DNA of 64,000 nucleotides from Candidatus Dormiibacterota bacterium (GTDB taxonomy: Bacteria > Chloroflexota > Dormibacteria > Aeolococcales > Aeolococcaceae), in assembly GCA_036495095.1 (NCBI GenBank), contig DASXNK010000107.1, positions 11,042 through 75,041 on the forward strand. Reading direction: 5' to 3'. Position 1 is the first letter of the stretch; every line of letters starts with the position of its first letter. Below are positions 1 to 64,000 of the stretch, one piece after another. The notes beneath the pieces are model-generated. The model worked only from the letters and a program-made list of their open reading frames with translations. It searched no databases and was not told the DNA's origin. The position numbers were made by a program, and so were the translations under genes.

Positions 1-31
1 GCCGGGGTGAGCGACTCCGTCTGCATCGCCA

Positions 32-697
32 TCAGACCGCCTCCAGGTAGCTCTCGTAGAGGTCGATACGGGTGCTGAAGGGCTCCGCCTCCGGGCCCCA
101 CAGCTCGGTGGAATCGAAGCGCACCGAGTAGACGTGCTGCGGGTTCTCGGCGATGAAGTGCGCGTTGGTGTCGGGCAGCACCATCGCCGGCTGGACCCGC
201 TCCACCGTGCCCTCGCGCCGGCGCACGTAGCGGGGCAGCCGGGTGTGGCCGGAGGTGTGGAGGTCGACGGTCCGGACCCGCTGGCCGACGGCGAACCGCG
301 GGGGATCGTCGACCTGCCGGAGCGACCCGGGACCCGCCGGCTTGTAGTCCGGCCGGTTCGGCTCGGGCGCCGGCGGCTCCTCCACCGCCTCACCCCGGCG
401 GGCTCGCACCCGGGCGTCGATCGCCCCCGGCGCGAGCACGCCGGTCTCGGTCAGCAGGGTCTCGGCCATCCGCAGCCACCGGTTGTAGTAGGGGAGGGCC
501 AGGTACTCGTCCGGGGGGGTGCGGTCGATGGCGTGGCGGAAGGCGTCGAGGTTGGCTCCCGTCAGCCGGGTCTGGCACAGCGCGCCGATGGCGAAGATCC
601 GCCCCTCCCACGGCTCGTGGAACACCGGCTCGTCGCGCTCCGGGAGCTGGACCCCGCCCATGTTCTCCACGCCGCCCAGGTCGTGGATGCCGTCCAT
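32..697 (-). CDS. nthB: Nitrile hydratase beta subunit (alpha subunit expected beyond the window edge)
   Basis: 221-aa ORF beginning MDGIHDLGGVENMGG with a YYNRWL-type motif characteristic of NHase beta. RBS-like CCTCCT complement lies upstream of the start. Confidence 0.7.
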   Translation of the reverse strand: MDGIHDLGGVENMGGVQLPERDEPVFHEPWEGRIFAIGALCQTRLTGANLDAFRHAIDRTPPDEYLALPYYNRWLRMAETLLTETGVLAPGAIDARVRARRGEAVEEPPAPEPNRPDYKPAGPGSLRQVDDPPRFAVGQRVRTVDLHTSGHTRLPRYVRRREGTVERVQPAMVLPDTNAHFIAENPQHVYSVRFDSTELWGPEAEPFSTRIDLYESYLEAV

Positions 698-727
698 CTC
701 ACCTCCTCACTTTTTACAATCACTATC

Positions 728-1120
728 GTGAAGGTCACCGCCTACTGGAGTGGAGGCTACCGCTGCCGCGTGGCGGTTCGCCAGTTCGAGCTTCTCGCCG
801 ACGAGCCCGAGGAGGTCGCCGGGGGCACCGACACCGGGCCGACGCCCACCGAGCTGCTGCTCGCCTCGCTGGCGACCTGCTTCACGATGGCGCTCGCGCA
901 CGTCGCCCGCAAGCGGAGGATCGAGCTCGCCGCCGACCTCAGCGTGACCGCCGCCGGCGAGCACCACGGTCCCAGCTTCGGCGCGCTCCGGGTCGAGGTG
1001 CGCTCCAGCCAGCCGCGCGAGCAGCTCGAGCCGCTGCTGGAGCGGGCGGCGGCGCTCTGCTACGTGTCCAACACCCTGCGCGGGGCGCCCCCGGTGGAGT
1101 ACCTCATCGTGCCCGGCTGA
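728..1120 (+). CDS. OsmC/Ohr family peroxiredoxin-like protein
   Basis: C-terminal ~130 aa of the 134..1120 ORF match the OsmC fold pattern (GTDTGPTPTELLLASLATC ... ALCYVSNTL). GTG start at 728, just after the divergent nthB start. Confidence 0.65.
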   Translation: MKVTAYWSGGYRCRVAVRQFELLADEPEEVAGGTDTGPTPTELLLASLATCFTMALAHVARKRRIELAADLSVTAAGEHHGPSFGALRVEVRSSQPREQLEPLLERAAALCYVSNTLRGAPPVEYLIVPG

Positions 1121-1367
1121 GGTCGCTGCCGTGGCCGTTCTCGGCGGCTCCGATGAGCGGGTGGGTGCACGCGCTCACGTAGGCGCCGCGCCGCCGGAGG
1201 TCGGGCTGGGCCCGCAGGTGCCGGCAGGAGTGGCCGCTGCCGACGATCCGCTCGGCGCCGATGAGGACCAGCTCGGGCGCGTAGCCGGGGCAGCCCTCCA
1301 TCTCGGCGGAGTCGACGCCACGCACCGCGTACGGGCACCGCGGACGTGCATGGTCGAGGGTCTCCAC
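1104..1367 (-). CDS. Small Cys-rich hypothetical protein (four Cys, possible zinc-ribbon)
   Basis: The minus frame has near-100% GC3, whereas the overlapping plus ORF 1131..1394 has lower GC3. Candidate GTG start at 1367. Cys are spaced RCPY...GCPGY...SCRH...ACTH. Confidence 0.35.
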   Translation of the reverse strand: METLDHARPRCPYAVRGVDSAEMEGCPGYAPELVLIGAERIVGSGHSCRHLRAQPDLRRRGAYVSACTHPLIGAAENGHGSDLSRAR

Positions 1368-1559
1368 GGCCGGAGTGTGCCCGGCCGAGCGTAAGAATGC
1401 AGCAACAGTCGGAGGCGGCTGTTGCGCTGTCACTGTGCTGACGAAATTGTTGGGATTGCTGGAGTTTACCCGGTTTCCGCAGTTCCCTGTCCGCCCCTGT
1501 CGCCGTCTGGGTTCTGCTACGCTCGCCATGGTCGGTCGAGCGGTTGTTGGAGGGGCGTC

Positions 1560-2270
1560 ATGCCGCGGGTGGCGCCGGCACGCGCGCTGATCATCGAGGT
1601 CGACCCGGAATACCGCGCCGTCATCAGCTGCTGCGCCGGCCTCGCCGACGTCACCGCCGAGAGCGTGGCCACGGTCTCCGCCGGGGTGCACCGGCTCAGC
1701 GACGCCGAGTTCGACCTGGTGATCTGGGGCGTCCCGCCCGGCGACCCGCGCCGGGCGCCGGTGATCGCCCAGATCCACGAGGAGAGCACCGCGCCGCTGC
1801 TGCTGCTCGACGAGGCCGACGAGGAGTCGCGGGCGTCGTACGACGCCGGCGCCGACCAGATCCTCCCCAAGCCCTTCGTCCCCGGCCAGCTGGTCGGCGC
1901 GATCAGGGCGGCGCTTCGCGGCCCCGGCCCCACCTCGGTGGTGCCGCTGGCCACCCGCATCGAGCTCGCCGGCACCACCATCGACTCCGAGTCGCGCAGC
2001 ATCACCAGGGGCGACGGCACCGTCTCCTTCAGCAAGCGCGACTGGGAGCTGCTCACCTTCCTGCTCGCCAACCCCGGGCAGTGGTTCACCGCCGAGGACC
2101 TGGTGCGCCTCGCCTGGCGCAGCACCCGGTACTCGACCGAGCAGCTGCGCAGCTACGTGATGCGCCTGCGCCGCAAGATGGCCCCGCTGGAGCTGCCCTT
2201 CGCCGTCAACAGCCAGCAGGGCCGCGGCTACCGCTTCGATCTGGACGGGTCGGGGTCAGGCGGGAGCTGA
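1560..2270 (+). CDS. OmpR-family response regulator (receiver + winged-helix), orphan
   Basis: Receiver-like N-terminus (LIIEVDPEY ... EFDLVIWGV). C-terminal trans_reg_C-like segment (SFSKRDWELLTFLLANPGQWFTAEDLVRLAW ... GRGYRF). A low-GC promoter-like region lies upstream (1380-1555). No adjacent kinase. Confidence 0.7.
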   Translation: MPRVAPARALIIEVDPEYRAVISCCAGLADVTAESVATVSAGVHRLSDAEFDLVIWGVPPGDPRRAPVIAQIHEESTAPLLLLDEADEESRASYDAGADQILPKPFVPGQLVGAIRAALRGPGPTSVVPLATRIELAGTTIDSESRSITRGDGTVSFSKRDWELLTFLLANPGQWFTAEDLVRLAWRSTRYSTEQLRSYVMRLRRKMAPLELPFAVNSQQGRGYRFDLDGSGSGGS

Positions 2271-3755
2271 CCCGGCGACCTCGGTGGCGAGGCGGAGCAT
2301 GTCCTCCTGGGCGCGCCGGTGGTCGGCGCGCAGCGCGGCGGCGCGGGCGCCGAGGGTGCGCGCCGCCTCGGCGCAGCCGGCCGCCATCCGGGTGACCACC
2401 TCGGGGGCGGCGCCGCCGGGGGCGCTGCGGGTCTGCACGATGGCGCGCGGGTCGAGCACCTCGGTGAGGTCGGCACCGGCGAGCCCCAGGCTGCGTCCGA
2501 TCTGCTCGACCGCGGCGGCGTCGAGCATCTCCCCGGTGATGTCGATGCCGCGCAGCCCCTCGCGTCCCGCCCGGCTCACCGCGCGACCGACCACCAGGTA
2601 GGCGGTGCGGTAGTCGACGCCGCAGCTGAGCATCACGTGCTCGGCGAGGTCGGTGGCCTGGGAGAAGCCCTGGAGCAGCGCCTGCTCCATCCGCTCGGGG
2701 TGCACCCCGAGGGTCGCGACCACCTCGGCCATCAGGCGGACGACGCGGCTCGCCAGCTGCATCGAGCGGGGCACCTCGCCCTGGGCGTAGATGAGGTTGT
2801 CGCTGCGTGCCGAGGGGGTCTTGACCACCGCGAGGTAGCCGCTCAGCCGGCCGATCAGCACCCCCGCGGCGCCGCGCACGATTGCGAGCGCGTAGGGGTT
2901 GCGCTTCTGAGGCATGAGCACGCTCGACCGGGTGTAGGGGCCGGCGAGCTCGACGAAGTCGAACTCCTGGCTGTCCCAGATCTCCAGGTCCTCGGCGAGC
3001 TTGGCGAGGTTGGTGACCAGGCTGGCGGCGGTGGCGAGCAGGTCGACGAGGCCGTCGATCTGCCACATCGCGTCGCGGGTGTGCTCGATGACGCCGTCGA
3101 AGCCGAGCAGCCGGGCGATGTGGTCGCGGTCGCTGACCAGCCGGCTGCCGTTGACGCAGCCGGCGCCGCCCGGGCTCAGGTTGACCCAGTCGAGGCAGGC
3201 GAGGAGGCGGTCGGCGTCGCGCAGCGCCGGGTACGCGAAGGTGAGCAGGTAGTGCCCGAAGGTGGACGGCTGGGCCTGCTGGAGATAGGTCTGGTCGGGC
3301 ATCAGCGTGCCCGCGTGCGCCTCGCTCACCGCGGCGACGCTGGCGGCGAACCCGGCGGCCTCGGCGACCAGGTCGACGATCATCGAGCGCAGCAGCACGC
3401 GCAGCGCCACCCGCGCAGCCTCGCGCCGGGGCCGGCCGGCGTGGAGCCAGCCGGCGTCGTCGCCGATGCGCTCGACGAAGTGGCGCTCACGGCTGTTGTA
3501 GGGGTCGCCGTGGATGGCCGCATAGGGAAAGTCGGCCGCCGCCACCCCGTGGGTCTCGACGAGCAGGGCGAGCAGCCGCCGCGCCACCGGCTCGGGGACG
3601 ATGCCGCGGGCACGCAGGTCGAGGACGTGGGCGATGTCGGCGAGGGTGAGGCCCTCGTGGAGCAGCGGCGCGTCGGCGATCTCGAGGGCGAAGCCGGCCT
3701 CGACCAGCGATGCCGCCGGGGCCTCGTCCGAGGCGCCGTGGCCGCCCCGGCTCAC
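2256..3755 (-). CDS. Fumarate-lyase superfamily enzyme, argininosuccinate-lyase-like
   Basis: Contains the class II fumarase/aspartase signature SSVLMPQKRNP. ~500 aa. GTG start overlaps the upstream gene stop (GTGA). Confidence 0.75.
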   Translation of the reverse strand: MSRGGHGASDEAPAASLVEAGFALEIADAPLLHEGLTLADIAHVLDLRARGIVPEPVARRLLALLVETHGVAAADFPYAAIHGDPYNSRERHFVERIGDDAGWLHAGRPRREAARVALRVLLRSMIVDLVAEAAGFAASVAAVSEAHAGTLMPDQTYLQQAQPSTFGHYLLTFAYPALRDADRLLACLDWVNLSPGGAGCVNGSRLVSDRDHIARLLGFDGVIEHTRDAMWQIDGLVDLLATAASLVTNLAKLAEDLEIWDSQEFDFVELAGPYTRSSVLMPQKRNPYALAIVRGAAGVLIGRLSGYLAVVKTPSARSDNLIYAQGEVPRSMQLASRVVRLMAEVVATLGVHPERMEQALLQGFSQATDLAEHVMLSCGVDYRTAYLVVGRAVSRAGREGLRGIDITGEMLDAAAVEQIGRSLGLAGADLTEVLDPRAIVQTRSAPGGAAPEVVTRMAAGCAEAARTLGARAAALRADHRRAQEDMLRLATEVAGSAPA

Positions 3756-4732
3756 AGCGCGCTCCCCGCGCCGGCGGGGGCGAGCGCCACCGCCGTGCCG
3801 CCGGTGTGCCAGAAGAGCACCGGCCCGCCGGCGCCGGCGGCGAGCAGCCGGGGGAGCACGCCGAGCGCCTTGGCGGTGAAGGCGGGGTCCAGGACCAGCC
3901 CCTCGTGGGCGGCGGCGAGGGAGGCGGCTCTCGCCCCCTCGATCGAGGCCTGCCCGTAGCCGGGCCCGCGGGCGTCGTGGACCTCCACCGCGGCGGCCGG
4001 CGGCGGCGGCACGCCGAGGAGCCGGGCGCCGGTGCCGGCGAGCTCCAGCACCCGCGCCGCGGTCTCCTCCACGGGGCGGCTCACCGCGGCGCCGGCCACC
4101 CGCAGCCGCCGGCCCGCCGCGGTGAGGCCGGCGAGCAGGCCCGCCTGGGTCACCCCCGAGCCGGTGGCCAGCAGCAGCAGCGCCGGCTCCACGCCGGCGG
4201 CGTCGAGCTGGTCGAGCGCCTCGGCCGCGGCGGCGGCGTAGCCGAGGACAGCCACGTCCCGGGCACCCCCCCGGGGGATCGCATAGGGACGGCGGCCGGC
4301 GGCGCGCAGCTCCGCGGCGGCGGCCTCCAGCCCGGCGTCGACGGACTCGCGGCGGGGGTCGCCGGTGAAGCGCACCGTGGCGCCGAAGCCGCGGGCGAGC
4401 ACCAGGTTGGGGTGGGGGATCGCCGGCTCGCCGCCGTACAGCACCAGGGTGCAGCCGAGCCCGGCGACCGCGGCCGCGGCGGCGGCTCCCTGGCACCAGC
4501 TGGAGGCGGGGCCGCCGCCGGTGAGGAGCACGTCGCAGCCGGTGGCGAGGGCATCGCCCACCAGGAACTCGAGCGACCGGGTCTTGTTGCCGGCGAGCGC
4601 GAAGCCGCAGAGGTCGTCGCGCTTGCACCAGAGCGGCGGCGCCCCGAGCACGCGCTCCAGCCGCTCGAGGCGCACCAGCGGGGTGGGGAGCAGCGCCAGG
4701 CGCAGCCGGGCGGCGGCGGTGGTCAGCGCCAC
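3752..4732 (-). CDS. PLP-dependent ACC deaminase / D-cysteine desulfhydrase / cysteate sulfo-lyase (CuyA) family enzyme
   Basis: Motif WCKRDDLCGFALAGNKTRSLEFLV matches the ACC-deaminase family lysine region. ~326 aa. GTG start overlaps the upstream lyase stop. Confidence 0.75.
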   Translation of the reverse strand: MALTTAAARLRLALLPTPLVRLERLERVLGAPPLWCKRDDLCGFALAGNKTRSLEFLVGDALATGCDVLLTGGGPASSWCQGAAAAAAVAGLGCTLVLYGGEPAIPHPNLVLARGFGATVRFTGDPRRESVDAGLEAAAAELRAAGRRPYAIPRGGARDVAVLGYAAAAAEALDQLDAAGVEPALLLLATGSGVTQAGLLAGLTAAGRRLRVAGAAVSRPVEETAARVLELAGTGARLLGVPPPPAAAVEVHDARGPGYGQASIEGARAASLAAAHEGLVLDPAFTAKALGVLPRLLAAGAGGPVLFWHTGGTAVALAPAGAGSAL

Positions 4733-6084
4733 GGGTCGGGCTCGGCGGCGAGGGCGGCGCGTCCCCGCCGCACCGCGGCGTCGACGATGGCCCCGGCGCT
4801 GCCCGCGCCGGCGGCGACCGGCGGGCCGCCACCGGCGTCGCCGAGGTCGACGTGGTCGCGGAGCGCCTCCTCCAGGCTCTCGCCGCGCTCCTGACCGGCC
4901 CGCAGCGCCGCCTGCAGCAGGCTCTGGGCGCGGTGCCTGCCGATCCGGGGGGCGAGCTCGGCGAGCAGCGCCTCGGAGGCCGCGTACCCACCGCCGGCGC
5001 CGAGGTTGGCCAGCATCCGTTCGCCGTCCACCTCCAGGCCGTCGAGCAGCCGCCGGGCCAGCGCCAGGGCGGCGCCGGTGAGCAGGCAGGCCTCGGGGAG
5101 GGCGATCCACTCCGCCTTCCAGGCGCGCCCGTCGCGCTCGTGCTCGCCGACCATTCCCTCGAGCAGGGTCGCCGCCTGCTGGCGAACCAGCCGGGCGAGG
5201 GTGCCGAGATGCTCCGCGGCCTCGGGATTGCGCTTGTGGGGCATGGTGATGCTGCCCACCGCACCCGCCGCGGCGGGCTCCCGCAGCTCGCCGATCTCGG
5301 GGCGCTGGAGCTGGTACACCTCGGTGCCGATCCGCGCCAGGGTGGCGGTGACCATCGCCAGCAGGTGGCCGAACTCGGCGACCCGGTCGCGGGCGGTGAG
5401 CCATGGCACCAGCGGGTCGGCGAGGCCGAGGCGGGCGCAGAAGCGCGCCCGCAGCTCGAGGCCGTTCTCGCCGAAGAAGGCGAGGGTGCCGACGCCGCCG
5501 CCGAGCTGGCCGGCGAGCCAGCGCGGCGCCCCCTCGGTGAGCCGCTCGCGGTGGCGCCGGACCTCGTCGGCCCAGGAGGCGGCCTTGAGGCCGAAGCTGA
5601 TCGGCGACCCCGGCTGGCCGTGGGTGCGGCCCGGCATCAGGGTGTCGCGGTGGCGCTCGGCGAGGTCGAGCAGAAGGCCCTCGACCGCACCCAGGTCCCG
5701 CCACACCACCCGTCCGACCCGGCGCATCGCCAGCGCTGTCCAGGTGTCGGTGAGGTCCTGCACGGTGGCCCCGTAGTAGACGTGCTCCGCCGCCTCGGCG
5801 GGCAGCAGCCGCCGCAGCGCCGCGATCAGCCCGAGGGTGGAGTGCGAGGTGCTCCGGGTGACCTCGGCGGCGAGGTCGAGGTCGACCAGCTCGACCCGGG
5901 CGGCGGCCGCGATCGCCTCCGCCGAGGCGGCGGGGATCAGGCCCAGCTCGGCCTGGGTGGCGGCGAGGGCGGCGAGGATGTCCAGCCACGACTGCAGCCG
6001 CGCCTCCTCGTCGAAGACGGCGCGCATCTCGTCGGTGCCCCACAGGTGGGCGTAGAGACGCGAGTCGCTCAGGCGGGCGCCCAT
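4723..6084 (-). CDS. Fumarate-lyase superfamily enzyme, adenylosuccinate lyase / 3-carboxymuconate cycloisomerase (PurB/PcaB)-like
   Basis: Signature GSITMPHKRNP, 454 aa. ATG start at 6084 overlaps the upstream gene stop. Confidence 0.75.
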   Translation of the reverse strand: MGARLSDSRLYAHLWGTDEMRAVFDEEARLQSWLDILAALAATQAELGLIPAASAEAIAAAARVELVDLDLAAEVTRSTSHSTLGLIAALRRLLPAEAAEHVYYGATVQDLTDTWTALAMRRVGRVVWRDLGAVEGLLLDLAERHRDTLMPGRTHGQPGSPISFGLKAASWADEVRRHRERLTEGAPRWLAGQLGGGVGTLAFFGENGLELRARFCARLGLADPLVPWLTARDRVAEFGHLLAMVTATLARIGTEVYQLQRPEIGELREPAAAGAVGSITMPHKRNPEAAEHLGTLARLVRQQAATLLEGMVGEHERDGRAWKAEWIALPEACLLTGAALALARRLLDGLEVDGERMLANLGAGGGYAASEALLAELAPRIGRHRAQSLLQAALRAGQERGESLEEALRDHVDLGDAGGGPPVAAGAGSAGAIVDAAVRRGRAALAAEPDPWR

Positions 6085-6947
6085 GCCGGCTCCGCGATCC
6101 GTGCGACCTCGCCCAGGCCCTCGCGGACCAGCTCCAGCGACGCTCCCCAGGGCACCGTGACCCGCCCCGGCGTCACCTCCAGGTGCTCCTCGAGCAGGCA
6201 GCACTTGGTCAGCACCGGCGCCGGCGCCGCCATCCGCCGCGGGCAGATGTCGATCCGCTCGGCGTCGGCGCCGTAGAACCAGTGGTGGATCTCGCGGGAG
6301 CGCTCGCAGCCGAGCAGCAGCCAGTCGCGGTGGGGAGGATGCTGATCGAGGTAGGCGACCTCCACGCCCTCGAGCACGATCCCCGAGCCCCGGCAGGGCA
6401 GCAGCCGGTCGCGGCCGTCGCCGCCGTTCGCTCCCAGCTCGCGGAGATCGACGAGGTGGGGCACCAGCTCGATGGGGGGCAGGTCGTCGGCCACGGCCAG
6501 CACCCGGCGGCACTGGTCGAACAGCTTGGGCGGCTCCGGCGGCACCACCTCGACGACGGTGATGCGCAGCGGCCGGGGGTCGAGGATGAAGTTCAGGTGC
6601 TCGTAGCGCCCGTGCACGACCACGCAGCGCACCCCGGGGGCGTGCCGCCCGGCGGCGGCGGCGAGCTGGGTGGGCACCGCGGTGTCGACCTCGGCCAGGT
6701 GGAGCAGCGCGCACTCGTGGGGGAGGGCGAGGATCTCCACCGCGGTGATCGGCGAGAAGAGCGGCTCCTCGGTGGCCCGGTCGACCCGCACCACCGCGGT
6801 CTGCTCGCCGTGGCGGGCGATGATGTAGCGGGTCCGCCGGTAGGAGTCGCGGCCGAGCAGGTGCTGCCGGAGCGACGCCGGGTCGAGGGGGCGGTCGAGC
6901 TCGGCGACGGAGACGTCGCGGTAGCGCCGGGGGACGAGGTTGCTCAT
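6069..6947 (-). CDS. Hypothetical protein, operon-embedded
   Basis: 292-aa ORF overlapped at both ends with flanking operon genes. No recognisable motif apart from a conserved-looking C-terminus (LTKCCLLEEHLEVTPGRVTVPWG). Confidence 0.5.
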   Translation of the reverse strand: MSNLVPRRYRDVSVAELDRPLDPASLRQHLLGRDSYRRTRYIIARHGEQTAVVRVDRATEEPLFSPITAVEILALPHECALLHLAEVDTAVPTQLAAAAGRHAPGVRCVVVHGRYEHLNFILDPRPLRITVVEVVPPEPPKLFDQCRRVLAVADDLPPIELVPHLVDLRELGANGGDGRDRLLPCRGSGIVLEGVEVAYLDQHPPHRDWLLLGCERSREIHHWFYGADAERIDICPRRMAAPAPVLTKCCLLEEHLEVTPGRVTVPWGASLELVREGLGEVARIAEPAWAPA

Positions 6948-7732
6948 GTCCCCGCGGCGGCGGCGACCTCACCCTCGCCGCAGCTCAGCTCGATGGTGTC
7001 GGCGCGCAGCCCCAGCCGCAGCGCCTCGAGGCCGAGCACCTCGGCGGGCACCACGTTGCCGAGGCCGGCGTCGGCGCCGAGCCGGCGGATGAACCACGCC
7101 TGCTGGTCCTTGCGGGGAGCCTCGAAGATCACCCGGTGGCGGGTCGCCCGGAGGAGCGCGTCCACCAGCTCGGCGCGGACCGTGCCGTCCGCCGAGTAGA
7201 GCCCGACGGTGCCGCTCTCGCGGCCCTCGGCGACCACCCAGGTGGCGCCGGCCTCGAGGTCGCCGGCGGCCTCCTCGGCCCAGGCGAAGGCGTGCACCGG
7301 GGCGTCCGGCTGCTTCGCCCCGACCTCGGCGAGCACCGTGAACCGGCGCGCGGCGCGCTCGATGAGGTCCCGCTTGGCGGCGAGCGGCAGCCGGCGGGTG
7401 CCGTTGGAGACCTCGACGCAGGGGAAGCCGGCCTCCTCCGCCCAGTCGAGCAGCCGCTCGGCGGCGCCCTGCACCCAGGCCACCTCGAGCAGGGTGCCGC
7501 CCACGCACGCCTCCACCGCGTGCTCCCGGAGAATGGCCACCCTGTCCGCCACCCGAGGATCGAGGTACGCCGTGCCCCAGCCGAGCTTCCAGACGTCGAC
7601 GTGGCCGGCGCACAGGTCGAGGAGCGCGGACATCTCCGGGAGCGGCATCCCGCGGTCGAGAACGTGGGTGATCCCCGCTCGCCGGGGCTTCGAGCTGCGC
7701 GAGGGGAGCTCGAGGAAATCGGGATGCGGCAT
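6944..7732 (-). CDS. comA: (2R)-phospho-3-sulfolactate synthase (ComA) family protein
   Basis: N-terminal SKPRRAGITHVLDRGMP matches the ComA KPRxxGLTxVxDKG pattern. ~262 aa. ATG start at 7732. Confidence 0.7.
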   Translation of the reverse strand: MPHPDFLELPSRSSKPRRAGITHVLDRGMPLPEMSALLDLCAGHVDVWKLGWGTAYLDPRVADRVAILREHAVEACVGGTLLEVAWVQGAAERLLDWAEEAGFPCVEVSNGTRRLPLAAKRDLIERAARRFTVLAEVGAKQPDAPVHAFAWAEEAAGDLEAGATWVVAEGRESGTVGLYSADGTVRAELVDALLRATRHRVIFEAPRKDQQAWFIRRLGADAGLGNVVPAEVLGLEALRLGLRADTIELSCGEGEVAAAAGT

Positions 7733-7762
7733 TTCTTCGATAGTAGATGCGCATTTCGTCCC

Positions 7763-8740
7763 GTGCAAGTTGGGCCGCCGGTGACCGAGCTCGACGCGGT
7801 GGTGCGGACCGTCCGCGAGGGGCCGGGACTGCGCGCCAAGGCAGCCCTCGCGCTGGTCAGCGACGTGTTCGGGCCCAGCGACTGGACCGGCGGTCCCGGC
7901 GACGACGCCGCCGTCGTCGACGCCGGCGGGGGCCGGGTGGTGGCCGGTGGCGAGGCGCTCTGGCCGCCCTTCGTGGCCGCCGACCCGCGGGGCGCGGGCA
8001 TCGCCGCGGTGGTCGCCAACGTCAACGACGTCTGCGCCATGGGGGCGCGGCCGCTCGCGATCCTCGACACCGTGATCGCCCCCGAGCCGGTGGCGCGCCT
8101 GGCCCTGGAGGGGATGCGCCACGCCGCCGCCCTCTACGGGGTGCCGGTGGTGGGCGGGCACCTGACCATCCGCGATGGTCCGCCGGCGATCTCCGCCTTC
8201 GGGCTCGGCGAGCTGCGCGGCCCGGTGCTCAGCTCCCGCCACGTCGCCCCCGGTCAGGCGCTGCTCCTCGCCTGCTGCCTGGAGGGGACGATGCGCGCCG
8301 ACTTCCCCTACTTCTCCTCCCTGGCGGAGCGGGGCGAGCGCCTCGCCGGGGACGTCCGGCTGCTCCCCGAGCTCGCCGAGGAGGGGATCTGCGTCGCCGC
8401 CCGCGACGTCAGCATGGCCGGGGTGCTGGGCTCGCTGGCGATGCTCCTCGAGCCCACCGCCGCCGGCGCCTGCGTCGACCTCGACGCCCTGCCCCGGCCC
8501 GCCGGGGTGCCGCTGACCAGCTGGGTGATGGCCTTTCCCGCCTACGGCTTCCTGCTCTGCGCCGACCCCGGTGCCGTCGAGGCCTGCCGGGCCCGGTTCG
8601 CCGCCCGCGGCCTCGCCTGCGAGGTGATCGCCACCGTCGACGGCGGCGGCGAGCTGCGGGTGCGTGGGGGAGGGGAGGAGCGGCGGGTGCTCGACCTCCG
8701 CAGCGAGCCGGTCACCGGGCTGCGGCTGAGGGCGGAGTGA
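7763..8740 (+). CDS. AIR synthase-related (PurM/HypE/ThiL superfamily) protein, sll0787-like
   Basis: PurM-like N- and C-domains (AAVVANVNDVCAMGARPLAILDTV ... GGHLTIRDG ... ARDVSMAGVLGSL). Divergent from comA by ~30 bp. GTG start chosen in frame. Confidence 0.65.
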   Translation: MQVGPPVTELDAVVRTVREGPGLRAKAALALVSDVFGPSDWTGGPGDDAAVVDAGGGRVVAGGEALWPPFVAADPRGAGIAAVVANVNDVCAMGARPLAILDTVIAPEPVARLALEGMRHAAALYGVPVVGGHLTIRDGPPAISAFGLGELRGPVLSSRHVAPGQALLLACCLEGTMRADFPYFSSLAERGERLAGDVRLLPELAEEGICVAARDVSMAGVLGSLAMLLEPTAAGACVDLDALPRPAGVPLTSWVMAFPAYGFLLCADPGAVEACRARFAARGLACEVIATVDGGGELRVRGGGEERRVLDLRSEPVTGLRLRAE

Positions 8741-9912
8741 TCCGCATCGGCGCCGGGGAGCGCCGGGCCCGGCTGGCGCGGCGCCACCACCTCGCGCCGG
8801 CCGCCCGCGCGTCCGGCCCGGTCGAGGTGGCCGCCGGCCTCGTCGCCCTCCACGCCACCGACCCGGCCACGGTGTTCCTCGCCGCCGCCGCGCGGATGCG
8901 CCTCCCCGAGACCGCGGCCGTCGAGCGGGCGCTCTACGAGGACCGCGTTCTGGTGCGGATGCTCGGGATGCGCCGGACCATGTTCGTGGTGCCCCGCGAC
9001 CTGGTGGGGGTGGTGCAGGCGTCGAGCACCCGGGCGATCGCGGCCCTGGAGCGGCGCCGGAGCCTGCAGCTGCTGGAGGGGGCGGGGATCGGCGGCGACC
9101 TCGCCGCCTGGCTCGCCGGGGTCGAGGAGGCCACCCTGGCCGCGCTCGCCGCCCGCGGCGAGGCGACCGGGGCGGAGCTGTCCGCGGACGTGCCCGGGCT
9201 GCGCACCCGGGTGCTGCTCTCCGAGGGCAAGCCCTACGAGAGCCTGCAGAACATCACCACCCGGGTGCTGACCCTGCTCGCCGCCGACGGGCGCATCGTC
9301 CGCGGCCGGCCCCGCGGCACCTGGATCTCCAGCCAGTACCGGTGGTCGCCGGTGGAGGCGTGGCTGCCCGGCGGGGTGGCGGAGTGGACCGCCGAGGCGG
9401 CCCGGGCCGAGCTGGTGCGCCGCTGGCTCGCCGCCTACGGCCCCGGCACCGAGGCCGACCTGCGCTGGTGGACGGGATGGACGGCGGCCCAGGTGCGCGC
9501 CGCCCTCGCCAGCTGCGGCGCGGTGGCCGTCGACCTCGACGGCGTCCCCGGCCTGGCGCTCCCCGGCGACCTCGAGCCCGAGCCGGCGGCCGAGCCGTGG
9601 GTGGGGCTGCTCCCCGCCCTCGACCCCACGGTGATGGGCTGGGCCGGGCGCGACTGGTACCTGGGCGAGCACGGCCCGGCCCTCTTCGACCGCTCCGGCA
9701 ACGCCGGTCCCACGGTGTGGTGGGACGGCCGGATCGTCGGGGGCTGGGGTCAGACCCCGGCTGGCGGCGTCGCCGTCGAGCTCCTGGAGGACGTCGGGGC
9801 GGAGCCGGCGGTGGCGGTGGAGGAGGCGGCCGCGACGCTGGGCGGCTGGCTCGGCGGGGTCAGGGTCACCCCCCGCTTCCGGACGCCGCTGGAGCGGCGG
9901 CTCAGCTCCTGA
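8737..9912 (+). CDS. Winged-helix DNA-binding protein of the AlkZ/YcaQ (HTH_42) DNA-glycosylase family
   Basis: ERALYEDRVLVRMLGMRRTMFVV and the overall pattern match the AlkZ-like family. GTG start overlaps the upstream stop (GTGA). Confidence 0.65.
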   Translation: MIRIGAGERRARLARRHHLAPAARASGPVEVAAGLVALHATDPATVFLAAAARMRLPETAAVERALYEDRVLVRMLGMRRTMFVVPRDLVGVVQASSTRAIAALERRRSLQLLEGAGIGGDLAAWLAGVEEATLAALAARGEATGAELSADVPGLRTRVLLSEGKPYESLQNITTRVLTLLAADGRIVRGRPRGTWISSQYRWSPVEAWLPGGVAEWTAEAARAELVRRWLAAYGPGTEADLRWWTGWTAAQVRAALASCGAVAVDLDGVPGLALPGDLEPEPAAEPWVGLLPALDPTVMGWAGRDWYLGEHGPALFDRSGNAGPTVWWDGRIVGGWGQTPAGGVAVELLEDVGAEPAVAVEEAAATLGGWLGGVRVTPRFRTPLERRLSS

Positions 9913-10678
9913 GGGTCGCCTCGACGCCGCGGACGTCCCCGTCCTCGTCGACGAGCACGCCGGGGTCCGCGTAGCCGAGGCGGGCGAGGTCGCCGGCGAG
10001 CGCGCCCGCCTGGGCACCGCCGAGCTCGAGCAGGAGCGCGCCGCCTCGCCGGAGGAAGCGGACGCTGCCGGCGACGACGCGGCGGAGGACCTCGGTGCCG
10101 TCGGGGCCGCCGTCGTAGGCCAGCGCCGACTCGAAGGCGAAGGTGTCGCGCTGCAGCAGCGGCAGCTCCGGGGTGGGCACGTAGGGCACGACCGCCACGA
10201 CGACGTCGACGCGTCCCTCGAGGGTGGGCGGCAGCGGGGCGAAGAGGTCGCCGCGGTATGCCTCGACGCCGTTCGCCGCCGCGCAGGCGACGGCACGCTC
10301 GTCGAGGTCGGAGCCCACCACCCGCGCCCCGGGGTGGCGGGTGGCCAGCACCCGGGCGATCGCCCCCGACCCGGTGCAGAGGTCGATCGCCACGCCGTTC
10401 GCGGGCAGGCGCTCGGCGGCCCGGCACGCGAGCCGCTCGCTCTGCCAGCGGGGGACGTAGACCCCGGGGTCGACGCGGACCCCCACACCGCAGAACACGA
10501 CGCCGCCGGTGATCCAGGCGAGCGGCTCGCCGGTGAGCCGGCGCGCGACCAGCGACTCGAGGAGGCCGGCGTCGCCGGCGGCGCACGCCAGCAGCTCGCC
10601 GGCCTCCTCCGCCGCCGCGATGAAGCCGGCGACCGCCAGCCTGGCGGTGAGCACCTCGAGGTCGTTGGCCATCCGCAC
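9902..10678 (-). CDS. Class I SAM-dependent methyltransferase, HemK/PrmC-like
   Basis: Motif IDLCTGSGAIARVLA (SAM-binding GxGxG) and HemK-like N-terminal region. 258 aa. Confidence 0.7.
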   Translation of the reverse strand: MRMANDLEVLTARLAVAGFIAAAEEAGELLACAAGDAGLLESLVARRLTGEPLAWITGGVVFCGVGVRVDPGVYVPRWQSERLACRAAERLPANGVAIDLCTGSGAIARVLATRHPGARVVGSDLDERAVACAAANGVEAYRGDLFAPLPPTLEGRVDVVVAVVPYVPTPELPLLQRDTFAFESALAYDGGPDGTEVLRRVVAGSVRFLRRGGALLLELGGAQAGALAGDLARLGYADPGVLVDEDGDVRGVEATLRS

Positions 10679-10761
10679 CAGTACACCACGGGCACACCGC
10701 CGTCACCGTCTCGTTACCCGGTGCGGAGTAGTGGCCGCCGTATACTCGGCGCCGGATAGTC

Positions 10762-11439
10762 ATGAACGAGCCACGCCGCGACATCACCAACCCCCTCGCG
10801 CTGGCGGTCCTCGCGCTGCTCTTCGAGCGGCCGATGCACCCCTACGAGATCGCCTCGCTGATGCGCGAGCGCGCCATCCACGAGGCGATCAAGCTCAACT
10901 ACGGCTCGCTGTACACCGTCGTCGACCTGCTCCTCCGCCACGGGCTGATCGAGGCCCAGAGCACCGCTCGCGACGGGCGGCGCCCGGAGCGCACCGTGTA
11001 CCGGCTGACCGACGCCGGCCGTGCCAGGTTCCGGGGCTGGCTGCGGGAGCTGCTCCGCACCCCCGCCAAGGAGTACACCCAGTTCGCCGCCGGGCTCGCC
11101 TTCGCCGCCGCGGTGGGCATCGACGAGCTCGGCTCGCTGCTCGAGGAGCGTGCCGGCCGCATCGAGGCCGAGCTCGCCGAGGCGCGAGGGATCTTTGCGG
11201 ACCTCACCGCGAGGGGCCTGCCCCGGCTCTTCACGCTCGAGGGCGAGCACGCGATGGTGCTCCGCACCGCCGAGCTGGAGTGGGTCCGCGGCGTGATCGC
11301 CGCCATCGCCGGCGGCCGCCTCGCCCTCCCCACCGCGGAGGAGATGGCCGTCCTCCACCAGAACTTCCCCACCGCCGCGCCGATGCCGGCGCAGAGCGAC
11401 GGATCCGCACCTTCACCCCGAGAGGAGACGCCCCTGTGA
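10762..11439 (+). CDS. PadR-family transcriptional regulator
   Basis: N-terminal winged helix LALAVLALLFERPMHPYEIASLM ... GSLYTVVDLLLRHGLIE is typical of PadR. Confidence 0.8.
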   Translation: MNEPRRDITNPLALAVLALLFERPMHPYEIASLMRERAIHEAIKLNYGSLYTVVDLLLRHGLIEAQSTARDGRRPERTVYRLTDAGRARFRGWLRELLRTPAKEYTQFAAGLAFAAAVGIDELGSLLEERAGRIEAELAEARGIFADLTARGLPRLFTLEGEHAMVLRTAELEWVRGVIAAIAGGRLALPTAEEMAVLHQNFPTAAPMPAQSDGSAPSPREETPL

Positions 11440-12383
11440 TCGAGACCAATGGGCTGCGCCGCAGCTTCACGACCCGGCGGGGCGAGGTCGAGGCCGTCGC
11501 CGGCATCGACCTCCGCGTCGACGCCGGCGAGATCGTCGGCTTCCTCGGCCCCAACGGGGCGGGGAAGACCACCACCCTGCGGATGCTGACCACCCTGCTC
11601 GTGCCCAGCGGCGGCGAGGCCACCGTGGCCGGCTGCGACCTGCTCCGCGAGCCCCGTCAGGTGCGCGAGCGGATCGGCTACGTCGCCCAGGGCGGCTCCA
11701 CCGATCCCACCGTCACCGGCCGCCACGAGATGGTGCTCCAGGCCCGCCTCTACGGGATGGACCGCGCCACCGCCGAGGCGCGCGCCGCCGAGGTGCTCGG
11801 CGCCCTCGACCTCACCGCCTGCGCCGACCGCAAGGGCGGCACCTACTCGGGCGGCCAGCGCCGCCGCCTCGACCTCGGGCTGGGCCTGGTCCACAAGCCG
11901 CAGCTGCTCTTCCTCGACGAGCCCACCACCGGGCTCGACCCGCAGAGCCGCGCCCACCTCTGGGACGAGATCCGCGGCCTCCGCGAGCGGGGCACCACGG
12001 TGTTCATCACCACCCACTACCTCGACGAGGCCGACGCCCTCTGCGACCGCCTGGCGATCATCGACCACGGCCGCATCGTCGCCGAGGGCACCGCCGAGGA
12101 GCTGAAGCGGGATGTCGCCGGCGACGTGGTCACCGTGGGCGTCCTCGAGGACGTCGACGCGGCGCTGCGGCTGCTCCAGCACCAGCCCTTCGTGCGCGAG
12201 GCCACCGTCGACGAGGGCACCGTGCGCCTCTACGTGGAGCGCGGCGAGGCCGCCATGCCGCTGATCCTCCGCCTCCTCGACGGCGGCGGGCTGACCCTGC
12301 AGACCATCTCGCTGGCGCGGCCGTCGCTCGACGACGTGTTCCTCCGCCAGACCGGCCGCTCGCTCCGCGACGAGGCCGCATAG
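11436..12383 (+). CDS. ABC transporter ATP-binding protein (DrrA-like)
   Basis: Walker A GPNGAGKTT, signature YSGGQRRRL, Walker B LLFLDEPTTGLD. Start overlaps the PadR stop (GTGA). Confidence 0.85.
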   Translation: MIETNGLRRSFTTRRGEVEAVAGIDLRVDAGEIVGFLGPNGAGKTTTLRMLTTLLVPSGGEATVAGCDLLREPRQVRERIGYVAQGGSTDPTVTGRHEMVLQARLYGMDRATAEARAAEVLGALDLTACADRKGGTYSGGQRRRLDLGLGLVHKPQLLFLDEPTTGLDPQSRAHLWDEIRGLRERGTTVFITTHYLDEADALCDRLAIIDHGRIVAEGTAEELKRDVAGDVVTVGVLEDVDAALRLLQHQPFVREATVDEGTVRLYVERGEAAMPLILRLLDGGGLTLQTISLARPSLDDVFLRQTGRSLRDEAA

Positions 12384-12389
12384 GAGACC

Positions 12390-13154
12390 GTGATGAGAGT
12401 CCTCCGCGACAGCTGGCTGGTCTTCCAGCGGAGCATGGGCCAGACCCTCCGAAACCCGGTGTGGGTCGTGGTCGGGCTCATGCAGCCGATCTACTACCTG
12501 TTCCTCTTCGGCCCGGTGTTGAAGAAGGTCGCCGAGTCGTCGCCCGACTACGGCGGCAACGCCTACGACATCTTCGTCCCCGCGCTGCTCGTGCAGATGG
12601 CGCTCTTCGGCTGCGTCTTCGTCGGCTTCGGCCTCATCGCCGAGCTGCGCTACGGGGTCATCGAGCGGATGCGCGTGACCCCGATGAGCCGGCTGTCGAT
12701 GCTCCTCGGCCGGGCTGGCCGCGACATCGCCGTGCTGCTCTTCCAGTCGGCGCTGCTGGTGGTGATGTCGATCCCCTTCGGCCTGCACATCACCGCGACC
12801 TCGATCGCCATCATCAGCGTCCTCCTGGTGCTCATCGGGCTGGGGATGGCCTGCCTCTCCTACGGCCTCGCGCTCAAGCTGCGCAGCGAGGACGCGATGG
12901 CGCCGCTGCTCAATGCCATCTTCCTGCCGATCATGCTGCTCAGCGGCATGCTGCTTCCTCTGAGCCTGGCTCCCGCCTGGTTGCAGGGGGTGGGCCACGC
13001 CAACCCGTTCTACTACGCGGTCGAGGCGGCCCGGAAGGCGTTCCAGACCCCGGTCGCGGGCGGAACGGTCCTGGGTGGCATCGCGGTCGCCGCCGCTCTC
13101 GCCGCCGTCACCATCACCTGGGCGGCCCGCTCCTTCGGGCGGTCGGTGGCCTAA
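12390..13154 (+). CDS. ABC-2 type transporter permease (DrrB-like)
   Basis: 254-aa polytopic hydrophobic protein immediately downstream of the ATPase. Confidence 0.8.
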   Translation: MMRVLRDSWLVFQRSMGQTLRNPVWVVVGLMQPIYYLFLFGPVLKKVAESSPDYGGNAYDIFVPALLVQMALFGCVFVGFGLIAELRYGVIERMRVTPMSRLSMLLGRAGRDIAVLLFQSALLVVMSIPFGLHITATSIAIISVLLVLIGLGMACLSYGLALKLRSEDAMAPLLNAIFLPIMLLSGMLLPLSLAPAWLQGVGHANPFYYAVEAARKAFQTPVAGGTVLGGIAVAAALAAVTITWAARSFGRSVA

Positions 13155-13648
13155 ACCGGTCCCAGCGCGATCACCATGTCCTGGTGCGGCCTGCCGAGAT
13201 AGTCGGCAGGCCCACCCAGGGCGGTCCAGCCGAGGCGGCGGAAGAAGCGCACGTTGGCCACCTGCACGTGGGCGCGCATCACCCGGCCGCCGCGCTCGCC
13301 GGCGGTGCGCACCGCGTAGCGCACCAGCGGTTCGGCGACGTGGCGGGCCCGGTAGGCGGGCAGCACGCTGAGCCGGTCGCCCACCCAGACGCCCTCGCCG
13401 TCGAGGTCGAACAGCCGCACCGTCCCCGCCACCTCGCCGTCGCAGAAGCCGAGCACGTGGAGGGTCGTCGGGTCGGCGTCGCGGTCGTCGAGGTCGGTGA
13501 TCGCGAAGATCCCCTGCTCGTCGACGAAGACGCGCTCGCGGATGCGCAGGTGCACCTCGAGCTCGCCCGGCGAGGCCACCGGCCGGCAGTGGACGGTGGG
13601 CGGGCTAGTGGAGAGGGCGAAGGGGGATGCGCTCGAGGTCGTCACCAC
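13151..13648 (-). CDS. GNAT family N-acetyltransferase (MSMEG_0567/Sll0786-like)
   Basis: GNAT core RIRERVFVDEQ ... GTVRL. Sits immediately downstream of the radical SAM gene; the annotated start overlaps the rSAM 3' end, so the true start may be internal. Confidence 0.65.
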   Translation of the reverse strand: MVTTSSASPFALSTSPPTVHCRPVASPGELEVHLRIRERVFVDEQGIFAITDLDDRDADPTTLHVLGFCDGEVAGTVRLFDLDGEGVWVGDRLSVLPAYRARHVAEPLVRYAVRTAGERGGRVMRAHVQVANVRFFRRLGWTALGGPADYLGRPHQDMVIALGPV

Positions 13649-14741
13649 CGCTGCTCCGTTCCATGACTCCCATCACCGAGCACGCCTGGCAGCGGGCGCA
13701 GCCGGCGCGCACCGTCCCGGAGCTGATGCCGCGGGCCTGGAGGTGCGGCACCACCCGCCGGTAGATCGCGTCCATCCGCTCCGCCGGCGGCGGCGAGCAC
13801 GCCTCCATCAGGCTGCCCGGCACCGGCCGCAGCGGCACCACGAAGGGATAGACGCCGAGGTCGATGGCGCGCAGGCAGCCCTGCACGGTGACCTCGGGGT
13901 CCTCGCCCATGCCGATGATCACGTAGGTCGAGACCTGGCCGCGGCCGAAGAGCTCGACCGCCCGCTCCCAGGCGGCGAAGTAGCCCTCGATGCCGGTGCG
14001 CGCCTTCGCGGGGGCGATGCGGGCGAGCACCGCGGGGTCGAAGGACTCGACGTGGATGCCGACCGAGTCGACGCCGGCGTCGTGGACCCGGTCGAGCGCC
14101 GCGAGGTCGCCCGGGGGCTCGAACTGCGCCTCGATGGGCAGGCCGCTCGCCTCCTTGATCGCCGCCGCGCAGCGCGCCAGGTAGAGGGCGCCGCGGTCGG
14201 GGCCGTGGGTGCTGCCGGTGGTGAGGGTGACGTCGACCGCGCCGTCGAGGTCGCGCGCGGCCACCGCCACCGCGGCGAGGTGCTCGGGTCGCTTCACCCG
14301 CACCGTGCTCCCCGCCTGCAGGGTCAGCTCGATGCCGCAGAAGTGGCACTGGTCCTCGGTGTCCCAGTACGCGCAGGTCTGGATCACCGTGCTCGCCAGC
14401 GAGTCGAGGTGGAGGAGGGCGATCTTCCAGTAGGGGATGCCGTCGTCGGTGGTGAGGTCGTAGTACCGGGGACGCGCCGGCGCCGCCGCCGAGGCGAGGC
14501 GGACGCCCCCGCGGTAGATGCCCCAGCCCTCGTCCTCGCGTCGCATGGTGTACGGCGACCCGGCGACGTACGCGGCCGTCACCGGGACGGTCACCGGCAC
14601 CCCCTCGACGTGGATCATCCCCGCGTCGGAGGGGCCCGCGCCGCCACGCCGGGCCTCGACCGGCCCCTCCAGCCGCACGCCGCGGCTCTGCAGCTCGGTG
14701 AGCAGCCGTCCCAGGTCGGGCGTCACCGGAACAGTGGCCAT
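13605..14741 (-). CDS. Radical SAM protein (MSMEG_0568-like)
   Basis: Cys cluster CAYWDTEDQCHFC plus a C-terminal CARCQAC motif. ATG at 14741 preceded by a GGAGG-type RBS. ~378 aa. Confidence 0.65.
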   Translation of the reverse strand: MATVPVTPDLGRLLTELQSRGVRLEGPVEARRGGAGPSDAGMIHVEGVPVTVPVTAAYVAGSPYTMRREDEGWGIYRGGVRLASAAAPARPRYYDLTTDDGIPYWKIALLHLDSLASTVIQTCAYWDTEDQCHFCGIELTLQAGSTVRVKRPEHLAAVAVAARDLDGAVDVTLTTGSTHGPDRGALYLARCAAAIKEASGLPIEAQFEPPGDLAALDRVHDAGVDSVGIHVESFDPAVLARIAPAKARTGIEGYFAAWERAVELFGRGQVSTYVIIGMGEDPEVTVQGCLRAIDLGVYPFVVPLRPVPGSLMEACSPPPAERMDAIYRRVVPHLQARGISSGTVRAGCARCQACSVMGVMERSSGGDDLERIPLRPLH

Positions 14742-14857
14742 GCGCGCCTCCTCGCGACCGGACAATTCCACAAACTTTGGAAGACGACCGTTCACCAAAG
14801 GAAAACAGAATCTTGCCCGCGGCTTCGCACCGTGTCAAGGGTGCCAGGGCCCCGGCG

Positions 14858-15481
14858 TCACTCCTGCTCGAGATACCGGCGCAGCTCCTGGGTGGCCTTC
14901 GTCCAGGACTCGGCGTCGGCGAAGGTGCGGGCGTCCTCGACGGTGGTGCCGGGTGCGTGGTCGCCGCTGCCGGGGTCGAGACGCAGCCGCTGGAGGCCGT
15001 ACTCGGGGCGCCCGGTGGCCGGGTCCGGGTCGATGTACAGGTGGAGGGCCTCGCCGCTGCGGACGTGCATCTCCAGGCGGCGGTGGCCGGTGCGCTCGGG
15101 GCGGCCGCTCTCGTGCAGGACCACCCAGGCACCGCCCCGGTCGCGCGCCTCGGAGATCAGCCGCAGCGCACGCAGCCGTTCCAGCGCACCCAGGATCTCC
15201 CGGTGCCGGATGCCGAAGGCGGCGCCGGCGATCAGCCCCAGGTCGAGCTCCTCGGCGGCCATCCCGGTGCGCGCCAGGAGGCCGTCGAGGGTCTCCGGCG
15301 CCCGGGGGAAGGCGGCGGCCAGCTCCTCCACCGCGGTGTGCGCGCGGAGCTCGTCGGCGAACGCGCGGACCAGCAGCCCGGCGCGCTCGTAGAGGTCCGG
15401 ACGGACCATCACGACGGGGTAGAGGCGGGCCTCGTCCTCCCGCCACCGCCGCACCAGGGCGGCGATCTCCTGTTCATTCAT
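14858..15481 (-). CDS. Hypothetical protein (possible Nit1C-cluster accessory protein)
   Basis: 207-aa ORF with high GC3 and no recognisable motif. Lies upstream of the rSAM/GNAT pair. Confidence 0.45.
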   Translation of the reverse strand: MNEQEIAALVRRWREDEARLYPVVMVRPDLYERAGLLVRAFADELRAHTAVEELAAAFPRAPETLDGLLARTGMAAEELDLGLIAGAAFGIRHREILGALERLRALRLISEARDRGGAWVVLHESGRPERTGHRRLEMHVRSGEALHLYIDPDPATGRPEYGLQRLRLDPGSGDHAPGTTVEDARTFADAESWTKATQELRRYLEQE

Positions 15482-15587
15482 CCGAGTACCCGGCGTGTAC
15501 TATGTTCAACGCCTTGTCCTCTATCATGCACACGACCGGAAGGGGGGCGCCGAGCGCGCCGGGTCCCATCCGTGGCCCAGGCCCAGC

Positions 15588-16541
15588 ATGAGGCACACGG
15601 TCGTGCTGGCGCTGGGCGGCAACGCCCTCACCCCTCCGGACCAGTCAGGGGCCTGGGAGCAGCAGCGCGCCAACGCCGTGCCCCTCGCCCGCGCCGCCGC
15701 CGCCCTTCTCCACGCCGGCTGGCGGGTGGCGATCAGCCACGGCAACGGCCCCCAGGTCGGCGCTCTCGCGCTGCAGCAGGAGGCGGGCGCCTCCGGCGTC
15801 GCCGCCCAGCCGCTCCACGCGGTGGGGGCGATGACCCAGGGCCAGATCGGCAGCCTGCTGGCGATGGCGCTCGCAGAGGTCTGCGACGGCGGCGTCTCGG
15901 TGGTCTCCGTGGTCACCCACATGGTGGTGGCCGAGCCGGCGCCGGGCGCGGTGCCGACCAAGCCGATCGGCCCCTTCTACCCGCGGGAGCGGGCGCTGGA
16001 GCTGGCCGCGGAGCGGGGCTGGGCGGTGGTCGACGACGCCGGCCGGGGCTGGCGGCGGGTGGTCGACTCCCCCGAGCCGCTGGAGATCGTCGAGGCGCGG
16101 GCGGTCCGCGACCTCGTCGATGGCGGCCACCTGGTGATCGCGTGCGGCGGCGGCGGCATCCCGGTGACCCGCCGCGACGGCCGCCTCGACGGGGTCGAGG
16201 CGGTGATCGACAAGGACCTCGCCGCCTGGCGGCTGGCGGTGGAGCTGGGGGCGGGCGTGCTCGCGCTGGTCACCGGGGTGGACTGCGTCAGCCTCGACCA
16301 CGGCACCCCTCGCGAGCGGGCGATCACCGAGATGTCCCTGGCCGAGTCGGAGGCACTCGACAGCGCCGGGCACTTCCCCCCGGGGAGCATGGGTCCCAAG
16401 GTGGCCGCCGCCCGCCGCTTCGTCCGCGACGGCGGCGAGCTCGCGGTGATCACCTCGGCGGAGCACGTGCTCGAGGCGGTCGAGGGACGGCACGGCACCC
16501 GCATCGTCGCCGGCACGGGCACCGTGAGGGCGTCGGCTTGA
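15588..16541 (+). CDS. arcC: Carbamate kinase
   Basis: ALGGNAL, ISHGNGPQVG, KPIGPFY, ACGGGGIPV, EAVIDKDLA and GSMGPKV motifs all match the carbamate kinase family. Confidence 0.8.
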   Translation: MRHTVVLALGGNALTPPDQSGAWEQQRANAVPLARAAAALLHAGWRVAISHGNGPQVGALALQQEAGASGVAAQPLHAVGAMTQGQIGSLLAMALAEVCDGGVSVVSVVTHMVVAEPAPGAVPTKPIGPFYPRERALELAAERGWAVVDDAGRGWRRVVDSPEPLEIVEARAVRDLVDGGHLVIACGGGGIPVTRRDGRLDGVEAVIDKDLAAWRLAVELGAGVLALVTGVDCVSLDHGTPRERAITEMSLAESEALDSAGHFPPGSMGPKVAAARRFVRDGGELAVITSAEHVLEAVEGRHGTRIVAGTGTVRASA

Positions 16542-17734
16542 GCTCCGCGCCGGTGGCGCTGCTCACCTACTCGACCAAGCCGCGGGGCGGGGTGGTGCAC
16601 ACCGTCGAGCTCGCCGAGGCGCTCCACGACGCCGGCCGCCCGGTGCACATCGTCACCCTGGGCGACCCCGACCAGGGCTTCTACCGCCCGGTGCGGGCGC
16701 CCCACACCATCCTCCCCGCGCCCGCGTCCGCCGCCACCCTCGAGGAGCGGGTGACCGCGGCCGTCGACGCCCTGGCGGAGGGCCTGGCCCCGCTGGCGGG
16801 ACGCTTCCGGATCCTTCACGCGCAGGACTGCATCGCCGCCCGGGCGGCGGCGCGGGTGCGCGACCAGGGGGCTCGAGCGCTGGTGGTGCGCACCGTCCAC
16901 CACGTCGACGACTTCACCACCCCCGCGCTGATCGACTGCCAGCGGCGGGCCATCCTCGAGCCCGATCACGTGCTGGTGGTCAGCGAGCAGTGGCGCCGGC
17001 TGCTCGGCGAGGACCCCGGGGTCGAGGCGGAGGTGGTCCCCAACGGGGTCGACGCCGAGCGCTTCTCCGGCCCGGGCGCCGTGGACCCGGCGGAGTTGCG
17101 CGCCCGGGTGGGGGCCGAGGGCCGCTTCCTCTTCCTCACGGTCGGGGGGATCGAGCCGCGCAAGGGCAGCGCCGAGCTGCTCGAGGCGATGGCGGCGCTG
17201 TGCGGCGAGGCGGGGCCATCGCCGGTGCTGGCGGTGCTCGGCGGCCACTCGTTCCAGGACCACTCCGCCTACCGCGAGGCGGCGCTGGCGCGGGCCACCG
17301 ACCGGGGCCTCCGGCTGGGGACCGACGTGGTCGTGCTCGGCACCGTGCCCGACGCCGAGCTGGTGGCGTGGTATCGGGCCGCCGACGCGTTCGTGCTGCC
17401 CTCGACCCGGGAGGGGTGGGGGCTGGCGGTGCTCGAGGCGCTGGCCGCGGAGCGGCCGGTGGTGGCCAGCGACATCGAGGTGTTCCGCAGCTATCTGACC
17501 GACGGCGAGACCGCCCTGCTCGCGCCCGCCGGCGACGCCGGGGCGATCGCCGCGGCGATGCGGCGGCTGGTCGCCGACCGCGGGCTGCGCGAGCGCCTCG
17601 CCGGCGCCGGGCCCGCGGTGGCGGCGCGCTACAGCTGGGCGGCGAGCGCTCGTCGGCACGGCGAGATCTATGACCGCCTGGCGCCGGTGGCGCCCCCCGC
17701 CCGCTGGGCGGGACGCTTGGCCGCGCGCCGGTAG
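16538..17734 (+). CDS. GT4 family glycosyltransferase (possible MSMEG_0565-like)
   Basis: C-terminal GT-B motif VLPSTREGWGLAVLEALAAERPVVASD. TTG/GTG start overlaps the arcC stop. Confidence 0.75.
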   Translation: MSSAPVALLTYSTKPRGGVVHTVELAEALHDAGRPVHIVTLGDPDQGFYRPVRAPHTILPAPASAATLEERVTAAVDALAEGLAPLAGRFRILHAQDCIAARAAARVRDQGARALVVRTVHHVDDFTTPALIDCQRRAILEPDHVLVVSEQWRRLLGEDPGVEAEVVPNGVDAERFSGPGAVDPAELRARVGAEGRFLFLTVGGIEPRKGSAELLEAMAALCGEAGPSPVLAVLGGHSFQDHSAYREAALARATDRGLRLGTDVVVLGTVPDAELVAWYRAADAFVLPSTREGWGLAVLEALAAERPVVASDIEVFRSYLTDGETALLAPAGDAGAIAAAMRRLVADRGLRERLAGAGPAVAARYSWAASARRHGEIYDRLAPVAPPARWAGRLAARR

Positions 17735-17743
17735 GAGCCCGGC

Positions 17744-18163
17744 TCAGTCGCCCTGGCGCTTCCTGCGGGGGGCGGCGGTGCGCCGGCGGACGGCGCGGGC
17801 GGCGGTGCGCGGCACCGCGGTCAGCTGCACCAGCCGGGTCCCGGCCGGGCGGCTGCGCAGGTGCCACACCGCGGCCAGACCGGTGGCGATCGCCACCATG
17901 ACGAAGATCCCGGTGAAGGCGAGCGCCAGCAGCCAGTGGGAGGGGACCGCGATCGCGATCACCACCGTGGTGAGGCCGACGACGGCGAACGCCCCGGCCG
18001 CGGCGAGGGCGGCGACCGCGAAGAGGGTCGCCTGGGCGGCGGCCTCCTGCCGGGGCGTGTCGGACGGCTCGAGGGTGCCCAGGGGCGCCTCGGTCTCCTC
18101 GTCGACGACGGTCAGCGGGGGTGGGCGCTTGTTACCCCTTGACCCGGCAAAGCTATCAAACAT
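17744..18163 (-). CDS. Small membrane protein (two predicted TM helices)
   Basis: 139-aa ORF with two hydrophobic stretches and a basic C-terminus. Divergent from the oxidoreductase gene. Alternative starts at +12 and +36 nt. Confidence 0.4.
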   Translation of the reverse strand: MFDSFAGSRGNKRPPPLTVVDEETEAPLGTLEPSDTPRQEAAAQATLFAVAALAAAGAFAVVGLTTVVIAIAVPSHWLLALAFTGIFVMVAIATGLAAVWHLRSRPAGTRLVQLTAVPRTAARAVRRRTAAPRRKRQGD

Positions 18164-18238
18164 GCTATCAGGCATCGTGATGACGAACACTACCATGACT
18201 CCTGACACAATGCGAGCACTTCGAGGAGATCGAGGCAT

Positions 18239-19852
18239 GTGGTGCCCGTAGCCGACGCCGTGGTCGTGGGCGCCGGCCCCAACGGGCTGGTGGCGGCGGC
18301 GCTGCTCGCTCGGGCGGGCTGGGACGTCGCCGTCCTGGAGCGCGCCACCGAGCCCGGGGGCGCGGTGCGCAGCGGCGAGGTCACCCTGCCCGGCTACGTC
18401 CACGATCTCTACTCCGCGTTCTACCCGATGCTCTGGGCCTCGCCGGTGCTCGCCGAGCTGGGGCTCGACCGGCGGGTCGAGTGGGCCGGCTTCGAGGTGC
18501 CCGCCGGCGCCGCGGTCGCTCCCGGACGGGCGGCGGTGATCCACCGCGACCCCGAGACCACGGCCTCGCGGCTGGGGGGCGTCGACGCCGGGGGCTGGCG
18601 CCGGCTGATGCGCTGGTGGGAGGCGGCGGGACGGCCGCTGCTCGAGACCCTGCTCGCACCGCTGCCGCCGCTGCGGCCGGCGGCGGGGCTGGTGCGGCGC
18701 ACCGGGGTGGCCGGGGCCCTGGGCTGCGTCCGGCTGATGCTCGAGCCGATGGAGTCGGTGGCCCGCCGGCTGCTGGTCAGCGACAGCGCACGGGCGCTGC
18801 TCGCCTGCGGGGTCACCCACGGCGACGTCCCCGTCGACGCCTGCGGCAGCACCCCGGCGGCGCTGATGCTCGCGGTCACCGGGCAGGCGCTGGGGATGCC
18901 CATCCCCACCGGCGGCGCCGGCCGGCTCACCGCGGCGCTCGTGGACGTGCTGACCGAGGCGGGTGGGCGGCTGCGCACCGCCACCGAGGCGCGCCGGGTG
19001 CTCGTCGAGCGGGGCCGCGCCGCCGGGGTGGAGACCGCCGCCGGCGAGCGCTGGCGGGCGCGGCGCGCGGTGGTCGCCGACCTCGACGCCGGCCGGCTGC
19101 TCCTCGACCTGGTCGGCGCCGAGCGGCTGCCCGCCTCGGTGCCGGCGCGGCTGGCCCGCCGTCGCCACGGCAGCGGCATGTTCAAGCTCGACCTCGCCCT
19201 CGCCGGCACCGCGCCCTGGGCGGCGGAGGAGCTGCGCGACTGCGGCGTGGTCCACCTCTGCGGCGACCTCGACACCACCGCGGAGGCGCAGCACCAGGTG
19301 GGCCGCGGCCTGCTCCCCGCCCGCCCCCAGCTGATCTGCGGGCAGCAGTCGCTCGCCGACGCGAGCCGCGCGCCCGCCGGCGGCGCCACCCTCTGGGTCG
19401 AGTGCCACGTGCCCGGGGCCCCGCGCGGGGACGCCGCCGGCGAGATCGGCGGCGAGGGCTGGGCGGCGCTGCGCGACGGCTTCACCGAGCGGGTGCTCGC
19501 CCGGCTCGAGGAGCACGCCCCCGGGCTCCGGTCGCGGCTGCTCGGGATGGCGGTGCGCTCGCCCGCCGACCTCGAGGCGGAGAACCCCAACCTGGTCGGC
19601 GGCGACGTCGCCGGCGGCTCGTACGCGCTCGATCAGCAGGCGGTCTTCCGGCCGCTGCCGGGGTGGTCGCGGTACCGGATGCCGCTCGCCGGTCTCTACC
19701 TCTGCTCCGGCTCCACCCATCCCGGCGGCGGGGTGCACGGCATGGGTGGCCGCAACTGCGCCCGCCGCGTGCTCGCCGACGCCGGCGCCGGCCGGGTGCT
19801 GGCCCGGCTCGGACGGCGACGGGATCGGGGCGAGCCCGCCGCCGAGCTCTGA
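18239..19852 (+). CDS. NAD(P)/FAD-dependent oxidoreductase, phytoene-desaturase (CrtI)-like
   Basis: N-terminal dinucleotide-binding motif [20 protein letters not shown]. 537 aa. GTG start. Confidence 0.75.
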
Positions 19853-19858
19853 GCCATA

Positions 19859-20527
19859 TCAGCCGCCCAACAGGGAGTCGACCACCGCTGGGAGGACCAT
19901 CAGGTCGGGGATCACCGCCGACGCCAGGCCAGGGTCCTCGGAGCCGTGGTCGCGGTTCACCCAGACCGACGGCACCCCCAGCCGGTGGGCGGGCGCGATG
20001 TCGTGGAACCAGCTGCAGGCGGCGTGGACCCACTCCCCGGGCGCCGCTCCGGAGAGCTCGCGGAAGCGCTCGAAGTGGGCGGGTCCGGGCTTGTAGCTCT
20101 CCACGTCGGCGGCGGTCACCACCAGGTCGATCTCCACCGGCAGCCGCTCGCGGGTGGCGGCGAAGAGGTCGGGGTCGACGTTGGAGAGCACCGCGAGCCG
20201 GTATCCGGCGTCGTGGAGCGCCCCCAGCGAGGGGCCGACGTCGTCGAACACCGGCCACTCCGGGAGGCTGGCGGCGAGCGCCTGGTCGGCGCCCGCGCCG
20301 AGCTCGATCCCGGCGATCCGCGCGCTCCGCCGCAGCCCCTCGGCGAGCACCTCGCGGTAGCGGCGGAAGGGCCGCTCCGCCTGCACCTCGGGCTCGACCC
20401 GCTCGTAGACGGCGCGCAGCTCGGCGCCCCGCCCGGGGGCGACCGACTCCATCGCCGCGGCGATGCCGCGGTTCCAGTCGACCAGGGTGCCGTAGCAGTC
20501 GAAGGTGACCCAGCCGGGTGCGCTCAT
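19859..20527 (-). CDS. HAD-superfamily hydrolase (haloacid dehalogenase type II-like)
   Basis: Motif I FDCYGTLVDW and the downstream HAD motifs. Confidence 0.8.
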   Translation of the reverse strand: MSAPGWVTFDCYGTLVDWNRGIAAAMESVAPGRGAELRAVYERVEPEVQAERPFRRYREVLAEGLRRSARIAGIELGAGADQALAASLPEWPVFDDVGPSLGALHDAGYRLAVLSNVDPDLFAATRERLPVEIDLVVTAADVESYKPGPAHFERFRELSGAAPGEWVHAACSWFHDIAPAHRLGVPSVWVNRDHGSEDPGLASAVIPDLMVLPAVVDSLLGG

Positions 20528-20543
20528 GCCGCGGATTGTGCGC

Positions 20544-21170
20544 TCAGCCGAGGTCGGGGCGGCAGCCGTGCTCGCGGGCCACGGCCTCGAGGCTGCGCTG
20601 GGGAACCACCGGCACGCCGTAGCCGGCGGCGACCCGGCGCACCACCGATTCCGACGCCCACGGGCTCTGGGCGGCGCGCTCGGCGGCCCAGTCGGCGTCG
20701 GGCTCGACCCGGGCGAGGTAGCGAGCGAGCATGGCCTCGCAGCAGCCGCGGTCGGGGGCCGACAGCGCCACGATCCGGGCCCGGCCGGCGCGCCAGCCCT
20801 CGCGGTGCAGCACGACCCGGTCTCCCCAGCCCATCACCGCGCCGAGCACCGCCCCCAGCGGGTGCAGCCCGAGCGCGGTGGCGACCGCGTCGGCGGCCTG
20901 GCCGACGGCGGTGTCGTCGAGCTGCCACCAGGCGTACAGCCCGCACTCGCAGCGTTCGTCGGGGGGGTCGTGGGGCATCCGGCCGAGGCCGCACGCCGCG
21001 GTCTCATTCGCCGACCGCCAGGCGGAGTGGGGGAGGACCTGGCTGCGGAGCACGACCGCGCCCGACGCCTCCTCGGCGGCGATCCAGGCGCGCACCCCGG
21101 CGACGGGGCCGTCGAGCGCCGGCGCCGGCCCGGGCTCGGCGCGGCGGGCGCTGGCGCGGAAGAGGCGCAC
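20544..21170 (-). CDS. Hypothetical protein (CxC-containing)
   Basis: 208-aa ORF with high GC3 and a DERCECGLYAWW motif. Function unknown. Confidence 0.45.
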   Translation of the reverse strand: MRLFRASARRAEPGPAPALDGPVAGVRAWIAAEEASGAVVLRSQVLPHSAWRSANETAACGLGRMPHDPPDERCECGLYAWWQLDDTAVGQAADAVATALGLHPLGAVLGAVMGWGDRVVLHREGWRAGRARIVALSAPDRGCCEAMLARYLARVEPDADWAAERAAQSPWASESVVRRVAAGYGVPVVPQRSLEAVAREHGCRPDLG

Positions 21171-21357
21171 CTCCGGCTACGCGCGGACCGGCTCGCCTCG
21201 CTCCTCGCGACGCGGCGCCGGGTCGCGTTCGCGGCTGGGTGCGGGAACCCGCTCGGGCAGCGGCACCCGGGAGGGCTCGGGGACCTCGACGGTCCTCACC
21301 GGCTTGCTCAGGAAGCCCATCGCGCCCGCCCTCCAGTCGGCCCGACCTCGACGGTAC

Positions 21358-22401
21358 TCAGGATACCGGCGGGCCGGCGGCGACGACGATCCCGGCTTCG
21401 ACCCGGGTGGCGTCGGTCTGGCCGGCCAGGGTCATCGCGTTCGCGGTCTCGGCGGCCAGCCGGCGCAGCAGCGCCCCCACCCCCGCCTCGCCGCCGAGGG
21501 CGAGCGCCCAGAGGTAGGGCCGCCCCACCAGCACCGCCCGGGCGCCGAGCGCCAGCGCGCGGAGCACGTCGGCGCCGCTGCGCACCCCGCCGTCGACGTA
21601 CACCTCCAGCCCGCCGGCGATCGCCGCCACCACCTCGGGCAGCGCCAGCGCGGGCGGGATCGCGCCGTCGAGCTGGCGGCCGCCGTGGTTCGAGACCACC
21701 ACCCCGGCCACCCCGGCGGCGGCGGCGCGGGCGGCGTCGTCGGGGTGGAGGATGCCCTTCAGCACCACCGGCAGAGCGGTGGCGGCGACGATGCGCTCGA
21801 CCCCTGCCCAGTCGAGCCCGAGATGGGTGGCCGCCCCCGAGCTCACCGCGGTCGATCCCGCCGCCTCCGAGAAGGCGGCGGCGTCGCCGAGCCCGCGATA
21901 GCGCACCCCCCAGACCGGGGCGTCGACGGTGATCACCAGCGCGCCGCAGCCGCACTCCTCGGCGCGGCGCACCCGGCCCAGGGTCACCTCCGGATCGGGG
22001 TCGGCGTAGAGCTGGAACCAGGCGCCGGCGGTGGCGTGGGGCACCACCTCCTCGAGGGGCAGCGAGCTGTGGGTCGAGACCACCATGACCGTGCCTGCCG
22101 CCGCCGCCGCCCGCGCCGTGGCCGCCTCGGCGTCGGCGTGGGCGAGGCGGTGGAAGGCGCAGGGCGCGAGCAGCACCGGGAGCGCGACCGGAGTGCCCTG
22201 CACCGTGGTCGCGGTGCTCACCGTGGCGACGTCGACGAGCACCCGCGGTCGCAGCCACCAGCGCTCCCACGCCCGCGGATTGGCGGCGACGCTGGTCTCC
22301 ATCCCCGCTCCCGCGGCGTAGTACGCGTAGGCGATCGCCGGCAGCCGCTCGCGCGCCGCCGCCTCCAGCGCGGCCGGGTCCCAGGGCAGCTCCCCGTTCA
22401 T
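21358..22401 (-). CDS. FMN-dependent alpha-hydroxy-acid oxidase/dehydrogenase (L-lactate oxidase / LldD family)
   Basis: TIM-barrel FMN motifs VVSNHGGRQLDG and VYVDGGVRSGADV. 347 aa. Confidence 0.8.
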   Translation of the reverse strand: MNGELPWDPAALEAAARERLPAIAYAYYAAGAGMETSVAANPRAWERWWLRPRVLVDVATVSTATTVQGTPVALPVLLAPCAFHRLAHADAEAATARAAAAAGTVMVVSTHSSLPLEEVVPHATAGAWFQLYADPDPEVTLGRVRRAEECGCGALVITVDAPVWGVRYRGLGDAAAFSEAAGSTAVSSGAATHLGLDWAGVERIVAATALPVVLKGILHPDDAARAAAAGVAGVVVSNHGGRQLDGAIPPALALPEVVAAIAGGLEVYVDGGVRSGADVLRALALGARAVLVGRPYLWALALGGEAGVGALLRRLAAETANAMTLAGQTDATRVEAGIVVAAGPPVS

Positions 22402-22490
22402 GCTGACGATGCTGCCAGCGGAGTCGCCGCTGGCGCATCCCCCGGCATAAGCTCGACACCTCTGGGAGGAGGTCAGGGGGAGGGTCGTCG

Positions 22491-24107
22491 ATGCCCGCGC
22501 TGTTCCGTCAGGTGCTCGACCCGGCGCACAACCTGGGGCTGACCTCGCTGCTGGCGCTGGTGCCGGTGGTGGCGCTGCTGGTGATGCTCGCCGCCCTCCG
22601 GGTCACCGCCTGGCTGGCGGCGGTGATCGGATCGGCGGTGACGCTGCTGCTCGCGGTCACGGTGTGGCAGGCGCCGGCCGGCCCCGCGCTGCGCGCCTAC
22701 GTCTACGGGAGCGCCACCGGGGTGCTCGCCGTCGACTGGATCACGTTCTGGGGCGTGGTCATCTTCAACACCCTGGTGGTCACCGGGGTCTTCACCACCT
22801 TCCAGCGCTGGCTGGTCTCCCAGGCGACCGCCGACGTGCGGGTGCAGGCGATGCTGCTCGCCTGGGCCTTCGGCGCGCTGCTCGAGGGGCTGGTGGGGTT
22901 CGGTTACCCGTGGGCGGTGGTGGCGCCGATCCTCGTCGGCCTGGGGATCGCCGAGCTCGACGCCATCCGGGTCGCCGCCATCGCCAACAACGCGCCGGTG
23001 TCCTTCGGTGCCCTGGGAGCGCCGATCATCGGCCTCGCCGCGGTCACCGGCCTGCAGACCTCGGTGCTCGCCGCGTCGGTGGGGAGGGTGGTGGCGGTGC
23101 TGGCGCTGCTGCCGCCGTGGATCCTCATCTACCTGGTCAGCGGGCGCCGCGGGCTCCGCGACGGCTGGCCGCTCGCCGTGGTCGGCTCGCTCGGGTACGT
23201 CGCCGGCCAGCTGCCGGTCTCGCAGCTCTTCGGTCCCTACCTGCCCGACGTGGTCGGCTCGCTCACCTGCTTCGCCTCACTGCTGCTGCTGCTGCGCTTC
23301 TGGCGGCCCCGCGAGGTGCTCGGCTACCGGGGCGTCCCCCTCCACGGCGCCGCCGCGACCCAGGAGGCGGCCGGGCTGCCGGCGCGGCGGGTGCTCGGCG
23401 CGGTGCTGCCCTTCCTCATCCTGATCGCCGTCGTGGTGGCGTGGACCGGCCCCTGGTCGGCGCGCTTCGCCGGCTACGTGGTGCGCCGCTTCTCGGTCTC
23501 CGCGGGCTCGTCCATCACCGGCGCGAAGCCGGTGGTGGTGGCCTTCGCGCTCCAGCCGTTCGTCGCCGGCACCGCCATCCTCGCCGCCTGGGTGCTCATC
23601 GCCGTGGCGCTCCGGCCCGGCGGCGCGGCGATCGCCGAGGCCTTCCGGCGCACCGCCCGGCAGATGTGGGGGGCGCTGCTGGTCGGCGTCTTCATCTTCG
23701 GCCTGGCCTTCGTCTTCAACTTCGCGGGGATGGGCAACTCGCTCGCCTTCGGCCTCAGCCGCATCGGGAAGCCCTTCCTCCTGCTCGCCCCGGTGCTGGG
23801 CTGGATCGGCGTCGCCCTGTCGGGGAGCAACACCTCCACCAACGCCCTCTTCGGCGGGTTCCAGCTCACCGTCGGGCGGCTGCTCCACCTCCCCGTCCTG
23901 CTCCTGCCCACCCTCAACTCGGTGGGGGCGGAGGTGGGGAAGCCGGTGGCGCCGCAGACCGCCAGCGTCGGCGTGTCCACCAGCAGGTACGTGCGCAACG
24001 AGGGGGCGGTGATCCGCCACAACCTGCCCTGGACGCTGTTCCTGCTCGGCTACCTGGTGATCATCGGCGCGGTGTTCTACCTGGTCGCCCCGCAGGCCTT
24101 CCGGTAG
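22491..24107 (+). CDS. lctP: L-lactate permease (LctP family)
   Basis: 538-aa polytopic protein with the LctP-family N-terminal pattern. Divergent from the lactate oxidase gene. Confidence 0.85.
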   Translation: MPALFRQVLDPAHNLGLTSLLALVPVVALLVMLAALRVTAWLAAVIGSAVTLLLAVTVWQAPAGPALRAYVYGSATGVLAVDWITFWGVVIFNTLVVTGVFTTFQRWLVSQATADVRVQAMLLAWAFGALLEGLVGFGYPWAVVAPILVGLGIAELDAIRVAAIANNAPVSFGALGAPIIGLAAVTGLQTSVLAASVGRVVAVLALLPPWILIYLVSGRRGLRDGWPLAVVGSLGYVAGQLPVSQLFGPYLPDVVGSLTCFASLLLLLRFWRPREVLGYRGVPLHGAAATQEAAGLPARRVLGAVLPFLILIAVVVAWTGPWSARFAGYVVRRFSVSAGSSITGAKPVVVAFALQPFVAGTAILAAWVLIAVALRPGGAAIAEAFRRTARQMWGALLVGVFIFGLAFVFNFAGMGNSLAFGLSRIGKPFLLLAPVLGWIGVALSGSNTSTNALFGGFQLTVGRLLHLPVLLLPTLNSVGAEVGKPVAPQTASVGVSTSRYVRNEGAVIRHNLPWTLFLLGYLVIIGAVFYLVAPQAFR

Positions 24108-24116
24108 CCGGCCGGC

Positions 24117-24218
24117 TCACATCCCGCGCAGACGGAGGTAGCGGAGGAAGCTGGGAACGATCAGCACCCCGAGTCCCGCGACGACGAGGACGACCAGAAT
24201 GATCAGCACGATTCCCAT
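24117..24218 (-). CDS. Putative 33-aa hydrophobic peptide (MGIVLIILVVLVVAGLGVLIVPSFLRYLRLRGM)
   Basis: Short ORF, not in the six-frame track, that I translated myself. Single TM-like segment. Lies directly downstream of another small ORF on the same strand. Confidence 0.3.
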   Translation of the reverse strand: MGIVLIILVVLVVAGLGVLIVPSFLRYLRLRGM

Positions 24219-24284
24219 CGGTGTGTCCTCCCCGTGTCAGTGCCGGTGCTCTCCCGGCGCCGGACCGGCGCCCGTCGGGACCCG

Positions 24285-24446
24285 TCAACAGCCCGGCTGA
24301 CCGGGGTGCCCGCAGCAGCCGTGGCGCAGCGCCCGCAGCCGGTTGGCGAGCAGCGGCCTGAGCTTCGCGGGCCAGGGAGGCCCGGCGCCCAGGTTGGTGA
24401 CCAGGTCGCGGCCGCGCTCGCGGAGCTCGTCGAGGATGCCGGGCAT
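24285..24446 (-). CDS. Small 53-aa protein with C-terminal Cys cluster (MPGILDELRERGRDLVTNLGAGPPWPAKLRPLLANRLRALRHGCCGHPGQPGC)
   Basis: Not in the ORF track (below 60 aa). GC3 ~95% in this frame versus the alternative listed frame 24203..24463. Confidence 0.35.
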   Translation of the reverse strand: MPGILDELRERGRDLVTNLGAGPPWPAKLRPLLANRLRALRHGCCGHPGQPGC

Positions 24447-24476
24447 GGCCGGGATGGTGCCACGGCGCGGCCCTCT

Positions 24477-25028
24477 CTAGCGAGGGGTCGTCCCGAGGCC
24501 GCCGCTCTGCAGATCGGCGGCCGTGCCCTCGTCCTCGAAGAGCCGGAGCTGCTCGACGGTGCGGGCCCGGCGCACCAGCTGGCCGCCCGCCATGGTCGCG
24601 GCTGCGGCGAGGAGACCCAGGTACCACCCCGGGCCCGGCCCGATCGATACCGGACCGACCGTGACCGACGGATTGTCGACCCAGAAGAGGAAGCAGCCGA
24701 GGAGCTCGACGCCTCCGAGCGCGGTGTAGAGGCTCCGATCCGAGACGGTGAGCCGGGGCAGCCCGTCGGCGTCGCCGAGGAGCCCTCGGACCACCAGCAG
24801 GCACACCGTCGCGGCCAGGCCGCCGAAGCTGAGCCAGGCCCAGCCGTGCAACCCGGCGGACGCCGCCGGCGGCTGCAGTGCGCAGAGGGCGCCGCCGGCG
24901 CACGACACCGAGGTCCAGTCGAGGAGCAGGGCCACGGCCATCACCACCGAGGCGACCGCGACCACCCATTCCCCCTGGCTCCACCTCGGGAGGAACCTCC
25001 ACGGATCCCGCGGCGATGTGCTCATCAT
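24477..25028 (-). CDS. Hypothetical membrane protein
   Basis: Hydrophobic segments. Probable start at MMSTSPRD, preceded by a GAGGGGG RBS. Confidence 0.5.
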   Translation of the reverse strand: MMSTSPRDPWRFLPRWSQGEWVVAVASVVMAVALLLDWTSVSCAGGALCALQPPAASAGLHGWAWLSFGGLAATVCLLVVRGLLGDADGLPRLTVSDRSLYTALGGVELLGCFLFWVDNPSVTVGPVSIGPGPGWYLGLLAAAATMAGGQLVRRARTVEQLRLFEDEGTAADLQSGGLGTTPR

Positions 25029-25085
25029 GTCCGCACCCCCTCTTAATGATATTGACACTATATCATCGGCGCTCCGGCGCCAGGG

Positions 25086-25871
25086 TCAGGGGGTCGGGAT
25101 CGCCTCCTCCGCCAGCCAGGGCCGGAGCAGCCCGGTGAGCGCGTCGGGATTCTCCATCGGGAGCATGTGGCCCGCCCCGGCGACGACCAGGGGCGGCTGC
25201 CGGAGCGCGCCCGGGATGGTGCCGGCGAGCCAGCGCGCGGTCTCGACGAACTCGGGGAGGTCGAGGTCGCCGACCACCACCAGGGTGGGGGTCTCGATCG
25301 CCGCCGCGGCCGCCACCACCTGCCGTCCCAGGCCGCGCGGCGCCGGACCGGTGAAGGTGCTGAGGTCGTTGGCGCCGACGATCTCCCGCAGCCGCGCCGC
25401 CACCTCGGGGATCGCCCGTGCGGCGGCGAAGAGGCGGTCGCCGAGCCAGGCCTCCCGGGCCACGTCGGCGCCCTTCTCCCGGGCCAGCAGGAACGGCGCC
25501 GACCAGGTGCTCATCGCCTCGATCGGCATCCAGGCGTCGACCAGCACCAGGGTGTGCAGCCGCTCGGGCAGGCGGGCGGCGGCGGCCACGGCGTCGAGGC
25601 CGCCCAGCGACATCCCCACCAGGTGACAGCGGTCGACACCGGCGTGGTCGAGCACGCCCTCGAGGTCGTCGACCGGGTCCCAGCCCTGGTGGAGTGGGGC
25701 GGAGAGCCCGTGGCCGCGGCGGTCGACGGCGAGGCAGCGGTGGGTGGCGGCGAGGGCGTCCACCTGGGCCGCCCACATCCGGCGGTCGAGGGTGACGCCG
25801 TGGAGGAGAACGACCGGCTCGCCGCCCTGCAGGCTGTCGTCGTAGTGGATTCCGGCGGGGGTGACGGGCAT
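25086..25871 (-). CDS. Alpha/beta-fold hydrolase
   Basis: HGVTLD oxyanion region and GMSLGG nucleophile elbow. Confidence 0.8.
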   Translation of the reverse strand: MPVTPAGIHYDDSLQGGEPVVLLHGVTLDRRMWAAQVDALAATHRCLAVDRRGHGLSAPLHQGWDPVDDLEGVLDHAGVDRCHLVGMSLGGLDAVAAAARLPERLHTLVLVDAWMPIEAMSTWSAPFLLAREKGADVAREAWLGDRLFAAARAIPEVAARLREIVGANDLSTFTGPAPRGLGRQVVAAAAAIETPTLVVVGDLDLPEFVETARWLAGTIPGALRQPPLVVAGAGHMLPMENPDALTGLLRPWLAEEAIPTP

Positions 25872-25884
25872 GGCGGAGAAGGTA

Positions 25885-27021
25885 TCAGGGCGCCAGCACC
25901 GTCGACGCCAGCCCGGCGGCGGCGCCGGTGAGGATGGCCACCGGCTGGGCGGTCGGGCGGGCGAGGAGGAGGAGGAGCGCGAGCGCCGCCCCGACCACCT
26001 CTGCGGGGCCGGTGAGGGTGGTCCGCGCCAGGGCCACCGCGGCGGCGGCGATCAGCCCGATCGCGGCCGCGAGCACGCCGTGGAGCGCGGCGCGCGCCGC
26101 CGGCCGGGTGCGCACCGCCGTGGCCACCGCGCCGGCCACCTGCACGTACACCACCGAGGGCGCGAACACCGCGAGCGCCGCCACCACCCCGCCGGGGATG
26201 CCCGCGACCTGGACGCCGAGGAAGGCGGCGGTGGCGAAGACCGGTCCGGGGGTGGCCTGGGCGACCCCGAAGGCGTCGGCGATCTGGTGGTCGGTGAGCC
26301 CGAAGCGCCCTCCCACCAGCTCGGCGTGGAGCAGGGGCAGGAGCACGTAGCCGCTGCCGACGGCCAGCGCCCCGATCTTCAGGAAGGCGAGGCCGAGGGG
26401 CAGGAGCGTGCCGGTCCCCCCCGCCGGTGTGGCGGCGATCAGCAGCGCCCGGACCCCACCCCGGCGACCGCGGGTCAGCGCCGCGGGGTCGAGCAGCAGC
26501 ACGCCGGCCGCCGCGGCGGCGGCGAGGACCGGGACGGGCGCGGCGCCGAGCAGGCTCGTCACCCCGGCGGCGGCGCCGATCAGCCCGGTCCGCCGGCCGC
26601 GGAGGCCCAGCCGGGAGAGGTCGAGGACCGCCCGGGCGAGGATGGCGACCACCGCGGCGTCGACGCCGAGGAGCGCGGCGGCGATCTGCCGGCGGCCGGC
26701 GAGGTGGAGATACAGCTCGCCGAGTGCGAGCATGCAGAGCACCGCCGGCCCGATGAAGAGCACGGCCGTCAGCGCCATCCCCGCCCAGCCGGCGCGCAGC
26801 CTCCCGATCAGCAGCGCGAGCTGGGTCGACGCCGGACCGGGGACCAGGTTGCAGGCGGCGAAGAGCTCGCCGAACCGGGCGGCGTCGAGCCAGCCGCGGC
26901 GGCGCACCACCTCCCGCTCCATCAGCGCGACGTGGCTCGCGGGGCCGCCGAAGGCGGTCCACCCCAACCGCCCGAAGACCGCCGCAACCTCGGCGAGCCG
27001 CGAGCGCCCGGCGTCCTCCAC
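25885..27021 (-). CDS. chrA: Chromate transporter ChrA (fused two-domain)
   Basis: Two repeated CHR domains with FGGPASH and GPGP-type motifs. 378 aa. Confidence 0.75.
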   Translation of the reverse strand: MEDAGRSRLAEVAAVFGRLGWTAFGGPASHVALMEREVVRRRGWLDAARFGELFAACNLVPGPASTQLALLIGRLRAGWAGMALTAVLFIGPAVLCMLALGELYLHLAGRRQIAAALLGVDAAVVAILARAVLDLSRLGLRGRRTGLIGAAAGVTSLLGAAPVPVLAAAAAAGVLLLDPAALTRGRRGGVRALLIAATPAGGTGTLLPLGLAFLKIGALAVGSGYVLLPLLHAELVGGRFGLTDHQIADAFGVAQATPGPVFATAAFLGVQVAGIPGGVVAALAVFAPSVVYVQVAGAVATAVRTRPAARAALHGVLAAAIGLIAAAAVALARTTLTGPAEVVGAALALLLLLARPTAQPVAILTGAAAGLASTVLAP

Positions 27022-27085
27022 GCGGCCATGATGGCGGTCGCCGGCAAGTCTTCACCGGGTCTTCATCGGATCCGCGCAGCTCCGG

Positions 27086-27331
27086 GTGGATGCTCGGCGG
27101 ATGCACGATCCGACCCCGGTGCCGGCGGGAGCGCGGGCGCTCGCCGGCCGCGCCCTGCGGCTGCGCCGCCGCGCCGCCGGCTGGGACGTGCTCCGCCCGT
27201 ATCTCGACGCGGTGAGCGCGCTCGCGGCGGTTCTCTTCCTGATGTCCGCCGCCGACCTCGACACCCCGGTCCCCTACCTCTGCGGCGCCGCCGCGCTGCT
27301 CGCCGCCCTCGGGGCCGAGCTGGCGCGCTGA
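27086..27331 (+). CDS. Small hypothetical protein (81 aa)
   Basis: GC3 ~90% and a hydrophobic central segment. Sits between two minus-strand genes. Confidence 0.35.
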   Translation: MDARRMHDPTPVPAGARALAGRALRLRRRAAGWDVLRPYLDAVSALAAVLFLMSAADLDTPVPYLCGAAALLAALGAELAR

Positions 27332-27341
27332 GCCGCGCCGG

Positions 27342-28460
27342 TCAGCCTCCCTTCCGGCCGGGACCGCCGCCGGGACGCGCCGCGCGGCCGGTCAGCTCCC
27401 GCCGCGGCGCCCCCGCTCCGGCGGCGCCCTGGCCGGCCATCGACGCCTCGGGATCGACGGCGCCGCCCGGCGGCACGTCGATGCCGGCGGTGCGGCGGAC
27501 CGCGTAGGGGGGTCGCTGCCCGACCTCGTGGTAGATGCGGATGAGCAGCTCGCCGAGCAGGCCCATCGAGATGAACTGCACCCCGATGATCACCAGGAGC
27601 ACGCTGAGCACCAGCAGCGGGCGCTCGGCGATGCCCGCGCCGGAGACCACCTTGTAGACCAGCAGCCCGGTGAGGGTGGCGCCGCCGATCAGCAGGCTGA
27701 CCAGCCCGAGCAGCCCGAAGAACTGCATCGGCCGGGCGATGTAGCGGAGCAGGAACCGCACCGTGAGCAGGTCGAGGACGACGCGCAGGGTGCGGGTCAG
27801 CCCGTACTTCGAGGCACCCCGGGTGCGCGGCCGGTGGTTGATCGGCACCTCCGCGACCCGCGCCCCGGCGAGGCCGGCGAGCGCCGGGATGAAGCGGTGC
27901 ATCTCGCCGTACAGGTGGAGCTGCCGCACCACGTCCGAGTGGTACGCCTTGAGGGTGCAGCTGTGGTCGTGCAGCGGGGTGCTGGTGATCCGCGAGATCA
28001 GCCGGTTGGCCAGCCTCGAGGACAGCCGGTGGTCCCGCCGGTCCCGCCGCCAGCCGCTGACGACGTCGTAGCCCTCCTCCATGGGGGCGAGCAGGTGGGG
28101 CAGGTCGCGGGGATCGTTCTGCTGGTCGCCGTCCATCGGCACCACCGCCCGGCCTCGCGCGAAGCGGAAGCCGGCGCTGATCGCGGCGGTCTGCCCGAAG
28201 TTGCGCCGGAACTGGATGACCCGCACCCGGGGGTCGCGCCGGTGCCAGGCCAGTGCCCGGTCGCCGGTGGAGTCACTGCTGCCGTCGTCGACGAGGATCA
28301 CCTCGGCCGACTGGGGCATGGTGTCGAGCACCGCGAGCAGCTCCTCGACCGCGGGGTCGATGTTCTCCTCCTCGTTGTAGAGGGGGACGACCACGGTGAG
28401 GTCCAGGCCTCGCTGCGGCGGGGCCCGGTCGGGAGCCTGGGTGGGGGTCTCGACGGCCAT
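27342..28460 (-). CDS. GT2 polyprenyl-phosphate glycosyltransferase (DPM1/ArnC/GtrB-like) with C-terminal TM anchors
   Basis: VVVPLYNEE, ILVDDGSSD and DGD(Q) motifs plus C-terminal hydrophobic helices. ATG at 28460 with an AGGGAG RBS. Confidence 0.8.
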   Translation of the reverse strand: MAVETPTQAPDRAPPQRGLDLTVVVPLYNEEENIDPAVEELLAVLDTMPQSAEVILVDDGSSDSTGDRALAWHRRDPRVRVIQFRRNFGQTAAISAGFRFARGRAVVPMDGDQQNDPRDLPHLLAPMEEGYDVVSGWRRDRRDHRLSSRLANRLISRITSTPLHDHSCTLKAYHSDVVRQLHLYGEMHRFIPALAGLAGARVAEVPINHRPRTRGASKYGLTRTLRVVLDLLTVRFLLRYIARPMQFFGLLGLVSLLIGGATLTGLLVYKVVSGAGIAERPLLVLSVLLVIIGVQFISMGLLGELLIRIYHEVGQRPPYAVRRTAGIDVPPGGAVDPEASMAGQGAAGAGAPRRELTGRAARPGGGPGRKGG

Positions 28461-28642
28461 CTCCCTCTGATGATGCTGCTTCGCCCGCCGCATGTGTCAT
28501 CGCATCGGAGAAAGGAGGAGGGCGGCGACACCCGGTGTCGCCGCCCTCGGCCGGTCGTGATCCGTCTGACCACGCCCGCGTCCACGACCCGTGGGAGGGT
28601 CGGGCGACGTCAGCTTCGCCCAACCCCCCCGATGGATCGTGA

Positions 28643-29167
28643 TCAGTCGCCGGTCTTGGACTTGGCGCTGCCGCCGGTGGACTTGGCCGAGCCGCCGCTG
28701 CCGCCCTTGCCGCCGGTGGCCGTGCCGCCCTTGGCGCCGCTGCCGCCGTCGCCGGCGCCGCCGCACGCGGTGTTCCCGGTGCTGCCGCTCACCGACGAGC
28801 CACGGTTGCCGCTCATCGACGAGCCGCTCGCGCTCGAGTTCTGGTTGGGGTTGCTGCCCGGGCTGAGAACCGGCACGAACAGGTTGTTCAGCAGGTTGGT
28901 GCCGTTCAGCAGCTGGTTCTGGCCGCCCAGGATGTTGTTGAGGTCGTTGCTGGCGATGCCACTCAGCACGCCGCAGGCGATGCCGTTGCCGCCGGTGCTG
29001 CTGCCGCCGGCGCCGCCGGACGACTTGGCCGACCCGCCGGCGCCGCCCTTGGACGACGAGTGGGCGCTGCCACCCTTCGCCTTGGCTGCGTGGCTGGTCA
29101 TCGTCATCGCCGAGCCGCCCAGGACTGCGGCGGTGGTGATCGCGGCGATGCTCATGATGCGGATCAA
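28643..29167 (-). CDS. Secreted Gly/Ser/Asn-rich protein, paralogue A
   Basis: Signal-peptide-like N-terminus. Conserved core GNGIACGVLSGIASNDLNNILGGQNQLLNGTNLLNNLFVPVLSPG. TTG start with a strong GGGAGGG RBS. Confidence 0.6.
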   Translation of the reverse strand: MIRIMSIAAITTAAVLGGSAMTMTSHAAKAKGGSAHSSSKGGAGGSAKSSGGAGGSSTGGNGIACGVLSGIASNDLNNILGGQNQLLNGTNLLNNLFVPVLSPGSNPNQNSSASGSSMSGNRGSSVSGSTGNTACGGAGDGGSGAKGGTATGGKGGSGGSAKSTGGSAKSKTGD

Positions 29168-29422
29168 GATGTATCCCTCCCTGTTGCCGTCGGATCAGCC
29201 TTGCGGATCCGGGCAGTGACCGTTGCGTCTCTCCCTACGTTCGGGTCCGCCGGAACCTTGCAGTTTTCAGAAACCTGGGTTGACGGAGTTCACGGGCCCC
29301 CAGGTCGAGATCGGGCGCGCCCTCCCCCGACTCCTCCCCCCACAGGGTGATTGACCCTCACCTGAGAGCCCGCAGACAATGCCTCGACACGGGGCGCGGC
29401 CCCGGGTCACGGGACACGGTGC

Positions 29423-30454
29423 ATGGCTGAGCTGGGCCGGCGGGTCCTCATCGGGGGGCCATACTTCGAGGACCTGGCTCACGGCCGGGTCTTCGATGAC
29501 GCGCCGTCGGTCACGCTCACCGACGGGCTCGCCGCGGTCTCCCAGGCGATCTTCGGCGATCGCCTGCGCCTGCCCCTCGACGCCGGCCTCAGCGCCGCGG
29601 TCACCGGGGGCGGGGCGGCGCTGGCGCATCCGATGCTGGTGTGCAACGTCGTCATCGGCCAGAGCACCGGCCCCTCCCAGCGGGTCCGGGGCAACCTCTT
29701 CTACCGGGGCCTGGTGCTGCTCCGCCCGGTGTTCATCGGCGACACCCTCCGCACCCGCACCGAGGTGGTCGGGCTCCGGCAGAACGCGGTGCGCGAGGGC
29801 CGGCCGGCCACCGGGGTGGTGGCGCTGCGGGTCCGCGCCGAGAACCAGCGCGGCGAGCCGGTGCTCGACTTCTGGCGCTGCCCGATGCTGCCGCTCGCCG
29901 ACCCCGGGGTGCGCACCGGCCACGCCGACGGCTTCGACGACATCCCCGCGGACCTCGAGCCCGGACGGGTGGCCGCGGCGGTGCCCGGGGGGTGGCGGCT
30001 CGACGCCTTCCGCGTGGCCTGCCCAGGCGAGCACTTCGCCGCCCTCGTCGAGGGCACCGTCTACGAGGTCGAGAGCCGCGACACCGTCAGCTGCGCCCCG
30101 GAGCTCGCGCGGCTCACCCTGAACATGGCGCAGACCCACACCGACGCCGGCGCCAGCGCCTACGGCCGCCGGCTCGTCTACGGCGGCCACACCATCTCGG
30201 TGGCCGCGGCCCAGCTGGTGCGGGCGCTGCCCAACCTGGTGACCATCCTCGCCTGGCGGCGCTGCGACCACCTCGCGCCGGTCTTCGAGGAGGACCTGCT
30301 CCGCTCCGAGGTGGAGGTGGCCGGGCTCCATCCTCTCGACGGCGGCGGCGGGCTGGTCGAGCTGCGGGTGGTGGTGCACGCCGCCCGGGACGCCGCCGCG
30401 GGCGCCGAGGAGGTGCCGGTCCTGGACTGGCGGCTCTGGGGCCTGATGGCGTGA
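29423..30454 (+). CDS. MaoC-like (double hot-dog) enoyl-CoA hydratase/dehydratase
   Basis: 343-aa ORF with a hot-dog fold pattern; an N-terminal inactive half plus a C-terminal half is typical of mesaconyl-CoA/itaconyl-CoA hydratases. Confidence 0.75.
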   Translation: MAELGRRVLIGGPYFEDLAHGRVFDDAPSVTLTDGLAAVSQAIFGDRLRLPLDAGLSAAVTGGGAALAHPMLVCNVVIGQSTGPSQRVRGNLFYRGLVLLRPVFIGDTLRTRTEVVGLRQNAVREGRPATGVVALRVRAENQRGEPVLDFWRCPMLPLADPGVRTGHADGFDDIPADLEPGRVAAAVPGGWRLDAFRVACPGEHFAALVEGTVYEVESRDTVSCAPELARLTLNMAQTHTDAGASAYGRRLVYGGHTISVAAAQLVRALPNLVTILAWRRCDHLAPVFEEDLLRSEVEVAGLHPLDGGGGLVELRVVVHAARDAAAGAEEVPVLDWRLWGLMA

Positions 30455-30470
30455 GCGGGAGGGAGGCCGG

Positions 30471-31745
30471 ATGAGCGTGCAGCCGCCGGGCATCCTCGGC
30501 GGGATGCGGGTGGTCGAGGGATCGGCCTTCGTCGCCGCCCCGCTCGGCGGCATGACCCTCGCCCAGCTCGGCGCCGAGGTGATCCGCTTCGACCAGATCG
30601 GGGGCGGCCTCGACGCCCGGCGCTGGCCGATCACCAGGGAGGGTCGCAGCCTCTTCTGGGCCGGCATGAACAAGGGCAAGCGGTCGATCGCCGTCGACCT
30701 GCGCTCACCCCGGGGGCGGGAGCTGCTCACCGAGCTGATCACCGCGCCCGGTCCCGACGCGGGGCTCTTCCTCACCAACTTCCCGGTGCAGGGCTGGCTC
30801 GACTACGGGCGGCTCCGCGCCCGCCGCCCCGACCTGGTGATGGTGGCGATCACCGGCAACCACGACGGCTCGTCGGCGGTCGACTACACCGTCAACCCCG
30901 CCACCGGGTTCCCCTGGGCGACCGGCCCCACCAACCTCGCGGTGCCCTTCAACCACCTGCTGCCCGCCTGGGACGCGATCACCGGCACCCTCGCCGCCAC
31001 CGGCCTCCTCGCCGCCGAGCGCTTCCGCACCCGCAGCGGCCAGGGCCAGCTGGTGAAGCTCGCCCTCAGCGACGTGGCCATCGCCATGGTCGCGCATCTC
31101 GGCAAGATCGCTGAGGTGCAGATCAGCCGCCACGAGCGGCCGAAGTACGGCAACTATCTGTACGGCGCCTTCGGCCGCGACTTCCTGACCCGGGACAACC
31201 GGCGGGTCATGGTGGTGGCGCTCACCGCCCGGCAGTGGATGAGCCTCAAGGACGCCACCGGCCTCCACGAGAGCTTCGCCATGGTCGAGCAGCAGATGGG
31301 CGTCGACCTCTCCCGCGAGGGCGACCGCTTCACGGCCCGCGAGGTGCTCGGCGCCATCCTCAAGGCGTGGACGACCCGGCACACCCTGGCCGAGATCCGC
31401 GAGTGCTTCGACGAGCACGGGGTGTGCTGGGGCCCGTACCAGACCTTCACCCAGCTGGTCGACCAGGACCCGCGGTGCTCCACCGCGAACCCGATGTTCG
31501 CGGAGGTCGAGCAGCCCGGGATCGGCACCTACCTGATGCCGGGATCACCGCTCGACTGCGGCGCGATGCCCCGCGTCGAGGTGCGCCGCGCGCCCCTGCT
31601 CGGCGAGAACACCGACGAGATCCTGGCCACCTGCCTGGGGCTCGGTGACGCCGAGATCGGCCGGCTCCACGACGCCGGCGTGGTCGCCGGTCCCGAGCCG
31701 GAGGAGGCGAGCGTCAGCGTCACCGGCAGGCTCGCGGTCCAGTAG
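30471..31745 (+). CDS. Family III CoA-transferase (CaiB/BaiF family)
   Basis: N-terminal GMRVVEGSAFVAAPLGGMTLAQLGAEVIRFD is the classic family III signature. 424 aa. Confidence 0.85.
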   Translation: MSVQPPGILGGMRVVEGSAFVAAPLGGMTLAQLGAEVIRFDQIGGGLDARRWPITREGRSLFWAGMNKGKRSIAVDLRSPRGRELLTELITAPGPDAGLFLTNFPVQGWLDYGRLRARRPDLVMVAITGNHDGSSAVDYTVNPATGFPWATGPTNLAVPFNHLLPAWDAITGTLAATGLLAAERFRTRSGQGQLVKLALSDVAIAMVAHLGKIAEVQISRHERPKYGNYLYGAFGRDFLTRDNRRVMVVALTARQWMSLKDATGLHESFAMVEQQMGVDLSREGDRFTAREVLGAILKAWTTRHTLAEIRECFDEHGVCWGPYQTFTQLVDQDPRCSTANPMFAEVEQPGIGTYLMPGSPLDCGAMPRVEVRRAPLLGENTDEILATCLGLGDAEIGRLHDAGVVAGPEPEEASVSVTGRLAVQ

Positions 31746-31881
31746 AGCCCCCGGCCGCCGGGCGCGGGGCCGTGAATCCCACCGAACCTCGCAAGACTGT
31801 CAGAGCTCTCCCGTTGTGTAGCCGTAGGGTCAGGGAGCCGTCCAGTGTGGACTCCCACCCTCGGTCAGGGAGGGAAATTCC

Positions 31882-32454
31882 ATGCGTGTACTGGGTATTG
31901 CTGCGCTCGCGACCGCTGCGGTCATGGGCGGCTCGGCGATCACACTCACCACCTACGCCTCGGCATCGAGCCCGTCGAGCCCGTCCAGCCCCTCGAGCAG
32001 CGGCGGGCACGGCACCACCCAGGGTGGGAGCGGCACGTCCTCGTCGACGGGCGGCAGCGGCGGCGGCGCCACCTCGACCGGCGGCTCGGGCGGGAGCAGC
32101 ACCGGCGGCAACGGGATCGGCTGCGGTCTGCTCAGCGGGATCGGGAGCAACGACCTCAACAACATCCTCGGCGGCCAGAACCAGCTGCTCAACGGCACCA
32201 GCCTGCTGAACAACATCTTCGTGCCGATCCTGAGCCCGGGCGCCAAGGCGAACCAGAACAGCAACTCGGGCACGACCACGGCCAGCGGCAGCCACGGCGC
32301 CTCGAACAGCGCCAGCACCGGCAACACCAACTGCGGCAATGCCGGCAACGGTGGCACCGGTGGCAAGGGCGGCACCGCCACCGGCGGCAAGGGCGGCAGC
32401 GGCGGCAAGTCCACCTCGAAGGGCGGCAGCGCCAAGTCCACGAAGAAGTCCTAG
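31882..32454 (+). CDS. Secreted Gly/Ser/Asn-rich protein, paralogue B
   Basis: Signal peptide. Core GNGIGCGLLSGIGSNDLNNILGGQNQLLNGTSLLNNIFVPILSPG is nearly identical to paralogue A. GGGAGGG RBS 8 nt upstream. Confidence 0.6.
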   Translation: MRVLGIAALATAAVMGGSAITLTTYASASSPSSPSSPSSSGGHGTTQGGSGTSSSTGGSGGGATSTGGSGGSSTGGNGIGCGLLSGIGSNDLNNILGGQNQLLNGTSLLNNIFVPILSPGAKANQNSNSGTTTASGSHGASNSASTGNTNCGNAGNGGTGGKGGTATGGKGGSGGKSTSKGGSAKSTKKS

Positions 32455-32621
32455 CTTCCGAGCTCGCACTCCGGAGGGCGGTCGCAGCTCGCTGCGGCCG
32501 CCCTTGGTGTGCTCGGCGGTCTCCCGCGGAGTGGCCGGGTGCCGAGAGTCCGCGGGATGAAGGGCGCGCCGGGACCTCTGCTACGGTCGTCACGGTCGAG
32601 GAACCGAGGAGGAGTTCGAGC

Positions 32622-33428
32622 GTGGCCGTCCCCACCACCGTCGCCGACCTGCACCAGGTCGCCGCTCTCACCCGTCGCGAGTCCGAGTCGCTCGCCACCG
32701 TCCTCGAGGGGCTGTCCGCGGAGCAGTGGCAGCTCCCGGCGTGCGGCGACTGGAGCGTCGACCAGGTCACCGGTCACCTCGGGATCGTGCCCAGCAGCGT
32801 CGAGCAGTGGTACGACGCGGCGGTGGCGGGGGAGGAGGTCGAGCCCCTGGACATGCGCGACCCGGAATTCCAGGAGACCCAGCTCGACATGATCGGCGAG
32901 GCCGATCCCCAGGACCGCATCGACGGGGTACGCCACGCCTACGGCTCGGCCGCCGACTACCTCGACAGGCTCGACCCCGGCGGCCTCGGCCTCCCCACCT
33001 ACACCCCCGAGGGCATGCTGCCGCTCACCCTGGCGGGCCGCATCTCGCTCAGCGAGCTCTTCGTCCACGGCTTCGACGTGCGCCGCGCCGCCGGCCTCGA
33101 CGACCGCGGCGATCCCGAGGTCGCGGAGGCGCTGCTGCCCCACGCGATGGCGGTGCTGCCCTCCTTCCTCGGCGGCGTCAGCGATCTGGAGGCTCCGGTC
33201 GAGGTGACCGCCGGGGAGCAGCGCTGGACCCTCGCCCCGGCGTCGCCCGGAGTGACGGTGGAGGAGGGGGGAGCCGGCGCCGGCACGACCCTGCGGATCG
33301 CACCCGCCGACCTGGTGCTGCTGGTCTGGGGGCGGATCACCCTCGCCGAGGCGCGCACCCGGGGCGCCGGCGTCGACGGCGACGCCGCGGCCCTGGAGCG
33401 GCTCCTCGCCCAGCTCGACCCGCTGTAG
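32622..33428 (+). CDS. Mycothiol-dependent maleylpyruvate isomerase N-terminal-domain (DinB_2/MDMPI) family protein
   Basis: N-terminal HLxxxxxxLxxLS ... W pattern (LHQVAALTRRESESLATVLEGLSAEQWQLPA) and DinB-like fold features. GTG start with an AGGAGGAG RBS. Confidence 0.6.
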   Translation: MAVPTTVADLHQVAALTRRESESLATVLEGLSAEQWQLPACGDWSVDQVTGHLGIVPSSVEQWYDAAVAGEEVEPLDMRDPEFQETQLDMIGEADPQDRIDGVRHAYGSAADYLDRLDPGGLGLPTYTPEGMLPLTLAGRISLSELFVHGFDVRRAAGLDDRGDPEVAEALLPHAMAVLPSFLGGVSDLEAPVEVTAGEQRWTLAPASPGVTVEEGGAGAGTTLRIAPADLVLLVWGRITLAEARTRGAGVDGDAAALERLLAQLDPL

Positions 33429-33475
33429 CGGAGGTTGCCCCGGGCGCAGGGAACGGGGTAGGCTGCTCGTTATCA

Positions 33476-33499
33476 TGAGTAAGTCGATCGAATTACTCA
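33476..33499. promoter_or_regulatory. 24-bp palindromic putative operator TGAGTAA-N10-TTACTCA in an AT-rich island
   Basis: Perfect 7-bp inverted arms around a near-palindromic GTCGATCGAA core. Located 22 bp upstream of the 33521 start; local GC is far below the genome average. Confidence 0.3.
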
Positions 33500-33520
33500 A
33501 CAAATAGAGGAGCCGGGACC

Positions 33521-34021
33521 GTGCCCGACGGTGGCGCGACGCTGCTGGAGATCCTGCCCGTGGCGCTCGCCGCGGGGTCGATCCAGAGCCTGCGCCCGGC
33601 CGGCGCCGCCTCCTGGCGGCTCGAGTGCCCGCCCGGCGCCGACCCCGGCCCGGTGGTCGTCGAGGCCCTGCGGGAGCTCGGCCTGGCCGTCTCCGTCGTG
33701 CACTCCACCTCCTGGCGCCACCAGGGCGGCGGCCTGGTGCTGACCTACCTGGTGGTGCTCGCCGCCCCCGCGCCACCGGCCGCCGGGCTGGTGACCCGGG
33801 CGGTGCGGCCGCTGCCGCTGGCGAGGGGCGGCCCGACCACCGCGCCGGCCGGACTCGACGTCGACCAGGTGCTCCAGCACGCGCTGCGCCACCTCGCCTG
33901 GCTGCAGCGCGACGATCCCGGCATCGCCGCGGCGCTCGACCCCGGCTGGGGGGCGCCGCTCGCCGGATACGTGCCCGAGCCCTTCCATGCCCACCCCACC
34001 GAGGCCGCGCTCAGCGCCTGA
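33521..34021 (+). CDS. Hypothetical protein
   Basis: 166-aa ORF with high GC3 and no recognisable motif. GTG start. Confidence 0.45.
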   Translation: MPDGGATLLEILPVALAAGSIQSLRPAGAASWRLECPPGADPGPVVVEALRELGLAVSVVHSTSWRHQGGGLVLTYLVVLAAPAPPAAGLVTRAVRPLPLARGGPTTAPAGLDVDQVLQHALRHLAWLQRDDPGIAAALDPGWGAPLAGYVPEPFHAHPTEAALSA

Positions 34022-34173
34022 CGGCGCCCCCGCGCCGCGTTCCTCACGCGTCACCTCCTCGACACCGCCGCGACACCTGCGACGGCGGCGGCAGGCCTAG
34101 CGTTGACATAGCCCCGGGGAGGGGGAGCGACGCCCACCCTGAGGGCCCCGAGGCTCTCCACGGGAGACCGGCC

Positions 34174-34335
34174 ATGCAGAAGACCCCCCACCTGGCCATC
34201 ATCGCCGCCGTCCACGCGCGTCTGGTGATCGTCGACAACGCTCTCGCCGCCGCGCCCCGCGACCCCGCTCTCCACCGCACCCAACGTGAGCTCGAGGACT
34301 GGCTGTCCGGGTTGACCCGCGGCCGCGCCGCCTGA
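34174..34335 (+). CDS. Small hypothetical protein (53 aa, MQKTPHLAIIAAVHARLVIVDNALAA...)
   Basis: Not listed in the track (falls within a longer out-of-frame ORF). GC3 ~90%. GGGAGACCGGCC precedes the ATG. A TTGACA -35-like hexamer lies ~65 bp upstream. Confidence 0.35.
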   Translation: MQKTPHLAIIAAVHARLVIVDNALAAAPRDPALHRTQRELEDWLSGLTRGRAA

Positions 34336-34357
34336 CCTTCCCGAGCACCTCTCGGGC

Positions 34358-35524
34358 TCAGACCGCGACCAGCGCCTCCAGCGGCGCGACCAGCGCCTCC
34401 GGCGGTGGCATCGCGGCGATCTCGGCGGCCATCGCGGCCGCCGCGGTGCGGTAGGCGGGGTCGCCGAGCAGCAGGTCCATCTCGGCGCCCACCGTGGCCG
34501 CGGTGACCCGGTCGGTGAGCAGGGTGCGGCCGACTCCCCGAGCGGCGCAGAGCTGCGCGTTGAGGTACTGGTCGGCGCCCTGCGGGATGGTGAGCAGCGG
34601 CAGCCCGCAGGCGAGCGCGGCGAGCATGGTGCCGGCGCCGCCGTGGGTGACCACCGCGGCGCAGCGGGGCAGCAGCGCGCCGTGGGGCACGTAGCGCTCG
34701 ACCCGGACGTTGCCGGGCTGGGCGCCCAGACCGGCGGGGTCGTGGTCGGGACCCACCGTCACCACCAGGTCGAGGGGCCGCTCGCGCAGGCCCGCCACCG
34801 CGGTGGCGAGCACCGCCTGGTTGGAGTTGGTCACCGAGGTGCCGAGGGTGAGGTGCACCACCGGACGGCCGCCGAGGGACTCGAGCCAGGCGGGCGCCGG
34901 CGCGGTGTCGATGCTGGCCGCGCCCGGCCGCATCGGCAGCTGGTCGAGCGCCGGGCCGCGGGGGTTGCGCAGGCTGGGCGGGCAGATGTCGAGGGTGGGC
35001 CCGCGACCGGCGCCGGCGAGGGCGGGGGAGGGGAGGCCGCGTTCGACCCAGAGCGGCTCCGCCGCCGCGGCGCAGGCGTCGAACACGGCGGTGCCGGCGA
35101 GCGGCCCGAGGGTGTGGTGCACCGACGGGATCCCCGCAGCGGCCGCCACCGCCGGCGCCGCGAACTCGAGGCTCTCGTGGACGATCAGGTCGGGCCTCCA
35201 GCGCTCGACCTGGGCGGTGAGCCCGGCCGCCATCGCCTCCGCGGCCACCTCGACGAAGAGGTGGGGGGTGAACCAGAGCAGGATCTCCTCGGGGAGGAGC
35301 TGCTCCCAGGGCCGGCCGGGATGGCGTTTGAGCAGCAGCGGGAACCACTCCTCGCCGTCGAGCCCCGCCTCGAGCACGGCCAGCCCCGCGGCGGCGGCGC
35401 GCGCCCCCATCCGCGGGGCGGTGGCGACGGCGACGTCGTGCCCCGCCCCCTGGAGCGCGCGGGCGAGCGGCAGCATCGGCTGCAGGTGACCGTGGGCGGG
35501 GGTCGAGGAGAACAGGACGCGCAT
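34358..35524 (-). CDS. GT1 UDP-glycosyltransferase (MGT / macrolide-glycosyltransferase-like)
   Basis: N-terminal MRVLFSSTPAHGHLQPMLPLARAL and C-terminal donor-binding VTHGGAGTMLAALACGLPLLTIPQGADQ. Confidence 0.8.
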   Translation of the reverse strand: MRVLFSSTPAHGHLQPMLPLARALQGAGHDVAVATAPRMGARAAAAGLAVLEAGLDGEEWFPLLLKRHPGRPWEQLLPEEILLWFTPHLFVEVAAEAMAAGLTAQVERWRPDLIVHESLEFAAPAVAAAAGIPSVHHTLGPLAGTAVFDACAAAAEPLWVERGLPSPALAGAGRGPTLDICPPSLRNPRGPALDQLPMRPGAASIDTAPAPAWLESLGGRPVVHLTLGTSVTNSNQAVLATAVAGLRERPLDLVVTVGPDHDPAGLGAQPGNVRVERYVPHGALLPRCAAVVTHGGAGTMLAALACGLPLLTIPQGADQYLNAQLCAARGVGRTLLTDRVTAATVGAEMDLLLGDPAYRTAAAAMAAEIAAMPPPEALVAPLEALVAV

Positions 35525-35810
35525 CGGCGGGCGCGTCGAGAGTAACGCTCGGGATGCCGCCCGCAGGGGTTGGTCGGTGTCCATGCCCCGGCGCCGGAGC
35601 GCGCAGTCGCCGCTGACAGCACTCCCGGTGCCCCTGATGAATGCACGCTGAAATGCACGTACAGTCGGTTTGACGCGGTTGATGACAGCGTGATGAAACC
35701 GGCGCGGCGGGCTCGCAAGCTTCACACATTGTGAGCGTTGAAGCCATATCGCCGGGTTCCGGCGAGGACGCAAGAGCTTCGATCGCCACGCCTGTTGATC
35801 TTCTGTTCAG

Positions 35811-35829
35811 GTTCCGTTAGTGTTCCGTT
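35811..35829. promoter_or_regulatory. Direct repeat GTTCCGTT-N3-GTTCCGTT, flanked by GTTCAG copies, upstream of the RND operon
   Basis: Four GTTC-containing repeats within 35 bp, ~90 bp upstream of the RND-1 start, in a lower-GC intergenic region. Confidence 0.3.
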
Positions 35830-35917
35830 CAGCAGGAAGGGATGGCGGTCGAAGGACGGAGATGAAGATGCCGCACGCGATGCCGGCCGCCACCCGGAGA
35901 GGAGGGGGACACACGTC

Positions 35918-38900
35918 ATGATCCGCGAGCTCGTCGCGCTGAGCCTCAAGTTCCGCGTCCTCGTCGTCGGCGTGGCCGTCGTGGTCATGGGCGTCGGAGT
36001 GTTCCAGCTCCGCAGCGCGTCGGTGGACGCGCTCCCCGAGTTCGCGCCGCCCACGGTCACCGTGCAGGCCGAGGCGAGCGGCCTGTCCGCCGCCGAGGTG
36101 GAGCAGTACGTCACCACCGGCCTCGAGCAGGACCTGCTCAACGGGGTTCCCTGGCTCGATCACATGGAGTCGAACTCCTCGGCCGGGCTGGTGCGGGTCG
36201 ACCTCGTGTTCAAGCCCGGCACCGACCCGCTGAAGGCGCGGCAGGCGGTGCAGGAGCGCCTCACCCAGGCGTACGTGCTTCCCCAGGTCGGCACGCCGCC
36301 GACGATGCTCCAGCCGCTGTCCTCGACCAGCCGGGTGATGATGGTCGGCCTGTCGTCGAAGGACCTCTCCCTCACCGACCTGTCGGTCCTGGCGCGCTGG
36401 AAGATCAAGCCGCGGCTCACCGGCATCCCCGGGGTGGCCAACGTGAGCATCTGGGGCCAGCGCGACCGCCAGCTCCAGGTGCAGGTCGATCCGGACAAGC
36501 TCCGCCAGAACGGCGTGACCCTGAACCAGGTGATCAGCACCGCCGGCAACGCGCTGTTCGTGTCGCCGCTGAACTTCCTCCAGGCGTCGACGCCCGGGAC
36601 CGGCGGCTTCGTCGACACCTCCACCCAGCGGCTGGCGATCCAGCACGTGCTGCCCGTGACCACCGCCAAGAACCTCTCCTCGGTGACCATCGAGGACACC
36701 ACCGGCAAGTCGCTCACCCTCGGTGACGTGGCCTCCGTGGTCGAGGACCACCAGCCCTACCTGATCGGCGACGCGGTCCTGCACAACGGCCCCGGCCTGA
36801 GGCTGGTGATCCAGAAGTTCCCGGAGGCGAGCACCCAGCAGGTGACCAGGGGCGTGCAGGACGCCCTCGCCGCGCTCCGTCCCGGCCTGTCCGGCGTCGC
36901 CATCGACACCGGCGTCTACCAGGCGCAGTCGTTCGTCGACACCGCGCTCCACGACCTCGGCGTGGTCGGGCTGGTGAGCCTGGCCATGTTCGTGCTCGTG
37001 GTCGGGCTGCTCCTCCTCTCCTGGCGGCGGGCGGTGATCACCGTCACCGCCGCGCTGCTGTCCCTCGTGGCCGCCGCCTACGTGCTCTACCTGCGCGGCA
37101 GCACCTTCAACCTCATGGTGCTGGGTGGCCTGGCGATGGCCCTGGGCGTGGTCGTCGACGACGCCGTCGCCGAGCTCGGCGCGGTCCGCCGCAGGCTGCG
37201 CGAGCACCGTGCCTCGGGGGCCTCCACCTCCATCGCCACGGTCATCGCCGAGGCGTCGGGCGCGGTGCGCGGCCCGCTCCTCTACGGGACCCTGGTGGCC
37301 CTGCTGGTGCCGCTCCCGCTCCTCTTCCTCGACGGGGTGGCGGGGTCGTTCACCCGGCCGATCGTCCTCTCGTACGCGATCGCGGTGGCGGTCTCGACGG
37401 TGGTGGCGCTCGCGGTCACCCCCGCCCTGGCCTCGCTGCTGCTCGGCGGCGCGAGCGACGACCGGCCCGGCCCGGGGCTCCGCGCCGCCCACCGCGTCTT
37501 CGACGTCACCGTGGCGCGGCTCATCGGCCAGCCCCGCGCGGCCTACGCGATGGTCGCGCTGCTGCTCGCCGCCGGGCTGGCGGTGGTCCCGCAGCTCACC
37601 ACCCGCGCCGCGCTGCCCACCCCGCAGGACCGCAACGTGCTGGTTCGCTGGCAGGCCGTGCCCGGCACCTCGCTGGCCGAGATGGACCGGATCACCGGCG
37701 CCGCCTCCGCGGAGCTGCGCCACCTGTCCGGGGTGCGCGACGTCGGCGCCCACGTGGGCCGCGCGATCGCCTCCGACGAGGTCGTCGACGTCAACGCCGG
37801 CGAGATGTGGGTCAGCCTCAACGACACCGCCGACTACGACGCCACCCTGGCGGCGGTGCGCCGCGTCCTCCGCGGCTATCCCGGCCTGGCGAGCACGATC
37901 GAGTCGTACACGCAGGACCGTGTCGACGCCGTCACCGCCGACGCGGGGACGGGCAGCGACCTGGCGGTGCGGGTGTACGGCACCGACCTGGCCACGCTGA
38001 AGAGCACCGCGCAGGAGATGAGCCACCGGGTCGCCAGGGTGAACGGCGTGGTCCAGCCCAAGGTGCTGGAGCAGCCGGAGCAGCCCACCCTCGAGGTGAA
38101 GGTCGACCTCGACGCGGCCCAGAAGTACGGGATGGCCCCGGGCGACGTGCGCCGCGCCGCCTCCACCTTCTTCGCCGGCACCCTGGTCGGGAACCTGTAC
38201 CAGGACCAGCGGATCTTCGACGTGGTGGTGTGGAGCACGCCGTCGACGCGGTACGCCCCCGCCAACCTCGCCGATCTCATGGTCGACACCCCCGCCGGCC
38301 CGCAGGTGCGGCTCGGGGACGTCGCCAGTGTGAAGGTGGTGCCCTATCCGACCCAGCTCCTCCACGACGCCGACTCGCGCTACGTGGAGATCGACGCGCA
38401 GATCGGCGGCCGGGACACCGGCGCGGTGCTGAACGACGTGCGCCGCCAGGTGGCGGCGATGCCGATGCCGCTCGAGTATCACGCGGAGGTGTTCTCCCAG
38501 CTGGCCCAGCAGCAGGGCCAGGACCGGACCATGCTCGGCCTCGCCGCCGGCACCGCGATCGTCATCTTCCTGCTGCTGCAGGCGGCGTTCGGCAGCTGGC
38601 GGCTGGCGACGCTGGCCTCGCTGCTGCTGCCGCTGTCGCTGGTCGGCGGCATTGCGGGCAACCTCCTCGCCGGCGGTGAGCTCTCGCTCGCCGCGATGCT
38701 GGGCCTGGTCACGGTGCTGGGCCTGACGGCGCGCCACATCGTGGTGCTGGTCTGCGGGTACCTGGGTCTCGAGGCGGCGGAGGGATTCGTCGACCGCGGC
38801 GCCGCGGTGCGGCGTGTCACCCGCGACCGGGTCGGCCCCATCCTGCTCACCGCGGCCGCGACGGCGGCGGTGTTCGTCCCGGTGCTGGTGGCGGGAAGCC

Positions 38901-39106
38901 GCCCCGGCACCGAGGTCCTGTACCCGATGGCAGCCGTGGTCCTGGGTGGCCTGGTCAGCTCGACGCTGGTCGCCCTGGTGGTGGTGCCGTCGCTGTATCT
39001 GCGCTTCGCACCCGCGTTGACGCTGACCGGCAGGGGGACCAGTCGGGTCCGCCTGCGGCCGCGTGGCGAACGGGTCGTCACGAGCTCGCCAATGGGGGAA
39101 GGTTGA
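35918..39106 (+). CDS. RND efflux permease, CzcA/CusA (HME)-like, copy 1
   Basis: 1062 aa. N-terminal ALPEFAPPTVTVQAEASGLSAAEVEQYVTTGLEQ matches the heavy-metal-efflux RND family. 12-TM architecture with two large loops. Confidence 0.85.
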   Translation: MIRELVALSLKFRVLVVGVAVVVMGVGVFQLRSASVDALPEFAPPTVTVQAEASGLSAAEVEQYVTTGLEQDLLNGVPWLDHMESNSSAGLVRVDLVFKPGTDPLKARQAVQERLTQAYVLPQVGTPPTMLQPLSSTSRVMMVGLSSKDLSLTDLSVLARWKIKPRLTGIPGVANVSIWGQRDRQLQVQVDPDKLRQNGVTLNQVISTAGNALFVSPLNFLQASTPGTGGFVDTSTQRLAIQHVLPVTTAKNLSSVTIEDTTGKSLTLGDVASVVEDHQPYLIGDAVLHNGPGLRLVIQKFPEASTQQVTRGVQDALAALRPGLSGVAIDTGVYQAQSFVDTALHDLGVVGLVSLAMFVLVVGLLLLSWRRAVITVTAALLSLVAAAYVLYLRGSTFNLMVLGGLAMALGVVVDDAVAELGAVRRRLREHRASGASTSIATVIAEASGAVRGPLLYGTLVALLVPLPLLFLDGVAGSFTRPIVLSYAIAVAVSTVVALAVTPALASLLLGGASDDRPGPGLRAAHRVFDVTVARLIGQPRAAYAMVALLLAAGLAVVPQLTTRAALPTPQDRNVLVRWQAVPGTSLAEMDRITGAASAELRHLSGVRDVGAHVGRAIASDEVVDVNAGEMWVSLNDTADYDATLAAVRRVLRGYPGLASTIESYTQDRVDAVTADAGTGSDLAVRVYGTDLATLKSTAQEMSHRVARVNGVVQPKVLEQPEQPTLEVKVDLDAAQKYGMAPGDVRRAASTFFAGTLVGNLYQDQRIFDVVVWSTPSTRYAPANLADLMVDTPAGPQVRLGDVASVKVVPYPTQLLHDADSRYVEIDAQIGGRDTGAVLNDVRRQVAAMPMPLEYHAEVFSQLAQQQGQDRTMLGLAAGTAIVIFLLLQAAFGSWRLATLASLLLPLSLVGGIAGNLLAGGELSLAAMLGLVTVLGLTARHIVVLVCGYLGLEAAEGFVDRGAAVRRVTRDRVGPILLTAAATAAVFVPVLVAGSRPGTEVLYPMAAVVLGGLVSSTLVALVVVPSLYLRFAPALTLTGRGTSRVRLRPRGERVVTSSPMGEG

Positions 39107-39107
39107 G

Positions 39108-39581
39108 ATGCACCGCCGCAATCACTGGGTCGCCGCCGGTCTCATCGTCGTCGGCCTCGGCCTGACCGGGTGCGGCACGACCAAGGCTGACTACGGAGAG
39201 GCCGGCCAGGGGAGTCCCGCCGAGGTCGTGCCGGTGAAGGGCACCAGTCTCAACCGGGTGACCCTCACCTCCGATGCCGCCTCGAAGCTCGGCGTCCAGA
39301 CCGTGCCGGTGGCGGCCGCGGTCATGCCGGCGAGCACCGACGGCACCGCCGCCGCCCCGGAGACGACCGTCCCCGTCAACGCGGTGATCTACGACAAGGA
39401 CGGCAACACCTGGGTGTACACGGTCACGCAGTCGCTCACCTACCAGCGGCAGGCGGTCGGCATCGCCCGGGTCGACGGTGACACCGCGGTGCTGAAGTCC
39501 GGTCCCGCACCGGGGACCAGGGTCGTGACCGTGGGTGCCCAGGAGCTCCTCGGCGCCGAGCTGGGTGTCGCAGGGGAATGA
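39108..39581 (+). CDS. Lipoprotein resembling a truncated membrane-fusion (periplasmic adaptor) protein
   Basis: Lipobox LTGCGT. C-terminal beta-barrel/MP-like pattern (VPVNAVIYDKDGNTWVYTV ... GTRVVTVGAQELLGAEL). GGGGGAAGG RBS. Translationally coupled to RND-2 (ATGA). Confidence 0.5.
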   Translation: MHRRNHWVAAGLIVVGLGLTGCGTTKADYGEAGQGSPAEVVPVKGTSLNRVTLTSDAASKLGVQTVPVAAAVMPASTDGTAAAPETTVPVNAVIYDKDGNTWVYTVTQSLTYQRQAVGIARVDGDTAVLKSGPAPGTRVVTVGAQELLGAELGVAGE

Positions 39582-42500
39582 CCACGCCGGGGGGGAACCG
39601 CACGCTGATGCGGTTCATCGTCAGCACCAGTCTGCGGTTCCGCTTCCTGGTGGTCGCCGCCGCCACCGCCATGATGGTGGTGGGCATCCTCCAGATCCAG
39701 AACATGCGGGTCGACGTCTTCCCTGAGTTCGCGCCGCCGCGCGTCCAGATCCAGACGATCTGCCAGGGTCTGTCCACCGCGGATGTCGAGGCGCTGGTCA
39801 CCGTCCCGCTCGAGCAGGCCCTGAACGGGATCAAGGGCCTCGACGTGATGCGGTCCAAGTCGGTGCCCCAGCTCTCCGCCATCGACATGATCTTCAAGCA
39901 GGGCGCCGACGAGCTCCAGGCTCGCCAGCTCGTCCAGGAGAGGCTGTCGACGGTGGTGAGCAGCCTGCCCACCTGGGCGTCGCCCCCGGTGATGCTGGCG
40001 CCGCTCTCGGCGACCGCCCGGGTGATGCAGATCGGGATGACCTCCAAGGAGCACACCCAGGTCGCCATGTCGATGATGGCGTACTGGACGGTCAGGTCGC
40101 GGATGCTCGAGGTTCCCGGGGTGGCCAACGTGGCCATCTGGGGCGAGCAGCTGCAGATGCGCACCGTCCAGGTCAAGCCCGAGGAGATGCAGGCGAAGAA
40201 GGTGACCCTCGAGGCGGTCATGGAGGGGGTCTCGTCCTCGATCGACACCGGCCTGCTGCGGTTCTCCAGCGGCAACGTGATCGGCACCGGCGGCAACGTG
40301 GTGACCGCCGGCCAGTCGATCAACATCCGCCACGTCATCCCGATCGTCACCCCCGCGGACCTCGCCCGGATCACGGTGCAGAACACCGATGGCACCTCGG
40401 TCCCGATCAGCTCGGTGGCCGACGTCAAGGAGGACCACCAGCCCCTGATCGGCGACGCCATCGTGGGCGACAGCACCGGCCTGATGCTGGTGGTCGAGAA
40501 GCTGCCGTGGGCCGACACCGTCAGGGTCACCCAGGGCGTGGAGGAGGTGGTCCGGATGCTCCAGCCGGGCCTCCCCGGGATCACCTTCGACACCAGGATC
40601 TTCCAGCAGGCCGACTTCATCCAGACCTCGATCCACAACCTCACCCAGTCGCTGCTGCTGGGCTTCGCGCTGGTGGTCGCCATCCTCCTGCTCTTCCTCT
40701 TCGAGTGGCGGGTGGCGCTGATCAGCCTGCTGACCATCCCGCTGTCGCTGATGGCGGCGATGCTGGTGCTCTACCTGCGCGGTGACACGGTCAACACGAT
40801 GACCCTCGCCGGGCTGGTGATCGCCCTGGGGGCGGTGGTCGACGACGCCATCATCGACGTCGAGAACATCCTCCGACGCCTTCGCGAGGCCCGCCGCGGC
40901 GGCAGCGAGGTGTCGACCGGGCGGATCATCCTCGACGCCTCGCTCGAGGTGCGGAGCCCGATCGTCTACGCGACGATGATCATCGTCGCCGCGGCGATCC
41001 CGGTGTTCCTGCTCGGGGGGCTGACCGGGTCGTTCTTCCAGCCGCTCGCGGTCTCCTACACGCTGGCGATCGTCGCCTCGATGGCGGTGGCGCTGACGGT
41101 GACGCCGGCGCTCACCCTGATCCTGCTGAGCCGGACCCGGGTGGAGCGGCGCGAGTCGCCGGTCACCCGCTGGCTGCAGCGCCGGTACACGGCGATGCTG
41201 TCGCGCATCGTGGTGCGACCGCGCAGCGTCTACCTCGGCTTCCTCGCGGTGGTCGCGGCCGCGGTGCTGCTGCTCCCGCAGATGGGGTCGAGCTTCTTCC
41301 CCACCTTCAAGGAGCGCGACTTCCTGATCCACCTGCTCACCACCCCGGGCACCTCCGCCCAGGAGCAGGACCGGATCGTCATCGCCCTCGGCAAGGACCT
41401 GCGCAGGGTTCCCGGGGTGCTCAGCTTCGGCAGCCACATCGGCCAGGCGTACCAGGGCGAGGAGGTCGCGGGCGTCAACTTCGCCGAGAACTGGCTGAGG
41501 ATCGACCCCAACGCCGACCTCGACGCGACCCTTGCGGGGGTGCGCAAGGTCATCGCCAGGTACCCCGGCGTCTATCGCGACGTGATGACGTACCTCAACG
41601 AGCGGATCGAGGAGGTGCTCACCGGCGCCAAGGAGCCGATCATCGTCCGCGTCTACGGTCAGGACCTGCAGACCCTGCGCGACGAGGCGGCGCAGATCCA
41701 GCACCGGCTGGCGGGCATCAGGGGCATCGCCGACGACCACACCGACCTCCAGTTCGACACTCCCCAGATCCAGGTCGAGGTCGACCTCGCCAAGGCCGCC
41801 GCCTACGGGTTGAAGCCCGGTGACGTGCGCCGCGCCGCCTCCACCCTGGTCGCCGGCGAGGAGGTCGGCGACATCTTCCGCGACGGCAAGGCCTACGACA
41901 CCGTGGTGTGGAGCACCCCCGAGACCCGCTCGAGCGTGGCGAGCATCAGCGAGCTGCCGATCGACACCCCGTCGGGCAAGGCGGTGCGGCTCGGCGACGT
42001 CGCCACCGTGAAGGTCCAGCCCAATCCCAGCTCGATCGACCGTGAGAACGACTCCCGCAAGATCGACGTGGCCGCGTCCGTCAGCGGTCGTGACCTCGGC
42101 TCGGTGGTCGCCGACGTGCGCAAGGCCGTGGACAGCATGCAGCTGCCCCAGGGGTACAACGCCGAGGTGCTCGGCGAGTACACCGAGCGCCAGGGGGCGC
42201 AGGGTCAGATGCTCTGGGTGGGCCTCATCGCCGGCCTGGCGATCCTGCTCCTGCTGCAGACGTCATTCCGCAGCTGGCGGCTCGCCGTGCTCATCCTGAG
42301 CACCCTGCCGATGGCCCTGGTCGGCGGTGTCATCGGCGCCTACCTCGGCGGCGGCATCGTCTCGATCGGCTCGCTGGTCGGGTTCTTCACGGTCTTCGGG
42401 ATCGCCGCCCGCAACGGCATCCTGCTGATCAACCACTTCCAGCACCTCGAGGAGGTCGAGGGCGAGCCCTTCGGACCGGAGCTGGTGCTGCGCGGCGCCC

Positions 42501-42739
42501 GGGAGCGGCTCTCGCCGATCCTGATGACCTCGCTGGCGACGGGCCTCGCCGTTGTGCCCCTGGTGGTGCTCGGCGCCCGGCCCGGATACGAGATCGAGTA
42601 CCCGCTGGCGGTGGTCATCATCGGCGGGCTGCTGACCTCGACGCTGCTCAACCTGTTCCTGGTGCCCTCCCTCTACCTGCGTTTCGGCAGGCGCCGCGAG
42701 GGAAGCCCGCGGGGATGGCGACTGCGTCGCAATCCCTGA
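39578..42739 (+). CDS. RND efflux permease, CzcA/CusA (HME)-like, copy 2
   Basis: 1053 aa, paralogous to copy 1 (VFPEFAPPRVQIQTICQGLSTADVEALVTVPLEQ). Confidence 0.85.
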   Translation: MTTPGGNRTLMRFIVSTSLRFRFLVVAAATAMMVVGILQIQNMRVDVFPEFAPPRVQIQTICQGLSTADVEALVTVPLEQALNGIKGLDVMRSKSVPQLSAIDMIFKQGADELQARQLVQERLSTVVSSLPTWASPPVMLAPLSATARVMQIGMTSKEHTQVAMSMMAYWTVRSRMLEVPGVANVAIWGEQLQMRTVQVKPEEMQAKKVTLEAVMEGVSSSIDTGLLRFSSGNVIGTGGNVVTAGQSINIRHVIPIVTPADLARITVQNTDGTSVPISSVADVKEDHQPLIGDAIVGDSTGLMLVVEKLPWADTVRVTQGVEEVVRMLQPGLPGITFDTRIFQQADFIQTSIHNLTQSLLLGFALVVAILLLFLFEWRVALISLLTIPLSLMAAMLVLYLRGDTVNTMTLAGLVIALGAVVDDAIIDVENILRRLREARRGGSEVSTGRIILDASLEVRSPIVYATMIIVAAAIPVFLLGGLTGSFFQPLAVSYTLAIVASMAVALTVTPALTLILLSRTRVERRESPVTRWLQRRYTAMLSRIVVRPRSVYLGFLAVVAAAVLLLPQMGSSFFPTFKERDFLIHLLTTPGTSAQEQDRIVIALGKDLRRVPGVLSFGSHIGQAYQGEEVAGVNFAENWLRIDPNADLDATLAGVRKVIARYPGVYRDVMTYLNERIEEVLTGAKEPIIVRVYGQDLQTLRDEAAQIQHRLAGIRGIADDHTDLQFDTPQIQVEVDLAKAAAYGLKPGDVRRAASTLVAGEEVGDIFRDGKAYDTVVWSTPETRSSVASISELPIDTPSGKAVRLGDVATVKVQPNPSSIDRENDSRKIDVAASVSGRDLGSVVADVRKAVDSMQLPQGYNAEVLGEYTERQGAQGQMLWVGLIAGLAILLLLQTSFRSWRLAVLILSTLPMALVGGVIGAYLGGGIVSIGSLVGFFTVFGIAARNGILLINHFQHLEEVEGEPFGPELVLRGARERLSPILMTSLATGLAVVPLVVLGARPGYEIEYPLAVVIIGGLLTSTLLNLFLVPSLYLRFGRRREGSPRGWRLRRNP

Positions 42740-42765
42740 CAGACGACACCGTCATCGACCACAAG

Positions 42766-42814
42766 AGAACCCGCGGGGTCCCGTTCCATGAACGAGGCAC
42801 CGCGGGTTCTTTTC
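42766..42814 (+). terminator. Putative intrinsic terminator after the RND operon
   Basis: Perfect 11-bp stem AGAACCCGCGG / CCGCGGGTTCT with a ~23-nt loop, followed by TTTTC. Confidence 0.4.
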
Positions 42815-42863
42815 ATGAATCCCGGTCCGCCCGAATCGGTCAGGTTGGGAAGGGATCATTGCG

Positions 42864-43805
42864 ATGTTGCGTCTGCCCCAGGTCCGCCGCGCGTGGGCCG
42901 GTCCGCTGTTCCTCTCCGCGCTCGCGCTGACCACCTTCGTGCCCGCCGCGGCGTCCTCCACCCCGGCCCCGGCCGCCCCGGCGACGGCGCACCTCGCCAC
43001 CGACTGCGGGCAGCCGCTGAAGCTCGACCGCAGGGACTTCCCCAACAGCCCCAAGGTCACCAACAGATATCTCCCGCTGTCGCCGGGGATGCAGTACGTG
43101 CTCGACGGCGTCGTCCTCGACGACCTCGGCCAGCCGCACCCGCACCAGATCGTGACCACGGTGACCGACCTGACCAAGGTGATCGACGGGGTCCGGACCC
43201 TGGTGGTGTTCGACGAGGACATCCAGGACGGTGAGACCACCGAGTCGGAGATCTTCTTCGTCTCCCAGGACCACGACGGCACCGTCTGGACCTTCGGCGA
43301 GAACCCCGAGCTCTACGACAACGGCGTGCTCACCGGCGCGCCGAGCAGCTGGCTCTCCGGGGTGCAGGGCGCCCACGCGGGGATCGCCATGCTCGCCAAG
43401 CCGAAGGTCGGCACCAGGACCTACCTCCAGGGCCTGGCGCCGGCGGTCGACTTCAAGGACTGCGCCACGGTGTTCAGGACGGGCGAGAAGAACGTCTGCG
43501 TCCCGGCCGGCTGCTTCGGCAATGTGCTCGAGATCGACGAGTTCGCCCCCCTCGATCCCGCCGGCGGCCACCAGCGCAAGTTCTACGCGCCCGGCGTCGG
43601 CGTCGGCCTCATCCAGGTCACCGCCGCCGGCGGCGTCGACCCCGAGGCGCTCAAGCTGATCTCGTCGGAGCGGCTCTGCAAGGCCGACCTCGCCGGCATC
43701 CGCCAGCGGGCGCTCGACCAGGACACCCGCGCCTACACCACCGCCGCCGGGGTGTGGGCCGGCTCCCCGCACGCCAGGGACACCATCGACGCCAGGACCT
43801 GCTAG
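42864..43805 (+). CDS. Secreted hypothetical protein
   Basis: Signal-peptide-like N-terminus (LFLSALALTTFVPAAASS). 313 aa. No family recognised. Confidence 0.55.
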   Translation: MLRLPQVRRAWAGPLFLSALALTTFVPAAASSTPAPAAPATAHLATDCGQPLKLDRRDFPNSPKVTNRYLPLSPGMQYVLDGVVLDDLGQPHPHQIVTTVTDLTKVIDGVRTLVVFDEDIQDGETTESEIFFVSQDHDGTVWTFGENPELYDNGVLTGAPSSWLSGVQGAHAGIAMLAKPKVGTRTYLQGLAPAVDFKDCATVFRTGEKNVCVPAGCFGNVLEIDEFAPLDPAGGHQRKFYAPGVGVGLIQVTAAGGVDPEALKLISSERLCKADLAGIRQRALDQDTRAYTTAAGVWAGSPHARDTIDARTC

Positions 43806-44588
43806 TCAGAGGGCGAACCGCCCCTCGGCGGCGAGGACGACCCCGCCGGCCACCCGGAGATCGCCGGGCTCGGCGTGGACCCGGATCCGGCAGGGCCGGC
43901 CGATCTCGTCCCCCTGGCGGATCAGCAGGTCGGGCTCGAGGTCCCACAGCCGCCGTGCCAGCACCCCGATCGGCCCCGCCGCCGACCCGGTCCCCGGGTC
44001 CTCGGCGATGCCGGCGGCGCGGAAGAAGACCCGGACCTGCAGGGTGGTCGCGTCGAGGCGGTGGACCAGCCCGAGGGTGGTGGTGGCGTGGCGGTCGAGC
44101 AGCTCGCGGGCGGCCTCGGGATCGGGGCGGAGGGTGTCGAGCGGCGCGTCGACGGCGACCACCAGGTGGGCGTTGCCCGCCGCCGCGGCCCGCCAGGCAC
44201 CGAGGACGCGGTCGACGCCCAGCGCCTCGGGCACCCCGCCGTCGCCGGCCTCGGTCACCTCGGGGTCGGGCTGGGTCATCTCCGCGCCGCGCTCGTCGAC
44301 GGTGACCGGGATCGGGCCGCCGGCGGTGTGCTGGGTCCACCGGCCCGGGCCCATCACCCAGGCGGTCCCCAGGGTGGGATGGCCGGCGAAGGGCAGCTCG
44401 GTCCCCGGGGTGAAGATCCGCATCGAGTAGGTGCCCTCGCCCCGGTCGGTGACGAAGGTGGTCTCGCTGAGGTTCGTCTCCCGGGCGATCGCCTGCATGC
44501 GCTCCTCCGGGCAGGGGTCGAGCACGACGCAGAGCGCGTTGCCCGCCAGCGGCCGGTCGGTGAAGACGTCGACGACGCGGTATCGCAT
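43806..44588 (-). CDS. PhzF-family isomerase (phenazine biosynthesis-like protein)
   Basis: N-terminal MRYRVVDVFTDRPLAGNALCVV and ETTFV match the PhzF/DapF-fold family. Confidence 0.8.
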   Translation of the reverse strand: MRYRVVDVFTDRPLAGNALCVVLDPCPEERMQAIARETNLSETTFVTDRGEGTYSMRIFTPGTELPFAGHPTLGTAWVMGPGRWTQHTAGGPIPVTVDERGAEMTQPDPEVTEAGDGGVPEALGVDRVLGAWRAAAAGNAHLVVAVDAPLDTLRPDPEAARELLDRHATTTLGLVHRLDATTLQVRVFFRAAGIAEDPGTGSAAGPIGVLARRLWDLEPDLLIRQGDEIGRPCRIRVHAEPGDLRVAGGVVLAAEGRFAL

Positions 44589-44610
44589 CCGGCGATTGTG
44601 GCCGGAGGGC

Positions 44611-44976
44611 CTAGAGGCGGGCCGCGAGGACGGTGAGCATCCCGCTCGTCAGGCCGAGGAAGCTGCCGACGATCACCGCGTCCTCCCAGTGCGGGCAGCG
44701 CTCCTCGAGCCAGTCGAGCAGACGCTCCAGCCGGGGCGGGAAGACCCACTCGGCGGGTCGCTCCCCGAACAGGTGGGACAGGTCGCGCTCCTTGCCGTCG
44801 AATCGCGTCCAGATGCTAATGGCGGTATACCCTCTCGTCTCAGTTCTGCGGCGCTGCTCGCCCCTGGTCAGAGGACGACTAGGTGACAGCAGTCTACGCA
44901 GATGTCCTGACCAGGGCAAGGATTCGCCATTCGGCGGACAGGCGTTTAAGCTGTGGGGTCGACATGGACTGTCCAC
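44611..44976 (-). CDS. Uncertain ORF; only the 3' ~200 nt look coding (possible gene remnant)
   Basis: GC3 is ~100% across 44611-44810 but drops in the 5' half, which also contains a 13-bp hairpin. No in-frame canonical start near the coding-like part. Confidence 0.25.
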   Translation of the reverse strand: MDSPCRPHSLNACPPNGESLPWSGHLRRLLSPSRPLTRGEQRRRTETRGYTAISIWTRFDGKERDLSHLFGERPAEWVFPPRLERLLDWLEERCPHWEDAVIVGSFLGLTSGMLTVLAARL

Positions 44977-45040
44977 ATCGGGGATGTGCGCACACCCGTT
45001 CGACGGTGTCGTGAGACAGTGCGCGGCGCTGAACCCGCAG

Positions 45041-45312
45041 TCAGTCGGGGAGGTGGAACTCCAGGTGACCGGCGCCGCGGAGGTCGAGCCAGAGGCGCCG
45101 CGGCCCCCGGACCAGGCGGAGGACCACGGCCTCGCAGACCGGGCAGCGGAGCACCGCCCCGGGCCCGTCGGTGTAGGCGGCGAGGGCGGCGACGGGCGCG
45201 GTGGCCCCGCATCCGGCGCAGCGGCTGGTGGCCGCGGTGATCTCCAGGGCGAACAGCTCGCTGAGCTGTCCGGCCACCGCGTTGCCGTCGAGCGTGCGTG
45301 CCATCGGGGTCA
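45041..45312 (-). CDS. Small CxxC...CxxC protein (DUF6510-like)
   Basis: 90-aa protein MTPMARTLDGNAVAGQLSELF...CAGCG...CPVCE. AGGAGGA RBS upstream. Confidence 0.5.
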
Positions 45313-46046
45313 TCCTCCTGTGGCGCCGAAGCGCTCGGTCCGCACCCGGCCGGGGGGGTGGCCGAGCCCGGTGAGCAGGCTCGCCATCGATTCGACGAAC
45401 GCGGTCGGGCCGCACACGTAGGTGAGCGGCCGGGTCGAGAGCGGCAGCGCGAGCTCGGCGAGGGCGGCGGCGTCGTACCGCCCGGTCCGCCCCTCCCAGC
45501 CGGGCGGCGCCGAGCGGGTGAGGGTGTGCACCACCCGGGGCCCCTCCTCCCGCCGCGCGAGGGCGGCGAGCTCATCCCGGTAGATGATGTCGTCCGCGGT
45601 CCGCGAGGAGAGCAGGAGGATCGCCGGCGGCGGCGACGCCAGCCCGGCGCGGGCGCGGAGCATCGCCATCAGCGGCACCACCCCGGAGCCGCCGGCGAGC
45701 AGCTGGAGCGGCGAGGGATCGTCGGGGCACCAGACGAAGTGGCCGCCGATCGGCCCGCGCAGCTCGAGGCGGTCGCCGGGCATCGCCTCGTCGACCAGGT
45801 ACGGCGACACCTCGCCGTCGTCGAGGCGCTCGACGGTGAGGGTCACGGTGGGCTCCTCCGGGGCGGAGGCGATGGAGTAGCTGCGCTGGGCGGTGTAGCC
45901 GTCCTCGGCGGTGAGGCGGACGTCGACGTGCTGGCCGGCGCGGTGCCCGGGCCAGGCGCCGGCGTCGAGCACCAGGGAGCGCACCCGGGGGGTCTCCCAC
46001 CGGGCGCCGACCACGGTGGCGGCCTGCCAGGTCAGTCGCCCCAATA
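45310..46046 (-). CDS. FNR-like FAD/NAD(P)-binding oxidoreductase (ferredoxin-reductase-type)
   Basis: RSYSIAS (RxYS FAD motif), GGSGVVPLMAML (NAD motif) and a C-terminal CGP motif. TTG start overlaps the upstream gene. Confidence 0.65.
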
Positions 46047-46637
46047 CCGCTCCTCCCTCCAGGGGTCGCCGTGGTTGTGGTAGCCGAGCGACTCCCAGAA
46101 GCCCGGCTGGTCGGCGGTGACGGCCCGGAGGCGCCGGACCCACTTGGCGCTCTTCCAGAGGTAGAGGTGCGGCACCAGCAGCCGCGCCGGGCCGCCGTGC
46201 TCGGCCTCCAGCGGAGCGCCGCCGTAGGTGTCCACCACCCAGGCGCGGCCGCCGGTCAGGTCCGCGATCGGGAGGTTCGTGGTGTAGTCGCCGTGGCACT
46301 CGGCGACGAGGTGGGTGGCCGCCGGCTCCAGCTCGCCGAGGAGGAGGTCGAGGGAGACCCCCTCCCAGCTGGTGTCGAGCTTCGACCAGGTGGTGACGCA
46401 GTGGATGTCGGCGGTCACCGGCTCGTGCTCGAGGGCCTGGAACTCCGCCCAGGTCCAGCGCCGGGGGGTGACCACGGCGCCGTCGACGGCAAGCTCCCAG
46501 CGGTCGAGCCTGACCGCCGGGGTCGGCCCCGCGCTGAGCACCGGGAAGTCGCCGACGAGGTGCTGGCCGGGAGGGATGCGTCCCGCGACCTCCGGCCTCT
46601 GGCGGCGTCCCCGGAAGCCACGGCTGATGATCGGCAT
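46032..46637 (-). CDS. Molybdopterin-dependent oxidoreductase (sulfite-oxidase fold, YedY/MsrP-like)
   Basis: 202-aa ORF with the sulfite-oxidase-family catalytic-core pattern (HCVTTWS ... HLYLWKSAKWVRRL). Confidence 0.7.
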   Translation of the reverse strand: MPIISRGFRGRRQRPEVAGRIPPGQHLVGDFPVLSAGPTPAVRLDRWELAVDGAVVTPRRWTWAEFQALEHEPVTADIHCVTTWSKLDTSWEGVSLDLLLGELEPAATHLVAECHGDYTTNLPIADLTGGRAWVVDTYGGAPLEAEHGGPARLLVPHLYLWKSAKWVRRLRAVTADQPGFWESLGYHNHGDPWREERYWGD

Positions 46638-46753
46638 CGGCGGCTCTCCCTGGTCGGTGCACGCACAGTGTGCCCGGAACCACACGCGGCGGGGCGGCAG
46701 GCCGGCCGGGCGCGGGGCGCTGGGATCGCGCCCGTGCGGAGCAGGGCTGTACG

Positions 46754-47791
46754 ATGCCGGGGATGGCCGACGAGGTCGCGCTGGTCGAGGCCGCCGGACG
46801 CGAGGTCCCGATCACGAGTCCCGGCAAGGTCCTCTTCGCAGAGCGCGGCGAGACCAAGCTGGACCTGGCCCGGTACTACCAGGCCGTCGAGGAGCCGCTG
46901 ATGCGGGCGATGGGCGGCCGGCCGGTGCTGCTCCAGCGTTTCCCGAATGGCGCCGAGGGGCCGTCCTTCTTCCAGAAGAGGGTGCCGGACACCGCTCCCG
47001 ACTGGCTCGAGACGACCGTCGTCAGCACCCCGAACGGCACCACCTCGCGTGCGCTGGTGGCGGCCGACCTGGCCCACGTGCTCTGGGCGGTGAACCTGGC
47101 CTGCCTCGGCTTCCACGTGTGGCCGTCGAAGGCCTCCGACCCCGAGCACGCCGACGAGCTGCGCATCGACCTCGACCCCACCCCCGGCGTCACCTTTCCG
47201 ATGGTGCGCGAGGCCGCCCACCACGTGCGCGCACTGCTCGACGAGATGGGGGTCGCGGCGATGCCGAAGACCACCGGCAACCGCGGTATCCACGTCTACG
47301 TGCGCCTGCAGCCGCTCTGGACCTCCTACCAGGTGCGGTCGGCGGCGGTCGCGGTCGCGCGCGAGCTGGAGCGGCGCCATCCCGACCTCATGACCGCGGC
47401 GTGGTGGAAGGAGGAGCGCGGACGCCGCGTCTTCATCGACTTCAACCAGAACGCGCCGCACAAGACCATCTTCGGTGCCTGGTCGGTGCGCGCCCGGCGG
47501 GGTGCCCAGGTGTCGACCCCGTTCCCGTGGGACGAGCTCGACACCGTCGATCCCGACCAGCTGACCATCGCCACCGTGCCGGCGCGGGTCGCCCGCGCCG
47601 GTGATCCGTGGGCCGGGATGGACGCCGCGCCGCAGTCGCTCGATCCGCTGCTCGTCCTGCACGCCCGCGACGTGGACGCCGGGCTGGTCGACGCGCCCTG
47701 GCCGCCGGTCTATCCCAAGATGCCGGGCGAGCCGCCACGGGTGGCGCCGAGCCGGGCCCGCAAGGTCGCCGACCCCGGCCCGCAAGCGTGA
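46754..47791 (+). CDS. Stand-alone LigD polymerase/primase (PolDom) domain protein
   Basis: Matches the NHEJ polymerase domain pattern (KLDLARYY, LLQRFPNG, VSTPNG, NLACLGFHVWPS, IDLDP, KTTGNRGIHVYV, FIDFNQNAPHKT). Confidence 0.8.
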   Translation: MPGMADEVALVEAAGREVPITSPGKVLFAERGETKLDLARYYQAVEEPLMRAMGGRPVLLQRFPNGAEGPSFFQKRVPDTAPDWLETTVVSTPNGTTSRALVAADLAHVLWAVNLACLGFHVWPSKASDPEHADELRIDLDPTPGVTFPMVREAAHHVRALLDEMGVAAMPKTTGNRGIHVYVRLQPLWTSYQVRSAAVAVARELERRHPDLMTAAWWKEERGRRVFIDFNQNAPHKTIFGAWSVRARRGAQVSTPFPWDELDTVDPDQLTIATVPARVARAGDPWAGMDAAPQSLDPLLVLHARDVDAGLVDAPWPPVYPKMPGEPPRVAPSRARKVADPGPQA

Positions 47792-48348
47792 CCGGCCCCG
47801 ACCCGGTGACCTGGGCGGCGGCCGAGTCGGCGGAGCTGCTGAGCGGCCTCGGGGATCGCTGGCGGTACGTCCAGGGGGTGGTGGCGGCGGCGCGGACGGT
47901 GGGGGAGACCTTCGAGCGGGAGGACGGGGAGCAGCTCGTCGCCGCCGCCCACCTCCACGCCGCCGGCCACGCCCCGGCGCTCCACGTGACCGGCCTCTTC
48001 CAGCTCGACGGCGCCCGCCACGTCCGGGCCCACGGCCACGAGCGGCTCGCCGGCCTCGTCGCCCATCAGACCGAGTCGCGGTACGAGCTCACCATGCGCG
48101 GCTACGCGAGCCACCTCGACGCCTACCCCGCGGAGCGCTCCGAGGTCTCCGCCGCGCTGATCTACTGCGTGATGACGACCGGGCACGACGGGGCGAGGAT
48201 GACCTTCGCCGACCGGGTCGCCGAGATCCAGCGGCGGAACGGCCCCGCGACGCTGCTCGGGGAGGCGCTGCGGCGGGCGCTGCCCGACCTCGCCCTCGCG
48301 ATCGCGGGCATCACCGTGCGGCTGCGCCGCTTCGGGCGGGTCGCCTAG
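47788..48348 (+). CDS. HD-domain phosphohydrolase-like protein
   Basis: His/Asp-rich metal-binding pattern (AAAHLHAAGHAP...H...HGHE). Start overlaps the LigD-Pol stop (GTGA). Confidence 0.55.
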   Translation: MTGPDPVTWAAAESAELLSGLGDRWRYVQGVVAAARTVGETFEREDGEQLVAAAHLHAAGHAPALHVTGLFQLDGARHVRAHGHERLAGLVAHQTESRYELTMRGYASHLDAYPAERSEVSAALIYCVMTTGHDGARMTFADRVAEIQRRNGPATLLGEALRRALPDLALAIAGITVRLRRFGRVA

Positions 48349-48354
48349 GTCTCA

Positions 48355-48912
48355 TCAGCCGGGCAGCCCGCGCTCGCGCGCGATCTGCTGGTCGCGGCGG
48401 GCCCGCAGCCGCACCGCGCCGGGGGTGGCGTGGCGGGCGACGGGGTCCATCGGCGGGGGCGGCACCACCCCGTACTCGGCGAGGCCGGCGAGGTCGAGCG
48501 CCCAGTCCTCGATCAGCTCGCGCCGCCGCCAGACCTCAGCGGCGTCGCCGAGATGCGCCTCCACCTCGGCCTCGCTCCATCCGTTGACCCGGGCCAGGTG
48601 GGCGGTCACCCGGTCGCCGCGACCCAGCCGCAGCGCCCGGCCGTAGTGCTTGACCTCGTGGCAGTCGGGGCAGAGCGCCATCATCCCGGCGAGCCGCTGC
48701 ACCCGTTCCGCCTCGTCGAACTCCCAGACCTCGTGGGCCTCGACGGGGTGGCCGGCCCCGACGCCCGCGCAGATCGCGCAGCGCGAGCCGTAGCGCCGGT
48801 ACACCCGTCTCCGCAGCGTGTCCCACCGCCCCTCCGAGACCGACGATCGGACGTTGCTGCAGTGGCAGGAGCTGGGCGTCCGCTCGGCGGTGAGCCGGGG
48901 CGGGGTGGTCAT
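48355..48912 (-). CDS. HNH-motif nuclease-like protein
   Basis: RCAICAG...HPVEAHEVWEFDE...LCPDCHEVKH is an HNH-type Cys/His arrangement. Confidence 0.55.
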   Translation of the reverse strand: MTTPPRLTAERTPSSCHCSNVRSSVSEGRWDTLRRRVYRRYGSRCAICAGVGAGHPVEAHEVWEFDEAERVQRLAGMMALCPDCHEVKHYGRALRLGRGDRVTAHLARVNGWSEAEVEAHLGDAAEVWRRRELIEDWALDLAGLAEYGVVPPPPMDPVARHATPGAVRLRARRDQQIARERGLPG

Positions 48913-48928
48913 CGCCGGGGTGTCCCTC

Positions 48929-50110
48929 CTACGCGGCCTCGCCCTCGCCGGGGCAATGGGGCACGGGCTCGTCGATCACGCCGGCCTCCTCGACGCCGCC
49001 GATCTCCTCGCCCAGGCGGGGCAGGCTGTCGACGGTGACGGCTCCGTCGCCCTGGGTGCTCAGCGCCTCGTCGCCCCGGCGGGAGCGGTAGAGGGCCCCG
49101 AGAAAGATGTTGGCGATCGCCGCGACCGGAACGGCGAAGAGGGCACCGAGGATACCGCCGAGCTCGGCGCCGACGATCAGCGCCGCCATCGCCACCAGCG
49201 GATGCAGCTGGGTGACCCGGCCGTTCACCCGGGGGCCGACGATGTAGGCGTCGAGGGCGTGCCCGACGATCCCGGCGATCGCCGCCAGGAGGGCGAGCAG
49301 CGGGCTCTGGAGGAGGGCGATCACCACCGCGAGGCCCATCGCCACCACCGCCCCGACGACCGGGACGAACTCGAGGAAGAACGCCGCCACCCCGATCAGG
49401 ATCCCGTAGTGGACGCCGAGGAGGGTCATCGCCACCGCGGTGTACAGGCCGATCAGGCACGACATCAGCAGCTGCCCCCGGACGTAGGCGCCGACGGTCG
49501 CGCCCACCGCGAGCACGGTGAAGTCGAAGGCGCGGGCCCGCCGCGGGAAGAGGTTCCGCAGGGTCGCGATCAGGACCCGTCCCTCGATGAGCAGGTAGAT
49601 CGAGATCACCAGCACGAGCACGACGCTGGTCACCGTCGAGATCACGCCGCTGACCAGGCTCACCGCCGCGCCGATGTCGAGGGCGCTCCCCGAGGGTCGC
49701 AGCGCGGCGAGGCTGAGATGGAGGCCGCGGCGGTCGATCTCGGTCTGCAGCCGGGCGGCGAGGTCGGGAAGGTGGCGCGCCTGGGTGACGATCGAGGGGA
49801 CGACCAGCGTGACCGCGGCGGCGACGGCACCGACGATGGCGAGGTACAGGGCCAGCACGGTCGCGCCCCGATGCCATCGGAACGGGGCCACCCGCTGCAT
49901 CCCGTCGACCACCGGGGTGAGCACCAGGGCGACGATCGCGGCGAAGGTGAAGAGGAGGACCACGCTGAAGACGTGGACCACCAGGAACTCGGCGCCGTGG
50001 TAGAGGCTGACCACGCTCAGGGCGATGAGCAGCCACACCAGCGCCCGGGCAGGACCGTAGAGGTGCTGCCACCTGGACTGCGGGTCGGTGACCAAGGATT
50101 CGTGCTCCAT
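48929..50110 (-). CDS. AI-2E family transporter (PerM/UPF0118)
   Basis: Polytopic membrane protein with the AI-2E-family pattern. Probable start at MEHESLV. Confidence 0.75.
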   Translation of the reverse strand: MEHESLVTDPQSRWQHLYGPARALVWLLIALSVVSLYHGAEFLVVHVFSVVLLFTFAAIVALVLTPVVDGMQRVAPFRWHRGATVLALYLAIVGAVAAAVTLVVPSIVTQARHLPDLAARLQTEIDRRGLHLSLAALRPSGSALDIGAAVSLVSGVISTVTSVVLVLVISIYLLIEGRVLIATLRNLFPRRARAFDFTVLAVGATVGAYVRGQLLMSCLIGLYTAVAMTLLGVHYGILIGVAAFFLEFVPVVGAVVAMGLAVVIALLQSPLLALLAAIAGIVGHALDAYIVGPRVNGRVTQLHPLVAMAALIVGAELGGILGALFAVPVAAIANIFLGALYRSRRGDEALSTQGDGAVTVDSLPRLGEEIGGVEEAGVIDEPVPHCPGEGEAA

Positions 50111-50355
50111 CTGGCGGGACACCGGCGTTGTTGCCGGAGTGACAGCGAGCCTATCAGAAAACACAGCATTGACGTGTGGGTGTGACCTGCACGCCTGATT
50201 GCCACCATGAGTGCAGACCGCCCAGCGAGCATGACGGCCGGCTCTCGGTCCCGGTCAGCCACGGCGTCATAGGTGATACGATCGCGCTTCGGTTATCCGT
50301 CATAGTCGATATCAGAAAAAATCGGCTCTCGTCTGGATGGAGGTGCTCTGACGTG

Positions 50356-51417
50356 TCAATGTCGCATGGCAACGGCCATGTCCCCGTCACCGGAGGTGAC
50401 GGATGGGAGCCATCTCTTCCGCGGCCGCGGGGCCCGGTGAGCGCGGTCCTGCTGTCGCTCCTGACGTCATCCCCCCGGCGCCTTCCCGAGCCGCCGTCCC
50501 TTCCCGGGGATGCGCTCGGCGACGACGACCTCCACCTCGCCCTCTACGTCTGCTACGAGCTCGGCTACCGCGGCTTCGCCGGTGTCGACGAGGGCTGGGA
50601 GTGGCATCCCTCGCTGATCGCGTACCGCGCCCGTCTCGAGCAGGCCTTCGAGGCCGCACTCCGCGCCGCTCACCCGGCCCGCCCGGTGGACCCGCGGGAC
50701 GTCGCCGGCGAGCTGCAGTCGATCGTGGATGGAGACCGGTCGCCGTCGCTGTCCGGAACGCTGGCCACCACCGGCACGATTGCGCAGTATCGCGAGTTCG
50801 TCGTCCACCGCTCCGCGTACCAGCTCAAGGAGGCGGACCCGCACACCTGGGCGATCCCACGGCTGGCGGGTGTCCCCAAGGCGACCCTCGTCCGCATCCA
50901 GTTCGAGGAGTACGGGGACGGGTGCGCCGAGCGGATGCACTCCGCCCTCTTCGCGCGCACAATGGAGCAGCTCGGCCTCGACAGCCGGTACGGCGCTCAC
51001 CTCGAGCATCTGCCCGGACCCACCCTGGCCACCGTGAACCTCATGTCGATGTTCGGGCTGCACCGCCGCCTGCGTGGAGCGATCGTCGGTCACCTCGCCG
51101 TGTTCGAGATGACCTCGTCCGGGCCGAACGCGCGCTATGCCGCCGGCCTCCGCCGCCTCGGCCTCGACGCGGCGGCGACCCATTTCTACGACGAGCACGT
51201 CGAGGCCGACGGCGTGCACCAGGTGATGGCGCGCGACCAGCTGGCTGCGGCCCTCGCCCGCGCCGAGCCGCGACTCGGCGCGGACATCCTGTTCGGTGCC
51301 CGCGCCCTGCTCGGCCTCGAGGGCCGCTTCGCACAACGGCTGCTCGAGCGCTGGGCCGGTGGGGAGAGTTCGCTGCTCGGCCCCCTGGCGGAGCCCGCAG
51401 CCCTCTCCGTCGGATGA
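50356..51417 (+). CDS. Iron-containing redox enzyme family protein (haem-oxygenase-like fold)
   Basis: LALYVCYELGYRGFAGVDEGWEWHPSLIAYR and downstream helical His/Glu-rich segments resemble the HO-like di-iron/iron enzyme family. GGAGG RBS upstream. Confidence 0.55.
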   Translation, partial: SMSHGNGHVPVTGGDGWEPSLPRPRGPVSAVLLSLLTSSPRRLPEPPSLPGDALGDDDLHLALYVCYELGYRGFAGVDEGWEWHPSLIAYRARLEQAFEAALRAAHPARPVDPRDVAGELQSIVDGDRSPSLSGTLATTGTIAQYREFVVHRSAYQLKEADPHTWAIPRLAGVPKATLVRIQFEEYGDGCAERMHSALFARTMEQLGLDSRYGAHLEHLPGPTLATVNLMSMFGLHRRLRGAIVGHLAVFEMTSSGPNARYAAGLRRLGLDAAATHFYDEHVEADGVHQVMARDQLAAALARAEPRLGADILFGARALLGLEGRFAQRLLERWAGGESSLLGPLAEPAALSVG

Positions 51418-52390
51418 CGCTCAGCTACGTGCTGCCGCTCCGCTGCGACGCTGCGTGCGAGGGCACCCACCAGGACCTCATCGCCTACCTGCGGACCGTC
51501 GGTGGCCTGGCCGAGGTCCTGGTCGTGGACGGTTCCGGTCCGGCCGGCTTCGAGCGTCACCGGGGCGTCTGGCCGCCCGGCGTCCGCCACCTGCGCCCTG
51601 ACCCCGACCTCGGTGGCCGCAACGGGAAGGTGGCCGGGGTGCTCACCGGCGTGCGCCATGCCGCCGGCGAGCATGTGGTGATCGCCGACGACGATGTCCG
51701 CTGGTGTGCCGCGGGACTGCGCCGTGTCGACGCGCTCCTCGACGGCGCCGAGGTCGTTCGGCCGCAGAACTACTTCGACCCGGCGCCGTGGCACGCGCTG
51801 TGGGATACGGGACGGACCCTGATCAACCGGTGCACCGGCGGCGATTTCCCCGGCACCCTGGCGGTGCGCGGCTCGGTGCTGCTCGAGGCGGGCGGGTACT
51901 CGGGCGACGTGCTCTTCGAGAACCTCGAGCTGATCCGCACGGTGCGTGCGGCCGGCGGCCGCGAGGCGGTGCCGCTCGACCTGTACGTGGCCCGCCGGCC
52001 GCCGTCGACCCGCCGGTTCCTCTCGCAACGGGTGCGCCAGGCCTACGACGACCTCGCCATCCACAGCCGGCTCGCCGCCGCCCTGGCGGTGGTCCCGGTG
52101 GTGGCCTGGACCGGCCGCCGGCGGCCCGCAGCCCTGGGGCCGCTGGCGCTGTCCGTGGTGGTGCTGGCGGAGGCCGGCCGCCGCCGCGCCGGAGGCGCCG
52201 CGGTGTTCCCGGCGCGCGCGTCCTGGCTCGCTCCGCTGTGGGTCCTGGAGCGCGGCGTGTGCTCCTGGCTCGCGCTGGCCAGCCGGCTGCTGCTGGGCGG
52301 CTGCCGGTATCGAGGCGTTCGCATCGCCCGCGCCGCGTCGTCGCCGGCGGCGCTGCGCAGAGACATCGCCAGGAGTGGCAGGGTGGGTGG

Positions 52391-52394
<4 letters not shown>
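51414..52394 (+). CDS. GT2-family glycosyltransferase
   Basis: VVDGSG ... [10 protein letters not shown] (DxD) pattern. Translationally coupled (ATGA) to the genes on both sides. Confidence 0.6.
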
Positions 52395-54505
<2,111 letters not shown>

Positions 54506-54558
54506 GTCACTGCCAGCCACCTGGCCATCGGGACCGGAGGGTTGCGTGGGTGGTGCGT

Positions 54559-54819
54559 TCAGGGCGCCGAGGGCCCGCCTCCCGCGAGGCCGCGGACCAG
54601 CGTCTCCAACGAGCCTCCGCCGCCCGCGCTGCCGCTGACCGGCGGGCGCCCGCCACTCGGGCCTCCCACCTGGAGCGTCGCCGCCGCCGCTGTGACCGAC
54701 GGGGAGGTGGCCGAGAGGGTGGTTGTCCCGCCGCCGTGGACGATCCCCGCGAGCGCCAGGGTGGCCGCACCTGCGGCCGCACCGAGGAGGAGGGCGATCC
54801 TGCTGGGCATGAGGGTCTC
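54559..54819 (-). CDS. Possible small secreted Gly-rich protein
   Basis: C-terminal 87 aa of a longer ORF beginning MPSRIALLLGAAAGAATLALAG (signal-like). Frame statistics are not decisive in this GC-saturated region. Confidence 0.2.
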   Translation of the reverse strand, partial: ETLMPSRIALLLGAAAGAATLALAGIVHGGGTTTLSATSPSVTAAAATLQVGGPSGGRPPVSGSAGGGGSLETLVRGLAGGGPSAP

Positions 54820-55005
54820 CGCGTGGGCTGCACCCCACCTGCCGGGAGAGCAACCGGCAGAAGGGGGAACGACGGCGGGAGACGAAGCCTTGCGGCTGCG
54901 CCGGCGTCCGGGGCCCCGTCGCCACAACGACGGGTACATTCGTACACGCGCCGTGTGGCATCCGGCGTTGGTGGCGGCGACCCGAGCGCTCAGCATCAGG
55001 GAAAC

Positions 55006-55194
55006 GTGGGCGTGTTCCATCGCAACATCGACGTCGCCATCAATCCGCTGTACCAGAGCAGGAACTTTCTCAGCCAGAACTGGCAGTGGTTGTTCGGCCT
55101 CCTCTTCGGAGGCGGCGGCGGCCTGGTGATCTGGGTGGTGCGCTGCCTGCGATCGCGAGGGCCCACCGATTGCGCGAAAGGTCGACCGAGTTGA
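55006..55194 (+). CDS. Possible small membrane protein (62 aa)
   Basis: Codon-like periodicity in a lower-GC stretch and a hydrophobic WLFGLLFGGGGGLVIWVV segment. GTG start. Confidence 0.25.
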   Translation: MGVFHRNIDVAINPLYQSRNFLSQNWQWLFGLLFGGGGGLVIWVVRCLRSRGPTDCAKGRPS

Positions 55195-55290
55195 CAGAGC
55201 ACGTTGACGCTTGCTGACGGCCGCCGTACACTCGCGCAGCGGTCGTAGCGAGCCCATACCCCGACGACCGAGGGGAGTGGTGTGAACGCG

Positions 55291-55979
55291 ATGGGGCAGT
55301 CGTCCCGGGGGGGCGGGCGATCGCCGGCTTCCTCGCCGAGCTGACGCCACCGGAGACGGAGGATCTTCGGGCCCGGGCCCGTCATCGGCGATTCGCCCGC
55401 GGATCGTCGATCGTCAACGAGGGCGAGGTCCCGCGTCGGGTCGTCGTGCTGCTCAGCGGCCGCGTCAAGGTCTGCGACCATTCGGCGGATGGCCGCGAGA
55501 TCGTGCTCGGAGCCCGGGGCCCCGGCGACCTGATCGGGGAGATCTCCGTGATCGACGACCAGCCCTGCTCGGCCACGGTGACCGCCTTCGAGCCCGTCGA
55601 GGCGATGGTGATCGACGCCGCGGGGTTCACGGCCTTCCTCGACAGCCATCCCCGCATCCTCCGCGTGCTGCTGCGGTCGGTGGTACGGAAGCTCCGCGAC
55701 TCCGACCGCAAGCGCGTCGAGTTCGGGGTGTACGACACCGAGGGCCGGGTCGCGCGCCGGCTCGTGGAGCTGGCCGACGAGTACGGTGACGATCAGGAGG
55801 GAAGGGTCGGCATCACCCTGCCGCTCACGCAGCAGGAGCTGGCCGGCTGGACCTGTGCGTCGCGGGAGGCGGTCAGCAAGGCGCTGGGGAGCCTGCGCGG
55901 ATGCGGCTGGGTCGAGACCGATCGCCGGCGCGTCACCATCGTGAATCTCGATGCCCTTCGCCGTCGCGGGGGCCTCTGA
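55291..55979 (+). CDS. Crp/Fnr-family cNMP-binding transcriptional regulator; N-terminus out of frame at a G7 homopolymer
   Basis: The cNMP-binding beta-roll (RRFARGSSIVNEGEVPRRVVVLLSGRVKVC) and C-terminal HTH (LTQQELAGWTCASREAVSKAL) are in frame 0 from 55320 onward. The only start (ATG 55291, MGQSSRGG) is in frame +1, and one extra G in the G7 run 55307-55313 joins the two. Confidence 0.6.
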
Positions 55980-56003
55980 GGAGGCCCACCCGGGCCGGCG
56001 GGG

Positions 56004-57125
56004 TCACTCCGACTCGCGTTCGACCTCGTCGTGCAGGTCCGCGAGGATCTGGCAGAACCCGGGGTTGGCCCAATAGTCGTGGGAGCGCAGGCCACCGCCA
56101 CCCGGCCGCGCATCCTGCACGTTGTCGACCATCCTGTCCGTCACCGTGACAGGCCCGAGCTCGCCCTCGGCTGGAGACCACCGGTGAAAGAGGCCGGGGC
56201 CGCCCGTGTGGGGCTGACCTCGGCGCCACGTGACCGGCGGCTGAAGGGAGTCGGCAACCGGATCACGACGATCCCAGACGTTGATCCACCGCCGCGGGCA
56301 GAGCCGGCCCGCGTCGGTGCCCCAGCCGAGGAGGTCGGCGTACTTCCGCAGCGGGCTGCCGGCGGTGACCAGGCCGCGGATCTTGAGGTCGGTCGAGGGA
56401 TCGAGGTCGGAGAGCACGTCGAAGCCGACCACCGTGCCGTTGCTGTGGGTGTTGAGCACGATGGCGCGCACATCCTCGCGGCAGCTGAGAGAGGTCAGCA
56501 CCGCCTCGACGAAGCTGCGGACGCGCTCCCGGTACTTGTGGCGGGCCACATAGCCGCCGACATCCTGGGAGACCTGCCAGACGATGCTGAACGGACCGGA
56601 CGGGCGCCGGTTGGGCTCGCGCCGGCGCGGATGACGCCGCATGCGATTCCGCAGCTGCCTCCTCTGCGCCTCGTCCCGCAGTCGGAGCGAGCCGGGATAC
56701 GAGGTGGCGCCCGGAGATCCCTTGCGACGGAGGCTCTGGAGGGTGCCGACGAGCATCTGCACCGCACCTCGCGCGGTGATGTAGCTCCGGGCGTAGCGCA
56801 CCGACCAGAGGATGATCGCGAACAGTCCCAGAGGGTCGGGCATGCTCTCCTCGAAGCACGTGTACACGAGGGCGACGTGGGCGCAGTGCGCCCCGGGGGT
56901 GGCGAGCGGGCGGGAGGGATCGAGGCGGTCCATCGACGTCGGGCTGGGACCGGCAACGTACACCGCTCCATGGCCCCGCTCGGGATCGTCGCCGAGCCCG
57001 GGGATGACCTCCCGCAGCATCGAGTGGAGGGCATCCGCGTAGCCGGGCATGCCCTGGCCGTCGTCGGGCGGCTCCTCGAACCCGATGCCGTGGATCGTGA
57101 CCAGGCAGGTCAGCGGCCCGCTCAT
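56004..57125 (-). CDS. Alpha/beta-hydrolase-like (lipase/esterase-type) protein, translationally coupled to the AC-STAND gene
   Basis: LVTIHGIGFE oxyanion-type region, NTHSNGT nucleophile-elbow-like motif, and later Asp/His candidates (WINVWDRRDPVA, RSHDYWANP). ATG overlaps the upstream stop (ATGA). Confidence 0.55.
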   Translation of the reverse strand: MSGPLTCLVTIHGIGFEEPPDDGQGMPGYADALHSMLREVIPGLGDDPERGHGAVYVAGPSPTSMDRLDPSRPLATPGAHCAHVALVYTCFEESMPDPLGLFAIILWSVRYARSYITARGAVQMLVGTLQSLRRKGSPGATSYPGSLRLRDEAQRRQLRNRMRRHPRRREPNRRPSGPFSIVWQVSQDVGGYVARHKYRERVRSFVEAVLTSLSCREDVRAIVLNTHSNGTVVGFDVLSDLDPSTDLKIRGLVTAGSPLRKYADLLGWGTDAGRLCPRRWINVWDRRDPVADSLQPPVTWRRGQPHTGGPGLFHRWSPAEGELGPVTVTDRMVDNVQDARPGGGGLRSHDYWANPGFCQILADLHDEVERESE

Positions 57126-60100
57126 CGGCCCTCGGCACTCCCGAGGACGTCGAACGACGGCACCACCGGCCCGGCCGTCGTCGTCGCCCGGTCGCGGTCG
57201 GCCAGAACGCTGAGGTGCCATCGTTCGCCCGCCTCGAGCAACTGAAGGGCGTCGAGAGCGGCGTCGAAGCGGACGATGGCCTGGACGCGGGCCGGCCCCC
57301 CCTGCGCCAGCAGGGCGCGCCCGTGGAGCTGGTGCGCCTCGGCCACGTCCCAGGGGAGTCCCTGGCGGCGAAAGCCGTCCACCGCTTCCGAGAAGAGGTG
57401 CGTGGCCTCACCCATGCGGCCGTCGGTGGCGAGGATCGACGCCTCGGCGAGGTCGAGCGCGGTGGCGGCGCCTCCCCAGTCCTCGCCGCCGGCGACGATC
57501 GCGCGGCACCGCGCCAGCTGCTCCCGCGCCTGCTCGCTCCTGCCGGTCTCCGCCAGCACGAGGCTGAGCTGGCACCGGCATCGCAGCTCGTGCGGCAGGT
57601 TCTGCTCGCCGTGCCGGGGCAGTGCCGAGAGCAGCTCGACCTCCGCCTCGGCGTGCCGCCCGAGCAGCCGGAGAAGCTCGGCGATCCGGCTCGAGTCGGC
57701 CGCCTCGAACCACCGGTTGCCCGACTGCCGGGCGCGGGCCCGGGAGTGTTCGAGAACCTCCAGGCCCTCCTCCCAACGCCCTTCGGCAAGCGCGAGGAGG
57801 TACTGGGCGTGGAACTGTGCGGAGCGCGGCGGCGGCCCGACGCTCCGGGCCCGGTCGAGAGCACCTCCCAGGACCAGGCCGTAGGCGAGCGCGCTCCGCA
57901 GGACGTCCTGGTGGATGGGACTCGTGGCCGCCCGGGACGAGGCCAGCTCCCGCTCCGCCGACCGCCGGGCCGCCTCGGGGTCGCGCCGGAAGAAGCAGTG
58001 GAGACCGCACAGGACGACCGTGGCCATGAACGCGGGAACCTGATGGCCGGCGGCGTCGGCCGTGTTCCACGCCCGCTCACAGAGCGCCACGCCCTCGGCC
58101 ACCCGCCCGCACATCACCAGCTGGCAGCCGTGGACCGCTGCAGCGTTGGCCCAGAGGACCTCGTTGCCGGACCGCTCGCCGATCAGCATCGACCTCTCCG
58201 AGAGCGCCATCCCCTCCGCCGGGCGCATCCGCCAGGTGGCGACCAGCGCCATGCCGGCGCACAGATATCCGTTGGAGAGGCTCGGGCCACCCGCCGAGAG
58301 CACCGCCTCGGCGGCGCGGAGGTGGGCGTCGGCGAGGTTCACCTCGGTCATCTCGGGGTTGGTGATGTACTGCGCGCCGAGATGCGCATGCATCTTCGCG
58401 GCGCCGGCCTCGTCACCCATGTCGCGGTGGAGGCGGAGCGCCTCCTCCAGGTACTCGGCGGCGGCTGCATAGTCGAGGTTGCTGATGAACATGGCGACGC
58501 CCAGCCGGCGCAGCAACCGTGCGCGCGCCGGTGGATCCGGGTCCAGCTTTGCCAGCAGGTCCAGGGCCGTCCGCCAGTGCAGGATCGCCTCCTCCCAGGC
58601 GAAGACCGTGGCGGACAGGTCCCCAGCCAACCGGGCCCAATGTGCCGCCGTGGATGGGTCGGCGTTGTGGCCCGCCAGCCGGTAGTGGGTCGCGATCTCG
58701 GGGATCCGTGATGCCATCGCGGGTGCGGCGGTCGCCTCGATCGCCTCCGCGGCTCGAAGGTGGGCGCGCTGCCTCCGCGGCGTGCTCAACCCTTCGTACA
58801 GGGCCTGCCGCACCAGCGCGTGGCTGAAGGCATAGCGGGGGTCGGGCCGGTCCTTCACCTCAGCGACCAGTCGACGTTCGATCGCCTCCTCGAGCGCGGA
58901 GATCAGCGGCTCCTCCTCCAGGCCGGTCACGCCAGGCAGCACGGCGAGGTCGAACTGGCGGCCGAGGACGGAGGCGTGGGCGAGCAGCGAGCGGCACCCC
59001 TCGGAGAGCCGCGAGAGCCGTTCCCCGATCACCTCGCGCACGCTGGCGGGGATCCCGGCTCGCTCCACCGAGTGGACCGGGACGTCACATCCGGATCCGC
59101 TGGCGATGCTGCCGGTCTCGAGCAGGTGACGGATGACCTCCTCGAGGAAGAACGCGTTGCCCTCGGTCTCGGAGTGGATCGCCGAGACCAGCGCCTCGCT
59201 CGCCTCACCTCCGGCGAGCGCGTGGATCAGCGTGGCCACGGAGCCGCGGTCGAGCCCCGCCATGGAGATCCGCTCGACGACCTGCCGCCGGCGGAGAGCG
59301 GTGAGGGTCTCTACGAACGGATGGGTCCGGGCCAGGTCGCTGTCGCGATAGGTGCCGAGCACGAGCAGGGACGATGGCACCGGTGACTGCAGAAGATGCT
59401 GCAGCAGCTGCAGGGTGGGACGATCCGACCAGTGGAGGTCGTCGAGCACGAGCACCATCGGTGTCAGCGACGAGGCGCCGACCAGGGTGGACACCACCGC
59501 CTCGAAGAGGCGGTAGCGCTCGATCTCGGGGTCGCCGCTGCGTGGTTGCGGTTGGCCTGCGAGGCGGTCGCAGAGCTCCGGGATCAGGCGCGCGACCTCC
59601 CAGGCGGCATCGCGATGCTGCAGCTGCAGATCCTCGGCGGGCACGTGGGAGAGGTGGTGGCGGAGCGCCTCGGTGAAGGGCTGGTACGGAGTCTGGGTCG
59701 CCTCGTCGCAACGACCATAGAGCACGGTGCCGCCCCCGGCGTGCACCGAGGTCGCGAACTCGGCGGCCACCCGCGTCTTGCCGATGCCCGCCTCGCCGGC
59801 GATGAGCACCAGGCGCCGATCGCCATTTCGTGCCCGAGCCCAGGCGGCGTGCAGCAGCGTGAGCACGTCGCGGCGCCCGACGAACGGCGTGTCGGCGCCG
59901 GCGGCGAGCGACATCGGCGAGGGAGCCGGGAGGCGCGGCTCCCACACCACCTCCGCCAGAGCGATGGGCGTGCGCACCCCCCGGATCGACCGGATGCCGA
60001 GCCCTCGGAAACCGTGGCGTCCACGCGGCTCGGCGAGGTTGCGCACCAGGTCCGAGGCGATGATCTGGCCCCCGTCGGCGATGTCGCAGATCCGTTTGGC

Positions 60101-60460
60101 GATGTTGACCGATGCCCCGAAGTAGTCGTCCTCGTCCCGAATCGGCTCGCCGATGTGCAGCCCGATGCGCACCTCGAGTGGGTGCCCACCGGGTTGACAG
60201 TTGTGCCGGTGCACCGCCTGCTGCATGGCGACGGCGCAGGCGACAGCATCGAGCGCCGACCCGAAGGCGACCATCAGTCCGTCGCCCACCTGCTTCACCT
60301 CCTCGCCGCAGCCGTGCGAGACCACCGCACGGAGCAGACGATAGTGGGCGCGGCGCACTCCCTCTGCGACCTCGTCTCCCAGACGGTCGTAGAGATCCGT
60401 CGACCCCACGATGTCGGTGAAGAGCAGGGTGACGGTTGCGCCCCTCCGCACGGACACCAT
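57122..60460 (-). CDS. Multidomain signalling protein: class III adenylyl/guanylyl cyclase domain + STAND/AAA P-loop NTPase + TPR repeats
   Basis: N-terminal CHD (LLFTDIVGSTDL...GDGLMVAFG), Walker A LIAGEAGIGKTRV, then ~700 aa of helical/TPR-like repeats. 1112 aa. No C-terminal LuxR HTH is visible. Confidence 0.85.
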   Translation of the reverse strand: MVSVRRGATVTLLFTDIVGSTDLYDRLGDEVAEGVRRAHYRLLRAVVSHGCGEEVKQVGDGLMVAFGSALDAVACAVAMQQAVHRHNCQPGGHPLEVRIGLHIGEPIRDEDDYFGASVNIAKRICDIADGGQIIASDLVRNLAEPRGRHGFRGLGIRSIRGVRTPIALAEVVWEPRLPAPSPMSLAAGADTPFVGRRDVLTLLHAAWARARNGDRRLVLIAGEAGIGKTRVAAEFATSVHAGGGTVLYGRCDEATQTPYQPFTEALRHHLSHVPAEDLQLQHRDAAWEVARLIPELCDRLAGQPQPRSGDPEIERYRLFEAVVSTLVGASSLTPMVLVLDDLHWSDRPTLQLLQHLLQSPVPSSLLVLGTYRDSDLARTHPFVETLTALRRRQVVERISMAGLDRGSVATLIHALAGGEASEALVSAIHSETEGNAFFLEEVIRHLLETGSIASGSGCDVPVHSVERAGIPASVREVIGERLSRLSEGCRSLLAHASVLGRQFDLAVLPGVTGLEEEPLISALEEAIERRLVAEVKDRPDPRYAFSHALVRQALYEGLSTPRRQRAHLRAAEAIEATAAPAMASRIPEIATHYRLAGHNADPSTAAHWARLAGDLSATVFAWEEAILHWRTALDLLAKLDPDPPARARLLRRLGVAMFISNLDYAAAAEYLEEALRLHRDMGDEAGAAKMHAHLGAQYITNPEMTEVNLADAHLRAAEAVLSAGGPSLSNGYLCAGMALVATWRMRPAEGMALSERSMLIGERSGNEVLWANAAAVHGCQLVMCGRVAEGVALCERAWNTADAAGHQVPAFMATVVLCGLHCFFRRDPEAARRSAERELASSRAATSPIHQDVLRSALAYGLVLGGALDRARSVGPPPRSAQFHAQYLLALAEGRWEEGLEVLEHSRARARQSGNRWFEAADSSRIAELLRLLGRHAEAEVELLSALPRHGEQNLPHELRCRCQLSLVLAETGRSEQAREQLARCRAIVAGGEDWGGAATALDLAEASILATDGRMGEATHLFSEAVDGFRRQGLPWDVAEAHQLHGRALLAQGGPARVQAIVRFDAALDALQLLEAGERWHLSVLADRDRATTTAGPVVPSFDVLGSAEGR

Positions 60461-60588
60461 TCGACTCCTGCTGATGAAACGAATCGGGTGGAGGGTCCCT
60501 CGAGACGAAACCGATCTGTGTAGGTGCTCTGCTTCCCGTATGGGCCTATACTGGACGAACTCTCAGAAGGGCGCAAGCTGGGCAGGTT

Positions 60589-61155
60589 GTGTCAGATACG
60601 AGACGATTGACCGGCGAGACCGAGGCCATGACCGTGGTCTGCCCGGTGCACCGCTGGGGGCCATTGCAGCTCGGACTGGTGTTCTCGGTCATCCATCTGG
60701 TTCCGGCGCTCCTGCGCAAGCTGCGACGGCTGTCGTTCATCGACTACGCGGGCTGGGGCGTCACCGATCCGCTGCCGTGGGGCGGGCCCGTACCCGGTGC
60801 TCGCCGGCAGGCAAACACCCTTGTGTTCATCAGCAACTTCGACGGCGGCCGTGACGAGTACCTGGCCGAGTTCGCCGAGGCCCTGCGCGTTCGCCTCGGT
60901 CTGGTATGGCTCAGCTCCGTGGGATTCCCCGGCCCATTTCGGCTGACCCCGTTCCAGCGCTCGGCGACCATGTATGACTACGGCGCCGACCACTACTACG
61001 CCGCCCGGCCGACGGCCACGGCGACCGACATCACCCGAGCCCTGGAACTCGAGCGGTCGCTGCTGACGTTCCGTGCGGAGGCCGCCGCCGTCGACGCGGA
61101 CGCATTCCCGGAGCGCTTTCACCGGTTCCTGAGTGAGGTGCAGCGGCTGCTGTGA
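60589..61155 (+). CDS. Hypothetical protein paralogous to the N-terminal extension of the downstream DyP-type peroxidase
   Basis: Shares LVFISNFDGGRDEYL / YDYGAD...ITRALELERSL with the LLYASTFDGTVDAHVEL / GYNATLEDVIRSLELHGRF segments of the 61152 protein. Stop overlaps the next start (GTGA). Confidence 0.45.
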   Translation: MSDTRRLTGETEAMTVVCPVHRWGPLQLGLVFSVIHLVPALLRKLRRLSFIDYAGWGVTDPLPWGGPVPGARRQANTLVFISNFDGGRDEYLAEFAEALRVRLGLVWLSSVGFPGPFRLTPFQRSATMYDYGADHYYAARPTATATDITRALELERSLLTFRAEAAAVDADAFPERFHRFLSEVQRLL

Positions 61156-63185
61156 CGGCGGTCTCGCAACCCCGACGACGGCAGCGGAGGCGGGTCGCTC
61201 TGACGGGAGGGAGGCCGCTTCCGGTGTTCGCCGTCCTCAGTCCCATCAGGGATGACCAGGTGCTGGGCCTGAGGGACTACCTGAGGGGGCTCGGGACCGG
61301 CGAGCACAGCCCCTTCCACCGGATGAACGGGACCATCCACTTCGCGCGGTGGGTGGTCATCGACGACAGCGATCGTCAGCCGGCCCACGATCGCTGCCGT
61401 TTCGTTCAACCCCACCTCCTCTACGCCAGCACCTTCGACGGCACTGTGGACGCGCACGTCGAGCTGCTCCGCACCCTGCTCAGCGACGAGGTCGAGGAGA
61501 CGTGGGGACGGTGCGTGGACGGCCCCCACCCGGGCGACAGGGCGGCGTTCACCGAATACCTGGAGCGGTGCCGGCTGGTCGTCGGCCTGCCCTTCAGTGG
61601 ATACAACGCAACCCTCGAGGACGTCATCCGGAGCCTCGAGCTCCACGGGCGTTTCCGCGAGATGGCCTTCGCCGCCGCCGCGACCCGGCCGGCGTCGCTC
61701 AAGGCGCGGTTCGAGGCGGTCTTCACCGAGGCGATGACACCCACCCGCAGGCCCCGGCCGCGCGCCCGGCGGCCGGCGTGGATCGCGGGCAGGGGACAGC
61801 CGGGCGGGCACAACCCTCCTCAGGGAAACGTGCTGCGACCCTACCGGCTGCCCTTCGCGGTCATCAGCTTCGTCGAGGTGGGCGGGGGGGCTGCGGCCGC
61901 CCGGTGGCTCGCCGAGGTCGGATCGAGGGTGACCTATGAGGACGAGCCGGACCGTCCGCCCTGGGCTCTCAATGTCGGCTTCACCTACCCGGGCCTGAGG
62001 GCACTCGGGTTCGATGACGAGTCGCTCGCCCTGTTTCCAACCGACTTCCGTGAGGGGCCGGTGCACAGGGCCAGGCTCCTCGGCGACGTCGGCGACAGCG
62101 CGCCCCAGTACTGGGACGACGGCACCGGGTCGCCCGACCGCGTGCACGTCATGGTGGCGATCCACGCTCGGGACCAGGAGACGCTGGAGGAGGAGCACAG
62201 CCGTCTGCTCGGTGACATCGACGGCACCGGAGGACAGGTGGTCATCGTCGGCGAGCGGCGGGCGAAGCGGATGCCGGACGGCCGTGAGCACTTCGGCTTC
62301 GTCGACGGCATCAGCCAGCCGCGCATCCTGTCCGGCCGCGGTCGCGTCGGGATGTGGCGCATCTGGCCCTGGCGGCGTGGCCCCAACCCTCGCATCGCGC
62401 TTGGCGAGTTCCTCCTCGGACATCGCGACGAGGGCGGCACCCGGCCGCACGGCCCACCGGGTGCGCTGTCGCACAACGGAAGCTACCTCGTGTACCGCAA
62501 GCTGCAGCAGCACGTGGGCTGTTTCCGTGCGCTGCTGCGCGAGCAGGCGCCGCCGGGCGGCGAGGAGGAGCTCGCCGCCAAGCTGATGGGACGCTGGCGC
62601 GACGGCACCCCGCTGGTGCTCTCCCCGGACGGGCCCGATCCCCTGCGGGCCCGCTCCCCGCGGCTGAGCAACGACTTCGGCTACCGCGGCGATCGGGACG
62701 GCTTCGCATGCCCCATCGGTGCCCACATCCGGCGCGCGAATCCCCGTGACGCCCTGGAGGCGGACAGCTTCCCCCTCCGCCACCGGATGCTGCGCCGCGG
62801 CATCCCGTACGGAGATCCGCTTCCCCCTGACGCGACCGAGGACCGGGAGGAGGGCGATCCCCGGGGCCTGGTGTTCATGGCCTACATGAGCAGCATCGAC
62901 CGGCAGTTCGAGTTCATCCAGACCCGGTGGCTGAACCGCGGTGACGCCTTCAAGCTGGGTCCGGCGAGGGACGTTATCGCGGGTGACAGCAGCTCCGGCC
63001 GCTGGATGGTCGTCCAGGGGCGCCCCCCGCGCCTTCTTCCCGACCTCGCGCCGCTGGTCACCACCCGGGGGGGCGCCTACCTCCTCGTGCCCGGGCGCGA
63101 CGGGGTCGACCACATCGTCGAACACGCGACTGCGGCGGCCAGGTCCGCGGAACAGCAGGCGCGGAGCGGGGCCTCGCCGGGATGA
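61152..63185 (+). CDS. DyP-type haem peroxidase with an additional ~220-aa N-terminal domain
   Basis: DyP motifs HFGFVDGISQP and GEFLLGHRDEGG in the C-terminal 430 aa. An unusual N-terminal extension is paralogous to the upstream gene. Confidence 0.65.
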   Translation: MTAVSQPRRRQRRRVALTGGRPLPVFAVLSPIRDDQVLGLRDYLRGLGTGEHSPFHRMNGTIHFARWVVIDDSDRQPAHDRCRFVQPHLLYASTFDGTVDAHVELLRTLLSDEVEETWGRCVDGPHPGDRAAFTEYLERCRLVVGLPFSGYNATLEDVIRSLELHGRFREMAFAAAATRPASLKARFEAVFTEAMTPTRRPRPRARRPAWIAGRGQPGGHNPPQGNVLRPYRLPFAVISFVEVGGGAAAARWLAEVGSRVTYEDEPDRPPWALNVGFTYPGLRALGFDDESLALFPTDFREGPVHRARLLGDVGDSAPQYWDDGTGSPDRVHVMVAIHARDQETLEEEHSRLLGDIDGTGGQVVIVGERRAKRMPDGREHFGFVDGISQPRILSGRGRVGMWRIWPWRRGPNPRIALGEFLLGHRDEGGTRPHGPPGALSHNGSYLVYRKLQQHVGCFRALLREQAPPGGEEELAAKLMGRWRDGTPLVLSPDGPDPLRARSPRLSNDFGYRGDRDGFACPIGAHIRRANPRDALEADSFPLRHRMLRRGIPYGDPLPPDATEDREEGDPRGLVFMAYMSSIDRQFEFIQTRWLNRGDAFKLGPARDVIAGDSSSGRWMVVQGRPPRLLPDLAPLVTTRGGAYLLVPGRDGVDHIVEHATAAARSAEQQARSGASPG

Positions 63186-63733
63186 CCACGCGGGGCCCGG
63201 ACACACCGCCCAGCGCTGCTCGGTCACGGTCGCCGGCACGACGCGGACCGGCAGGGCTCGGCGTGGCCGTCGTCTTCCTCTGGGCGCTCGCGTTCCAGCT
63301 GCTCGCGCAGGGCGTTGCCGGCCTGTGGGGACGGCTCGGCGAGCACCACGGTGTCACGGGCCTGGCCGCCCGTGTGATCCCGGCCGTGCTGCTCCTGGTG
63401 CTGGGCGAGTCACTGCGACGGGGGAATCACACGGCGCTCTGCATCGACATCGTCCTGCTGTGGCTGGTCGCCGCCGCCGGCCTGCTTCTGGACCTCGCGC
63501 TGGCGATGCGGTGGGTGCCGGTGCACTACCTGCCCTCGATGCTGATCATGGTCACGGTGGCGCCGTGGATCGCCTGGCGCCTCTCGCTGCCGCGGACCGC
63601 GGCATGGTTCGCCGTGGAGGACGGAGGCCGGCGCCGGTGTCGCGCCCCACGCATCGGTCGTTCCTGGGTTCTGGTCATGTTCGGCCTGAGCAGCATCGCC
63701 GGTGTCGCGGTCGCGCTCTCCCAGGCCGCATGA
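63182..63733 (+). CDS. Hypothetical membrane protein
   Basis: 183 aa with four hydrophobic segments. Start overlaps the DyP stop (ATGA). Confidence 0.45.
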   Translation: MTTRGPDTPPSAARSRSPARRGPAGLGVAVVFLWALAFQLLAQGVAGLWGRLGEHHGVTGLAARVIPAVLLLVLGESLRRGNHTALCIDIVLLWLVAAAGLLLDLALAMRWVPVHYLPSMLIMVTVAPWIAWRLSLPRTAAWFAVEDGGRRRCRAPRIGRSWVLVMFGLSSIAGVAVALSQAA

Positions 63734-63769
63734 CCCGCCGGAGCAGCCTGCGGCCGGGGCGCATCGAGC

Positions 63770-64000
63770 TCACGCGACACGGCCGAGGTGGTCACGTCCC
63801 CGCATGCGTGCTGCTCCGGCTCCCACCACCGTCACCTCGGTGGCGGCCCGCCACTCCGGCGCCGCGGGGCCGCAGCCCACGATCAGATACTCGAGCTGGC
63901 CGGCGTTGCTCGGGTCCTCGCGCAGCGCCAGCGCCCGGAGACGAGCCGGTCCCTGTCCGGCGACGGTGACCTCGAACCCCCGGGTGAGCGGCACGATGCC
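63770..64000 (-). CDS. 3' end of a gene running off the window (possible FAD/NAD-binding oxidoreductase)
   Basis: Open minus-strand frame reaching the window edge. A YLIVGCGPAAPE segment hints at a dinucleotide-binding protein. Confidence 0.25.
   Translation of the reverse strand, partial: GIVPLTRGFEVTVAGQGPARLRALALREDPSNAGQLEYLIVGCGPAAPEWRAATEVTVVGAGAARMRGRDHLGRVA

Follow-up and report, generated by a model that had tools for sequence, protein, structure and literature searches.

A DNA glycosylase, a methyltransferase and a PadR-DrrAB-like export cassette in a variable slot of a conserved gene supercluster of Candidatus Dormibacteraeota

Does a DNA glycosylase gene that lies next to an ABC-2 exporter protect its host from a toxin made by the neighbouring enzymes? 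This question is raised by positions 8737-13154 of the window, the whole 64,000-nucleotide stretch analysed here, which comes from a metagenome-assembled genome of a soil Candidatus Dormibacteraeota. Genes were called based on GC3 and then searched with Pfam and NCBIfam profiles. The resulting genes and coordinates agree with the initial annotation, which had correctly listed an AlkZ/YcaQ-superfamily glycosylase, a methyltransferase, a PadR regulator and a DrrAB-like ABC-2 exporter. These kinds of genes are already known, and it is their position that is unusual. The interpretation given to them, as resistance genes set among enzymes that may make a genotoxic compound, is partly supported by our results.

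The glycosylase (8737..9912, forward strand, 391 amino acids) is a HTH_42 protein of the AlkZ/YcaQ superfamily and matches the AlkZ-like family (Pfam: PF06224) with an E-value of 1.5e-65 over profile positions 2-329 of 329. Its GTG start codon overlaps the stop codon of the preceding AIRS-like gene (GTGA, 8737-8740), and this start is supported by the N-terminus, which orthologues in other, unrelated contexts share. AlkZ (PDB: 5UUJ) was the only match in a PDB profile search (E 1.5e-10) and also the best Foldseek match of an AF2 model (pLDDT 76; TM 0.71/0.74), with AlkX/YcaQ as the next nearest predicted fold. No similarity to E. coli YcaQ was found, either pairwise or by profile. The putative catalytic motif read from the translation is H39-A40-T41-D42, which is placed opposite Q37-A-Q39-V of AlkZ in the 5UUJ alignment. 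All of 40 homologues have H39 and T41, and nearly all have D42.

The initial annotation had suggested telling the AlkZ from the YcaQ clade by a QxQ or QxD motif; the protein has neither, and H-A-T-D fits the H-Phi-(S/T)-(D/E) consensus of the AZL2 clade. Based on this motif we rejected both the cluster-associated AlkZ-like (AZL) type and the YcaQ type, which has Q-Phi-D. AZL2 proteins, described in Streptomyces only (Bradley et al., mBio 2022, PMC9040887), are reported to be single-copy, to be encoded outside biosynthetic clusters, never less than 20 kb from one, and to excise 7mG; a general protective role against environmental genotoxins has been proposed for the YQL and AZL2 clades. The window protein shares with AZL2 the full-length PF06224 match, the AlkZ-like predicted fold, the motif, a position nearer to AlkZ than to YcaQ, and highly conserved orthologues, many of them in housekeeping-type contexts. 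Unlike AZL2 as described, it is found in Dormibacterota, inside a conserved metabolic cluster and coupled to a cluster gene. That the AZL2 generalisations derive from Streptomyces counts against the reading that we prefer below. The resistance glycosylases AlkZ (azinomycin B), HedH4 and TxnU/LldU, which are encoded within the clusters for genotoxin biosynthesis, belong to the same superfamily and share the predicted fold, but the window motif is not (Q/H)-Phi-Q and its sequence is strongly conserved instead of variable. E. coli YcaQ and A. baumannii AlkX of the YQL clade are likewise superfamily members (Foldseek TM of the window protein model 0.62-0.67 to 9zd6) with a similar housekeeping-like distribution, and differ in their Q-Phi-D motif.

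Homologues of the glycosylase number in the thousands, with 65-91% identity among the matches listed. In 80 sampled genomes from Actinomycetota, Chloroflexota and Dormibacterota the orthologues are 54-79% identical. The window's neighbours are missing around the glycosylase in 79 of these 80 genomes, and the gene order is matched only in locus L009. All other orthologues have lineage-specific contexts in which their position is conserved within the lineage, and the contexts that could be identified are housekeeping ones, for instance upstream of gap-pgk-tpi in Pseudonocardiaceae or at recO/uppS (L082). Orthologues of 55-74% identity are found at lineage-conserved positions in relatives without the neighbouring enzymes, which is essentially the pattern that the initial annotation had named as refuting its idea. 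Together with the AZL2 motif, this distribution does not support a role of the glycosylase as self-resistance to a genotoxin of its neighbours. The gene in the window is presumably a relocated housekeeping gene.

The left border of the block is an AIR-synthase-like gene (7781..8740, forward strand; Pfam AIRS and AIRS_C). The GTGA overlap that had been reported between the glycosylase and a "PurM-like" gene is real, while the partner is not PurM: it is closest to the sll0787 family of the Nit1C / MSMEG_0567 cluster type (TIGR04049 score 267.3, cut-off 321.3; methanogenesis marker 2 score 165). Divergent from it lies an operon (2256..7732, reverse strand) of the type that makes coenzyme M in bacteria (xcbABCDE, described in PMC9457059), in the order ComA/XcbB, XcbA, XcbD, XcbE-like and XcbC-like. 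The XcbA family (341 vs 150) and XcbD (626 vs 600) pass their cut-offs, whereas XcbC (439 vs 575), XcbE (283 vs 450) and ComA/XcbB (236 vs 280) stay below. ComA adjoins AIRS in 41 of 55 loci.

On the right side of the block (13151..17734) follow a MSMEG_0567/Sll0786-type GNAT (13151-13579, reverse; TIGR04045 99.3 vs 68.45), a MSMEG_0568-family radical SAM enzyme (13605-14726, reverse; TIGR04043 396.4 vs 303.7), a conserved gene without family name (14858-15481, reverse), carbamate kinase (15588-16541, forward; NF009007 268.2 vs 266) and a MSMEG_0565-family GT4 glycosyltransferase (16538-17734, forward; TIGR04047 378.9 vs 259.85). This set, assigned by NCBIfam and synteny, resembles Nit1C / MSMEG_0565-0572 / sll0783-0787, but it is without nitrilase and Hp1/Hp2, and its AIRS-like gene does not share the strand of GNAT and radical SAM. 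The xcb operon and this nitrilase-less Nit1C / MSMEG_0565-0568 "nitrogen starvation" set are one conserved supercluster, and no description of such a fusion was found in the literature searched. The flanks look like cofactor and nitrogen metabolism. The neighbours had been suspected of making a genotoxin; neither the xcb operon of the coenzyme M type nor the Nit1C-like set is alkylator biosynthesis, and the whole 64 kb is free of PKS, NRPS and further biosynthesis of the alkylator type. With a housekeeping-like glycosylase and neighbours of the cofactor and nitrogen type, nothing points to a DNA-damaging toxin.

That the block is inserted into a conserved enzyme cluster, as first noted, is confirmed by relatives in which GNAT follows directly 3' of the AIRS-like gene; in the window GNAT lies at 13151. 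We surveyed the context of the AIRS-like gene in 80 metagenome loci, 56 of which have enough sequence to its right to count the junction. GNAT comes directly after AIRS in 27 of the 56, PadR-ABC lies between them in three, and the glycosylase in one, on a single contig. The AIRS|GNAT junction is a variable cargo slot, which depending on the lineage holds nothing, OsmC, MFS and LysR (L163 and L171; a longer MFS-containing protein in L170), a LuxR/LAL regulator, PadR-ABC or other genes. A series of loci leads from the empty junction (L090) over PadR-ABC-ABC2 (L088) and AZL2-PadR-ABC-ABC2-LuxR (L009) to the window, L081 and L084, where the methyltransferase is added to AZL2 and PadR-ABC-ABC2. The GC3 of cargo and flanks is alike (0.95-0.98). 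Dozens of cluster loci are without any glycosylase, which speaks against self-resistance to a cluster product. Altogether we put a probability of about 60% on the reading that 8737-13154 is lineage-specific cargo in a variable slot, with a housekeeping-like glycosylase that is no dedicated antidote to a neighbouring genotoxin.

The methyltransferase (9902..10678, reverse strand, 258 amino acids; Pfam Methyltransf_25/MTS) is a class I SAM-dependent enzyme related to PrmC/HemK, with a TIGR03704 score of 167.7 (cut-off 248.8) and VVPY in place of the NPPY motif. Its gene and the glycosylase gene converge and overlap by 11 nucleotides. It is restricted to the closest relatives (L081, L084 and L085) and missing from L009 and L088.

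The export cassette starts with the PadR-family regulator (10762..11439, forward strand, 225 amino acids; Pfam: PF03551, E 6.9e-15), the stop codon of which overlaps the start codon of the ABC ATPase (GTGA, 11436-11439). The ATPase (11436..12383, forward, 315 amino acids; Pfam: PF00005 and PF13732, DrrA1-3_C) belongs to the DrrA subfamily (TIGR01188 drrA 347.6, cut-off 312.45). It is followed by a DrrB-like ABC-2 type permease (12390..13154, forward, 254 amino acids; Pfam: PF01061, E 1.5e-29), whose gene converges on the GNAT gene with a 4-nucleotide overlap. The ATPase, with its score and DrrA C-terminal domain, and the permease type resemble the daunorubicin-type DrrAB exporters; unlike these, the permease is under the drrB threshold (TIGR01247 98.5, cut-off 223) and the cassette lies in a primary-metabolism-like and not an antibiotic cluster. 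Regulator and pump genes overlap in one operon as in PadR-repressed pumps (LmrR/LmrCD logic), with a presumed operator. The presumed promoter/operator is the divergent intergenic region at 10679..10761, upstream of padR. Five aligned orthologous regions share conserved blocks there, one of which holds the palindrome GTATAC inside a -10-like TATACT, and the blocks are kept in L088, which has neither glycosylase nor methyltransferase. Neither a match to the sigma-70 consensus nor an inverted repeat was detected in this region, so that a regulatory role can only be presumed. The order PadR-ABC-ABC2 is kept in L009, L081, L084 and L088. The proposal that regulator and exporter are a regulated transport cassette serving the cluster is plausible, since other lineages have MFS and LysR at the same junction.

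Glycosylase, methyltransferase and PadR-ABC could also be unrelated passengers, functionally tied neither to the cluster nor to one another, in a convergent junction that tolerates insertions because no operon is broken there. The heterogeneous cargo across lineages, the gain and loss of the methyltransferase among close relatives and a cassette that has its own conserved upstream region and also occurs elsewhere, away from the cluster (L050), are consistent with this. However, two or more independent arrivals of regulator-transporter pairs in the slot do not look like chance, and the conserved 4-bp overlap fuses the glycosylase into the AIRS transcription and translation unit, so that we regard mere juxtaposition as improbable.

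This overlap is also present in L081, L084, L009 and the P0005 contig, and is kept in every glycosylase-bearing relative with a readable upstream gene (glycosylase identity 76-91%). Its persistence suggests selection for co-expression and not a neutral accident, and counts against our preferred reading. It would fit a self-protection module, in which the supercluster yields, as product or intermediate, a DNA-reactive electrophile that PadR senses and DrrAB exports, while AZL2, co-translated with the AIRS-like gene, clears N7-guanine adducts; exporter and glycosylase would have been recruited by this lineage against the electrophile. A reactive product of the supercluster may exist: the xcb intermediates sulfoacrylate and sulfoethanethioaldehyde are electrophiles, and radical SAM, GNAT and AIRS chemistry may leave room for it. 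Other lineages independently recruited transporter-regulator pairs to the slot. In addition, the glycosylase adjoins a DrrA/ABC-2 exporter as in true resistance islands such as the hed cluster, a resemblance that also counts against the cargo reading. Yet resistance to a genotoxic product should travel with the cluster, and the glycosylase does not, as the junction counts above show. Moreover, the protein falls in the conserved AZL2 clade and not among the variable cluster-associated AZL, typical aziridine, epoxide, cyclopropane or anthracycline alkylator enzymes are absent, and the same PadR-ABC cassette also occurs away from the cluster. Self-protection is therefore unlikely, although a little less so than mere juxtaposition.

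Another clade, unrelated to this one, likewise has AZL2 directly followed by an ABC ATPase and ABC-2 permease on the same strand (L031, L054 and L078), with one gene between AZL2 and exporter in L062 and L065. This recurrence is a further observation against the cargo reading. Together with the published proposal of general YQL/AZL2 protection, it would suit a defence pair of AZL2 repair and ABC-2 efflux against environmental alkylators, for which the cluster position is incidental. We consider such a pair very improbable, as the pairing is seen in two independent lineages only and these genomes abound in DrrA-like ABC pumps; an exporter is missing near most AZL2 loci, L088 has the exporter without glycosylase, and unrelated genes separate the two by 5 kb in L050.

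According to the preferred reading of lineage-specific cargo, the convergent junction between AIRS-like gene and GNAT, in a widely conserved supercluster of xcbABCDE, sll0787 AIRS, MSMEG_0567 GNAT, MSMEG_0568 radical SAM, carbamate kinase and MSMEG_0565 GT4, would hold three units in this Candidatus Dormibacteraeota lineage: the padR-drrA-drrB operon, the AZL2 glycosylase and the PrmC-related methyltransferase. The padR-drrA-drrB operon would be autonomous, with PadR acting as repressor at the conserved region ahead of it as long as no ligand is bound, and the ATPase-permease pair would export a small molecule, probably the cluster product, an intermediate or a substrate analogue. The glycosylase, coupled translationally to the AIRS-like gene, is therefore probably expressed with the cluster. 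It would cut the N-glycosidic bond of N7-alkylguanine-type lesions via H39/T41/D42, and the resulting abasic site would be passed to base excision repair.

Calling genes by third-position GC and assigning families with Pfam and NCBIfam gave the five genes of the initial annotation, with exactly matching coordinates. The AlkZ-like glycosylase (8737-9912, forward strand, 391 aa; Pfam: PF06224, 'DNA glycosylase AlkZ-like') is followed by a class I SAM methyltransferase on the reverse strand (9902-10678, 258 aa) and by three further genes on the forward strand. These are a PadR regulator (10762-11439, 225 aa; Pfam: PF03551, E 6.9e-15), an ABC ATPase of the DrrA subfamily (11436-12383, 315 aa; TIGR01188, score 347.6 with a cut-off of 312.45) and an ABC-2 permease (12390-13154, 254 aa; Pfam: PF01061, E 1.5e-29). 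The expected GTGA is present at 8737-8740, where the GTG start of the glycosylase gene overlaps the TGA stop of the preceding AIR-synthase-like gene. A second GTGA, at 11436-11439, joins padR to the ATPase gene, and 6 nt separate the latter from the permease gene. The convergent glycosylase and methyltransferase genes overlap by 11 nt, and the permease gene overlaps the convergent GNAT gene by 4 nt. The G+C content of the window is about 74% and GC3 is uniform at 0.95-0.98 in the block and its flanks alike, so that base composition offers no hint of a recent transfer.

The cluster that holds the glycosylase is a conserved metabolic one and not a recognised type of secondary-metabolite cluster. 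On its left side a complete bacterial coenzyme-M-type xcb set forms one operon on the reverse strand (2256-7732). The XcbA family protein (341, cut-off 150) and XcbD (626, cut-off 600) score above their NCBIfam cut-offs, and ComA/XcbB (236, cut-off 280), XcbE-like (283, cut-off 450) and XcbC-like (439, cut-off 575) score below theirs. The xcbA-E pathway leads from phosphoenolpyruvate to coenzyme M (PMC9457059). The gene at 7781-8740 on the forward strand, previously called PurM-like, belongs by NCBIfam to the sll0787 family of AIR-synthase-like proteins (AIRS). An assignment as ThiL was rejected, with 41-50 bits for the thiL models versus 267 for the sll0787 family. To the right of the block lie a GNAT of the MSMEG_0567/Sll0786 type, an MSMEG_0568-family radical SAM protein, a conserved unknown protein, a carbamate kinase and an MSMEG_0565-family GT4 glycosyltransferase. 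All of these exceed their NCBIfam cut-offs apart from the conserved unknown, which has no family match. Genes of these types mark the Nit1C 'nitrogen starvation' cluster, with the canonical order radical SAM, GNAT, AIR synthase (Podar et al. 2005); unlike that cluster, the set in the window has no nitrilase.

A nitrile hydratase beta subunit is encoded at 32-697, beside an AllG-like gene and at a distance of a few kb from the Nit1C-like set that lacks a nitrilase. Nitrile hydratase alpha and beta subunits with an accessory protein are found at 315-1950 of the related locus L081, and a nitrile hydratase also in L165. Three genes of the window with a strong coding signal have no Pfam or NCBIfam match (14858-15481, 17744-18190 and 20544-21170); the 207 aa product of the first is a conserved member of the cluster, and its identity is 29-47% in the majority of related loci. 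At 18239-19852, in the right half of the cluster region, lies a gene for a CrtI/CrtO-like FAD oxidoreductase that is present in L084 and absent from the 91%-identical L081, a recent difference in gene content. Further to the right, at 35918-42739, there are tandem RND/MMPL-type (AcrB-family) transporters of 1062 and 1053 aa with a small ORF of no annotation (39108-39581) between them. A stand-alone LigD primase-polymerase domain gene and the gene of a 1067-aa protein with adenylate-cyclase, AAA_16/STAND and TPR domains, at 46754-47791 and 57122-60325, have no relation to the block at 8737-13154.

The initial annotation had suggested that the neighbouring enzymes may make a genotoxic or otherwise toxic compound, with the glycosylase as a candidate for self-resistance to it. 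Neither PKS, NRPS nor alkylator-type biosynthesis genes were found in the 64 kb, and the absence of alkylator-type chemistry among the neighbouring enzymes counts against this proposal, although some xcb intermediates are electrophiles and a reactive product of the whole assembly is conceivable. A route from coenzyme M through epoxide (alkene) metabolism as a source of N7-hydroxyalkylguanine is speculation; genes for an epoxyalkane:CoM transferase or an alkene monooxygenase were not detected in the window.

To place the block in its wider context, we retrieved 80 metagenome loci with the AIRS-like protein, which were then scored using the proteins of the window. The common order is OsmC on the forward strand and XcbC-E-D-A-ComA on the reverse strand, then AIRS (forward), GNAT-radical SAM-unknown (reverse) and carbamate kinase-GT4 (forward). 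This supercluster, which lacks a nitrilase and occupies 770-7732, 7781-8740 and 13151-17734 of the window, recurs in dozens of loci from metagenomes and in MAGs of Actinomycetes and Dormibacterota (it is also present in L090, L105, L130, L143, L146, L148, L150, L159, L161 and L165). Of 55 informative loci, 41 have ComA next to AIRS. In 27 of 56, GNAT comes directly after AIRS, at a distance of less than 400 bp, which bears out the view that the block was inserted into a conserved enzyme cluster. PadR-ABC genes are located at the AIRS|GNAT junction in three of the 56 informative loci and the glycosylase in one, on the same contig as L084. That the cluster almost always occurs elsewhere without the glycosylase is a further point against self-resistance.

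The related loci form a series at this junction. In L090/L091, from an Actinomycetes MAG (AIRS 66% identical), AIRS is followed by GNAT; in L088/L089 (AIRS 77% identical) PadR, the ABC ATPase and the ABC-2 permease stand between them. L009 (glycosylase 79% identical) has the order AIRS-AZL2-PadR-ABC-ABC2-LuxR/LAL before GNAT, where AZL2 denotes the glycosylase, and the window, L081, L084 and L085 (glycosylase at least 90% identical) share AIRS-AZL2-MTase-PadR-ABC-ABC2 before GNAT. A search of the AIRS-PadR spacer of L088 for glycosylase or methyltransferase remnants gave nothing significant, and stepwise gain is thus the simplest reading of the series; gain followed by loss is also compatible with it. 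The 4-bp overlap of AIRS and glycosylase is found in every glycosylase-bearing relative with a readable upstream gene, including one at 76% identity, and this conserved translational coupling speaks for self-resistance.

The convergent AIRS|GNAT junction is a variable slot that takes up other genes as well. In L163 (6120-8261) and L171 (1186-3421) it is occupied by genes for an MFS transporter and, divergently oriented, a LysR regulator, in L170 (8872-10956) by that of a longer MFS-containing protein and in L009 (13624-16326) by that of a 900-aa LuxR/LAL-type regulator. In some loci it holds OsmC and in about half it is empty. Two different regulator-transporter solutions at one position suggest that a transporter of its own is of advantage to the cluster.

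These pairs also support the earlier description of the PadR and DrrAB-like genes as a functional transport cassette. The ATPase carries the DrrA C-terminal domain (Pfam: PF13732, E 1.3e-11), and with the adjacent ABC-2 permease it has the DrrAB-type arrangement. The name DrrB fits less well, with the permease scoring 98.5 against the drrB model TIGR01247, below the cut-off of 223.05; judged by its sequence, the permease is of the ABC-2 type and DrrB-like in a broad sense only. About 80 bp upstream of padR are conserved among orthologous loci, including those that lack the glycosylase and methyltransferase genes, indicating that the cassette carries its own control region. An inverted-repeat (dyad) PadR operator was sought upstream of padR and not found, and neither were consensus sites for sigma-70 promoters and terminators. 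In L050, another Dormibacterota MAG, a cassette of the same kind, with 71% identity for the ATPase, 55% for the permease and 40% for PadR, lies outside the cluster and adjoins an ammonium transporter gene.

The methyltransferase is limited to the closest relatives of the window, and among the 80 glycosylase loci described below no association of it with the glycosylase was found elsewhere. It is related to PrmC/HemK (TIGR03704, 167.7 with a cut-off of 248.8; TIGR03534, 137.8 with a cut-off of 199.1). An assignment as a PrmC/HemK-type N5-glutamine methyltransferase was rejected, as both scores are below the cut-offs and VVPY replaces the NPPY motif of that family.

The glycosylase (NCBI: HEY2704287.1, from a Candidatus Dormibacteraeota MAG) is the sole HTH_42 member encoded in the 64 kb and matches PF06224 over profile positions 2-329 of 329 (E 1.5e-65, 222.5 bits, cut-off 25.9). 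Bradley et al. (mBio 2022; PMC9040887) divided the Streptomyces members of this family into three clades. YQL has the motif Q-Phi-D. AZL, enriched in biosynthetic clusters and variable in sequence (about 40% similarity), has (Q/H)-Phi-Q. AZL2, with H-Phi-(S/T)-(D/E), is mostly single-copy and in Streptomyces never found less than 20 kb from a biosynthetic cluster. The initial annotation had looked to QxQ versus QxD to decide between AlkZ and YcaQ; the glycosylase has neither, and its residues 38-43 read L-H-A-T-D-P. In an alignment of 40 homologues this block reads LH[AGS]TDP, with H39 and T41 invariant and D42 nearly so.

A single-sequence phmmer search of the glycosylase against the PDB gave no match even at E 10, and a 12-sequence family profile gave AlkZ (PDB: 5UUJ, E 1.5e-10) as its sole match. 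The N-terminal part of this alignment is weak and in register, and places H39-A40-T41-D42 on Q37-A-Q39-V of AlkZ, with Thr41 at the position of Q39. Comparisons with E. coli YcaQ by BLASTP and hhalign were not significant and gave no usable alignment, so that the register of the motif rests on the AlkZ alignment and the published consensus. An AlphaFold2 model (pLDDT 76, pTM 0.79; residues 320-391 of low confidence) has the AlkZ-type fold of tandem winged helices and a C-terminal domain according to Foldseek, which ranked AlkZ 5UUJ first (E 1.1e-13, TM 0.71/0.74), followed by AlkX/YcaQ 9zd6 (TM 0.62-0.67) and Lhr-CTD. Both the profile search and the Foldseek ranking thus put the protein nearer to AlkZ than to YcaQ.

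On its sequence the glycosylase fits the AZL2 clade. YQL membership was rejected for lack of Q-Phi-D and of a significant YcaQ match, and AZL, the self-resistance clade, because the motif is not (Q/H)-Phi-Q, the orthologues are 54-91% identical and the flanks have no genotoxin biosynthesis genes. Since the AZL2 protein of S. caeruleatus is active on 7-methylguanine (PMC9040887), we infer by analogy that the glycosylase may act on N7-alkylguanine or interstrand crosslinks. The clade assignment itself argues against self-resistance, and so does the strong conservation of the glycosylase across phyla. The homologue search returned 7,995 proteins at E <= 1e-10, with 65-91% identity over the full length among the 120 matches listed, and at least 584 relatives were found when GTDB species were scanned with one genome each. 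We retrieved 80 of the latter, from Actinomycetota, Chloroflexota and Dormibacterota and with 54-79% identity, and searched their loci, with flanks of up to 10 kb, for counterparts of all window proteins encoded between 1 and 24 kb.

The gene order of the window is shared by one of the 80 loci, L009 from a Candidatus Dormiibacterota MAG; in the others the neighbours are constant within a lineage and different between lineages. With one of 80 AZL2 genome loci and one of 56 cluster loci, glycosylase and cluster do not appear to be inherited together. This is essentially the situation that the initial annotation had set against its own claim, a housekeeping glycosylase at positions conserved among relatives that lack the neighbouring enzymes, with AZL2 in the place of YcaQ. 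A neighbour-joining tree of 85 glycosylase orthologues is star-like at depth and does not separate vertical from horizontal origin.

In Pseudonocardiaceae, AZL2 directly precedes gap-pgk-tpi in the same orientation, a setting in core metabolism that is striking for a DNA glycosylase (L016, L022, L023, L028, L030, L040, L043, L047, L066, L069 and L080, at about 10001-15500). In the metagenome locus L082 (glycosylase 72% identical) the neighbours are an ABC-F ATPase, recO and uppS. In a second clade, of the Solirubrobacteraceae type, genes for an ABC ATPase and an ABC-2 permease come after AZL2 in the same orientation (L031, 7218-10080; also L054, L078, L062 and L065). This may be a recurrent pair of repair and efflux or a chance pairing. 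Such pumps are common and only two independent lineages are involved, so we place little weight on the recurrence as a hint of self-resistance. The pump directly beside the glycosylase in the window does speak for self-resistance.

Taken together, we regard it as unlikely that the glycosylase protects against a genotoxin made by its neighbours. More doubtful still is a first case of an AZL2 protein, of a clade hitherto regarded as never cluster-associated, recruited into a metabolic cluster, in which the hybrid supercluster of this Dormibacterota lineage would make a DNA-alkylating or electrophilic metabolite that is countered by the co-translated glycosylase and the PadR-controlled ABC-2 pump. 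The best supported account is a composite one: a conserved metabolic supercluster has a permissive slot, the regulated ABC-2 pump found there probably works for the cluster, and a housekeeping-type AZL2 glycosylase would have become co-expressed with the AIRS-like gene.

For resistance-guided genome mining this means that a match to the AlkZ/YcaQ domain beside an exporter is not by itself the mark of a genotoxin cluster. The clade (AZL, AZL2 or YQL, from the catalytic motif) and the co-inheritance with the cluster both count, and here both stand against self-resistance. The AZL2 clade, described from Streptomyces, now also takes in Dormibacterota, Chloroflexota and many Actinomycetota. The block consists of known kinds of genes in an unusual position. 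More noteworthy than the cassette is the hybrid xcb/Nit1C-like supercluster, which is undescribed in the searched literature; no paper linking phosphosulfolactate synthase with Nit1C/sll0787 genes was found there. Its slot, which repeatedly captures regulator-transporter pairs, offers a starting point for finding the products or substrates of the long-uncharacterised Nit1C-type enzymes.

Follow-up and report, generated by a model that had tools for sequence, protein, structure and literature searches.

A lineage-restricted family of predicted exported Gly/Ser/Asn-rich proteins represented by two old paralogues in a Dormibacterota genome

Two genes (A and B) in the window, the whole 64,000-nt stretch of DNA that was analysed, encode members of what is, judged from sequence, a new and previously undescribed orphan family of exported Gly/Ser/Asn-rich proteins of a familiar general kind. 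A and B are old paralogues of this lineage-restricted family and their flanking of a MaoC-like hydratase and a CoA-transferase is a frozen accident of synteny. In Dormibacteria, which abound in soil and have never been cultured, the family is a plausible lineage-specific component of the envelope or matrix. It is conserved, multi-copy, apparently co-regulated and found nowhere else, which makes it a handy marker of the clade. For annotation, it supplies the definition of a new domain along with a promoter motif; the established picture is left unchanged.

Two old paralogues around a metabolic operon

Gene A (28643..29167, minus strand; placed by ORF call, BLASTP, MAFFT, synteny and a frame check) encodes 174 aa and belongs to orthologous group A. 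Its start codon is TTG, with an ATG one codon later that is the start in the orthologues. Gene B (31882..32454, plus strand; ORF call and alignments) encodes 190 aa, belongs to orthologous group B and carries an SSPSSPSSP insertion after the signal peptide. The two lie on opposite strands, are transcribed divergently and have start codons 2714 nt apart, in agreement with the original prediction of ORFs of these lengths in opposite orientation about 2.7 kb apart. The predicted hydratase and transferase do lie between them. A MaoC-like double-hotdog hydratase (29423..30454, plus strand) was recognised by domain search, and a mesaconyl-CoA-transferase-like CoA-transferase III (30471..31745, plus strand) by domain and structure-sequence searches. 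The transferase scores 586.6 bits against TIGR04253 (the Mct equivalog), below the cut-off of 725, and is closely homologous over its full length to Mct proteins of solved structure (7xkg and 8apq, E=1e-174). A motif search places a sigma70-like promoter of the pair at 29351..29380 (plus strand). The two genes constitute a separate metabolic operon of mesaconyl-CoA type, outside the secreted family.

Similarity between A and B is far above chance (BLASTP E=3e-28). They had been described as near-identical, which overstates a protein identity of 52% (BLASTP local) to 67% (MAFFT); their high similarity at the DNA level likewise shrinks to an inverted repeat of 423 nt with 79% nucleotide identity, restricted to the Shine-Dalgarno (SD) sequence and the coding sequence. 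Relative to A, B has an extra 51 nt, which encode the SSPSSPSSP stretch. Nucleotide alignment of the two loci, recommended as a check on the duplication boundaries, ends at the SD sequence and the stop codon.

The arrangement had been taken for a recent inverted duplication, and an inverted repeat without a transposase nearby would fit a recent local event, or an assembly artefact, that left near-identical copies around the operon. The comparison of genomes makes this extremely improbable. The order ChrA-GT2-A / MaoC-CoA-transferase-B recurs in three other Dormibacterota MAGs (L004, L007, L010+L006), with the corresponding pair at the corresponding position. Amino acid identity is 79-88% among A proteins, 74-85% among B proteins and 60-67% between A and B, which places the two in separate orthologous groups. 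A and B differ at 124-135 of 519 nucleotides within a genome and at 121-145 of 519 between genomes, a divergence of 24% that is equal in both comparisons, and a search for gene conversion or within-genome homogenisation between A and B found none. The flanks are not included in the similarity, and the nearest paralogues of A are at other chromosomal sites (68-72% identity, as close as or closer than B). An assembly duplication is excluded, as the copies are 21% diverged in DNA and the pair recurs in three independent MAGs.

Each genome holds about six paralogues; they occupy four conserved sites on the chromosome, where the neighbours are unrelated housekeeping genes. Neighbour clustering over 13 loci found no neighbour family common to different sites, and no common operon partner of the family genes was found at any site. 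Among 1.84 billion protein representatives, searched exhaustively, only seven matched the family, and it is restricted to Dormibacterota MAGs (12 loci in 4 species representatives), recovered from ordinary soils and from a single sediment metagenome (GCA_000763215). No family match emerged when Pfam, NCBIfam and PDB were searched by sequence at E values up to 10 (28 members were used for Pfam/hmmscan), the single noise-level Pfam match being PF07172 to one member (E=6.5). The novelty that had been proposed for this secreted family is thus borne out. Rfam has no family in the window and one noise match in the region. Literature searches combining Dormibacterota with glycine-rich, and Ktedonobacteria with chaplin, found no papers.

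Protein architecture and reading frame

All members share one build: a predicted Sec-type signal peptide, a Gly/Ser-rich flank with GGxGG units, a Cys, a near-invariant Leu/Asn/Gly core of about 40 aa, a Ser/Gly/Asn linker, a second Cys and a Lys/His-rich basic GGxGG tail. The signal peptide of A is predicted at aa 1-30 (29078..29167, minus strand; ...TSHAAKA/KGG) from heuristic sequence reading, hydropathy and conservation, with Arg in the n-region, an h-region of about 20 hydrophobic residues and small residues at -3/-1. That of B is predicted at aa 1-28 (31882..31965, plus strand; ...TTYASA/SSP) from the same kind of reading, hydropathy and alignment. The n-, h- and c-regions are kept in all members by this heuristic call, as expected of the shared signal peptide in the original prediction.

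The family alignment also reproduces the two predicted conserved blocks. The core, expected at about 45 aa, measures 46 aa and reads GGNGIxCGxLSGIxSNDLNNILGGQNQLLNGTxLLNNxFVPxLSPG. In A it spans aa 59-104 (28856..28993, minus strand; GGNGIACGVLSGIASNDLNNILGGQNQLLNGTNLLNNLFVPVLSPG; supported by dN/dS as well) and in B aa 75-120 (32104..32241, plus strand). The second block has the form TGNTxCG...KGGTATGGKGGSGG; together with the Lys-rich GGxGG tail it occupies 28643..28780 (minus strand) in A, as TGNTACG, and 32317..32454 (plus strand) in B, as TGNTNCG. Each block holds one Cys, as had been claimed (Cys65 and Cys135 in A, Cys81 and Cys151 in B), and the spacing between them is exactly 70 residues in both proteins. 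The mature proteins, of about 145-160 aa, contain 28% Gly, 20% Ser and 10% Asn and have a pI of about 10 (9.8-10.0). They are hydrophilic (GRAVY -0.4 to -0.6), the signal peptide being their sole strongly hydrophobic stretch. Family proteins carry none of the cell-wall anchors LPXTG, lipobox, SLH or LysM, and Pfam gives no match. An EF-hand, dockerin, RTX or LRR core was rejected by eye on mismatched key positions.

Within orthologous groups dN/dS is 0.20 in the core and 0.5-0.7 in the flanks, with a range of 0.5-1.0 given for the Gly-rich flanks. Purifying selection is concentrated on the core. Natural two-module fusions exist (P0001 and P0027), whose sequences suggest that the modules act together. 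AlphaFold2 gave no confident fold, with a pLDDT of 41 for the family alignment and 45 for a natural two-module member; the core was modelled as a helix, at low confidence. The hydrophobic moment of the core is 0.42-0.48 at 100-120 degrees and at most 0.26 at 160-180 degrees, a helical rather than a beta periodicity. The earlier suggestion of an amyloid-like protein finds no positive support.

The sense frame itself might be doubted, the true product being an antisense ORF or the region GC-rich non-coding DNA. Antisense ORFs of equally high GC3 exist (31953..32441, minus strand; 27528..29219, plus strand), and a GC-frame gene caller chose them; a caller based on GC3 favours these frames because Gly codons raise GC2. 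Across the 20 family copies used for the frame check, by contrast, start, stop, SD sequence and signal peptide are kept, differences by codon position rise from the second to the first to the third (6203/7588/10729) and the wobble-sharing antisense frame is broken by stop codons in 12 of the 20. The core dN/dS of 0.2 also argues against untranslated ORFs, and this possibility can be set aside as having next to no probability.

Candidate expression signals

The GGGAGGG ribosome-binding sites expected for both genes lie 6-7 nt before each start (A, 29175..29181, minus strand; B, 31868..31874, plus strand). The strong SD alone suggests that A and B may be highly expressed. A motif search placed an ECF-sigma-like, promoter-like motif, GCAAGG-N17-CGTA, 69 nt upstream of the A start (29236..29261, minus strand) and a related one, GCAAGA-N16-CGTT, 67 nt upstream of the B start (31791..31815, plus strand). 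The form common to the family is (T)GCAAG-N16-18-CGT. Of 29 matches in 221.6 kb, 16 precede family genes by 48-77 nt, those of the distant members P0030 and P0031 included. The -35 element is TGCAAG (AAG) in most members and TGCAAAC in the P0031 group; a typical ECF promoter carries 'AAC' in its -35 element and 'CGT' in its -10 element (PMC5758882). The CGT -10 element, the spacer of 16-18 nt and the consistent distance to the gene are those of an ECF-type promoter. This assignment draws only on the position of the motif and its conservation across paralogue groups, and the loose motif is not enriched across the window (10 found, 6.9 expected). No sigma-70 r2/r4 domains, as of an ECF sigma gene, were found among the ten small window ORFs scanned.

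Both genes are followed after the stop codon by a GC-rich, terminator-like hairpin, that of A (28593..28630, minus strand) without a T run and that of B (32475..32504, plus strand) followed by TTGGTGTG. Each family gene stands as a unit of its own, made up with its promoter-like motif, strong SD and terminator hairpin. A small hairpin before the SD sequence in most paralogue groups is thermodynamically ordinary (z about -1) and is not claimed as an element.

Possible roles at the cell surface

We tentatively propose, at somewhat below even confidence, that the family members are extracellular proteins of the envelope or matrix, regulated together and associating by way of the conserved core. 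The Sec pathway would export the proteins, with cleavage behind the predicted A-x-A-like site. Their basic Gly-rich tails would probably keep them on the cell surface or in the matrix outside the cell; because no cell-wall anchor is present, surface retention is conjecture. They would probably self-associate, homo- or hetero-typically, via the amphipathic core. The two invariant Cys would serve either to close a loop of 70 residues or to join one subunit to another. The pLDDT of 41 and 45 in the two AlphaFold runs means that self-assembly has no structural support. A single alternative (ECF-type) sigma may turn on the whole paralogue set together, as an envelope or a stress/developmental regulon.

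Chaplins offer the nearest comparison. Like the family, the Streptomyces proteins ChpA-H are small and Sec-secreted with a signal peptide (in the family, a heuristic prediction), occur as several paralogues per genome, some of them paired, possess a conserved pair of Cys, include a few two-domain forms and contain the GVLSG pentapeptide. Chaplin and rodlin genes are, moreover, transcribed by the ECF sigma BldN (PMC6101532). Curli CsgA/CsgB are likewise secreted and Gly/Asn/Gln/Ser-rich, and in both cases paralogue pairs suggest major and minor subunits. These likenesses, with the Asn/Gln/Gly-rich core, would fit a functional amyloid of divergent chaplin, curli or rodlin type, its core assembling into cross-beta fibres that make up a cell coat or a biofilm matrix, but we consider this unlikely. 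There is no detectable homology to chaplins: apart from the noise-level PF07172 match, hmmscan found no PF03777 or other Pfam match at E<=10 in the core sequences or in any of the 28 members, and hhalign of the family against 20 real ChpH sequences gave a probability of 0.9% over 5 aligned columns, so that a match to this characterised family was rejected. Unlike chaplins, the proteins of this family are hydrophilic and basic in pI, and Gly makes up 28% of their residues; their Cys lie 70 residues apart around an Asn-rich core and hydrophilic linker, whereas both chaplin Cys lie inside a hydrophobic domain of about 40 aa. The periodicity of their core is helical and not beta, long forms anchored by sortase are missing and the phylum is different. 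The five-fold curlin repeats and a Pfam Curlin_rpt match are missing from the family, and no csgEFG-like export genes were found at any of its four sites. Generic glycine-rich proteins, such as plant GRP (PF07172), share the GGx/GGxGG composition, as do the PGRS domains of mycobacteria, but have no counterpart of the Leu/Asn core.

The same composition could instead point to secreted hydrophilins, desiccation protectants or ice-binding proteins, disordered Gly-rich chains (possibly with polyglycine-II-like GGx runs) that hold water or bind ice near the cells, in a clade that is common where soils are dry and cold. The 28% Gly, the hydrophilicity, the predicted disorder and the GGx runs of the tails fit this, and the tails presumably resemble snow-flea antifreeze protein. 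The prevalence of Dormibacteria in cold soils (PMC10608941) fits as well. However, the Leu/Asn core and not the Gly-rich flanks is most conserved, the GGx register holds only over short, interrupted stretches, PDB has no sequence match even at E<=10 and the source MAGs are from ordinary soils and a sediment, which leaves such a role quite improbable. A tie to the neighbouring genes, whether O-glycosylation of A and B by the GT2 polyprenyl-phosphate sugar transferase or a partnership with the MaoC/CoA-transferase pair, is a still fainter prospect. SSPSSPSSP-like stretches, as found in group B, are typical of O-glycosylated linkers, and the GT2 that adjoins A is ArnC/PgfS-like and keeps this adjacency in four genomes. 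These genomes are closely related, though, which makes the conserved synteny weak evidence; neither GT2 nor MaoC nor CoA-transferase genes adjoin the family members at the three other sites, hairpins lie between A and GT2 and the metabolic pair is driven from its own sigma70-like promoter. Small, cationic (pI ~10), Gly-rich, Cys-containing proteins that are predicted to be secreted might also be Sec-dependent antimicrobial peptides or bacteriocins. We regard this as very improbable, given six paralogues at fixed orthologous positions among housekeeping genes, purifying rather than diversifying selection on the core and no immunity, transporter or mobile-element genes at any site.

A more specific form of the envelope or matrix proposal is itself rather unlikely. 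In this form the six paralogues would be the subunits of a new proteinaceous surface coat or matrix, an analogue of chaplins and curli unrelated to them in sequence, in which disordered Gly-rich chains are joined via the Leu/Asn core and two disulfide-forming Cys and a dedicated ECF-type sigma switches all of them on. If the proteins do self-assemble, they would be an independent, non-homologous addition to the few families of bacterial surface-coating proteins.

The divergent pair and its reading frame

Genes A and B, the two predicted secreted Gly/Ser/Asn-rich paralogues of the window (G+C ~74%), are located at 28643..29167 (minus strand, 174 aa) and 31882..32454 (plus strand, 190 aa), exactly as in the original prediction. 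They are divergent, with start codons 2714 nt apart; the predicted MaoC-like gene (29423..30454) and family III CoA-transferase gene (30471..31745) are confirmed between them, and both ORFs have a GGGAGGG ribosome-binding site 6-7 nt upstream of the start. The two genes had also been called near-identical. Their paralogy is clear (BLASTP E=3e-28), yet the proteins share only 52% identity by BLASTP and 67% in global alignment, and the DNA forms an inverted repeat of 423 nt at 79%, with likeness limited to the Shine-Dalgarno (SD) and coding sequence. B carries an extra 51 nt encoding SSPSSPSSP.... The pair is thus genuine and paralogous but short of near-identical; the finding is real, yet was over-described.

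A GC3-based gene caller skipped A and B and chose antisense ORFs. The reason is that GC2 is raised by the Gly codons, and GC3 is the same in the wobble-sharing antisense frame. The antisense ORFs in question, long and rich in Pro and Leu, have their wobble positions in common with A (27528..29219, plus) and with B (31953..32441, minus); their equally high GC3 can mislead gene finders that work by GC frame. The sense frame is favoured on three counts. When 20 family copies are aligned by codon, differences are fewest at position 2, then 1, then 3 (6203/7588/10729); each of the 20 keeps its start, stop, SD and signal peptide; and the wobble-sharing antisense frame is broken by stop codons in most of them (12/20). 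The non-coding reading of A and B is refuted.

An orphan family of predicted exported proteins

Among 5.8 billion proteins, a word-indexed search picked out 26 relatives, each about 173 aa and without a product name, with Candidatus Dormibacteraeota as the sole taxon label. A profile built on the 87-aa core region, searched exhaustively against 1.84 billion representatives, hit only seven proteins at E<=1e-3, and the two most distant (P0030 and P0031) retain the same build. Scanning one genome per GTDB species yielded 12 family loci, spread over four MAGs that each carry a Dormibacterota or Chloroflexi label, and one further locus came from a sediment metagenome. No match was found in Pfam, NCBIfam or PDB sequences, even at E<=10, which bears out the suggestion of an undescribed secreted family. 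A and B belong to a real, old, lineage-specific orphan family of predicted exported low-complexity proteins.

All members share one order of parts: a signal peptide (MRIMGIAAIATAAVLGSTAMTLTTHASKA); a Gly/Ser flank with GGxGG units; GGNGIxCG followed by the near-invariant core LSGxxSNDxNNxLGGQNQxLNGxxLLxNLFxPxLSPG; a Ser/Gly/Asn linker; TGNxxCG; and a basic GGxGG tail. The two cysteines are 70 residues apart in A and B alike. Gly makes up 28% of the mature proteins, Ser 20-22% and Asn 10% (pI 9.8-10.0, GRAVY -0.4 to -0.6), and besides the signal peptide only the two ends of the core are mildly hydrophobic. Within orthologous groups dN/dS is 0.20 for the core and 0.5-0.7 for the flanks, and between groups it is near 1 for the linker. 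Selection therefore acts on sequence in the core, but on no more than composition in the flanks. The pLDDT of the AlphaFold2 models was 41 (B) and 45 (a natural two-module member, whose cores are drawn as helices); the core hydrophobic moment is greater at helical than at beta angles.

P0001 (237 aa) and P0027 (364 aa) are natural fusions with two complete modules, the second retaining a signal-peptide-end remnant (VVVHATSSGG); they probably derive from a tandem pair. In paralogue group S4 (L011 1354..1830, L012 7785..8285) one or two CGHGNGG units, each adding cysteine, replace GLLSG.

Age of the duplication and its neighbourhood

The duplication had been taken as recent, a view overturned by a tblastn comparison of window genes with related loci. 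The order chromate transporter, glycosyltransferase (GT2), A, MaoC, CoA-transferase, B, conserved unknown ORF recurs in three other genomes, seen in full in L004 and L007 and with an assembly break inside B in L010+L006; flanking proteins are 77-87% identical to those of the window. An assembly artefact is ruled out by the same three genomes. Pairwise identities among 20 copies separate the family into six orthologous groups: A and B at the window site, S2a/S2b as a tandem pair after PALP and MFS genes, S3 between YceI and Ppx, and S4 between a rhodanese/metallo-beta-lactamase gene and endonuclease V. Identities are 79-88% (A-A), 74-85% (B-B) and 60-67% (A-B), and with S3 and S2a gene A shares 68-72%. 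A and B differ at 124-135 of 519 nucleotides within genomes and 121-145 between genomes, so concerted evolution between them is not seen. On these comparisons, the duplication is older than the split of these genomes.

Two contigs of MAG SMAG_U5500 end inside or at gene B (starts of L010, 2..136, minus, and L006, 9..590). Paralogous repeats apparently break short-read assemblies, and family copy numbers in MAGs are therefore probably underestimated.

Over its full length the CoA-transferase is closely homologous to the solved mesaconyl-CoA C1-C4 transferases 7xkg and 8apq (E ~1e-174), although on TIGR04253 it scores 586.6 bits, under the 725 cut-off; its MaoC neighbour is a double hotdog of the Rv0216 kind (2bi0, E=3e-88). 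The two genes (29423..31745, plus) suggest a mesaconyl/citramalyl-CoA module in Dormibacteria, 3-hydroxypropionate-bicycle-like or for itaconate/mesaconate. GT2 (27342..28493, minus) belongs to the ArnC/PgfS type of polyprenyl-phosphate sugar transferases and has C-terminal membrane helices, its best matches being ArnC and the protein-glycosylation enzyme PgfS; it lies directly downstream of A in four of four genomes. CoA-transferase, MaoC and GT2 do not recur at the other family sites, where the neighbours are enolase, Ppx, Der GTPase, PGI, aminotransferase and similar. A and B thus flank the metabolic operon by position and not through a shared function.

Expression signals and possible function

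Each family gene is a unit with its own conserved, predicted expression signals. Every copy has (C)AGGGAGGG 6-9 nt 5' of ATG and a GC-rich hairpin 3' of the stop. Upstream regions of different paralogue groups are unalignable except for (T)GCAAG-N16-18-CGT, which keeps a constant spacing to the start codon. GCAAG-N16-18-CGT[ATC] has 29 matches in 221.6 kb (window plus loci), 16 of them 48-77 nt upstream of a family gene, distant member P0030 included; the P0031 group has the variant TGCAAAC-N16-CGTC. The layout resembles that of ECF-sigma promoters, with 'AAC' at -35 and 'CGT' at -10 (PMC5758882), although the -35-like part reads AAG in most copies. The MaoC-CoA-transferase operon has an unlike, sigma70-like promoter (TTGACC-18-GACAAT). 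A loose form of the motif is not enriched in the window alone, and a scan of ten small ORFs from the window found no sigma factor.

By its own terms, the original prediction would have been refuted by a match to chaplins or rodlins. The family is not a chaplin family, since Pfam gave no match and profile-profile comparison with 20 genuine ChpH sequences gave 0.9% probability, the alignment covering GVLSG alone. A general likeness exists: both are small secreted paralogues with two cysteines and two-domain variants, and the ECF-like promoter here has its counterpart in the ECF sigma BldN, which transcribes chaplin and rodlin genes (PMC6101532). That analogy would make these proteins amyloids, which we consider unlikely; curli-type features are absent. 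A secreted hydrophilin or ice-binder, for which one might look to the hydrophilic composition, is slightly less likely still. GT2 could make lipid-linked sugar available for glycosylating Ser/Thr-rich exported proteins outside the cytoplasm, but that the family is its substrate is doubtful, given its absence from other family sites. A bacteriocin is the least probable of these readings. Our tentative preference, held at somewhat under even odds, is for co-regulated extracellular proteins of the envelope or matrix, which would associate through the conserved core, with the cysteine pair closing a loop or linking subunits. The protein family itself is new, though of a general kind that is already familiar, and belongs to the uncultured clade Dormibacteria (PMC10608941).

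Further promoter-like motifs were observed. The S4 motif is a variant, TCAAG...GGT. At the tandem-pair site a second conserved copy, GCAAGGAATCC...CGTT, lies ~150 nt upstream of the S2a motif (L001 4564..4588, L005 6049..6073, L013 9155..9179) and may be a second promoter. The motif of the family genes recurs as GCAAGCTT-N-CGTT at 35715..35739 (plus) in the window and at L006 4031..4055 (plus) in a related MAG, in an orthologous intergenic region between an EryCIII-like glycosyltransferase gene (34358..35773, minus) and the leading gene (35738..39106) of an AcrB-type RND transporter pair, whose second gene is at 39578..42739; the secreted family's regulon may also include this transporter operon. 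The window also encodes a large adenylate/guanylate cyclase-AAA-TPR signalling protein (57122..60460, minus, 1112 aa) near a Crp-family regulator gene (55446..55979).

Follow-up and report, generated by a model that had tools for sequence, protein, structure and literature searches.

The window, that is, the whole stretch of 64,000 nucleotides that was analysed, contains two overlapping genes on the minus strand, here called A and B, with genes on the plus strand to either side. The features discussed below are the following.

55291-55979, plus strand: Crp/Fnr-family regulator with cNMP_binding and HTH_Crp_2 domains (Pfam, translation, alignment)
56004-57125, minus strand: gene B, a predicted cytoplasmic serine-hydrolase-like protein of an alpha/beta-hydrolase-like family without annotation (motifs, model, fold matches)
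56436-56450, minus strand: predicted nucleophile elbow of gene B, T226-H-S228-N-G230 (H227, S228 and G230 invariant in 35 sequences)
57122-57125, minus strand: ATGA overlap of the gene B start codon and the gene A stop codon (sequence cgATGAgc)
57122-60460, minus strand: gene A, class III adenylyl cyclase, AAA_16 STAND ATPase and TPR region (ORF, translation, Pfam)
57125-58543, minus strand: C-terminal helical/TPR putative sensor region of gene A, residues ~640-1112 (Pfam TPR_12, family alignment)
59360-59887, minus strand: AAA_16 (STAND/MalT-type) NTPase core of gene A (Pfam AAA_16, Walker motifs)
59936-60445, minus strand: cyclase catalytic domain of gene A, residues ~6-175 (Pfam Guanylate_cyc, alignment to Ma1120)
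60589-61155, plus strand: 188-aa ORF, divergent from gene A and a conserved neighbour of its subclade
61152-63185, plus strand: long DyP-type peroxidase-like gene, 677 aa, likewise a conserved neighbour of the A subclade (Pfam DyP_N/Dyp_perox_C, TIGR01413)

Gene A encodes a protein of 1112 aa in which Pfam recognizes a Guanylate_cyc domain (PF00211, residues 6-146, 57.5 bits against a cut-off of 21.9), an AAA_16 domain (PF13191, residues 192-367, 108.8 bits against 32.6) and TPR_12 repeats in three stretches, the best at residues 925-988 (46.5 bits against 30.1), together with weak NACHT and nSTAND matches. Its Walker A motif is GEAGIGKT (residues 222-229) and its Walker B motif LVLDDLHW (residues 337-344); the Walker residues within GEAGIGKT and LVLDD are invariant in the family alignment. 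No HTH, GerE or other DNA-binding domain was found in the Pfam search. The cyclase-STAND-TPR architecture lacking a DNA-binding domain, as proposed in the first-pass annotation, is thus borne out by Pfam and the translation, and the sequence agrees with the ORF coordinates and ATGA overlap given there.

The closest solved cyclase domain is that of Mycobacterium avium Ma1120 (PDB 4wp9, E 2.4e-24), and alignment to it places all six canonical adenylyl-cyclase residues in gene A: D16 and D60 for metal binding, K56 and D112 for specifying adenine, and N119 and R123 for the transition state. The Lys and Asp mutated in the Ma1120 specificity-swap structure 5d0g (K/D/A mutant) correspond to K56 and D112. 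In 13 relatives, five of the six residues (D16, K56, D60, D112 and R123) never change, and N119, although aligned with Ma1120, is variable among them. From these residues we predict that the domain has all that a class III adenylyl cyclase needs for catalysis.

Soil Actinomycetota, Chloroflexota and Dormibacterota have cyclase-STAND-TPR proteins in great abundance. The gene A family alone has more than 4,439 relatives at E<=1e-50, mostly of the same architecture and commonly labelled 'class 3 adenylate cyclase/TPR repeat protein'; the literature searched contained no work on proteins of this kind that lack the HTH. Rv0386, Rv1358 and Rv2488c of Mycobacterium tuberculosis combine a cyclase, an ATPase and a LuxR HTH, and Rv0386 is experimentally an active cyclase (PMC3466318), which raises the possibility that gene A is a decayed Rv0386- or LAL-type regulator without its former C-terminal HTH. 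One of the 120 best relatives, P0126 (45% identity), does carry GerE. The other 119 lack it at the same length of ~1080-1140 aa, the alignment with 13 relatives reaches the C-terminus and so shows a full-length protein, and the overlapping start of gene B leaves no room for an HTH remnant after residue 1112. Because GerE occurs in only that one best match, gene A is not a truncated LuxR regulator, and we regard decay as extremely improbable and in practice refuted.

The gene B product has 373 aa. Its start, the ATG at 57125, gives an N-terminus (MSGPLTCLVTIHGIGF) that agrees with the start of its homologues, and a GAGG-type Shine-Dalgarno sequence lies 6-9 nt upstream. The protein has no match in Pfam, NCBIfam or PADLOC; its 376 homologues are all named 'hypothetical', and none has a Pfam domain. 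The family counts 146 representative clusters at 50% identity (E<=1e-30), and an exact copy of gene B was found only in one 2.2-kb Logan contig. Invariant in 35 homologues are H12-G13, H227-S228-x-G230, G256-S-P258, D285/D288 and H349. In the AlphaFold model (pLDDT 83.9, pTM 0.86), strand 219-227 runs into helix 229-239 to form a strand-Ser-helix elbow, while the invariant D285/D288 site follows strand 279-285 and the equally invariant H349 precedes the last helix. Foldseek matches against the PDB are weak (best E 0.018), with lipases and cutinases filling the top ranks and the fold matches as a whole being lipases, cutinases, LCAT or PGAP1-like proteins. The sole match in a PDB profile search, the 'putative lipase' RavL of Legionella (E 0.52), also ranks third in Foldseek. 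The invariant motifs, the modelled elbow and the weak lipase-type fold matches are why we call gene B lipase-like, and from motifs and model it is predicted to be a cytoplasmic Ser-Asp-His hydrolase of a lipase-like family. The lipase/esterase-like reading of the first-pass annotation therefore stands at the level of domains. The comparison of structures that it had suggested gave a predicted alpha/beta-hydrolase-like elbow and the Ser-Asp-His order but no significant match to a characterised hydrolase, by sequence or by fold, in Pfam, NCBIfam, PDB profiles or Foldseek. The protein has a helical insertion of ~120 residues (98-215) and invariant N-terminal motifs of its own (TxHGxGF and GYAD). 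The family, at ~150 clusters, appears as a lipase-like group that current domain libraries do not separate.

We conclude that A and B are a real two-gene operon. The ATGA overlap, read from the sequence, implies coupled translation. The pair is, however, not a conserved system, or at most a loosely conserved one. None of 80 B loci has a close A relative adjoining the B homologue, and none of 83 A-family loci contains a B homologue, which is also absent from the eight closest A contexts; at the contig edge of locus L007, no A-type C-terminus was seen upstream of the B homologue. The first-pass annotation had named two observations that would speak against it, orthologues of A that always carry a LuxR HTH and a hydrolase partner that is not conserved; the relatives contradict the first and display the second.

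These counts bear on whether the two genes have any dedicated link. Gene A might be one of many paralogous STAND cyclases and B a free-standing metabolic hydrolase that landed or was retained downstream, with only the transcript shared. B homologues are almost always solitary and sit in varied metabolic contexts (DeoC, APH, aminotransferases, hydantoinase), and the closest relative of A (69% identity, locus L081) has no downstream partner. In locus L021 the gene directly upstream of the B homologue is a CBM48/alpha-amylase gene, and the window has one two genes away from B, hinting that B occupies an older position of its own. Against this stand the overlap itself and the company that B homologues sometimes keep: in 4 of 80 loci they lie directly beside AAA_16 STAND genes, two of them cyclase-bearing, where local gene density predicts ~0.3-0.8 (rough Poisson P 0.003-0.05, three independent events). 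A B homologue together with a distant tandem-cyclase-AAA_16 gene recurs in the Solirubrobacterales loci L022 and L063. A hydrolase of some kind, moreover, directly follows the A-type gene in the same direction in five of nine close contexts. We therefore consider the absence of any dedicated link possible but rather doubtful. As B has no recurring neighbour (the best shared cluster occurs in only 11 of 80 loci), the A-B link may be local and recent.

The slot after A in its subclade is filled by changing enzymes: esterases, an MBL-fold enzyme and an Ntn-acylase, with a secreted lipase and a penicillin amidase among the partners. The lipases that follow A relatives in loci L082 and L083 were considered as B homologues and rejected by BLASTP and hhalign, since the nucleophile elbow alone aligns. 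Ten candidate partners encoded downstream of remoter A relatives showed no recurring family. On the other side of gene A, locus L083 shares synteny with the window in the 188-aa ORF and the DyP-like gene: the ORF is 41% identical to L083:4144-4737, upstream of a 57%-identical A relative, and the DyP-like gene 39% identical over 679 aa to L083:4780-6876. In locus L166, a 51%-identical A relative precedes an MBL-fold hydrolase with distant resemblance to RNase Z and a cyclic-nucleotide phosphodiesterase; next comes a co-directional, overlapping Crp-like gene whose product is 67% identical to that in the window. This order resembles a cassette to synthesise, degrade and sense a signal.

In the window, the Crp-family gene (PF00027, 75.8 bits; PF13545, 65.5 bits) lies 24 bp from the stop codon of B, not 100 bp away as first annotated, and is convergent with B, so the two are not co-transcribed. 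It has no canonical in-frame start, and its reading frame is either broken at, or starts oddly near, a run of seven G at 55307-55313. The earlier label of 'cAMP receptor' is doubtful, because alignment with Mtb Crp and GlxR shows that the Arg that binds the cAMP phosphate (R82 in E. coli, PRTS in Mtb Crp) is replaced by Cys (QPCSATV). The same Cys is kept in the orthologues of L007 (86% identical) and L166, and it stands in place of the Arg in 30 of the 120 best Crp-like homologues. The result is a Crp subclade without the Arg that current domain libraries do not separate. That the regulator reads cAMP is accordingly uncertain, judged from its sequence. A search for CRP boxes (TGTGA-N6-TCACA, up to two mismatches) found none in the gene A promoter and four sites against 9.6 expected; an intrinsic terminator between the genes was likewise not found. 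Elsewhere, MBL-fold hydrolases, rather than A relatives, are the most frequent partner of the Crp-like gene; ~390-aa genes without annotation beside its orthologues in L171 and L172 were considered as B homologues and rejected as Kelch-like repeat proteins. The regulator probably derives from the same ancestral neighbourhood as the adjacent genes.

The first-pass annotation left two readings side by side, a cAMP-producing signalling module and a nucleotide-activated defence pair, and proposed defence-system searches and the genomic placement of relatives as checks. The second reading would have the STAND-TPR protein sense a phage protein, its cyclase make a nucleotide signal or its oligomer act directly, and the lipase-like B attack membranes, as an abortive-infection or conflict pair. 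Immune systems typically have STAND-plus-repeat sensors whose partners vary, the partner fold after A relatives varies in an effector-like manner, and cNMP cyclase domains have been found in conflict systems predicted for multicellular bacteria (PMC7159879). One protein with the B domain carries a TIR fusion and adjoins SLATT_1, DUF4231 and LSDAT genes as well as a TIR-NB-ARC-WD40 gene, a TIR-TPR protein comes after one A relative, and GC3 is lower in the 50-64 kb segment than in the rest of the window. PADLOC, however, detected no defence genes among 42 window ORFs, only generic domain matches; gene A matched no Avs/NLR model and only PycC weakly (E 1e-5, 23 bits over 76 residues that cover the generic class III core), and B matched nothing. 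A set of 115 neighbours of B homologues shows no enrichment for defence. The neighbours examined included no gene for an integrase, transposase or restriction enzyme. The window itself offers RND transporters, LigD, a GlgX-like amylase, the DyP-like gene and others, with no defence or mobile-element context. Further, the cyclase has the ATP-specifying Lys/Asp of housekeeping adenylyl cyclases, B has no cNMP-binding domain and the only nearby cNMP-binding protein is a transcription factor, and a secreted lipase and a penicillin amidase are atypical as suicide effectors. The defence reading is thus not supported by PADLOC, by the metabolic neighbours of B homologues or by the window, and we consider it very unlikely. 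For defence screens, the lesson is that a cyclase-STAND architecture should not be scored as immune on domain resemblance alone.

The reading of the locus as a cyclic-AMP signalling locus, not an immune system, is the one towards which we lean, with moderate confidence. It is supported by the canonical ATP-specifying and catalytic residues of gene A and by the L166 operon. Gene A would be a soluble MalT-type STAND signalling ATPase with the cyclase as its output and the C-terminal TPR/helical region as its sensor. The mechanism that we infer builds on what is established for MalT-type STAND proteins and for class III cyclases, which need to dimerise for activity. First, a ligand or partner on the TPR arm would release autoinhibition. 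Second, the ATP-bound NTPase core would oligomerise. Third, the N-terminal cyclase domains would be joined as active dimers and convert ATP to cAMP. Gene B would most likely encode an accessory enzyme whose substrate is a small ester- or lipid-type metabolite tied to the signal, and might make or remove the ligand of A or serve as a co-regulated output. A bolder proposal, which we think unlikely, is that NTP-dependent STAND and TIR systems use the B family as an effector or partner domain that has so far escaped notice, so that cyclase-STANDs, here and in Solirubrobacterales, would control a lipase-like hydrolase via cAMP or direct contact. In a broader form of this proposal, the variable hydrolases in the slot after A would make or destroy the small-molecule ligand of the TPR sensor, and the whole would be a novel route of signal processing with cAMP and a Cys-variant Crp regulator as its output. 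With its translational coupling to an enzyme and its synteny with a Crp-type regulator, the cyclase-STAND of this locus also provides a handle on what such sensors detect.

Several known systems share parts of this design. Like the Avs/NLR-like antiviral STANDs, gene A has a STAND NTPase, a repeat sensor and an adjoining lipase-like gene, but it differs from them in matching no Avs/NLR model and in lacking a defence-island context. Pycsar likewise has a class III-type cyclase, although the substrate residues of gene A are of the adenine type and the PADLOC match is weak; Pycsar effectors join cNMP binding to TIR or TM domains, whereas B has no cNMP-binding domain and the nearby cNMP protein carries an HTH and is convergent. 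With lipases of the PGAP1/DUF676/LCAT/RavL type, gene B shares an HSxG elbow followed by a GSP/GTP motif, all matches being below significance, but it is set apart by its ~120-residue insertion and its own N-terminal motifs. The coupling of an alpha/beta-hydrolase with a class III cyclase recalls LipJ (Rv1900c) and the 3mr7 fusions, and the gene A cyclase domain matches the LipJ model (NCBIfam NF058673) and PDB entries 1ybt and 3mr7. Those proteins, however, hold both domains in one polypeptide without a STAND module, and NCBIfam detects no similarity of gene B to the LipJ model. The metal, substrate and transition-state residues of gene A align one to one with those of Ma1120 (PDB 4wp9), which, unlike gene A, is a stand-alone catalytic domain without STAND or TPR parts. 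MalT, LAL and AfsR share the AAA_16 core, the C-terminal TPR-like sensor and, as the likely logic of activation, ligand- and ATP-dependent oligomerisation; their output is a DNA-binding domain, whereas that of gene A would be its N-terminal cyclase. Finally, gene A follows Rv0386, Rv1358 and Rv2488c in domain order, with a class III cyclase at the N-terminus, then an AAA_16-type ATPase and then helical repeats, but without the GerE/LuxR HTH of the Rv0386 type. The substrate residues of Rv0386 were reportedly given by Castro et al. in 2005 as Gln and Asn; gene A has the canonical Lys/Asp pair.

Genes A and B form a real operon, with the coordinates, ORFs, ATGA overlap and A domains that the first-pass annotation had claimed.

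Genes at the locus
57122-60460, minus strand: gene A, an ORF of 1112 aa
56004-57125, minus strand: gene B, 373 aa, with its ATG at 57125
55218-55979, plus strand: Crp-like gene (cNMP_binding and HTH_Crp_2 domains), convergent with B

The ATG of B shares the sequence cgATGAgc with the TGA of A, has a GAGG-type ribosome-binding site just 5' of it and gives the same N-terminal start as in B homologues. The Crp-family gene, previously placed 100 bp away, ends 24 bp from the B stop codon and, being convergent, is not on the transcript of B. Across the window G+C is ~73%, and the neighbours examined are of housekeeping type: two RND transporters, a LigD primase-polymerase, and PhzF-like, AI-2E transporter, GlgX-like amylase and DyP-like genes. 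The two AcrB/RND-family genes (35735-42739) lie side by side and encode ~1100 aa each. Third-position GC is 0.81-0.88 for genes at 50173-63185 versus 0.91-0.98 for most other window genes, which may reflect a segment of other origin or expression level.

Pfam bears out the reading of A as a cyclase-STAND-TPR protein and detects no DNA-binding domain in it.

Domains of A
Residues 6-146: class III cyclase, 57.5 bits
Residues 192-367: AAA_16 ATPase, 108.8 bits, with weak NACHT/nSTAND similarity
C-terminal third: TPR_12 repeats

The cyclase domain aligns best with Ma1120 (4wp9), a minimal mycobacterial adenylyl cyclase (E 2.4e-24). This alignment gives D16 and D60 as metal ligands and N119 and R123 as transition-state residues, and comparison with the Ma1120 specificity-swap mutant (5d0g) puts K56 and D112 at the adenine-specifying positions. 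D16, K56, D60, D112 and R123 are invariant across 13 A relatives, as are the Walker A (GEAGIGKT) and Walker B (LVLDD) motifs. In sequence, the ATPase core of A is intact and no residue of the adenylyl-cyclase active-site set is missing.

At E<=1e-50, A has more than 4,439 matches among database proteins, and several sources label its relatives 'class 3 adenylate cyclase/TPR repeat protein'. Among the 120 best relatives, the usual layout is cyclase-AAA_16-TPR with no HTH; some of them have a Ser/Thr kinase at the N-terminus. A is thus full-length and a typical representative of a very large family of signalling proteins. The related M. tuberculosis proteins Rv0386, Rv1358 and Rv2488c carry an added LuxR HTH (PMC3466318), whereas A has none. 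That A is a truncated or decayed LuxR regulator with orthologues always bearing an HTH is effectively excluded, as GerE occurs in only 1 of those 120 relatives. On soil metagenome contigs, cyclase-AAA_16-TPR genes also form tandem or divergent paralogue arrays (L086, L121, L133 and L154, with tandem A-type paralogues in L086, L121 and L154).

B has no match in Pfam, NCBIfam or PADLOC. All 376 of its word-indexed homologues are 'hypothetical' and without a Pfam domain; they come mostly from MAGs of Dormibacterota, Chloroflexota and Actinomycetota, and the closest one other than B itself shares 46% identity. When 1.84 billion representatives were searched with a profile, 146 clusters matched at E<=1e-30, nearly all of them single-domain proteins of 380-430 aa. 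Invariant in 35 aligned members are the N-terminal motifs T10-x-H12-G13-x-G15 and G28-Y-A-D31, followed by N225-x-H227-S228-x-G230, T254-x-G256-S-P258, W280-x-N282-x-x-D285-x-x-D288-P and H349-x-Y-W. The AlphaFold model is confident (pLDDT 83.9, pTM 0.86) and has a strand-Ser-helix elbow (strand 219-227, helix 229-239), an acid past strand 279-285, a His ahead of the final helix and a helical insertion of ~120 residues that could be a lid. Solved structures match B only weakly (best Foldseek E 0.018), and all of them are lipases, cutinases, LCAT/LPLA2 or the Legionella lipase RavL, which is also the sole PDB profile match (E 0.52). In a viral library, B matched two giant-virus proteins that are uncharacterised and, weakly, lipase, PGAP1, DUF676 and LysB entries. 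The Ser/Asp/His pattern, the elbow and the lipase-type matches support the earlier lipase/esterase-like assignment. As B also has no signal peptide, we conclude that it is a cytoplasmic serine-hydrolase-like enzyme from a new, unannotated branch of lipase-type alpha/beta-hydrolases. In one 987-aa database protein (P0284), a B-type domain is fused to pentapeptide repeats and has NG instead of HS at the nucleophile elbow; it is probably an inactive variant.

A-B is not a conserved system. None of 80 genome loci fetched around B homologues has a close A relative next to B, the sole near case being an A relative 5 kb away (L072), and no B homologue lies near A relatives in 80 metagenome loci plus the three closest contexts, where the downstream genes are heterogeneous. 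The hydrolase partner is thus not conserved with A, a result that the first-pass annotation had named, jointly with a LuxR HTH in all orthologues, as refuting its reading. Clustering all ORFs flanking B gave no recurring neighbour (top cluster, 11 of 80 loci). This solitary habit fits a plain juxtaposition of the two genes without a dedicated link, which we consider possible but unlikely in view of the recurrences that follow. Separately, B may have an old synteny with a GlgX-like gene (CBM48 and alpha-amylase), which is found two genes away from it in the window (51704-54505) and immediately upstream of one of its homologues in an uncultured actinomycete (L021, 4994-9259).

Several recurrences keep us from calling the pair accidental. 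In two Solirubrobacterales genomes (L022 and L063), the gene after a catalytically intact B homologue, which it overlaps in L022, encodes a 1383-aa protein with two cyclase-homology domains and AAA_16; this protein is from another subfamily than A (26% identity in the NTPase core), and the gene order is reversed relative to the window. AAA_16 genes directly adjoin B in two more loci (L031, with GerE, and L037), making 4 of 80 observed versus ~0.3-0.8 expected from the density of AAA_16-type genes in the same 1.27 Mb (rough Poisson P ~0.003-0.05, taken as three independent events). Further, of nine contexts for A relatives with 44% identity or more, five have a hydrolase gene immediately downstream, in the same direction and usually overlapping. 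The folds differ: the slot holds B in the window, a GHSQGG lipase with a signal peptide and weak Lipase_2/PGAP1 matches in L082 and L083 (69% identical to each other), an MBL-fold enzyme in L166 and a penicillin-amidase-family protein on the contig of database protein P0129. Finally, there is synteny with L083 for a 188-aa ORF and a long DyP-like gene: in the window they diverge from A, and in L083 they come before genes for patatin, the A relative, the lipase and a catalase-related protein.

Across the A subclade, the ~190-aa protein and long DyP-like peroxidase are conserved (window 60589-63185; L083 4144-13522; L082 3497-6912), and relatives add patatin, a secreted lipase, a catalase-related protein and a fatty-acid desaturase, which suggests a lipid-oxidation theme.

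The neighbour once described as a cAMP receptor does belong to the Crp family, but it is only ~38-40% identical to Mtb Crp and GlxR, and its phosphate-binding cassette is QPCSATV in place of P-R-[ST]-S. Cys thus replaces the Arg that contacts the cyclic phosphate in CNB domains, and the regulator's ligand may be other than cAMP. The Cys is kept in orthologues in L007 (8201-8872; 86% identity) and L166 (4176-4925; 67% identity), and members of this PCSAT rather than PRSAT subclade of Crp/Fnr, which nest among relatives that have the Arg, make up 30 of the best 120 homologues. In L166 a protein 51% identical to A, the MBL-fold hydrolase and the Crp-like regulator are encoded by co-directional, overlapping genes; as the window also pairs an A-type with a Crp-like gene, the two share an ancestral neighbourhood spanning at least two lineages. 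The commonest neighbour of the subclade is an MBL-fold hydrolase (L166, L169 and L170), present without an A relative in L169 and L170, and this enzyme is the regulator's firmest partner. The L166 MBL protein distantly resembles RNase Z and a cyclic-nucleotide phosphodiesterase model, both far below cut-offs. The window gene has a sigma-70-like promoter match at 55204-55232 and, upstream of the cNMP domain, lacks an ATG, GTG or TTG in frame; one extra G in the G7 run at 55307-55313 would bring the ATG at 55291 into frame, which points to an error in sequencing the homopolymer or else to a real frameshift.

A defence pair, the other role proposed for A and B, draws on indirect hints. A TIR_2 domain is fused to a complete B-type hydrolase domain in database protein P0297 (L164 8001-9731, and L165 965-2695), whose neighbourhood of SLATT_1, DUF4231, LSDAT and TIR-NB-ARC-WD40 genes resembles a conflict system; a TIR_2 and TPR protein follows one A relative (L108 4141-5802); third-position GC is lower in the 50-64 kb segment; and predicted conflict systems include cNMP cyclases (PMC7159879). 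Against this, the 115 genes flanking B homologues are a metabolic mix by Pfam (DeoC, APH, aminotransferases and others) with essentially a single kinase by PADLOC, PADLOC on 42 window ORFs returned generic domain matches only and the window neighbours examined are of housekeeping type. The suggestion that relatives place the pair in defence islands is therefore unsupported, and we regard a defence role as very unlikely.

We favour a signalling role. By analogy with MalT-type STAND proteins, and because class III cyclases are obligate dimers, the TPR arm of A would bind a ligand or protein, the ATP-bound core would then oligomerise and the cyclase domains would pair to make cAMP. B is translationally coupled to A by the gene overlap and carries an invariant Ser/Asp/His pattern; like the other hydrolases in the slot, it might, tentatively, have as its substrate a small metabolite (an ester, amide or lipid) that could serve as the signal, as a precursor of it or as its sink. 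The readers of the cAMP might be cNMP-binding regulators, perhaps, though not certainly, including the adjacent Crp-like one. There is precedent for coupling a hydrolase to a cyclase: the cyclase domain of A matched LipJ/Rv1900c and the 3mr7 protein, in which the coupling is a domain fusion, whereas A and B are separate genes. The locus is best filed under the known STAND-regulated class III adenylyl cyclases, as a further member whose accessory hydrolase belongs to an undescribed family.
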